From: a virus
DNA: 35,861 bases
IMG/VR virus record: IMGVR_UViG_3300045988_152094
Direction: 5' to 3' (one strand)
Below the pieces are notes generated by a model. It saw only the letters and a list, made by a program, of their open reading frames with translations, searched no databases and was not told where the DNA came from. Below are positions 1 through 35,861 of this stretch, piece after piece; position 1 is the first letter of the stretch, and the number at the start of each line of letters is the position of its first letter. The position numbers were made by a program, and so were the translations under genes.

Positions 1-26
1 TGCACCGAGTCAGTGCAGCGGGGGCT
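1..26. repeat. terminal direct repeat, identical to nt 35836-35861; most simply a circular-assembly overlap (unit length 35835 bp)
   Basis: Read directly: tgcaccgagtcagtgcagcgggggct occurs at both ends of the window. Confidence 0.95.
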
Positions 27-41
27 CTTCATTCAGCTGGC

Positions 42-284
42 TCAGCGGCTCCTCCTTGGGCGAAAGGTGCGCCAGGCGCTCAGGACGAGCGTCGAGACCA
101 GGACGAGCGTCGAGACCAGGGTGCCGAGGGCGAAGACCCTGGTAACAGGGGTTGGTGCGGACGCCAGCATGAGGATCGCGGTGCAGAGTGCGAGGCCGAG
201 CACCCAACCGGCTAGGCTGGATCCCAGGACGAAGCGGCCACTCTGGTCGATGATCTCGCGGTCGAGGTTGTTGTTGCTTTCCAT
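42..284 (-). CDS. small two-TM membrane protein (80 aa), function unknown
   Basis: Two hydrophobic helices (FVLGSSLAGWVLGLALCTAILMLA; VFALGTLVSTLVLVSTLVLSAW) and a basic C-tail. It has its own promoter, and the ATG lies 6 nt after a TATGGT box. It is the last gene of the minus arm. Confidence 0.6.
   Translation of the reverse strand: MESNNNLDREIIDQSGRFVLGSSLAGWVLGLALCTAILMLASAPTPVTRVFALGTLVSTLVLVSTLVLSAWRTFRPRRSR
81..120. repeat. 18-bp in-frame tandem duplication (2.2 copies of caggacgagcgtcgagac) inside the membrane protein gene
   Basis: Read directly. It encodes a duplicated LVSTLV segment within the second TM helix. Confidence 0.9.
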
Positions 285-290
285 GGCTCA

Positions 291-320
291 ACCATATGCA
301 AGAGCACGGCGGACGCACAA
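291..320 (-). promoter_or_regulatory. early-type promoter: -35 TTGTGC (315-320), 18-nt spacer, -10 TATGGT (291-296), ATG at 284
   Basis: Minus-strand read: acTTGTGCgtccgccgtgctcttgcaTATGGTtgagccATG. There is no SD. The -35 lies in a hairpin loop. Confidence 0.6.
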
Positions 321-343
321 GTTCTGTGGCCGCCGTGCTCTTG
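299..343 (-). terminator. stem-loop after the metallophosphoesterase gene; 14-bp perfect stem, 17-nt loop
   Basis: CAAGAGCACGGCGG (299-312) pairs with CCGCCGTGCTCTTG (330-343). It begins 10 nt downstream of the stop at 353. Confidence 0.6.
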
Positions 344-352
344 TGATGCTCG

Positions 353-1510
353 TCACCAGAGGCGCCAAGCCAGCGCGTCGCCGTCCTTCACCTCGAAGCT
401 CAGGACGCTAGAAGCTGTTGAGTCGCCAGAGATGTTGGTCCACCAGTCCGACCCGCGATCGGCCGACGGGCAGGAGATCACCCACCGGCCGTCTCCGACC
501 TGACTCACACCGAAGTTGTGCCAGTGGCCGTGGACCAGCACGTGGGCACGCTCTAAGCCGCTCCTGCGGCCGAACGCCTGGCCCCTGAACCAATCCCCCA
601 CCTTGCTCTGCCGACCCGCCAGATGGCCGTGCGTGAAGCCCACAGAGGTGTCTCCGACGTCCACGGTCACGGACTCCTCGTGGGGCAGCGGTCGCGCGAA
701 CTCGACGTGCTCAAACCCTGGTCGCCCCGCAACGACGTCCTCGACGTTCTCCGAGATCATCAGCCCGAAGTCGTCGAACGGAGCGTTGGCCTGCTTGCCC
801 TTGCCCAGGCCGGTTCGGACCTGGCAGTGGTTGGACGGGACGGCGACGTAGACGAGCCGGTTGCAGAACGGTGCAAGCTCAGCCACCGCCTCAGCGAGGA
901 TTCGCTGAGCAACCCTGATCTGGGTGGTGAGGGCGATGTCGTTCGTCTGGGCCTGACTGTTGACGTTCCAGAACCCTTCGGTGACGTCACCGACGTCGGC
1001 CAGCACGAGGGTGGACAGACCACCCTCCTGGATCGTTGCCTTGAACGACTGCACGGCGCTGCGAACGCGAGCGACCGTCTCGGCTGTTCCGCCCCGGGAG
1101 CCGACCTTGCCGATCTGGAGATCAGCCAGGCAAAGCACAGCGTGCTTCTCGGAAGCGAGCAGGTCACGCCCCCACACCTCGGACTCGTGGCCGAACACGG
1201 GCAGCAGGTCGTCGTAGGACAGGCGCTTGGCCTCGGCCATCTCGACGGCGCCAGGCTTCCACGTGATCTTCTCGTAGGAGCCATCAGGTAGGCGGATCGT
1301 CTTCCCGCGCTGCACGATGGCGTCGACAGGGACATCATTGAAGAACGCGTCGTGCCCCTGATTGGGGGCACCACGGCGCTTCAGCTTGGCGCGGTGGCGG
1401 CGCACCGACGACTCGGAGGTGCTGAACTCGTCCGCGATCTCCTGGTTGGTCCGCTGCTGCTCGCGGGGCAGCAGGTCGTTGGCGATGATTGCCTCATCGA
1501 GCGGAGTCAC
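353..1510 (-). CDS. HTH domain fused to a calcineurin-like metallophosphoesterase (385 aa)
   Basis: N-terminal HTH (QEIADEFSTSESSVRRHRAKLKRRG). MPE motifs LADVGDVTEG, VPSNHC, FTHGH and VHGHWHN. GTG start in a GTGA overlap with the upstream stop. Confidence 0.75.
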   Translation of the reverse strand: MTPLDEAIIANDLLPREQQRTNQEIADEFSTSESSVRRHRAKLKRRGAPNQGHDAFFNDVPVDAIVQRGKTIRLPDGSYEKITWKPGAVEMAEAKRLSYDDLLPVFGHESEVWGRDLLASEKHAVLCLADLQIGKVGSRGGTAETVARVRSAVQSFKATIQEGGLSTLVLADVGDVTEGFWNVNSQAQTNDIALTTQIRVAQRILAEAVAELAPFCNRLVYVAVPSNHCQVRTGLGKGKQANAPFDDFGLMISENVEDVVAGRPGFEHVEFARPLPHEESVTVDVGDTSVGFTHGHLAGRQSKVGDWFRGQAFGRRSGLERAHVLVHGHWHNFGVSQVGDGRWVISCPSADRGSDWWTNISGDSTASSVLSFEVKDGDALAWRLW

Positions 1511-1773
1511 CGGGCGACCTCGGCGATCTTCCTCAACTCCGCCGGGCGGTAGCCGCTCAGCGTACGGACCAGAGCGCCTGACTCGTCACGCACCTCGACG
1601 ATGGGTGCCGAGGTCAAGCCGAGCGCCCGGGCGTTGCTTAGGGCTCGCTCGACCTCAGGGCCTCCATCGCTGAGCGGGCGGCCGACGTAAGCGGCGCCGA
1701 GCTTGTCGAGCATCCGCATGGTGAGTCTGCAGGGCTGGCAGTTTGGCTGGTGAAAAACGGTGATGTGCTGCAT
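1507..1773 (-). CDS. nrdH: NrdH-like glutaredoxin/thioredoxin-fold redoxin (88 aa)
   Basis: MQHITVFHQPNCQPCRLTMRMLD carries a CxxC motif in an NrdH-like context. The 265-aa ORF-track call is an upstream extension overlapping gene 1880..2341. Confidence 0.8.
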   Translation of the reverse strand: MQHITVFHQPNCQPCRLTMRMLDKLGAAYVGRPLSDGGPEVERALSNARALGLTSAPIVEVRDESGALVRTLSGYRPAELRKIAEVAR

Positions 1774-1879
1774 GTCTTCTGAGGTTAGTCGTTGATCTGG
1801 TCGATGATGGCTCGGTAGACCCCAAGCGCTCCCCGCGGGAGGAGGGGGCTGCCACGTCTGCTGCACAGTGACAAGACTT

Positions 1880-2341
1880 TCACTCCCGCACCCCTGCAAT
1901 CTTGCAGATTCCGCGTACAAGCTTGGTGGTCGCATCTGACAGGCGGGTGTGGAACCGAGCCACCCCGATTTCGTGCCCGTGGTCGAAGACGATGATGGAG
2001 TTACGAGCGCGGTCATACTCAAGGGCCACCTCGCGGCTGATCGCTTCGGCCCCGCAGTCCCCGGCGGGGCCGCCCACCACTTCGATGATGCGGGACCGCA
2101 GACTACCGGGCAGCAGTCCCGCATCAGCCAGGGCGAGGACTTCGCCGATCGACCACTCCGAGCGCCGTGCGAGGCGCTCAGACATGTTGCCGACTTTGGC
2201 TCCGAGGGGGGCGGAGATGCTCTGCATGTCCCGCTGGTAGTACCGGCCTCGGCGGCCGGCAATATCCTCCAAGTGGTCGCAAATTTCTGTGGTAGCGAGA
2301 CCATCCTGCTCGACGGAATACGAGCTAAGGCAGCGTTTCAC
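1880..2341 (-). CDS. hypothetical protein (153 aa)
   Basis: GTG start in a GTGA overlap with the stop of 2338..2679. GC-rich third codon positions. No domain recognised. Confidence 0.55.
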   Translation of the reverse strand: MKRCLSSYSVEQDGLATTEICDHLEDIAGRRGRYYQRDMQSISAPLGAKVGNMSERLARRSEWSIGEVLALADAGLLPGSLRSRIIEVVGGPAGDCGAEAISREVALEYDRARNSIIVFDHGHEIGVARFHTRLSDATTKLVRGICKIAGVRE

Positions 2342-2679
2342 TGGGCCATCACCTCAGCGAAATCGGCGTCGAACCACTCCGCCGCACGGTTAACAAACCC
2401 CCGCATCTCCGACTCCGTGGGCCGGATATTCCCGGTCTCCGTCCGGCTCCTGCCGTCGGCCATGTCCGCAGCGCGCAGTCTCCATGCGCCGGAGCGATCC
2501 ACGTATGCCGACCGTGTCCGGAGTGAGCCGTGCTTCCGTGTATCGAGAAAGGCGCGAACACTAATAGGAGTGCGGCGAATATCTTTCACCCGAGGATATA
2601 GCTCCTCTGCCAGCATCTCGTACATCTCTTCTTCAAACGACATTCTCACCGGGATGCCGTTGATCACTTTGGTCCTCAT
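2338..2679 (-). CDS. hypothetical protein with possible ribbon-helix-helix N-terminus (113 aa)
   Basis: Strong SD (gcAGGAGGcgcataATG). The N-terminus IPVRMSFEEEMYEMLAEEL has a beta-strand-then-helix pattern. The 5' part has lower GC than its neighbours. Confidence 0.65.
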   Translation of the reverse strand: MRTKVINGIPVRMSFEEEMYEMLAEELYPRVKDIRRTPISVRAFLDTRKHGSLRTRSAYVDRSGAWRLRAADMADGRSRTETGNIRPTESEMRGFVNRAAEWFDADFAEVMAQ

Positions 2680-2715
2680 TATGCGCCTCCTGCGCTGGTT
2701 GGGATTACGGGCTTG

Positions 2716-2745
2716 ATCATATGCACATCATCTGCGTTTAGTCAA
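2716..2745 (-). promoter_or_regulatory. early-type promoter: -35 TTGACT (2740-2745), 18-nt spacer, -10 TATGAT (2716-2721); leadered, SD-containing mRNA for 2679
   Basis: Minus-strand read: gcTTGACTaaacgcagatgatgtgcaTATGATcaagcc. The -35 overlaps the polymerase stop codon. Confidence 0.6.
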
Positions 2746-4702
2746 GCTCGTCATTGGCAGAGAGTTTTCGGTACCTATCCACCACGCCGCCGGCGGCGCG
2801 CAAGTGCAGGGCTGGAGCCCACGGCAGGTCGGCGCTCATGATGTCCCGGACCTTGCGGAACGCCTCGACACCGGCCGCAGACGGCTTCCCCGCCGGGTAG
2901 TCCCACCACCCCGATGGGCCCTTAATGAGCACCTCATCGTGGACGTGAGCGACGATCTCGAACCCCGCGCGATCCAGCCGCACCATCGCGGACGCAAGAC
3001 AGTCACGAGCCACGGCCTGCACGAGGTTCTCCGTCAGACGGCCGCCAAACGTCTCGACGGCGACGCCCCGCCGAGCATCCCAGAACGCCACGGACGGGCG
3101 GCCCCAACGATCCTGGGTCGCTCGGACGCCGCGGTAGATCAGGGTCCGGCCGCTGGGCAGCAGCATCCTCCGATAGGCGCGCCCGAAGGAGTCCCGCCCG
3201 GCCACGATGCGCTCGCCGCCGGTGCGGAACTCTCGCCCGAGCTGGTCCCACAACGCCGTGATGTGTGGGTTGGATCGGCGCCACGCGTCCACCTGGGCCT
3301 GAAGCGCCTCATCGCTCGGCCCATCGCCTGCGAACACGCGGAGCCCGTTCGGGCCAGCGCCGTAGCCGCACCCGAGGAGCGCAGTCTTGCCCTCCTGACG
3401 AGTCATCTCATGACCGACAGCGTCGCTCATCCGGGAGGCTGTCTCGACGTATAGGTCCCGCTTGGCCGCGTAGGCGTCGAGCACCCACTGCTCGCCTGCG
3501 AGCCAGGCCAGCACGATCGCTTCGATCGAGGTGTAGTCGCACACAATCAGGGGGCCGGCGATTACCGAGCGCACGCATGCTGCGACCTCAGAGGGGCTGA
3601 CGGGCTCGCCGAGCAGGCTCTTGTCGAGCACGTCGTCAACAGTCTCGCCCTCAGGCAGCTGCTCCCGCGGGAGGTTCTGCGGCTGGAAGCCGCTCCCGCT
3701 CCAGCGGCCGGTGTGGGCCCCTAGGTAGCGGAGAGTCCCGCGGGCACGGTCGCCTGCGCCCCGCCGCAGCTCGGCCGCTGCGAGCTTCTTCCCTGCAACG
3801 CGGGCGGAGGCCACTCGCAACTCGGCGACTCGCCGCAGCTCGGCCGGTAACGAATCGTCCGCGGCCAGGGGCTCGACGGTACCGCGGCGTAAATCGGGGA
3901 GGCTGACCCCCTTCGACGCGAACCACGTGCGGAGCTGGGCGGTGCTGTTCGGGTTCTCCAGACCGGTGATCCGCTTCAGCTCCTCTGCCTGCCGAACCAC
4001 GTTGTCGCCCTCGCAGCGCTGGAGCGCATGGAGCAGCTCGACGTCGAGGGGCAGTCCGGCGTCCGTGATCTTCTCGGCGGTGAGCTCGACGGCGCGCTCC
4101 AGCGCCGAGGGGGGCTGGCCGATCGCCTGCCACTCGTGCTCCAGCGCCCTGTGCACCTGGCGGAGAACCTCGACGTCCTGGATGCCGTAGGCACGGAACT
4201 CGCCCCAGCGCCTGGGGTCGTCGCTCGGCATGCGGCGGCCGCCGCGGAACGTCTTGGTGGCTGGCTGCGGCTTGGCGAAGCGGTTGATGAGGAGCGTCCC
4301 GGCCGTGTCCTTGTCGTCGCACTTCAGCGCCTTGGCGAGGCTCTTCAGCGAGCCGGGGAGGCCGAGGAGGTAGGCCCAGTGCATGGTGTCGAGCCACTCA
4401 GCGGGGTCGAGGTACTCCCCGGTGGCGCGGCCGTGCGTGTACGCGCTGACCTGGATGCGGTCGAACGTGGCGTTGTGGGCGACCTTGGTTACCTGGGGGT
4501 CTCGGACGAGGGTTATGAACTCCTCCCACAGCGCCGGGTCGTGACCCTCGGTGGTTGGCCCCTCGGTGATCTTCACGGGCTCGTCATCGAGCGCCCACAT
4601 CGCGAGGGTGATGCACGCCTCGCCGCTCTCGGCGTAGCGGTGGGCACCGGCCGAGATGTCGATGTCGGAGTAGGTCTCGGTGTCAAGGTATAGGGTTGGC
4701 AT
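2738..4702 (-). CDS. polA: family A DNA polymerase with 3'-5' exonuclease domain (654 aa)
   Basis: Exo motif YLDTETYS; pol motif A DYTSIEAIVLAWLAGE; motif B RQEGKTALLGCGYGAG; motif C HVHDEV. The start is set at MPTL because the 22 upstream codons of the ORF lie in a hairpin/promoter. Confidence 0.9.
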   Translation of the reverse strand: MPTLYLDTETYSDIDISAGAHRYAESGEACITLAMWALDDEPVKITEGPTTEGHDPALWEEFITLVRDPQVTKVAHNATFDRIQVSAYTHGRATGEYLDPAEWLDTMHWAYLLGLPGSLKSLAKALKCDDKDTAGTLLINRFAKPQPATKTFRGGRRMPSDDPRRWGEFRAYGIQDVEVLRQVHRALEHEWQAIGQPPSALERAVELTAEKITDAGLPLDVELLHALQRCEGDNVVRQAEELKRITGLENPNSTAQLRTWFASKGVSLPDLRRGTVEPLAADDSLPAELRRVAELRVASARVAGKKLAAAELRRGAGDRARGTLRYLGAHTGRWSGSGFQPQNLPREQLPEGETVDDVLDKSLLGEPVSPSEVAACVRSVIAGPLIVCDYTSIEAIVLAWLAGEQWVLDAYAAKRDLYVETASRMSDAVGHEMTRQEGKTALLGCGYGAGPNGLRVFAGDGPSDEALQAQVDAWRRSNPHITALWDQLGREFRTGGERIVAGRDSFGRAYRRMLLPSGRTLIYRGVRATQDRWGRPSVAFWDARRGVAVETFGGRLTENLVQAVARDCLASAMVRLDRAGFEIVAHVHDEVLIKGPSGWWDYPAGKPSAAGVEAFRKVRDIMSADLPWAPALHLRAAGGVVDRYRKLSANDELD

Positions 4703-4708
4703 GGCTAC

Positions 4709-4738
4709 AGAATATGACGGAGCCCCCGGTGTCCGCAA
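4709..4738 (-). promoter_or_regulatory. early-type promoter: -35 TTGCGG (4733-4738), 18-nt spacer, -10 TATTCT (4709-4714), ATG at 4702
   Basis: Minus-strand read: acTTGCGGacaccgggggctccgtcaTATTCTgtagccATG. No SD. Confidence 0.55.
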
Positions 4739-4762
4739 GTTCTGCGTCCCGGGGGCTCCGTC
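4716..4762 (-). terminator. stem-loop between DUF3310 gene and polymerase; 14-bp perfect stem, 19-nt loop
   Basis: GACGGAGCCCCCGG (4716-4729) pairs with CCGGGGGCTCCGTC (4749-4762). It starts 7 nt after the stop at 4769. Confidence 0.6.
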
Positions 4763-4768
4763 ACTCAC

Positions 4769-4996
4769 TCACTCACTCCCTAGTCTCTTCAGCTCCCTGT
4801 CGATGTACCACCTCGCTTTCTTCAGGTCCTCCGCTACTTTCATCGCGTCCTTGCGCCCTGCTCGGGCGATGTACTTGATCGCGTTCCCGCGGTTGAAGTT
4901 CAGGTTCTCCGTGATGTCGATTACCTCGGCGCCGTTGGACCACCCCTCGGCGTAGTGGCTGGGGCGGTTCACCGCGTCACGTGCTTCTTGGCCCAA
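4769..4996 (-). CDS. DUF3310-family phage protein (75 aa)
   Basis: NRPSHY ... GNAIKYIARAGRK ... DLKKARWYI matches the DUF3310 pattern. An alternative GTG start at 4972 would give a GTGA overlap with the VRR-NUC stop. Confidence 0.75.
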   Translation of the reverse strand: MGQEARDAVNRPSHYAEGWSNGAEVIDITENLNFNRGNAIKYIARAGRKDAMKVAEDLKKARWYIDRELKRLGSE

Positions 4997-5250
4997 TGTC
5001 TTGCGCCCTCCGTCGTGTCGATCGTGGTGACTGGGTGGCCCATGGCCTCGAGGTGCCGGTGGACCATCTTCTGCGACTCCCTCGGCGTCTCGCCGGGGGC
5101 CTTAAGCTCGACCAAGCGAGTCTCCCCGTTCGGGAGGAGGATCAGCCGATCGGGGAGCCCCCGCATCGTAGGGGCCAGCTTGATCGCGAGGCCCCCGCGG
5201 GCGCTGACCGCTGCGACCAGCGCCCGTTCAACGGGAGTCTCGGGCCTCAT
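4969..5250 (-). CDS. VRR-NUC domain nuclease (93 aa)
   Basis: GLPDRLILLPNGETRLVELKAPGETPRESQ is a PD-(D/E)xK core typical of VRR-NUC. ATGA overlap with the upstream stop. Confidence 0.8.
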   Translation of the reverse strand: MRPETPVERALVAAVSARGGLAIKLAPTMRGLPDRLILLPNGETRLVELKAPGETPRESQKMVHRHLEAMGHPVTTIDTTEGARHWAKKHVTR

Positions 5251-5810
5251 ACCAGGCCGGCCAGCGGGTCCTCGTCAGCGGCGGGCTGACTGATAGACGG
5301 CTGGGCGGGGCCGAACAGGCTCTCAGCCGAGGCGGTGCCTCCACCGAAGCGATCGCCGCCGCCGAGGATCTGGACCATCTGGAGTCCGAAGGAAACCCCC
5401 TTGGTCCCGTCCACCTCGTAGGCGAAGGCGCGGACTGCGACGCGGGCCTTCTGGCCGCCGTAGACCTCTTCGGCGATCCTCTCGTCGGAGAGCGGGAGGA
5501 GGTCGGTACCCACGATCGGGACGCGGCGAATCGAGGAGGCGTTGAAGACGACGTGGCCCGCCTGCTCTTCGTAGTCGCTGTTGTCCCCATCCTTCAGCGG
5601 GGTACGGAGGCTCTTCGGGATCTTGGTCCCCCACTTCTCCGTAGCGGCCTCGCGGGCCGCGGTCTTCAGGGCCTCGATGGTGGCCGTGTCGCTCTTGGGG
5701 ACCATGACGGCGGTGGAGACCTTGGGCTTGCTGTTGCCGTTGCGGGCCTCCAGCTTGGCCAGGTGGGGCCAAGACAGGGTTGCGGTGCCGGTGGTGACGT
5801 TGACGCTCAT
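5247..5810 (-). CDS. DUF2815 / T7 gp2.5-like ssDNA-binding protein (187 aa)
   Basis: Start at MSVNVTTG with SD GAGAGGAA. Family-like blocks PLKDGDNSDYEEQAGHVVFNASS and VYGGQKARVAVRAFAYEVDGTKGVSFGLQMVQ. Gly-rich, acidic C-tail. Confidence 0.75.
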   Translation of the reverse strand: MSVNVTTGTATLSWPHLAKLEARNGNSKPKVSTAVMVPKSDTATIEALKTAAREAATEKWGTKIPKSLRTPLKDGDNSDYEEQAGHVVFNASSIRRVPIVGTDLLPLSDERIAEEVYGGQKARVAVRAFAYEVDGTKGVSFGLQMVQILGGGDRFGGGTASAESLFGPAQPSISQPAADEDPLAGLV

Positions 5811-5863
5811 GCGTGTTGTTCCTCTCAGGGTTGAATTGGGTTGGGTAGTCGGCTGGCTCTCGA

Positions 5864-5932
5864 TCAGAAGATCCAGAGGTAGCGCTCGCCGCGCTGCTTG
5901 GCGCGGTAGTAGTGCCAGAGTCCGATAATCAT
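5864..5932 (-). CDS. possible 22-aa micro-protein MIIGLWHYYRAKQRGERYLWIF
   Basis: ATGA overlap with the stop of the HTH gene. 19 of 21 sense codons end in G/C, which is coding-like for this genome. No homology can be assessed. Confidence 0.35.
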   Translation of the reverse strand: MIIGLWHYYRAKQRGERYLWIF

Positions 5933-6159
5933 CGGCCGCCCACCCCCTTTCTGCGTCTCCTCTCGAACTTGCCCGCCCAGCGCATCGCTGTCTGCGTGGT
6001 GACCCCAATATTGCGGGCGATCATGGGCCACGGGAGGCCCAGCTTGTGGAGCCGGTTGAGAGCTCGACGGCGCTCTGTGGTGAAGCGGGAGAGACTTGTC
6101 TCCTGCTTCTCGATCATAGTTCGGAGGTTGTCCACCTCCTTGCGGATGTCGTCGTCCAT
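5929..6159 (-). CDS. small helix-turn-helix DNA-binding protein (76 aa)
   Basis: LGLPWPMIARNIGVTTQTAMRWAGKF is an HTH followed by a basic tail. It has its own promoter and a leaderless-type start. Confidence 0.7.
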   Translation of the reverse strand: MDDDIRKEVDNLRTMIEKQETSLSRFTTERRRALNRLHKLGLPWPMIARNIGVTTQTAMRWAGKFERRRRKGVGGR

Positions 6160-6162
6160 GGC

Positions 6163-13486: not shown

Positions 13487-13610
13487 GCGAGCACCCCCCG
13501 TTTTTGGTAACGAAACCTTTATAACCACTTCGTGGATTAAAGTATCCTGGGAAACCGGTAACGGAACGATCAACGCGTGTAACGCCGTCTGGGGCTCGCC
13601 GTGTCCATCG

Positions 13611-13646
13611 GATCGGTTCAACCAAGCCAATTGCAGCGAACCGATC
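13611..13646. other. inverted repeat GATCGGTTC-N18-GAACCGATC in the control region
   Basis: Read directly: 9-bp perfect arms at 13611-13619 and 13638-13646. Confidence 0.7.
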
Positions 13647-13675
13647 ACCCCCGGCATCCGCAGAATCTCAACGAA

Positions 13676-13790
13676 AAACCCTATATACTACTATCTTCTA
13701 CCTTCTTCTAGTAGTAAAAGTATAGAGAGAGAGAGTGTTATAAAAGGGTTATAATAGAGAATGTAGAGAAGTAATACGCGGGGAGAGCCG
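13676..13790. promoter_or_regulatory. AT-rich island at the divergence point of the two arms (candidate origin or switch region)
   Basis: Hand count gives 32 G+C in nt 13681-13780, against a genome that is roughly two-thirds G+C. Contains imperfect inverted repeat CTATATACTAC ... GTAGTAaaagTATAG, three TAGAGA copies, TGtTATAAA (13737-13745) and TATAAT (13750-13755). Confidence 0.6.
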
Positions 13791-13869
13791 TTAATGAACA
13801 CACCCCGGAGCGGGCCGGCTCGCGCCGCCCAGCGATCGTGGCCCCCGCACCCCGTGACCCGGCTCACGC

Positions 13870-13899
13870 TTGTGAGTCCCTCGCCGGGGTGTGTACGCT
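13870..13899 (+). promoter_or_regulatory. early-type promoter on the plus strand: -35 TTGTGA (13870-13875), 18-nt spacer, -10 TACGCT (13894-13899), ATG at 13906
   Basis: cgcTTGTGAgtccctcgccggggtgtgTACGCTggagccATG. Confidence 0.5.
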
Positions 13900-13905
13900 G
13901 GAGCC

Positions 13906-14337
13906 ATGACGCCGACCATGCCGCCCACGAGATGCACCCACCCGGGGTGCTCTCGCCTGACCCCCTCGGGGTCGTCGCGGTGCCCCACCCACACGGACCG
14001 GGCCCCCTCGGCGCATACCCGGTGGCTCCAGGCCCACCCCTCCGACCGGGCCCCCTGGGCCTCCCTGCGTACCCGGACCCTCCAGGCGTACCCCTCCTGC
14101 CAGTGGGGTGGCTGCACGGCACCAAGCACCGAGGTGGACCACATCGTGGAGATAGCCGATGGGGGCGCCTTCCTCGATGAGGGAAATGTTCAGGCTCTTT
14201 GCCGTGAGCACCACGAGCGCAAGACAGCGATCGCAGCAGCGAACCGAAAGATCAAGATCAAGCGGCTGCGCAAGGCGAGAGGCAAAGCGGTTAAGCGCAG
14301 GCCGCGCGTTCCACGTGACGCGGCTTGGATAAGCTAA
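13906..14337 (+). CDS. HNH endonuclease (143 aa), packaging-associated by position
   Basis: Cys pairs CTHPGC...CPTH and CQWGGC. HNH core EVDHIVEIADGG...NVQALCREHHERKT. Lies directly upstream of the cos-like region and terS. Confidence 0.85.
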   Translation: MTPTMPPTRCTHPGCSRLTPSGSSRCPTHTDRAPSAHTRWLQAHPSDRAPWASLRTRTLQAYPSCQWGGCTAPSTEVDHIVEIADGGAFLDEGNVQALCREHHERKTAIAAANRKIKIKRLRKARGKAVKRRPRVPRDAAWIS

Positions 14338-14721
14338 AAACAAAACAGCGATCGCCGACGCAGCGCAAAAAAGATAAAAATATTACTCAGTGATGAACCG
14401 AAAACGGGAAGAGATGCCGGGCGCCGAGGACCAACCCCGAAACCGGGAGGGGCGTTCCGCAAAAAGATTTTTCGCAGAAAATGCGGCGCGCCCGTCATTT
14501 CGAGCGAAAAATCTGGCATTCGGGGACTCTTGCGCGCGGGCGCAAGGCGTGCTAGGCTGGTCTCGCCGCCGGGCGCAGGCCCACGACGAACCTCGAAGCT
14601 AGAACCCATGGGGCAGTGCCGGGCGGTACGTGTCGAGGTCCGACTGACCTCAGATGAGCCGCACCGCTCACAAATCGGGGCGCGCGCCCCCAACCGACCG
14701 TTTCACCCTGAGGAGCCGACG
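14338..14721. other. 384-bp non-coding region between HNH and terS; predicted location of cos plus the late leader
   Basis: A-tract rich. Inverted repeat AGATTTTTCGC (14465-14475) / GCGAAAAATCT (14504-14514). Repeated CCGAAA(A)C(C)GGGA motif near 14398 and 14436. Palindrome CTTGCGCgcggGCGCAAG (14529-14546). Confidence 0.5.
14530..14558 (+). promoter_or_regulatory. candidate promoter for the structural operon: TTGCGC (14530-14535), 17-nt spacer, TAGGCT (14553-14558)
   Basis: tcTTGCGCgcgggcgcaaggcgtgcTAGGCTggtctc. The leader would be about 160 nt, running to the SD-led terS start. Confidence 0.45.
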
Positions 14722-15201
14722 ATGAGCCGCAAAGCCGGTCAGAGCGTGAGCGACGCCCGTCTGCCGCGTGGGCTCCGGCTCGTGGACGACTCCGTGCCGG
14801 AGAAGGCCACGATGCACACTGCGGCCGCGCTTCCGCGAGGCGCTGCCCGGCTGGAGCCGCCCTCGACGCTGCGGGCGGACCTGCACCCCCTGTGGGACGA
14901 GATCACGGGCTCACTCCACGCGAGCGGCCTCCTTGCCGCGGCGGACACCACGATGGTGTCACTCCTCGTGCAGGAGCTGGAGCTCTACACAATCGCGGTC
15001 GGCACCGCACGCGCTGAGGGTGTGATTCTCTACAGCGAGAAGGGCACGCCTGTCGCCAACCCAGCTTTCTCGATCGCATCGACGCACGCCCGCGTCATCG
15101 AGGGGCTGTGCAAGACGATGGGCTTGACGTTCGTGGCCCGTGCTGCGATGGATGCGCCGGAGTCTGTGAAGGCGAAGGCTGGCAACCCGTTCGCCGTCTA
15201 G
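14722..15201 (+). CDS. terS: terminase small subunit, P27-like (159 aa)
   Basis: SD GAGGAG. Pattern LHPLWDEI...LLAAADTTMVSLLVQELELY...NPAF...GLCKTMGLTF resembles P27-family TerS. Position upstream of terL. Confidence 0.8.
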   Translation: MSRKAGQSVSDARLPRGLRLVDDSVPEKATMHTAAALPRGAARLEPPSTLRADLHPLWDEITGSLHASGLLAAADTTMVSLLVQELELYTIAVGTARAEGVILYSEKGTPVANPAFSIASTHARVIEGLCKTMGLTFVARAAMDAPESVKAKAGNPFAV

Positions 15202-15204
15202 CCT
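15199..15204 (+). promoter_or_regulatory. late-type box TAGCCT, 6 nt before the terL ATG
   Basis: TAGCCTgagcctATG. No SD and no -35 match. The TAG is also the terS stop codon. Confidence 0.3.
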
Positions 15205-15210
15205 GAGCCT

Positions 15211-16935
15211 ATGCCGGCCGTTACAACTTCAGACCGCGCTCGCGCCCATGGCCTCTCGCCGGAGGTCCGCTGGTACTGCGAGAGCCGCGGCTACAGGATC
15301 CCCGAGTGGACGAAGCCCCTGTGGCGCACGCCCGAGCCCGGCGAGGAGCAGGGCGCCCGCTTCGACCCCGCTCGCGTTGACCGCGTGATCGCCGCGCTGC
15401 GGGCGCTGCGGCACACGCAGGGCGAGTGGGCTGGCAAGCCGCTGGAGCCGTCCCCGTGGCAGGTGGCCTACGTCCTGGCGCCCATCTTCGGGTGGGTGGT
15501 CGAGGACGCCGACGGTAAGACAGTCCGTTGGTACCGCGACGCCTGGGTCGAGGTCCCCCGCAAGAACGGCAAGACGACCCTGAGCGCCGCAATCATGGTC
15601 TACCTGGCCTTCGCAGACGGCGAGGGTGGCGCGCAGGTTCTCCTCGCCGCCGGTTCGAAGGACCAGGCCCGGCTCGCTTACGACCCGATCGCGCTCGCGG
15701 TCGGTGCGTCACCGCAGATGGCGGACGCCGGCGTGCGCGCCTGGAAGTCGAAGATCATCCGCGCGGCCGACGGCGCGGTCATCAAGCCTGTCGCGAGCGT
15801 AGGCGACACACTCCAGGGGACGAACCCGCACGGCTACCTGGCCGATGAGATGCACGTCCACAAGGATCTCGACCTCATTCAGTCGCTCGAGACCGGCACC
15901 GGCGCTCGCCGTCAGCCGCTCGGCTTCGTCATCACTACGGCGGACGCTGGCGGCACCATGACGCCGTACGCGGTCCGCCGATCGAGGGCAGAGAGCGACT
16001 GCCGGGGTGAGCCGTCTAGGCGCTACGTGGTGATCTTCGCCGCACCGAGGGGTGCCGACCCGTTCGATGAGGAGACGTGGAAACGGGCGAACCCCGGCTA
16101 TGGCGTCTCACCCACGCGCGAGTCGATGCGCGCTGCGGCCGAGGAGGCCAAGACCGGCCCCGAGGAGCGGGCCGCATTCGAGCGTCTAAGGCTCAACAGG
16201 CGCCTGAAGCAGTCGGCCCGGTACATCGACCTACCCAAGTGGGACAGAAGCGCCCCTACGCCCTTCAGGACGCTCCAGGACCTCGCAGGGCGCCCGGTCG
16301 TGGGCGGCCTGGACCTCGCCAGCGTCTCGGACCTCGCGGCGCTGTGCTGGCTCACCCCGCGGCAGCCAGGCGACCCTAAGGGGACCCCGCTGTGGTCGGC
16401 TGTGTGGCGCACCTGGACCCCGGAGGAGAACCTCAGGGCACTGGACAAGCGCACGCTTGGTGCCGCATCAAGGTGGGTGGAGCAGGGCCTGCTAGAGCTC
16501 ACGCCCGGTGACGTCCTGGACTACGACGTCGTGCAGCGCCGCATCGAGGAGGACGACCGCGAGATGCGCGTCGAGGCGATCGGCTTCGACCCGTGGTCGG
16601 CCACCCAGCTCTCGACGTCGCTCTACGGCCAGGGCCTGCCCATGGTCAAGGTCCGGCAGGGCTACGCGTCGATGAGCGCCCCGCTGAAGCGGATGAAGGC
16701 GCTGGTCTACATGCGGGACCTAGGCCACGACAACCCGATCGCCGACTGGTGCGTCGACAACCTCGCCGTGGCGCGCGACCCATCCGGAAATGTGAAGCCC
16801 GACAAGGCGAAGTCCGGAGAGAAGATCGACCTCGTGGCTGCGCTGGTGACGGCGATGAGCCAGGCGATGATCTTCGACGCCGAGAAGGAGGCCCAGGAGG
16901 CCAGCGAGGAGCATGGCGCCGGCTTCCTGGTGTGA
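15211..16935 (+). CDS. terL: terminase large subunit (574 aa)
   Basis: Terminase_1-like N-terminal ATPase (VEVPRKNGKTT Walker A-like, LADEMH) and a C-terminal nuclease region. Synteny with terS and portal. Confidence 0.9.
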   Translation: MPAVTTSDRARAHGLSPEVRWYCESRGYRIPEWTKPLWRTPEPGEEQGARFDPARVDRVIAALRALRHTQGEWAGKPLEPSPWQVAYVLAPIFGWVVEDADGKTVRWYRDAWVEVPRKNGKTTLSAAIMVYLAFADGEGGAQVLLAAGSKDQARLAYDPIALAVGASPQMADAGVRAWKSKIIRAADGAVIKPVASVGDTLQGTNPHGYLADEMHVHKDLDLIQSLETGTGARRQPLGFVITTADAGGTMTPYAVRRSRAESDCRGEPSRRYVVIFAAPRGADPFDEETWKRANPGYGVSPTRESMRAAAEEAKTGPEERAAFERLRLNRRLKQSARYIDLPKWDRSAPTPFRTLQDLAGRPVVGGLDLASVSDLAALCWLTPRQPGDPKGTPLWSAVWRTWTPEENLRALDKRTLGAASRWVEQGLLELTPGDVLDYDVVQRRIEEDDREMRVEAIGFDPWSATQLSTSLYGQGLPMVKVRQGYASMSAPLKRMKALVYMRDLGHDNPIADWCVDNLAVARDPSGNVKPDKAKSGEKIDLVAALVTAMSQAMIFDAEKEAQEASEEHGAGFLV

Positions 16936-16942
16936 GTCACCG

Positions 16943-16948
16943 TAGGAT
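16943..16948 (+). promoter_or_regulatory. late-type box TAGGAT, 6 nt before the ATG at 16955
   Basis: ccgTAGGATtgacccATG. Compare ccgTAGGCTtagaccATG at 19082. Confidence 0.3.
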
Positions 16949-16954
16949 TGACCC

Positions 16955-17155
16955 ATGACACCAACCCGCATGACCGTAGCGCTGACTGATGACACTCAGT
17001 TGTCAGTCAGAATCCGACCGATAAGTCTCATTTTGTGGCGCGTTAAGCGCGTGCTCCGGTTGGAGGCTGAGCTGGATGGGGAGGCGCTGACCATGTGGGT
17101 GCCTTGGAGGAGCGTGCTGGCAATCGCCATCGCGCCGGAGGAGGAGAACGACTGA
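16955..17155 (+). CDS. hypothetical small protein (66 aa) between terL and portal
   Basis: The ORF fills the gap and its stop overlaps the portal ATG (TGATG). Codon bias in the first half is weak. Confidence 0.4.
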   Translation: MTPTRMTVALTDDTQLSVRIRPISLILWRVKRVLRLEAELDGEALTMWVPWRSVLAIAIAPEEEND

Positions 17156-19080
17156 TGGCGTTGACGGCGAGAGGCGGGGCGCTTACCCGCCTGACCGTCG
17201 CGGACCCCCCGATCACGCTCCGAAGCGTGCGGGGGCGCTCCGCGATGGCCGGGGCCACTACTGGCGTGAGCATCCGCAGCGTGTGGGAGTCGCAGCCGAG
17301 CGTGCGCAAGGTCGTAACGTTCATGGCGAGCACGGTCGCTGCACTCCCGTGGCGTGTCTACCGCGCTGAGGACGGCGGCCGGGAGCGGCTTTACGACTCA
17401 CCGGCTGAACTTCTTGTGCGCAGGCCCACACGGTTCACATCTTCTGCAGACCTTGTGACAGGTCTCGCTCTCGACTGGCTGCTGTACGGCTCAGCCTGCG
17501 CGGTGCTGGTCAACGAGGAGATCGTCCGCGTCCCCGCCTCGCTGCTCATGCTCAGCACGGATGTTTTCGGCCGGGTGAACGACGTAGCCACCGTCGCCGG
17601 CGGGGAAACCATCAGCTTGTCAGACCTCCCTGTGGCGCTCATGCACGGCTGGGACCCGGACGGCACGGGAGCCGTGGCGCCGGTGCGCACGCTGCGATCC
17701 CTGCTGTCCGAGCTCAGTGAAGCCGAGGGGTGGCGCCGCCGCATGTGGACCGACGTCCCGCGCGTGGCCGCTCAGGTGACCCGCCCCAAGGACGCGCCGC
17801 GTTGGTCTGACGAGAAGCGCGAGCGCTTCCTCCAGGCCATGGCCGACTTCAAGTCCTCGACGTCGGGCGGCTCCATCCCGGTGATGGAGGATGGTATGAG
17901 GCTGGAGAGCGCGCCACAGGTGCAGCCGGACCTCTCCAGCGCGTCGAGCGTCCGCACCCTGACCGACATCGAGGTCGCCGGCTACTTCGGAGTCCCGCCG
18001 GAGCTGCTGGGCATGCGCGAGGCCAACTACGGCGGGTACGCCGCCCTGAGACGGGACCTGTACACCCGCGTGCTAGGGCCGCTCATCGGCCGCATCGAGG
18101 ACGCGCTGAACGCCGAGATCGTCCCTGCACTCGCCGGTGGCGACACCTCCGTCTACGGCGTGCTCGACCGCACCGAGGCTCAGGACGGCACGCTGCTCGA
18201 GCGCGTTCAGGCACTCCAGTCCGCCACCGGCGGCCCCGTGATGACCCGCGCCGAGGCGCGTGAGCGCCTAGACCTGCCGTATCTGGAGGGCACGGAGGAG
18301 CTCATCGTCCCGCTGAACGTGATCCAGGGCGGGCAGGCGAGCCCCACAGACTCTGGCTCGCAGAACCTCGATGGGTCGGACACGAACCAGCTCGACCATC
18401 GCCAGCAGGACGAGGCAGCCGAGGAGGGGAAGTCTCAGGCCCCAAAAGCCCGAATGGTCTTGAAGGCCGTAACTTCAAGACCGTCGCCTTCGATTCTGGA
18501 GCGGATGCGCCGCGCCTACGTCGATGAGCTCCAGCGTGAGGGCTTGAGCGAATCCGCCGTCGAGTCCCTCGCCGACCGCATCGAGCCGTTCCTGGCCGAG
18601 CAGGCCGTAGATGCGGCCAACCTGGTGATCCTTCGGTCCGGCACCGGGTCCGGGACCATCGGGCGTGGCGCGATCCGCAACTACATCCGGCAGATGGCGG
18701 AGGGCAAGGCGGGTGCCGCCGTTGACGCTGCGATGCGCCTTCTCGGCGCTGCAGCCTCCGACGACGCAGCGCAGGACAGGGCCCGAGAGACCATCGAGGA
18801 CATCCTCTCCGAGGACCGCCTCGGGCTGTGGGCGGACGCGTCGACGAAGGATGCCACGGGCTTCGGGTCCCAGGAGGGGGCCCGGCGCTCCGGCGCCATC
18901 CGGAAGATGTGGGTCCACAACGGTTCGAGCCACCCACGAGCGGATCACGCTGCGATGGACGGCGAGACGGTCGACATGGACGACACATTCTCCAACGGCA
19001 TGCGCTGGCCCCACGACTGGGGCGGTGGGGACGCCGACGACATCGTGGGCTGCAACTGCGATATCGCATACGTGTGGTGA
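17155..19080 (+). CDS. portal protein (HK97-type) fused to a C-terminal MuF / SPP1 gp7-like head morphogenesis domain (641 aa)
   Basis: Portal-like N-terminal ~400 aa. C-terminal end RADHAAMDGETVDMDDTFSNGMRWPHDWGGGDADDIVGCNCDIAY matches the MuF signature (H..dG ... P ... C.C). Confidence 0.85.
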   Translation: MALTARGGALTRLTVADPPITLRSVRGRSAMAGATTGVSIRSVWESQPSVRKVVTFMASTVAALPWRVYRAEDGGRERLYDSPAELLVRRPTRFTSSADLVTGLALDWLLYGSACAVLVNEEIVRVPASLLMLSTDVFGRVNDVATVAGGETISLSDLPVALMHGWDPDGTGAVAPVRTLRSLLSELSEAEGWRRRMWTDVPRVAAQVTRPKDAPRWSDEKRERFLQAMADFKSSTSGGSIPVMEDGMRLESAPQVQPDLSSASSVRTLTDIEVAGYFGVPPELLGMREANYGGYAALRRDLYTRVLGPLIGRIEDALNAEIVPALAGGDTSVYGVLDRTEAQDGTLLERVQALQSATGGPVMTRAEARERLDLPYLEGTEELIVPLNVIQGGQASPTDSGSQNLDGSDTNQLDHRQQDEAAEEGKSQAPKARMVLKAVTSRPSPSILERMRRAYVDELQREGLSESAVESLADRIEPFLAEQAVDAANLVILRSGTGSGTIGRGAIRNYIRQMAEGKAGAAVDAAMRLLGAAASDDAAQDRARETIEDILSEDRLGLWADASTKDATGFGSQEGARRSGAIRKMWVHNGSSHPRADHAAMDGETVDMDDTFSNGMRWPHDWGGGDADDIVGCNCDIAYVW

Positions 19081-19084
19081 CCCG

Positions 19085-19090
19085 TAGGCT
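19085..19090 (+). promoter_or_regulatory. late-type box TAGGCT, 6 nt before the protease ATG
   Basis: ccgTAGGCTtagaccATG. No SD. Confidence 0.3.
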
Positions 19091-19096
19091 TAGACC

Positions 19097-19786
19097 ATGA
19101 AGCGAACCGTTCAGAAGCACGCCCGCGCTTGTATCACCGTGGGTACAAGCAAGGCCGCGGCCAGCCGACGTCGGGAGGACGAGAAGCCCGAGGACGATAA
19201 GCCCGAGGACGAGAAGCCCGAGGACGATAAGCCCGAGGACGAGAAGCCCGAGGACGAGAAGCCCGAGGACGAGAAGCCCGAGGACGAGAAGCCGAAGCGC
19301 AAGTCAGAGCCCGGCATCTTCACCGCCCTCGTCGCCGTCTTCGGCAACGTGGACGCCGACGGCGAGGTGACCGACAAGGGCGCCTTCACCGAGGCGCTTG
19401 CCGCGCGTCCCACGGTCCCGATCATGTGGAGCCACGGATACGGCACCTCCGACATCGTGGGCTACTCGACGAGGGCTGAGGAGACCGACGAGGGGCTTCT
19501 GCTGGAGTGGAAGGCGCTCGACACCGAGATTGGCCGCTCTGTAGCGGAGCTGCTTGAGGTGGGCGCCATCACGGACTTCTCGTACTCAGCGGTCGTTGAG
19601 GACTACACCGTGGAGAAGGGCGAGGAGGGCGAAATCCGCCACCTCACTAAACTGGACCTGTGGGAGGCCGGGCCGTGCCTGCGCGGCGCGAACCCCCTCG
19701 CCAAACTGAAGTCCCAGGACACCCCTAGGACTGATGATGCCGCGCAGCGGACCGCCCGTGCCCGGCTGGCCCTCTTGGGCCTCTGA
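19097..19786 (+). CDS. HK97-family prohead protease with an N-terminal (EDEKP)8 acidic repeat extension (229 aa)
   Basis: IFTALVAVFGNVDADGEVTDKGAFTEAL...PIMWSHG matches the S78/U35 protease pattern. Position between portal and capsid. Confidence 0.85.
   Translation: MKRTVQKHARACITVGTSKAAASRRREDEKPEDDKPEDEKPEDDKPEDEKPEDEKPEDEKPEDEKPKRKSEPGIFTALVAVFGNVDADGEVTDKGAFTEALAARPTVPIMWSHGYGTSDIVGYSTRAEETDEGLLLEWKALDTEIGRSVAELLEVGAITDFSYSAVVEDYTVEKGEEGEIRHLTKLDLWEAGPCLRGANPLAKLKSQDTPRTDDAAQRTARARLALLGL
19175..19294. repeat. 15-bp in-frame tandem repeat, 8 copies (gaggacga[g/t]aagccc), encoding EDEKP/EDDKP
   Basis: Read directly. Units start at 19175, 19190, 19205, 19220, 19235, 19250, 19265 and 19280. 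Confidence 0.95.
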
Positions 19787-19807
19787 CCACCGAAAGGAAT
19801 GCACCGT

Positions 19808-21040
19808 ATGAGCACTCGTGATGAGCTGCTTCAGGAGGCAGGCGAGCTGCGCGCTAAGAGCGAGCTGACTGAGGCCGACCTCGCCCGAGTTGACGAGATC
19901 GTCGACTCCGTCGCCAAGATGGACGCCCAGGCGGCCGCCCGCAAGGCCGCTTCCGACAAGCTGGCCGCCATTGCCGAGCGTGCCCCCCGGGCTGCCCGAG
20001 CTGTGGACTCCGTTGTTGACGCCTCCGGCCTCACCATCGGCAAGCGCTTCATCACCTCCCCTGAGTGGCAGGCGTTTAAGAAGTCGCACCCCATGGGCTT
20101 CTCCAGCGCTACCGACTCCGTCGACCTGCTGGTGCGGGGTCTCGTCCCGGACATGGTCGGCAAGGCTGCAGCCCTCGACCGCGGCACGGCCACCACCGGA
20201 GGCAGCGCTTTCCACCTCGGCTCCCCGATCGACGACGAGGTCCGTGCCCAGTACGGCCCGCTGCTGGCCGCGATCACCACCTCCACCACGAGCGCCGCGG
20301 TCATCCCGTACCGCGCTCTGACTGCCGTCACCCCCGGCCCGGCCATCGTGTCCGAGGCCAAGAACGACACCGGCACCACCCCCGCGGACGGTGTGTTCCC
20401 GATGGCGACCGTCGCGACTCGGGCGGACACCGCCACCACGTCCACCGTCGGCGAGGCACTCCCCGTGACTGACGACGAGATGGCGGACGACTCCCTCATG
20501 GAGACCCTGGTGGGTGAGGTCGTCCTCGCCATGACCATGCAGAAGGTCGAGACCGAGGTTGTGTCTGGCACTGGCACCGCTGACCGCCCCCGCGGCGTCA
20601 TCGGCGCGCCCGGCGTCCGCACCCAGGCCAAGGTCACCGCAGGCACCAAGGTCGACATCCCGGCCACGATCCGCAAGGCTCTCACCTCACTGGGCAACTC
20701 CGCCCAGAACGCGACCATCGTCGTGAACCCCGAGGACCTCGAGGCCCTGGACCTGCTCACCGACAAGAACGACCGCTACCTCGGCGCCGGCCCGTTCGGC
20801 TCCGGCAACGACTCGGTGTGGCGCCGCCCGATCGTGGCCTCCACCGCGGTCACCAAGGGCACCGCCCTCGTCGGCGACCTGAAGGCGTACGAGCTGTACT
20901 GGCGTGAGCAGTACGTCGCTCAGGTCTTCAACCAGCACAGCGACTACCCGCTGCGCGGCCTCGCTCTGTTGCGCGGTAAGGCCCGGTTCCTCGGCGTCTT
21001 CCGCCGCCGCAAGGACGTCTGCGTCGCGACCATCGCCTGA
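19808..21040 (+). CDS. major capsid protein, HK97 fold (410 aa)
   Basis: Follows the prohead protease. Has an N-terminal coiled-coil delta-like domain (STRDELLQEAGELRAKSELTEADLARV). Size and composition are typical. SD AAAGGAA sits 9 nt before the ATG at 19808. Confidence 0.9.
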   Translation: MSTRDELLQEAGELRAKSELTEADLARVDEIVDSVAKMDAQAAARKAASDKLAAIAERAPRAARAVDSVVDASGLTIGKRFITSPEWQAFKKSHPMGFSSATDSVDLLVRGLVPDMVGKAAALDRGTATTGGSAFHLGSPIDDEVRAQYGPLLAAITTSTTSAAVIPYRALTAVTPGPAIVSEAKNDTGTTPADGVFPMATVATRADTATTSTVGEALPVTDDEMADDSLMETLVGEVVLAMTMQKVETEVVSGTGTADRPRGVIGAPGVRTQAKVTAGTKVDIPATIRKALTSLGNSAQNATIVVNPEDLEALDLLTDKNDRYLGAGPFGSGNDSVWRRPIVASTAVTKGTALVGDLKAYELYWREQYVAQVFNQHSDYPLRGLALLRGKARFLGVFRRRKDVCVATIA

Positions 21041-21053
21041 CGCAGTGCTACGC

Positions 21054-21096
21054 CGAGGCCCCCGGTTGACTCAGAGAGAGAGTCCCGGGGGCCTCG
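21054..21096 (+). terminator. stem-loop terminator after the capsid gene; 12-bp stem
   Basis: CGAGGCCCCCGG (21054-21065) pairs with CCGGGGGCCTCG (21085-21096), followed by tgctttgcg. Confidence 0.7.
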
Positions 21097-21111
21097 TGCT
21101 TTGCGCCACAC

Positions 21112-21141
21112 TTGACAACAGAACATCCGGCGCCCTAATGT
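21112..21141 (+). promoter_or_regulatory. consensus-like promoter: -35 TTGACA (21112-21117), 18-nt spacer, -10 TAATGT (21136-21141)
   Basis: cTTGACAacagaacatccggcgcccTAATGTggtggc. It lies directly after the capsid terminator and 36 nt before the SD-led gene at 21177. Confidence 0.6.
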
Positions 21142-21176
21142 GGTGGCACACCAACTACCGAGAAGGGGCCAAGGCC

Positions 21177-21404
21177 ATGAACCGAATCCAGTCAGTCGCC
21201 ACGTGGGTCGCGATCGTGTCCCTCATCCTGTCCGCCGTTCTCGCGGGCCTGTACCTCTACCGAGTGGGGCAGACCCCGTCCGACAGTGAGCTGCTGATCC
21301 GGCAGGACGGGTACTCAGTCACCGACACCCCCGCCCACCCCGGGGACCTCGGCCCTAAGGAGGCCATCATCGGTCCGGCCGCAGAAGCCCCGTCATTCGC
21401 CTAA
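21177..21404 (+). CDS. small single-pass membrane protein (75 aa), moron gene 1
   Basis: SD GAAGGGG. N-terminal TM helix VATWVAIVSLILSAVLAGLYLY followed by a Pro/Asp-rich tail. Confidence 0.6.
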   Translation: MNRIQSVATWVAIVSLILSAVLAGLYLYRVGQTPSDSELLIRQDGYSVTDTPAHPGDLGPKEAIIGPAAEAPSFA

Positions 21405-21415
21405 GGAGGCGCACC

Positions 21416-21814
21416 ATGCAGACCACCAGATACAACATATTCAGTGACGGCTCGATCGCCATCGTGACCACCAGAGTCGCCCGCCAAGGAATCGAGGTCA
21501 TCGGAGAGGCGCCGTACCCCCTGATGCCGGGCCAAGACCACAGAGACGTCATCCCCTACGCAGGGCTGCGCAGGCGTACAGAGGACGTGTGCGACCGCCT
21601 CGTCGAAGCCCGTGAGGCACTCATGCGCTGTGGCTACGTATCTGCGTGCCCGATCGCCAACACACTGAACGTCTGCATCCCCCGAACCGGCGGCGAAGAC
21701 TTTCACTGCGCGACCATCTACGGCGACTACAACGGCCTCAGCATCTCTGGGCCCCTGGCCGGGTCGTTGGCCCGAATCCTCGACGCTGAGGGGGTGAGGG
21801 TGCTCGTAGACTGA
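21416..21814 (+). CDS. hypothetical Cys-containing cytoplasmic protein (132 aa), moron gene 2
   Basis: Strong SD AAGGAGG-N7-ATG. Uses codons that are rare for this genome (aga, ata, caa, aca, gta, tct). No domain recognised. Confidence 0.7.
   Translation: MQTTRYNIFSDGSIAIVTTRVARQGIEVIGEAPYPLMPGQDHRDVIPYAGLRRRTEDVCDRLVEAREALMRCGYVSACPIANTLNVCIPRTGGEDFHCATIYGDYNGLSISGPLAGSLARILDAEGVRVLVD
21807..21812 (+). promoter_or_regulatory. late-type box TAGACT, 6 nt before the ATG at 21819
   Basis: gTAGACTgagcatATG. No SD. Confidence 0.3.
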
Positions 21815-21818
21815 GCAT

Positions 21819-22355
21819 ATGGCCGCATACCTCTGCTCTATCGCCGCGCTCGCGCGATCGCTTGGCAAGTCGGAACAAGATCCGAACCTGATCTACGCCG
21901 TCGATCGCGCGAGCTCCCGTTTTCGTTCCGCCGTTGGCCACAACGTCACCAAGGAAACCAAGACCCTGATCCTGGATCCGCCCGCGGGGGAGACGCTGCT
22001 TCTGCCGGTCAAGGGCATCGCCTCCCTTACCGTCAAGCTGGGCGGGATCCAGCTGGAGCACCTCATCTACTCCCCGCGCACAGGCGCCCTTCGCCGGCAC
22101 GGGGGCTGGGGCACCGAACTAGGAACCATCGAGGTTACGTACACCGCGGGTAGCGACGAAGTCCCCGAGGACGTGGCGGACGCGGTGGCGGAGCAGGCAG
22201 CCAGCATCTATGCCACCCTCGCAACGCCGGGCGTACAGCAGATCAGCCAGGGGGTCCGGTCTATCACCTTCGGCACAGCGTCCACGGTGGGCACCACACA
22301 GCGGTGGACCGAAGCGGTTGAGCGCCATCGTCTCGACGGGCAGGGCGTCCTATGA
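21819..22355 (+). CDS. head-tail adaptor (gp6-like connector) (178 aa)
   Basis: An N-terminal pattern (LCSIAALARSLGKSEQDPNLIYAVDRASSRFRSAVG) typical of gp6-like connectors. First of four short genes between capsid and major tail. Confidence 0.65.
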   Translation: MAAYLCSIAALARSLGKSEQDPNLIYAVDRASSRFRSAVGHNVTKETKTLILDPPAGETLLLPVKGIASLTVKLGGIQLEHLIYSPRTGALRRHGGWGTELGTIEVTYTAGSDEVPEDVADAVAEQAASIYATLATPGVQQISQGVRSITFGTASTVGTTQRWTEAVERHRLDGQGVL

Positions 22356-22705
22356 GCGTGTGGTCGACGCTGTTTGGCGCGGAGACCCTCACAGTCACCG
22401 AGCCGGTAGAGACCGAGGACGCCCACGGCGCCCCAAGGAGGACGTACCCCGCGGCCGCATCTCGCCGAATCGACGGAGTCGATGTCCAGGCGGGCCCTAC
22501 GGGCGAGGACAACTCCCATCGGGAGGGGGAGTCTTGGGATCAGGTCGCCTATGTGGACTCTGCTGCTGTAGCCTCACTGACGAAGCACGCACGCATCGAG
22601 TGGCGCGGGCAGGCATACCGGCTCGTCGGGCCGGTCCGAATCATGACCGGAGCGGGGCTTACGCCCGACGCTGCGGTGCTCAACCTACGACGCTGGGAGG
22701 GCTGA
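22352..22705 (+). CDS. head closure / head-tail joining protein (117 aa)
   Basis: Call rests on synteny and size. ATGA overlap with the upstream gene. Confidence 0.6.
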   Translation: MSVWSTLFGAETLTVTEPVETEDAHGAPRRTYPAAASRRIDGVDVQAGPTGEDNSHREGESWDQVAYVDSAAVASLTKHARIEWRGQAYRLVGPVRIMTGAGLTPDAAVLNLRRWEG

Positions 22706-23001
22706 TGGGGTCAGTCAAGATCGAGTTCCACTACGACGGGTTCAACGAGCTGCGAAAGTCGTTCCAGTCCGAGATAGACGCGCTGGGCGAGGGGTTCGCA
22801 GCGAGCGCGTGCGCGATGGCGGAGCAGACTGAGGGGGACTCGGTGCGAGGCGGGCAGCCCGATGCCTCGGAAGAGCCCTTTGAGTACGAGTCGAAGCCCA
22901 ACGCCACCCGCGCCCGCGGCGTCGTCAAGACCGCCACCTTCAAGGGGCGGCGGGCCCAGGCCAGAGACGACGTTCTCACGCGAGCGGTACTTGGGGGCTG
23001 A
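22705..23001 (+). CDS. neck / tail completion protein (HK97 gp10-like position) (98 aa)
   Basis: Start at MGSVKIEF in a TGATG overlap. Call rests on synteny only. Confidence 0.5.
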   Translation: MGSVKIEFHYDGFNELRKSFQSEIDALGEGFAASACAMAEQTEGDSVRGGQPDASEEPFEYESKPNATRARGVVKTATFKGRRAQARDDVLTRAVLGG

Positions 23002-23003
23002 CT

Positions 23004-23408
23004 ATGCCGCAGCTGATGCTCCCTAAGGACGCGCTGCCGCCCCTCATCGCCGCGCTCCGCACAGAGTGTCCCAAAACCGTGGGCGCCCCGGTCTCGGTCT
23101 CGACCATTCTGCCCAAGGATCCAGGGGCTGGGAACACGATCCACGTGTACGTGGCCGGGGGCTACCCCAAGAGCATGGTGTCCTCGGTGTCCGTGGTGCT
23201 GATGCACTGCTACGCGGCTGACGGGCCTGCAGCGCAGCGCCTCGCGGCGACCGCTGCCGCTGTCGTCGCGCTCGACCGTCAGGAGTGGCACTCGGGCCGC
23301 GTGCAGAGCGGGCCCTACGACAACCCGCACCCGGACTACCCGCACCTGCATCGGTACTCGGTGCAGTGTGAGGTCACCACGGAGTCCGAGCGCGTCGACG
23401 TAGACTAG
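23004..23408 (+). CDS. tail terminator protein (134 aa)
   Basis: Last short gene before the major tail protein. Call rests on size and synteny. Confidence 0.55.
   Translation: MPQLMLPKDALPPLIAALRTECPKTVGAPVSVSTILPKDPGAGNTIHVYVAGGYPKSMVSSVSVVLMHCYAADGPAAQRLAATAAAVVALDRQEWHSGRVQSGPYDNPHPDYPHLHRYSVQCEVTTESERVDVD
23401..23406 (+). promoter_or_regulatory. late-type box TAGACT upstream of the major tail gene (leadered)
   Basis: gTAGACTaggacc overlaps the stop of 23004..23408. It is followed by a stem-loop and SD AAGGAGG. Confidence 0.3.
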
Positions 23409-23425
23409 GACCAAGCCCGCCCGAG

Positions 23426-23442
23426 GTGCGGGGACCCCGCAC
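23426..23442 (+). other. short GC stem-loop in the major tail leader
   Basis: GTGCGGG gac CCCGCAC, a 7-bp stem with a 3-nt loop. No U tract follows. Confidence 0.4.
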
Positions 23443-23457
23443 AACAAGGAGGACTGA

Positions 23458-24036
23458 ATGCCCGTCAACGGCAAGAGCGACGCCTCAAACGTCATCGCCC
23501 CGAAGCCAATGTCCGTTATCGGCGGTGTGTTTGTGTGCACCACCGAGGACGCCAAGAAGATCACCGCCCACGTCGACCTCGCCAACGCTCCAACCGGCGT
23601 AACGCTCGAGGCGATCGGCTACCTCACGGACGCAGGCCCGAAGCGGTCGATCTCCAACTCCACATCGAAGGTGAAGGCCTGGGGCGGCGACGTCATCCTG
23701 TCCACTCGCGAAGGCGCCGAGGCCTCGGTGGAGATCCCCGTCGCTGAGTACCTGAACGTGACCGGCCACAAGCTCGTCTACGGCGACGCCAACGTCGAGA
23801 AGAACGGCAAGAACATCACAATCAAGGGCAAGCTCAACGAGATCCCTCCGCACCGCGGCATTGTGGTTGTCGTCAACACTGACGTGGCCCGTGGCACCAT
23901 TGTCTACGATGATGCACAGGCCGTCATCGATGGCGACGTCGAGATGAACGGCAAGGACATCATGTCCAACACCCTGAAGCTTGACCTGTTCCCGGTAGAC
24001 GGCTGTTTCTACCGCGAGTTCTGGGTGAAGAACTGA
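23458..24036 (+). CDS. major tail protein (192 aa)
   Basis: Strong SD AAGGAGG. Size and position immediately before the G/G-T chaperone pair. Confidence 0.8.
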   Translation: MPVNGKSDASNVIAPKPMSVIGGVFVCTTEDAKKITAHVDLANAPTGVTLEAIGYLTDAGPKRSISNSTSKVKAWGGDVILSTREGAEASVEIPVAEYLNVTGHKLVYGDANVEKNGKNITIKGKLNEIPPHRGIVVVVNTDVARGTIVYDDAQAVIDGDVEMNGKDIMSNTLKLDLFPVDGCFYREFWVKN

Positions 24037-24067
24037 CATACCGCAACCCAACCGAGAGGATAACCCA

Positions 24068-24427
24068 ATGAGTAAGCCCGCAGCAGGCGCCTTCCTTGTG
24101 CCCGGAGCTAAGGCAGACAAGGCTGAGAACCGCTTTGTCTTCCGCATCCCCGGCGAGAAGGAGGATCGATCCCTGCCCCTCCTGAAGCACATCAAGGCGT
24201 CCTACCGCCGACGTCTCACCGAGGTCTCTCGTCGCCTGAAGGACGAGAACGCCTCCGAGGACGCTCAGGCGCTCGCGCGCCTCGAGGCTGAGTCCATCCA
24301 GTTCGAGACTATCGAGGACTACTGCCCCGGCCTGACCGACGCGGTGTCCAGCGACCAGCTGGAGGCGATCATCGCCGCTTGGGGTGAGGCGTCGGGCACC
24401 TCAGTGGGGGAATCCTCGGCCTCCTGA
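24068..24427 (+). CDS. tail assembly chaperone G (119 aa)
   Basis: SD GAGAGGA. Position between major tail protein and tape measure. Acidic C-terminal half. Confidence 0.75.
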   Translation: MSKPAAGAFLVPGAKADKAENRFVFRIPGEKEDRSLPLLKHIKASYRRRLTEVSRRLKDENASEDAQALARLEAESIQFETIEDYCPGLTDAVSSDQLEAIIAAWGEASGTSVGESSAS

Positions 24428-24810
24428 CGGAGGCCTACCGCTATGAGAGTGCGGTGAGGTCCGATTTGCTCAGGACGGGGCGGTCGCTCGACGACGTGTG
24501 GAGCGGCCGCCTCTCCTGGCAGGATCTAAAGGCGTACCTCACCTGTCCACAACCGGGGTCCTGCCTGGCTATAGCTCGGGGCGCCTGGTCGCCCAACGAA
24601 CACATGCAGTCGCTCGTTGTGCACCTCCTGCGCATCCTGTCGTGGCAGACCGCCGGAGACAAGCGTGTGGACCCCCCGGAGTACATGCCCGTTACAAGCC
24701 TGATCCGCCCGCCCGAGTCCGAGGCTGACAACGCCTCGCCGTACGGCGAGGGCACTACGATTGAAGAGATGCGACGCATCCTGAACCTTCCGGAGGACCT
24801 TGATGGCTGA
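24068..24810 (+). CDS. tail assembly chaperone G-T, predicted -1 frameshift product (join 24068..24409, 24409..24810; about 247 aa)
   Basis: The -1 frame is open from 24388 to 24810 and has no good start of its own. The only slippery candidate in the 40-nt overlap is GGGGGAA at 24406-24412. The T part (LSWQDLKAYL...) ends inside the tape measure start. Confidence 0.6.
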
Positions 24811-27418
24811 CGGGCCCAAGCTCGCGACCGCGTACTACGAACTGATCGCCGCATCCCCCGGCGCCGAGAAGCAGATCACTGACATACTCCTTCCGGCAGC
24901 CGCAGGGGCGGGTAAATCTGCGGGGGTGTCAGCCGGCGAAGCCATTGGCGAGGGCGGTGCCGAGGGCGGGTCCAAGTTCGGCAGCCTCTTCGGCGAGAAG
25001 TTGCAGGGCGCCATCAACCCCACGTTGATCGCTGCGGCCCTCGGAACCGCAGCGATCGGGGTCGGCAAGGCGCTGTACGACATCGGGGCCGAGTTCGATG
25101 ACATGTCGGACACCATCCGCGCCGGGACCGGAGCCACGGGCGAGGCCCTGGAGAGCCTGGAGAAGAGCGCACAGAAGGTCGCCACGACTGTGCCCACCAC
25201 GTTCGAGGACGCGGGCCAGACAGTCGCAGACCTCAACACCCGCCTCGGCCTCACCGGGGATGAGCTCGAGACCGTGGCGGAGCAGGTCATCGCCGCCGGA
25301 GACCTCTTTGGGGAGAAGCTTGACATCAACAAGCTCTCCTCCGCGATGTCCGCCTTCGCCATCCCGGCCAGCGAGACTTCCGAAGTCATGGACGAGCTAT
25401 TCCGCGTCAGCCAGGCCACCGGGGTGTCAATCAACACCCTCGCTGAGTCCTCGGCCAAGGCGGCCCCAACGCTGGGCAACATGGGCTTCGACATCGAGGA
25501 CGTCGCGTCCATGGTCGGCCTTCTCGACAAGGCAGGTCTCAACTCCACGGCCACCATCTCCGCCATGGGCAAGGGGATGGTCTCCCTTGCCAAGGACGGG
25601 GAGGCCCCAAAGGACGCCTTCACCCGAGTCATCGGGGAGATCGACAACCTCGTCAAGTCCGGAGACCAAGCCGCAGCGCTCACCCAGGCGGGCAAGATCT
25701 TCGGCACCAAGGGGGCCCCGCAGTTCCTCGAGGCGTTGCAGGCGGGGGCGTTCGACCTCAGCACCCTGCGCGACTCCATCGGGGCCACAGGAGACACCAT
25801 CTTGGGGGTTCAGGCGGAGACGGCCGACGGGCCCGAGAAGTTCCAGATCGCTGTGAACAAGGTGAAGGTTGCGCTGCAACCGCTCGCCACCACTGTGTTT
25901 GACGGGGTTGCGACGGCGCTCGACTGGCTGACACCCAAGCTGGAAACCTTCATGGCCTGGGTCAGCGAGAACCCGCAGCTCGTCCAGGGACTGGCGGTGG
26001 CTCTAGGCATCCTGTCTGCCGCCATCTTTGTGGCCGCGGCAGCCCAGTGGGCAATGAATAGCGCCTTGCTGGCATCGCCTATTACCTGGATCATCGTCGG
26101 AATCGGGGCCATAGTCGCCGCCATCGCGCTACTGGTGCTTAACTGGGACTCGGTGTGGCCGGTCCTCGTGGGCGCGTGGGATGCCATTGTCGCAGCGTGG
26201 CAGGTGGCTTGGGACTGGATCTCCGGCTTCTTCTCAGGAATCTGGGACGGTGTCACCACGTTTATCATGGGGATCCCAGATGCGATCATGAATTTCCTGT
26301 CGGGCATTTGGGACTCGATCACCACGTTTTTCCAGCAGATGTGGGACGGGCTTGTCGAGTTCATCACGAACATCCCGAGCATGATCATGTCTGGCCTCGG
26401 GACCATCTGGGACGGCCTGGGGGCCCTGTGGTCCATGGCCTGGGAGGGCATCAAACAGATACTCATCATGTCCCTGTCGGGGCTCCTGTTTGTCATCATC
26501 GGCATCCCGCAGCTCGCCCTCACGTTCCTCAAGGAGCTGTGGAACGACCTGCCAGCTATCTGGAACGCGGTGTGGACTGGGATCACGTCCTTCATCTCGA
26601 ATACCTGGAACGGGCTGGTCAACACGGTGAAGTCCGTGGGATCCTCGGTCGTTAACTTCGCAGTGAACCTGTGGAACAACCTCCCCGCCATCTGGAACTC
26701 CATCTGGAATGGCATCACGTCCTTCTTCTCGGGCATCTGGAACGGCCTTCTCAACACCGCGTCCAACATCGGGAACAACATAATCAACTTCCTGGTAAAC
26801 CTGTGGAACTCGATCCCTGGGCTGTGGTCCTCAGCGTGGAACAACATCAAGAGCCTCGTCACGTCCGCGGTAACGGCCATGTACAACGAGGCCAAGAATG
26901 AGGCCAACAACATGCTGAACTGGTTCAAGGAGCTCCCGGGCAAGATCAAGGACTTCTTCTCCAACGCGGGGAGCTGGCTCCTCGATGCGGGTAAGAACAT
27001 CATCAACGGCTTCCTGAACGGCCTCAAGCAGGCGTTCACCAACGTCCAGGACTGGGTCGGCGGGATCGGTGACTGGATCAAGGACCACAAGGGGCCGAGG
27101 GCTTACGACCTCCGACTCCTCGTGCCCGCCGGCGGCTGGATCATGGACGGCCTCCAGACAGGTCTGCGGGGCGCTATGCCCGAGCTCGAGCGGACGATGC
27201 GGGACATCACCAACGGCATCAAGGTCGGCTTCGAGGACCCGGCGGCCCGGACGGCCTGGAAGGTGAGCCGCGGGTTCAGTCCCGACGTCGAGCAGGGTGC
27301 AGCGGCGCCTAGCGGCGTGCAGCCCACGATCAACATCACGAACCACTACCCGCAGAAGCAGGAGGACTGGAAGACACGGAGCGACGTCGCGCAGGGCATC
27401 GCACTGGCGCTCTCCTAA
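24803..27418 (+). CDS. tape measure protein (871 aa)
   Basis: SD GGAGG sits 6 nt before the ATG at 24803. Long Ala/Gly-rich helical N-terminus, TM-like central segment, and W-rich repeats. Position after G/G-T. Confidence 0.9.
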   Translation: MADGPKLATAYYELIAASPGAEKQITDILLPAAAGAGKSAGVSAGEAIGEGGAEGGSKFGSLFGEKLQGAINPTLIAAALGTAAIGVGKALYDIGAEFDDMSDTIRAGTGATGEALESLEKSAQKVATTVPTTFEDAGQTVADLNTRLGLTGDELETVAEQVIAAGDLFGEKLDINKLSSAMSAFAIPASETSEVMDELFRVSQATGVSINTLAESSAKAAPTLGNMGFDIEDVASMVGLLDKAGLNSTATISAMGKGMVSLAKDGEAPKDAFTRVIGEIDNLVKSGDQAAALTQAGKIFGTKGAPQFLEALQAGAFDLSTLRDSIGATGDTILGVQAETADGPEKFQIAVNKVKVALQPLATTVFDGVATALDWLTPKLETFMAWVSENPQLVQGLAVALGILSAAIFVAAAAQWAMNSALLASPITWIIVGIGAIVAAIALLVLNWDSVWPVLVGAWDAIVAAWQVAWDWISGFFSGIWDGVTTFIMGIPDAIMNFLSGIWDSITTFFQQMWDGLVEFITNIPSMIMSGLGTIWDGLGALWSMAWEGIKQILIMSLSGLLFVIIGIPQLALTFLKELWNDLPAIWNAVWTGITSFISNTWNGLVNTVKSVGSSVVNFAVNLWNNLPAIWNSIWNGITSFFSGIWNGLLNTASNIGNNIINFLVNLWNSIPGLWSSAWNNIKSLVTSAVTAMYNEAKNEANNMLNWFKELPGKIKDFFSNAGSWLLDAGKNIINGFLNGLKQAFTNVQDWVGGIGDWIKDHKGPRAYDLRLLVPAGGWIMDGLQTGLRGAMPELERTMRDITNGIKVGFEDPAARTAWKVSRGFSPDVEQGAAAPSGVQPTINITNHYPQKQEDWKTRSDVAQGIALALS
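26537..26870. repeat. 132-bp (44-aa) tandem repeat in the tape measure, 2.5 copies (LWN.LPAIWN..W.GITSF..)
   Basis: CTGTGGAAC restarts at 26537, 26669 and 26801. The protein segments ELWNDLPAIWNAVWTGITSFISNTWNGLVNT and NLWNNLPAIWNSIWNGITSFFSGIWNGLLNT align. Confidence 0.85.
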
Positions 27419-27419
27419 G

Positions 27420-27425
27420 TAGACT
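27420..27425 (+). promoter_or_regulatory. late-type box TAGACT, 6 nt before the ATG at 27432
   Basis: taagTAGACTgggtccATG. No SD. Confidence 0.3.
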
Positions 27426-27431
27426 GGGTCC

Positions 27432-28247
27432 ATGGCCCACGACTCATACGCAATCGACGGCATCCCGCTGGATGAACCAGCAGGACGCTGGCGACTAACA
27501 TCCAAGACCGAGCTTCCGCAGTGGGGCTCAATGGTCTCCCCCAGTGCCAAAATTCCTCACCGCAACGGCGTTCTCCCGATCGCGCCGATTGCCGCCGGGG
27601 TGTCCACGGTGAAGCTAGAGATCCTCATTCCGGCGGCTCACCAGACCATCGGGTTGCGCACCCTCCGGGCGATCACGGGCGCCAGGTCCCTCCACCTCAT
27701 GGCGTGGACACGTGCTTCCGGGGACGAGACCCTGGAGGCCGACGTGCGAGTGTCCTCGTCGGTCTCGGTGAAGGAGCACGGTGTGGACGGGGACCTGCTG
27801 GTCTCCTTCACGGTCGAGGCCGTCGATGGCGAGTGGCGCAAGAAGGTCCCAGAAAAGGTCGACGTGGGGACCAACAAGCGGAAGTCCTTCCCGATCATCA
27901 CGGGGAAGGACGCTCTGGTGCCCGCCATCGCGGTGAAGGCGGACACGGACGGGGGCACCGTAACGGTGCGCGACACTATCGGCCCGTCCGCCATGTCTGT
28001 CGGGCGGGTGCCCAGCACCTCCTGGCTCCTGGTCGACACGGAGAACTGGGATGTCCGCAACATTCCCACGGGCAAGGAGCAGACCGCTGGGGAGGACGAC
28101 GTCAGCCGCATGCCCCGGGCCGAGCGGTCCACCCCGACGTTGTCGATAACGCCCGGCGGGTTCCGGCTGGCTCAGCGCTCCGACGGCGACGGCGTGGTTG
28201 AGGTAGTCGGGGGATCAGCACTCCTGTGGTGGAAGGGGGCGTACTGA
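27432..28247 (+). CDS. distal tail protein (Dit-like) (271 aa)
   Basis: First gene after the tape measure. Size is typical of siphovirus Dit. Confidence 0.65.
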   Translation: MAHDSYAIDGIPLDEPAGRWRLTSKTELPQWGSMVSPSAKIPHRNGVLPIAPIAAGVSTVKLEILIPAAHQTIGLRTLRAITGARSLHLMAWTRASGDETLEADVRVSSSVSVKEHGVDGDLLVSFTVEAVDGEWRKKVPEKVDVGTNKRKSFPIITGKDALVPAIAVKADTDGGTVTVRDTIGPSAMSVGRVPSTSWLLVDTENWDVRNIPTGKEQTAGEDDVSRMPRAERSTPTLSITPGGFRLAQRSDGDGVVEVVGGSALLWWKGAY

Positions 28248-30382
28248 TGGCGCGCTCAGGACAGCCGAGGATGATGCTCCGCGCGGTCGCGTACGGCGCG
28301 TACGGCGGCGACCGCATCGGGGTGCTCCACAAGGCCACGAAGATCACGCTGACTACCTCCGTGTCCGGGGTGCCGACGCTGAAGCTCACGCATGCTGAGA
28401 CGCCGACCCCGGCGCTTGAGGAGGAGAACGAGATCGCCGTTGAGGTGTCCCACGACGGCGGGCGCACCTGGACCGAGCCCCCTGGCGGGCGCTTCCTCAT
28501 TCGCAAGACGACGTGGAACCTCCTGTCCGACGGGACCAAGGCACGCACCGTCGACTGCGTGCACATCAGCGCACGCCTCAAGCAGGCCCTTGTGTGGGAG
28601 GAGAACTTCCGGCTGCGCAAGGATCCCAACAAGCCCGCACAGGGGAGCTCCACCACCGACGTGCCTGCGGACCTGTTCATCCAGACCTGGATCAAGGCCC
28701 GGGCCCGCGGGTGGGGGAGCGGGCTCTCCTTCCGGGGCGCGCCCACAGCGGACGCCAATGGCGCGGCCTGGAAGAAGTTCCCCAGCGTCATGGGCATGGA
28801 GGTGAAGTGGACCGCCACTCTCTGGTCTATGCTCGAGGGCTTCCAGAAGATCGGGGCCATCCTCCCACGATGGGAGGGCCGGGAGCTCGTGCTGGCGCCC
28901 CCACCGAGTCAGCCGTTCGAGTCCCTCCACCCCAAGCGCTGGCCCGCTGGACGCTCCAGCGGCGGAACCAACTCCCTGTCCTGGGCAGACATCGCCACCG
29001 CGGTGCACGTCCTCGGCAAGGGCGGCGCCAGGTACAAGGTGAAGGTCCCCACGGACCCGAATTTCGACCCGCGCGAGGGGCGGGAGATCTCCCTCGAGGC
29101 TAACTGGGTCGACTCGCAGGGCACGGCAGAGCTTGCTGCACAGGAGGCCCTGCTGGACCGGTCCAAGCCCAAGGAGGAGATTGTCCGCGACTGGGAGGCG
29201 TCCCAGCCCGGGGCCCTCCTGCCATGGCTCGACTACAACGTCGGGGACTGGTTCTGGGTGGAGCACGCCGCCGGCAAGGACCAGTGGCTAAGGGCCGTGC
29301 AGGTGCAGGTCGACTACTCAGGCGGCGTGTGCTCGGGGTCGACTATCTTCGGAACCCGCATCGCGGACGCGCAGACTCGCCTGGCCCAGTCTGTGGCAGC
29401 CACCAAGCAGTCCACAGGCACCGCGGCCACCTCGACGGCGGAGCCTGTGCGGTCCCGCTCGTCTCAGAACAAGGTGCCGCAGAAGCCCGCCACAATCAAG
29501 GCCAGCACCCTTGAGGTCAAGGGCACCGTCACGGACACGGGCACTGGCCTGACGACGCTCGTTGAGCTTAACTGGCCGGTGCCGAAGCTTGACGCGAGCG
29601 GCGCCGAGCTCAAGGACAAGATTGTCGAGTACACGGTGCGCGTGGCCCGTGTCCGCAACTATGACGTCAACGGCGTCAAGGAGTGGACCGAGCAGACCCA
29701 GCTTCTCGCCACTACTAACCGCATCTCCTGGGGGGAGGCCGAGATCGGGCAGCGGTACCTGTTCTGGGTCCAGGCCAGGACGGATCAGCGCATCCCCAGT
29801 GACTGGGACGACAATGGACAGATGCTGCTGCTTGAGTGGGAGCAGCCGCCCACGCCCACTGCGGCGCGCCCGTACCTGACATCCAAGATGGGTGTCGCCA
29901 CGATCGACTTCGTTCCTCGGGATAACCGCGCGAACCCTATCCCGTGGTGGGTCGACAGGTGGCAGTACTCCATGGTCCTCTCGACCGCCACGGAGCCCGA
30001 AGGCGGGTGGACTCCGGACGGGACCTTCAGCAAGGGCGTCCTCAACATCCAGGTGCCCAAGACGGAGGGGCTGAGATACACCCTCAGGGTCAGGCTCCTA
30101 GCCCAGAACGGGGCTGCGGGCCCGTGGTCGCAGGGGCGGACCGCCACCATCGCGACGGCGATCGACACCGAGGAGCTGGTGAAGAGGCTGCAGGGGTCCA
30201 AGGAGCTCATCGATGGCGCTAAGGCCGCCGTCGATGCGGACCTCCGGGCGATGCGCGAGGCACAGGAGCGGCTCGCGGGGGCCATGTGGGGCGGTCAGTA
30301 CCCGCCTGACGAGGGCTCACCTGGGGAGTCACTGTGGCTTGCGCCCACTGGGGACGTCTACCGGATGAAGTCCCACTACTGA
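28247..30382 (+). CDS. tail-associated / baseplate hub protein (Tal-like minor tail protein) (711 aa)
   Basis: Start at MARSGQP in a TGATG overlap with Dit. Second gene after the tape measure. The C-terminal half contains FN3-like segments (LVELNWPVPKLD...YTVRVARV). Confidence 0.65.
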   Translation: MARSGQPRMMLRAVAYGAYGGDRIGVLHKATKITLTTSVSGVPTLKLTHAETPTPALEEENEIAVEVSHDGGRTWTEPPGGRFLIRKTTWNLLSDGTKARTVDCVHISARLKQALVWEENFRLRKDPNKPAQGSSTTDVPADLFIQTWIKARARGWGSGLSFRGAPTADANGAAWKKFPSVMGMEVKWTATLWSMLEGFQKIGAILPRWEGRELVLAPPPSQPFESLHPKRWPAGRSSGGTNSLSWADIATAVHVLGKGGARYKVKVPTDPNFDPREGREISLEANWVDSQGTAELAAQEALLDRSKPKEEIVRDWEASQPGALLPWLDYNVGDWFWVEHAAGKDQWLRAVQVQVDYSGGVCSGSTIFGTRIADAQTRLAQSVAATKQSTGTAATSTAEPVRSRSSQNKVPQKPATIKASTLEVKGTVTDTGTGLTTLVELNWPVPKLDASGAELKDKIVEYTVRVARVRNYDVNGVKEWTEQTQLLATTNRISWGEAEIGQRYLFWVQARTDQRIPSDWDDNGQMLLLEWEQPPTPTAARPYLTSKMGVATIDFVPRDNRANPIPWWVDRWQYSMVLSTATEPEGGWTPDGTFSKGVLNIQVPKTEGLRYTLRVRLLAQNGAAGPWSQGRTATIATAIDTEELVKRLQGSKELIDGAKAAVDADLRAMREAQERLAGAMWGGQYPPDEGSPGESLWLAPTGDVYRMKSHY

Positions 30383-30386
30383 CCGA

Positions 30387-35861: not shown

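What the first reader, a model, noticed from the sequence alone, without database searches (positions are those of the whole stretch)
21054..21814. Two-gene moron with its own terminator and consensus-like promoter between the capsid and head-tail genes
The capsid gene is followed by a 12-bp-stem terminator (21054-21096). Next comes TTGACA-N18-TAATGT (21112-21141), the only TTGACA-type promoter on the late arm. Two SD-led genes unrelated to morphogenesis follow: a 75-aa single-pass membrane protein (21177..21404), and a 132-aa protein with five cysteines (21416..21814) that uses codons rare for this genome (aga, ata, caa, aca, gta, tct).

An early-type promoter in the middle of the late operon, atypical codon usage, and an insertion between conserved neighbours (capsid and adaptor) are the hallmarks of a moron. 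Possible roles include superinfection exclusion, abortive-infection or defence, or an anti-defence pair. Neither protein resembles anything I recognise.
Basis: partly seen in the sequence, partly recalled or inferred. Interest (0 to 1): 0.65.

Follow-up and report, generated by a model that had tools for sequence, protein, structure and literature searches.

The report
Accessory gene slot after capsid gene
Just after the capsid gene of an uncultured, apparently lytic Actinomyces phage, a conserved hairpin and host-type promoter drive two fast-evolving, swappable genes of unknown function (a small membrane protein and an orphan soluble protein); this is an accessory "cargo slot", not a textbook moron.

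Summary
The sequence features are real. The hairpin at 21054-21096 is very stable and is kept in 17 relatives with compensatory changes. TTGACA-N18-TAATGT (21112-21141) is conserved, and it is the only full -35/-10 promoter on the late strand; six more drive the early arm. Genes A (75 aa, one membrane helix plus a disordered acidic tail) and B (132 aa, confident fold with no known match) are genuine coding genes.

The moron reading is only partly right.
- No terminator follows B, whose stop codon lies 4 nt from the adaptor gene's start.
- The phage shows no integrase or repressor.
- Hairpin-plus-promoter junctions punctuate the whole genome.
- Hairpin, promoter and A are fixed in the close lineage.

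Three things still mark this as an accessory slot.
- B is missing from a sister clade.
- A and B are the most allele-rich genes nearby and reassort independently.
- A more distant relative has the same hairpin and promoter but carries a homing-endonuclease-like gene and a promoter-lipoprotein-terminator cassette instead.

My best guess is early expression by host polymerase. A probably acts at the cell envelope (superinfection exclusion or receptor masking). B's role is unknown. Interest is moderate.

The parts
19808..21040 (+). Major capsid protein gene (upstream neighbour). The likely true start is ATG 19808, not 19799.
   Evidence: Pfam Phage_capsid 3.7e-20 and phrog_10. SD GAAAGGA lies 9 nt before ATG 19808.
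21054..21096 (+). Conserved stem-loop that closes the capsid transcript. It is a terminator or a 3' end stabiliser, with a 12-bp outer stem, a 5-bp inner stem and no U-tract.
   Evidence: dG -44.1, z -6.2; 100% pairing in the outer helix across 17 sequences; 5 pairs changed on both sides.
21112..21141 (+). SigA/sigma-70-type promoter TTGACA-N18-TAATGT, of the same class as six promoters on the early arm.
   Evidence: 7 sites found, 0.48 expected; the only one on the + strand. Conservation.
21148..21176 (+). Predicted 5' leader of gene A. It holds the conserved CACACCAAC(C/T)ACCGA motif and the SD GAGAAGGGG (21160-21168).
   Evidence: Near-invariant columns. The same ACCGA(A/G)AGG context precedes the capsid gene. 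The transcription start site is inferred, not measured.
21177..21404 (+). Gene A: a 75-aa membrane protein with one predicted membrane helix (res 7-25 by hydropathy; AF2 helix 3-31), a disordered acidic proline-rich tail and a conserved C-terminal (E/D)APxxA.
   Evidence: dN/dS 0.53. 5 allele classes. No Pfam, PHROG, NCBIfam or PADLOC family.
21416..21814 (+). Gene B: a 132-aa soluble orphan protein with an alpha/beta fold and SD AAGGAGG at 21403-21409. It is absent from the sister clade.
   Evidence: AF2 pLDDT 88.9. No PDB match at E<=1e-3. BFVD: its own family, plus one weaker match (E 6.7e-5, 19% identity) to an uncharacterised phage protein. 3 real clusters among 1.84 billion representatives. 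dN/dS 0.25.
21807..21821 (+). TAGACT-N6-ATG: a putative -10-only promoter giving a leaderless adaptor mRNA. It overlaps the last codons of B (GTA GAC TGA).
   Evidence: Kept as TAGA(C/A)T-N6-9-ATG in all clades whatever gene lies upstream. TANNNT-N6-ATG occurs 12 times against 1.6 expected. Function is inferred.
21819..22355 (+). Head-tail adaptor gene (downstream neighbour).
   Evidence: phrog_442 1e-22. 74-95% identical in relatives.

Best explanation
The window is essentially the whole genome of an uncultured, apparently virulent siphophage of oral Actinomyces. Its genome is cut into many short transcription units by strong hairpins that are directly followed by promoter elements.

One such junction lies just after the capsid gene: the hairpin at 21054-21096 and a full host SigA-type promoter at 21112-21141. 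This junction acts as a conserved expression slot for exchangeable accessory genes.

In this phage the slot holds two genes:
- A, a membrane protein with one helix. By the charge distribution its N-terminus is probably inside the cell, with a roughly 45-residue acidic, disordered tail outside.
- B, a soluble protein with a confidently predicted fold that matches no solved structure.

The promoter belongs to the same class as the six that drive the replication (early) arm. The surrounding late genes instead start with -10-only, leaderless-type signals. I therefore infer that unmodified host RNA polymerase transcribes A and B from early in infection. That transcript then reads on into the adaptor gene, which also has its own -10 element.

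The most likely role of A is at the cell envelope: superinfection exclusion, or masking of a receptor or entry route. In a more distant relative a lipoprotein occupies the same slot and may do the same job. B is an independent, dispensable accessory factor, possibly for counter-defence or host take-over.

Shown: the sequence elements, their conservation, the coding status of both genes, the mosaicism, and the presence/absence pattern of B. Inferred: promoter activity and timing, membrane topology, and both functions.
For: - Hairpin: structure and covariation.
- Promoter: class and strand distribution; conservation.
- Late genes start with TANNNT-N6-ATG and no SD. There are 12 sites against 1.6 expected, all on the coding strand of their arm. 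The adaptor's TAGACT-N6-ATG is kept in three different upstream contexts. In Mycobacterium tuberculosis, another actinobacterium, TANNNT lies 7-12 bp upstream of transcription starts and about a quarter of genes are leaderless (PMC3898074).
- Slot behaviour: B is absent in L023, L035, L037 and L038. L036 has capsid, then a hairpin with TTGACA-N18-TAGTCT, a 339-aa Hint/LAGLIDADG-like gene, a second promoter, a 144-aa lipoprotein, a terminator (-38.9 kcal/mol), then TAGAAT-N9-ATG and the adaptor.
- Fast, independent evolution. Identity to the window is 41-51% for A and 54-83% for B across most related loci, where the capsid is about 77% and the adaptor about 90%. dN/dS is 0.53 and 0.25, against 0.07-0.11 for the neighbours. 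Recombination breakpoints fall exactly at the A/B borders. Among 19 genomes A has 5 allele classes and B has 6, against 2-3 for capsid, adaptor and major tail protein.
- A is a one-helix membrane protein with an acidic tail.
- B is an orphan family found only in this phage lineage with no PDB fold match.
- Host: the endolysin is 70% identical to an Actinomyces provencensis sequence over its N-terminal 142 residues.
- No integrase or repressor was found.
- Small envelope proteins and lipoproteins are the usual phage exclusion factors, for example HK97 gp15 (PMC3594210) and the Ltp lipoprotein (PMC3952083 abstract).
Against: - There are no expression data, so the promoter and its timing rest on sequence alone.
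- No terminator follows B, so the same promoter would also transcribe the neck and tail genes. It could exist mainly for them.
- A is fixed in every close relative, which also fits an essential phage function.
- A shows no similarity to any known exclusion protein, and nothing matched PADLOC.
- Within the second capsid group, A allele class does not track the class of the 718-aa tail gene at 28226-30382, which I took to be the tail tip. No co-variation with the injection apparatus was therefore detected, although the sample is small.
- The -10 in the clade lacking B is CACACT, a poorer match.
- The hairpin has no U-tract, so termination efficiency is unknown.
Confidence: 0.5

Rival explanations
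1. Restart promoter for the neck and tail genes. The capsid hairpin attenuates transcription so that capsid mRNA is in excess, and the promoter re-initiates transcription for the downstream connector and tail genes. On this reading A and B are simply the first genes of that operon, with morphogenetic roles. B might be a head-completion, decoration or chaperone protein, and A might tether assembly to the membrane.
For: - No terminator separates B from the adaptor; the gap is 4 nt.
- Hairpin-plus-promoter junctions are general punctuation in this genome.
- Hairpin, promoter and A are universal in close relatives.
- A shares the capsid gene's ribosome-binding context ACCGA(A/G)AGG.
- The clade lacking B also has strongly diverged neck proteins: Hc1, g98 and g134 are about 47% identical. 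A B-neck dependence is therefore not excluded.
Against: - The adaptor has its own conserved -10-type element in all contexts.
- B is dispensable in a sister clade.
- Three B allele classes that are 53-74% identical to the window's B occur with the same capsid, Hc1, g98 and g134 classes.
- dN/dS for A and B is 3-7 times that of the structural neighbours.
- L036 fills the slot with a homing-endonuclease-like gene and a lipoprotein that has its own terminator.
- A membrane protein is not expected in a siphophage virion.
- There is no structural match to known head or neck proteins; the best PDB hit has E 0.12 and TM 0.26.
Confidence: 0.25
2. B (with or without A) is a counter-defence protein, for example an anti-CRISPR or anti-restriction factor. 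It would be made early from a strong host-type promoter embedded in the structural region. From my own memory, not checked here, the anti-CRISPR loci of Mu-like Pseudomonas phages are arranged this way.
For: - B is small and soluble, forms an orphan family, and has many alleles and a patchy distribution.
- An early-type promoter drives it.
- It is mildly acidic, pI 5.3.
- Its predicted fold is new.
Against: - No helix-turn-helix regulator gene accompanies it.
- It has no homology to any known inhibitor.
- dN/dS of 0.25 shows ordinary purifying selection.
- Nothing links it to any particular defence system of Actinomyces.
Confidence: 0.15
3. A is a lysis-timing protein (holin, antiholin or similar), and A with B is a lysis-control pair.
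For: A is a small protein with one membrane helix. It gives a very weak PHROG holin hit (phrog_297, E 0.05).
Against: - The hit covers only the membrane helix and is not significant.
- A proper lysis region lies elsewhere: amidase 30419-31309 and holin-like 33463-33669 (phrog_6116 9.5e-7).
- A's tail is acidic and disordered, not the charged basic C-terminus typical of holins (holin features are from general knowledge).
Confidence: 0.05
4. A and B form a toxin-antitoxin or abortive-infection defence pair.
Against: - A and B alleles reassort freely, so they are not co-adapted.
- B is missing from a whole clade while A stays.
- There are no PADLOC, Pfam or NCBIfam hits.
- The phage appears virulent, so there is no lysogen to protect.
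Confidence: 0.05

Closest known systems
Classical phage morons, such as HK97 gene 15 (Juhala et al. 2000; reviewed in PMC3594210)
   Same: A small gene (or genes) sits inside a late structural operon between conserved morphogenetic genes and has its own host-type promoter. The product is a small membrane protein. The locus varies between related phages.
   Different: - There is no downstream terminator.
- GC content does not differ from the neighbours.
- The carrier phage seems virulent, so expression from a prophage does not apply.
- Hairpin, promoter and gene A are fixed across the close lineage and are not an obvious 'more-on' insert. Only B shows presence/absence.
- A has no sequence similarity to gp15/YebO.
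Superinfection-exclusion envelope proteins: S. thermophilus TP-J34 Ltp lipoprotein (PMC3952083), HK97 gp15, and (from memory) T5 Llp, T4 Imm and lactococcal Sie2009
   Same: These are small phage-encoded proteins placed in or on the cytoplasmic membrane. Some come from lytic phages and are made early (T5 Llp and T4 Imm, from memory). The relative L036 carries a lipoprotein in the same slot.
   Different: Neither A nor the L036 lipoprotein has sequence or profile similarity to any of these families. No functional data exist, so the analogy rests on location, size and evolutionary pattern alone.
Tab, a moron of Pseudomonas phage JBD26 that blocks tail assembly (PMC10884400)
   Same: It is a small (83-residue) orphan protein encoded inside the late operon (between terS and terL), with no similarity to known domains.
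   Different: Tab is expressed from a prophage and defends the lysogen. It sits at a different position in the genome and has no homology to A or B.
Leaderless, -10-only (TANNNT) promoters of Actinobacteria (M. tuberculosis TSS map, PMC3898074)
   Same: The adaptor gene and about 11 other genes in the window have TANNNT 6 nt upstream of an ATG and no Shine-Dalgarno sequence.
   Different: This comes from a phage of Actinomyces and was not mapped experimentally. It concerns the neighbours of the finding, not genes A and B, which have leaders and SD sites.

Membership tests
Moron (as defined in PMC3594210 after Juhala et al. 2000) | Appears as extra DNA compared with otherwise similar related phages | tested here: inconclusive
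   B meets this: it is absent in L023, L035, L037 and L038, where gene A abuts the adaptor. A does not meet it within the close lineage, where it is present in all of about 25 loci. In L036 other cargo replaces it, and Arthrobacter phages hold an unrelated gene at that position.
Moron (as defined in PMC3594210 after Juhala et al. 2000) | GC content or composition differs from the surrounding genes | tested here: not met
   GC is 0.66 for A and 0.63 for B, against 0.66-0.69 for the neighbours. GC3 is 0.84 and 0.80. The CAI-like index is 0.74 and 0.61, inside the genome range of 0.48-0.82. B homologues resemble the adaptor. The only signal is a post hoc enrichment of six rare codons in this one B allele.
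Moron (as defined in PMC3594210 after Juhala et al. 2000) | Own promoter | tested here: met
   TTGACA-N18-TAATGT is conserved in all relatives. This is met at the sequence level only; activity was not measured.
Moron (as defined in PMC3594210 after Juhala et al. 2000) | Own terminator downstream of the gene(s) | tested here: not met
   Only 4 nt separate B's stop codon from the adaptor ATG. No stable hairpin lies at 21760-21850 and the scan found no terminator-like site there. The hairpin at 21054-21096 lies upstream and belongs to the capsid gene.
Moron (as defined in PMC3594210 after Juhala et al. 2000) | Expressed from the repressed prophage to benefit the lysogen | tested here: not met
   No integrase, repressor or excisionase was found among the ORFs scanned with Pfam or PHROGs. 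Every contig carrying the genes is 43 kb or shorter, which is phage-sized. Lysogeny itself cannot be excluded experimentally with these tools.
Superinfection-exclusion proteins (Ltp, Sie2009, gp15/YebO, Imm, Llp) | Sequence or profile membership in a described family | tested here: not met
   A and B have no significant Pfam, PHROG, NCBIfam or PADLOC hit. A's homologues are restricted to this phage lineage.
Superinfection-exclusion proteins (Ltp, Sie2009, gp15/YebO, Imm, Llp) | Located in the cell envelope | tested here: met
   A has one strongly hydrophobic helix (KD 2.35 at residues 7-25). AF2 gives a helix at 3-31 with pLDDT 84-97. The N-in/C-out orientation is inferred from the charge distribution only.
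Superinfection-exclusion proteins (Ltp, Sie2009, gp15/YebO, Imm, Llp) | Blocks adsorption or DNA entry of incoming phage | not testable with these tools
   This needs expression in Actinomyces followed by phage challenge.
Intrinsic (rho-independent) terminator | Stable GC-rich stem-loop conserved by covariation | tested here: met
Intrinsic (rho-independent) terminator | U-tract directly after the stem | tested here: not met
   The tail reads GUGCUUUGC here and GUGCUAUGC, GUGCUUCGC or GUGCUGCGC in relatives. The consensus terminator scan did not report it. From general knowledge, the need for a U-tract in Actinobacteria is debated.

The most novel reading that the evidence does not exclude
A family of virulent oral Actinomyces phages keeps a dedicated, early-expressed cargo socket (terminator hairpin plus SigA promoter) right after the capsid gene. 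Unrelated envelope-targeted proteins rotate through it: several alleles of a one-helix membrane protein, or a lipoprotein. So do other passengers, namely the new-fold protein B and a homing endonuclease. On this reading A would found a new family of superinfection-exclusion or receptor-masking proteins in lytic actinophages, and B would be a new-fold counter-defence or host take-over factor.
Probability: 0.3. Interest if true: 0.6.

Novelty: new variant of a known kind. Interest (0 to 1): 0.42.

Why it matters
If the reading holds, it gives two untested orphan protein families, one of them with a confidently predicted fold that matches no solved structure. Both come from abundant but uncultured phages of a major human oral genus, and they sit in a defined, conserved expression context that would be easy to clone and test. 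It would also show that moron-like accessory slots exist in apparently virulent actinophages. There they cannot serve lysogen fitness, which points to exclusion or take-over functions during lytic growth.

The surrounding observation is useful for annotating and engineering actinophages: the genome appears to be cut into many hairpin-bounded units with leaderless-type starts. However, no function has been demonstrated, and accessory genes at variable junctions of structural operons are a well-known kind of feature.

Tried and rejected
- Close relatives in INPHARED. Megablast of 19700-23500 found nothing and tblastn of B found nothing. The capsid is only 34-36% identical to Arthrobacter phages.
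- Prophage relatives in 185,579 species genomes, searched with the capsid: none.
- Wider relatives via an adaptor profile in metagenome and IMG/VR contigs: only the same lineages came back.
- Family assignment of A and B in Pfam, PHROGs, NCBIfam and PADLOC: none.
- PDB sequence profile search for B: nothing below E 0.75.
- Foldseek of B against the PDB: no hit at E<=1e-3; the top hit is a PhiKZ neck chain with TM 0.26.
- Foldseek of B against BFVD: its own family, plus an uncharacterised 189-aa phage protein at TM 0.68.
- Exhaustive profile search of 1.84 billion representatives: only the family itself, plus a repeat-driven spurious hit on a 2166-aa protein.
- Zinc-finger or Cys-rich idea for B: rejected, because only 2 of 5 cysteines are conserved.
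- Upstream start for A (the 88-aa gene call P0079, ATG inside the -10): rejected. In relatives that frame hits a stop (GTG TTG TAA) and the leader has indels that are not multiples of three.
- Antisense ORFs 21401-21868 and 21367-21552: rejected on GC by codon position.
- Known RNA families or tRNAs in the window: none.
- Association of A alleles with alleles of the 718-aa tail gene (28226-30382): no clear link beyond clonal relatedness, but the sample is small.
- Literature search for this phage group: nothing specific found.
Full report
WHAT THE WINDOW IS

The 35.9-kb window is essentially a complete phage genome. The longest contigs carrying identical proteins are 35.9-36.1 kb.

The left arm (about 1-13,460) is on the minus strand. 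It encodes an exonuclease, a thioredoxin-domain protein, family A DNA polymerase, an Enc34-type ssDNA-binding protein, an SNF2-type helicase, a DUF2800/PD-(D/E)XK nuclease and a VapE-type primase-helicase.

The right arm is on the plus strand and runs in this order:
- HNH endonuclease, TerS and TerL (15211-16935)
- a 66-aa gene
- portal (17095-19080) and prohead protease (19097-19786)
- major capsid protein (to 21040)
- the two genes of the finding
- head-tail adaptor (21819-22355) and head-closure protein Hc1 (22352-22705)
- tail genes and tape measure (24800-27418)
- amidase endolysin (30419-31309) and a holin-like gene (33463-33669)

No integrase, repressor or excisionase turned up in Pfam or PHROG scans of the ORFs, so the phage looks virulent. 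The endolysin is 70% identical to an Actinomyces provencensis sequence over its N-terminal 142 residues, and 45-61% identical to other Actinomyces and Buchananella sequences. Several samples carrying relatives have HMP-style (Human Microbiome Project) names. The host is therefore very probably an Actinomyces, most likely of the human (probably oral) microbiota. Nothing similar is in the INPHARED phage collection at the DNA level, and the capsid is only 34-36% identical to Arthrobacter phages.

CHECKING THE OBSERVATION

The hairpin is real. The arms at 21054-21065 and 21085-21096 are perfectly complementary. An inner GACTC/GAGTC stem extends them. The fold has -44.1 kcal/mol and z = -6.2 against shuffles. 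Across 17 related sequences the outer helix pairs in every cell, and five pairs change on both sides; no shuffle or slid control reaches that. There is no U-tract, so it could be a terminator or a 3' end stabiliser.

The promoter-like site TTGACA-N18-TAATGT is at 21112-21141. The looser pattern TTGAC-N17-21-TANNNT occurs 7 times against 0.48 expected. Six copies are on the minus strand in front of early-arm genes, and this is the only one on the plus strand. The -35 is invariant (TTGAC) in all relatives, while the spacer drifts. The -10 stays TA[ACG]TGT, or CACACT in one clade.

A and B are true genes:
- both have SD sites
- their GC by codon position matches real genes and the antisense ORFs fail that test
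- dN/dS is 0.53 for A and 0.25 for B

The codon-usage claim is weak. A is typical. B's index (0.61) equals that of the adaptor and Hc1. Only two of B's five cysteines are conserved.

WHAT RELATIVES SHOW

B has 78 homologues at 56-85% identity, all on contigs of phage size. About 25 loci were fetched. All show capsid, hairpin, promoter, a 73-75-aa A, a 130-132-aa B, then the adaptor. The cassette is therefore not strain-specific.

Three observations nevertheless mark the junction as an accessory site.

1. A sister clade (L023, L035, L037, L038) keeps the hairpin, the promoter and a 66-68-aa A but has no B. Its capsid is about 72% and its adaptor 74-80% identical to the window's. There, A's stop is followed within about 10 nt by the adaptor's TAGACT/TAGAAT element.

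2. A and B are the most divergent genes of the region. Identity to the window in most loci is 41-51% for A and 54-83% for B, against about 77% for the capsid and about 90% for the adaptor. They are also exchanged independently. L008 is about 97% identical to the window up to the end of A, then 55-65% across B. L004 and L024 show the reverse. Among 19 genomes A has 5 allele classes and B has 6, in all combinations. The adaptor and major tail protein have 2 each and the capsid has 3.

3. A more distant relative, L036 (capsid 55%, adaptor 54%), has the same design after its capsid gene: a long hairpin containing TTGACA-N18-TAGTCT. Its cargo is different. First comes a 339-aa gene with Hint- and LAGLIDADG-like motifs; I read those motifs by eye and Pfam found nothing. 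Then comes a second promoter-like site, a 144-aa lipoprotein (signal peptide with lipobox IASC) and a -38.9 kcal/mol terminator hairpin, followed by the adaptor.

The Arthrobacter phages Shambre1 and RootBeer keep the wider gene order. Between capsid and adaptor they hold an unrelated, non-membrane 95-99-aa gene, with no hairpin or promoter.

THE TRANSCRIPTIONAL CONTEXT

The adaptor gene has no SD. Instead, TAGACT lies 6 nt upstream of its ATG (21807-21821), overlapping B's last codons. The same TAGA(C/A)T-N6-9-ATG precedes the adaptor in every clade, whether B, A or the lipoprotein's terminator lies upstream.

TANNNT-N6-ATG occurs 12 times in the window against 1.6 expected, always on the coding strand of its arm. 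The sites are at the starts of HNH, TerL, the 66-aa gene, the protease, the adaptor, the 27432 gene, 31327, 31427 and 33766, and on the minus strand at 284, 4702 and 6159. This matches the actinobacterial pattern of -10-only promoters and leaderless mRNAs mapped in M. tuberculosis (PMC3898074).

Strong hairpins (-31 to -44 kcal/mol) directly abut promoter elements at 299-343, 4715-4763, 8041-8078 (with the -35 in the loop) and 33712-33756. Hairpin plus promoter is therefore the general punctuation of this genome.

What is special about the capsid junction is the promoter class. It has a full -35/-10 with a leader and SD, as on the early arm. It sits among late genes that use -10-only, leaderless-type starts.

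THE PROTEINS

A has one hydrophobic helix (residues 7-25 by hydropathy; AF2 helix 3-31). Its tail is disordered, acidic (pI 4.1) and proline-rich, and ends in a conserved (E/D)APxxA. One or two positive charges precede the helix, which suggests N-in/C-out; this is inference.

B is soluble. Its AF2 model is confident (pLDDT 88.9, pTM 0.79): three strands, a long helix, four strands and a helix. It has no PDB match at E<=1e-3. In BFVD it matches its own family and, more weakly (E 6.7e-5, 19% identity), one uncharacterised phage protein. An exhaustive profile search of 1.84 billion representatives found only three clusters of the family, plus a spurious repeat protein.

Neither protein matches Pfam, PHROGs, NCBIfam or PADLOC.

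INTERPRETATION

The best reading is a conserved expression slot after the capsid gene that carries exchangeable accessory genes. These are probably transcribed early by host polymerase.

A is envelope-located, fast-evolving and multi-allelic, and a lipoprotein takes its place in L036. That is the profile of superinfection-exclusion or receptor-masking proteins such as HK97 gp15 (PMC3594210) and Ltp (PMC3952083). B is an independent, dispensable passenger of unknown role; counter-defence is plausible.

The main rival is that the promoter mainly restarts transcription for the neck and tail genes, and that A and B have assembly roles. In its favour, no terminator follows B and A is universal in the lineage. 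Against it:
- the adaptor has its own conserved start element
- B is dispensable
- B alleles are shuffled against constant capsid and neck alleles
- L036 carries cargo that is plainly not morphogenetic

Holin and toxin-antitoxin readings are unlikely.

COMPARISON WITH MORONS

By the definition in PMC3594210, a moron is extra DNA relative to related phages, has deviant GC, has its own promoter and terminator, and is expressed from a prophage. Here only the promoter criterion is clearly met. The extra-DNA criterion holds for B alone. The other three are not met. The element works like a moron, as an autonomous accessory expression unit in a structural operon, but it should not be filed as a classical one.

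VERDICT

The element is a new variant of a known kind. Interest is moderate (0.42) because function is unproven. The cargo-slot pattern, the orphan new-fold protein and the leaderless architecture make clear targets for experiment.

Noticed in passing
window 282-296(-), 4700-4714(-), 6157-6171(-), 13894-13908, 15199-15213, 16943-16957, 19085-19099, 21807-21821, 27420-27434, 31315-31329, 31415-31429, 33754-33768: TANNNT-N6-ATG with no Shine-Dalgarno occurs 12 times against 1.6 expected, always on the coding strand of its arm and mostly at gene starts. N7 variants follow the promoters at 8035, 8412 and 10985. This suggests that many -10-only promoters give leaderless mRNAs on both arms of the phage.
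   Followed up: partly
window 299-343(-), 4715-4763(-), 8041-8078(-), 33712-33756(+), 35827-35861(+): Very stable hairpins (-31 to -44 kcal/mol) are each followed directly by a promoter element. At 8041-8078 the -35 TTGACA lies in the hairpin loop and the 3' arm forms the spacer. The genome seems to be cut into many hairpin-bounded transcription units.
   Followed up: partly
L036 700-2536: In a relative with 55% capsid identity, the capsid-adaptor junction holds two inserts. One is a free-standing 339-aa gene with Hint- and LAGLIDADG-like motifs (no Pfam hit). The other is a promoter, a 144-aa lipoprotein (lipobox IASC) and a terminator, which is a textbook moron layout.
   Followed up: partly
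window 19799-19810: The capsid gene more likely starts at ATG 19808 (SD GAAAGGA 9 nt upstream) than at the first ATG, 19799. Gene callers in relatives also use the later start.
   Followed up: partly
window 17095-19080: The portal protein carries a C-terminal Mu-F-like head-morphogenesis domain (residues about 571-660; Pfam Phage_Mu_F 0.0028, phrog_2468 8e-14). This looks like a portal-MuF fusion.
   Followed up: no
window 13500-13790 and 14465-14514: A markedly AT-rich stretch lies between the divergent arms. An AT-rich 19-nt inverted repeat lies just upstream of terS. These could be an origin, a cos site or a regulatory region.
   Followed up: no
window 31427-33409: A 660-aa protein with weak GDSL-lipase and CBM5/12 hits lies between the amidase endolysin and the holin-like gene. 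It might be a second lytic or cell-wall-modifying enzyme, or a tail-associated one.
   Followed up: no
L001 9643-11382: One relative carries three minus-strand genes (163, 302 and 83 aa) inside the plus-strand tail region, where the others have the tape-measure gene. This could be an insertion or a scaffolding artefact.
   Followed up: no
window 21138-21140: An ATG inside the -10 hexamer led a gene caller to an 88-aa version of A (P0079). Relatives have a stop codon and frame-breaking indels in that stretch, so the 75-aa form is the real one.
   Followed up: yes
window 33682-33912: The ORF called from 33682 contains a perfect 22-bp hairpin (33712-33756) followed by TACTAT-N6-ATG at 33766, in frame. 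The real gene may start at 33766.
   Followed up: no
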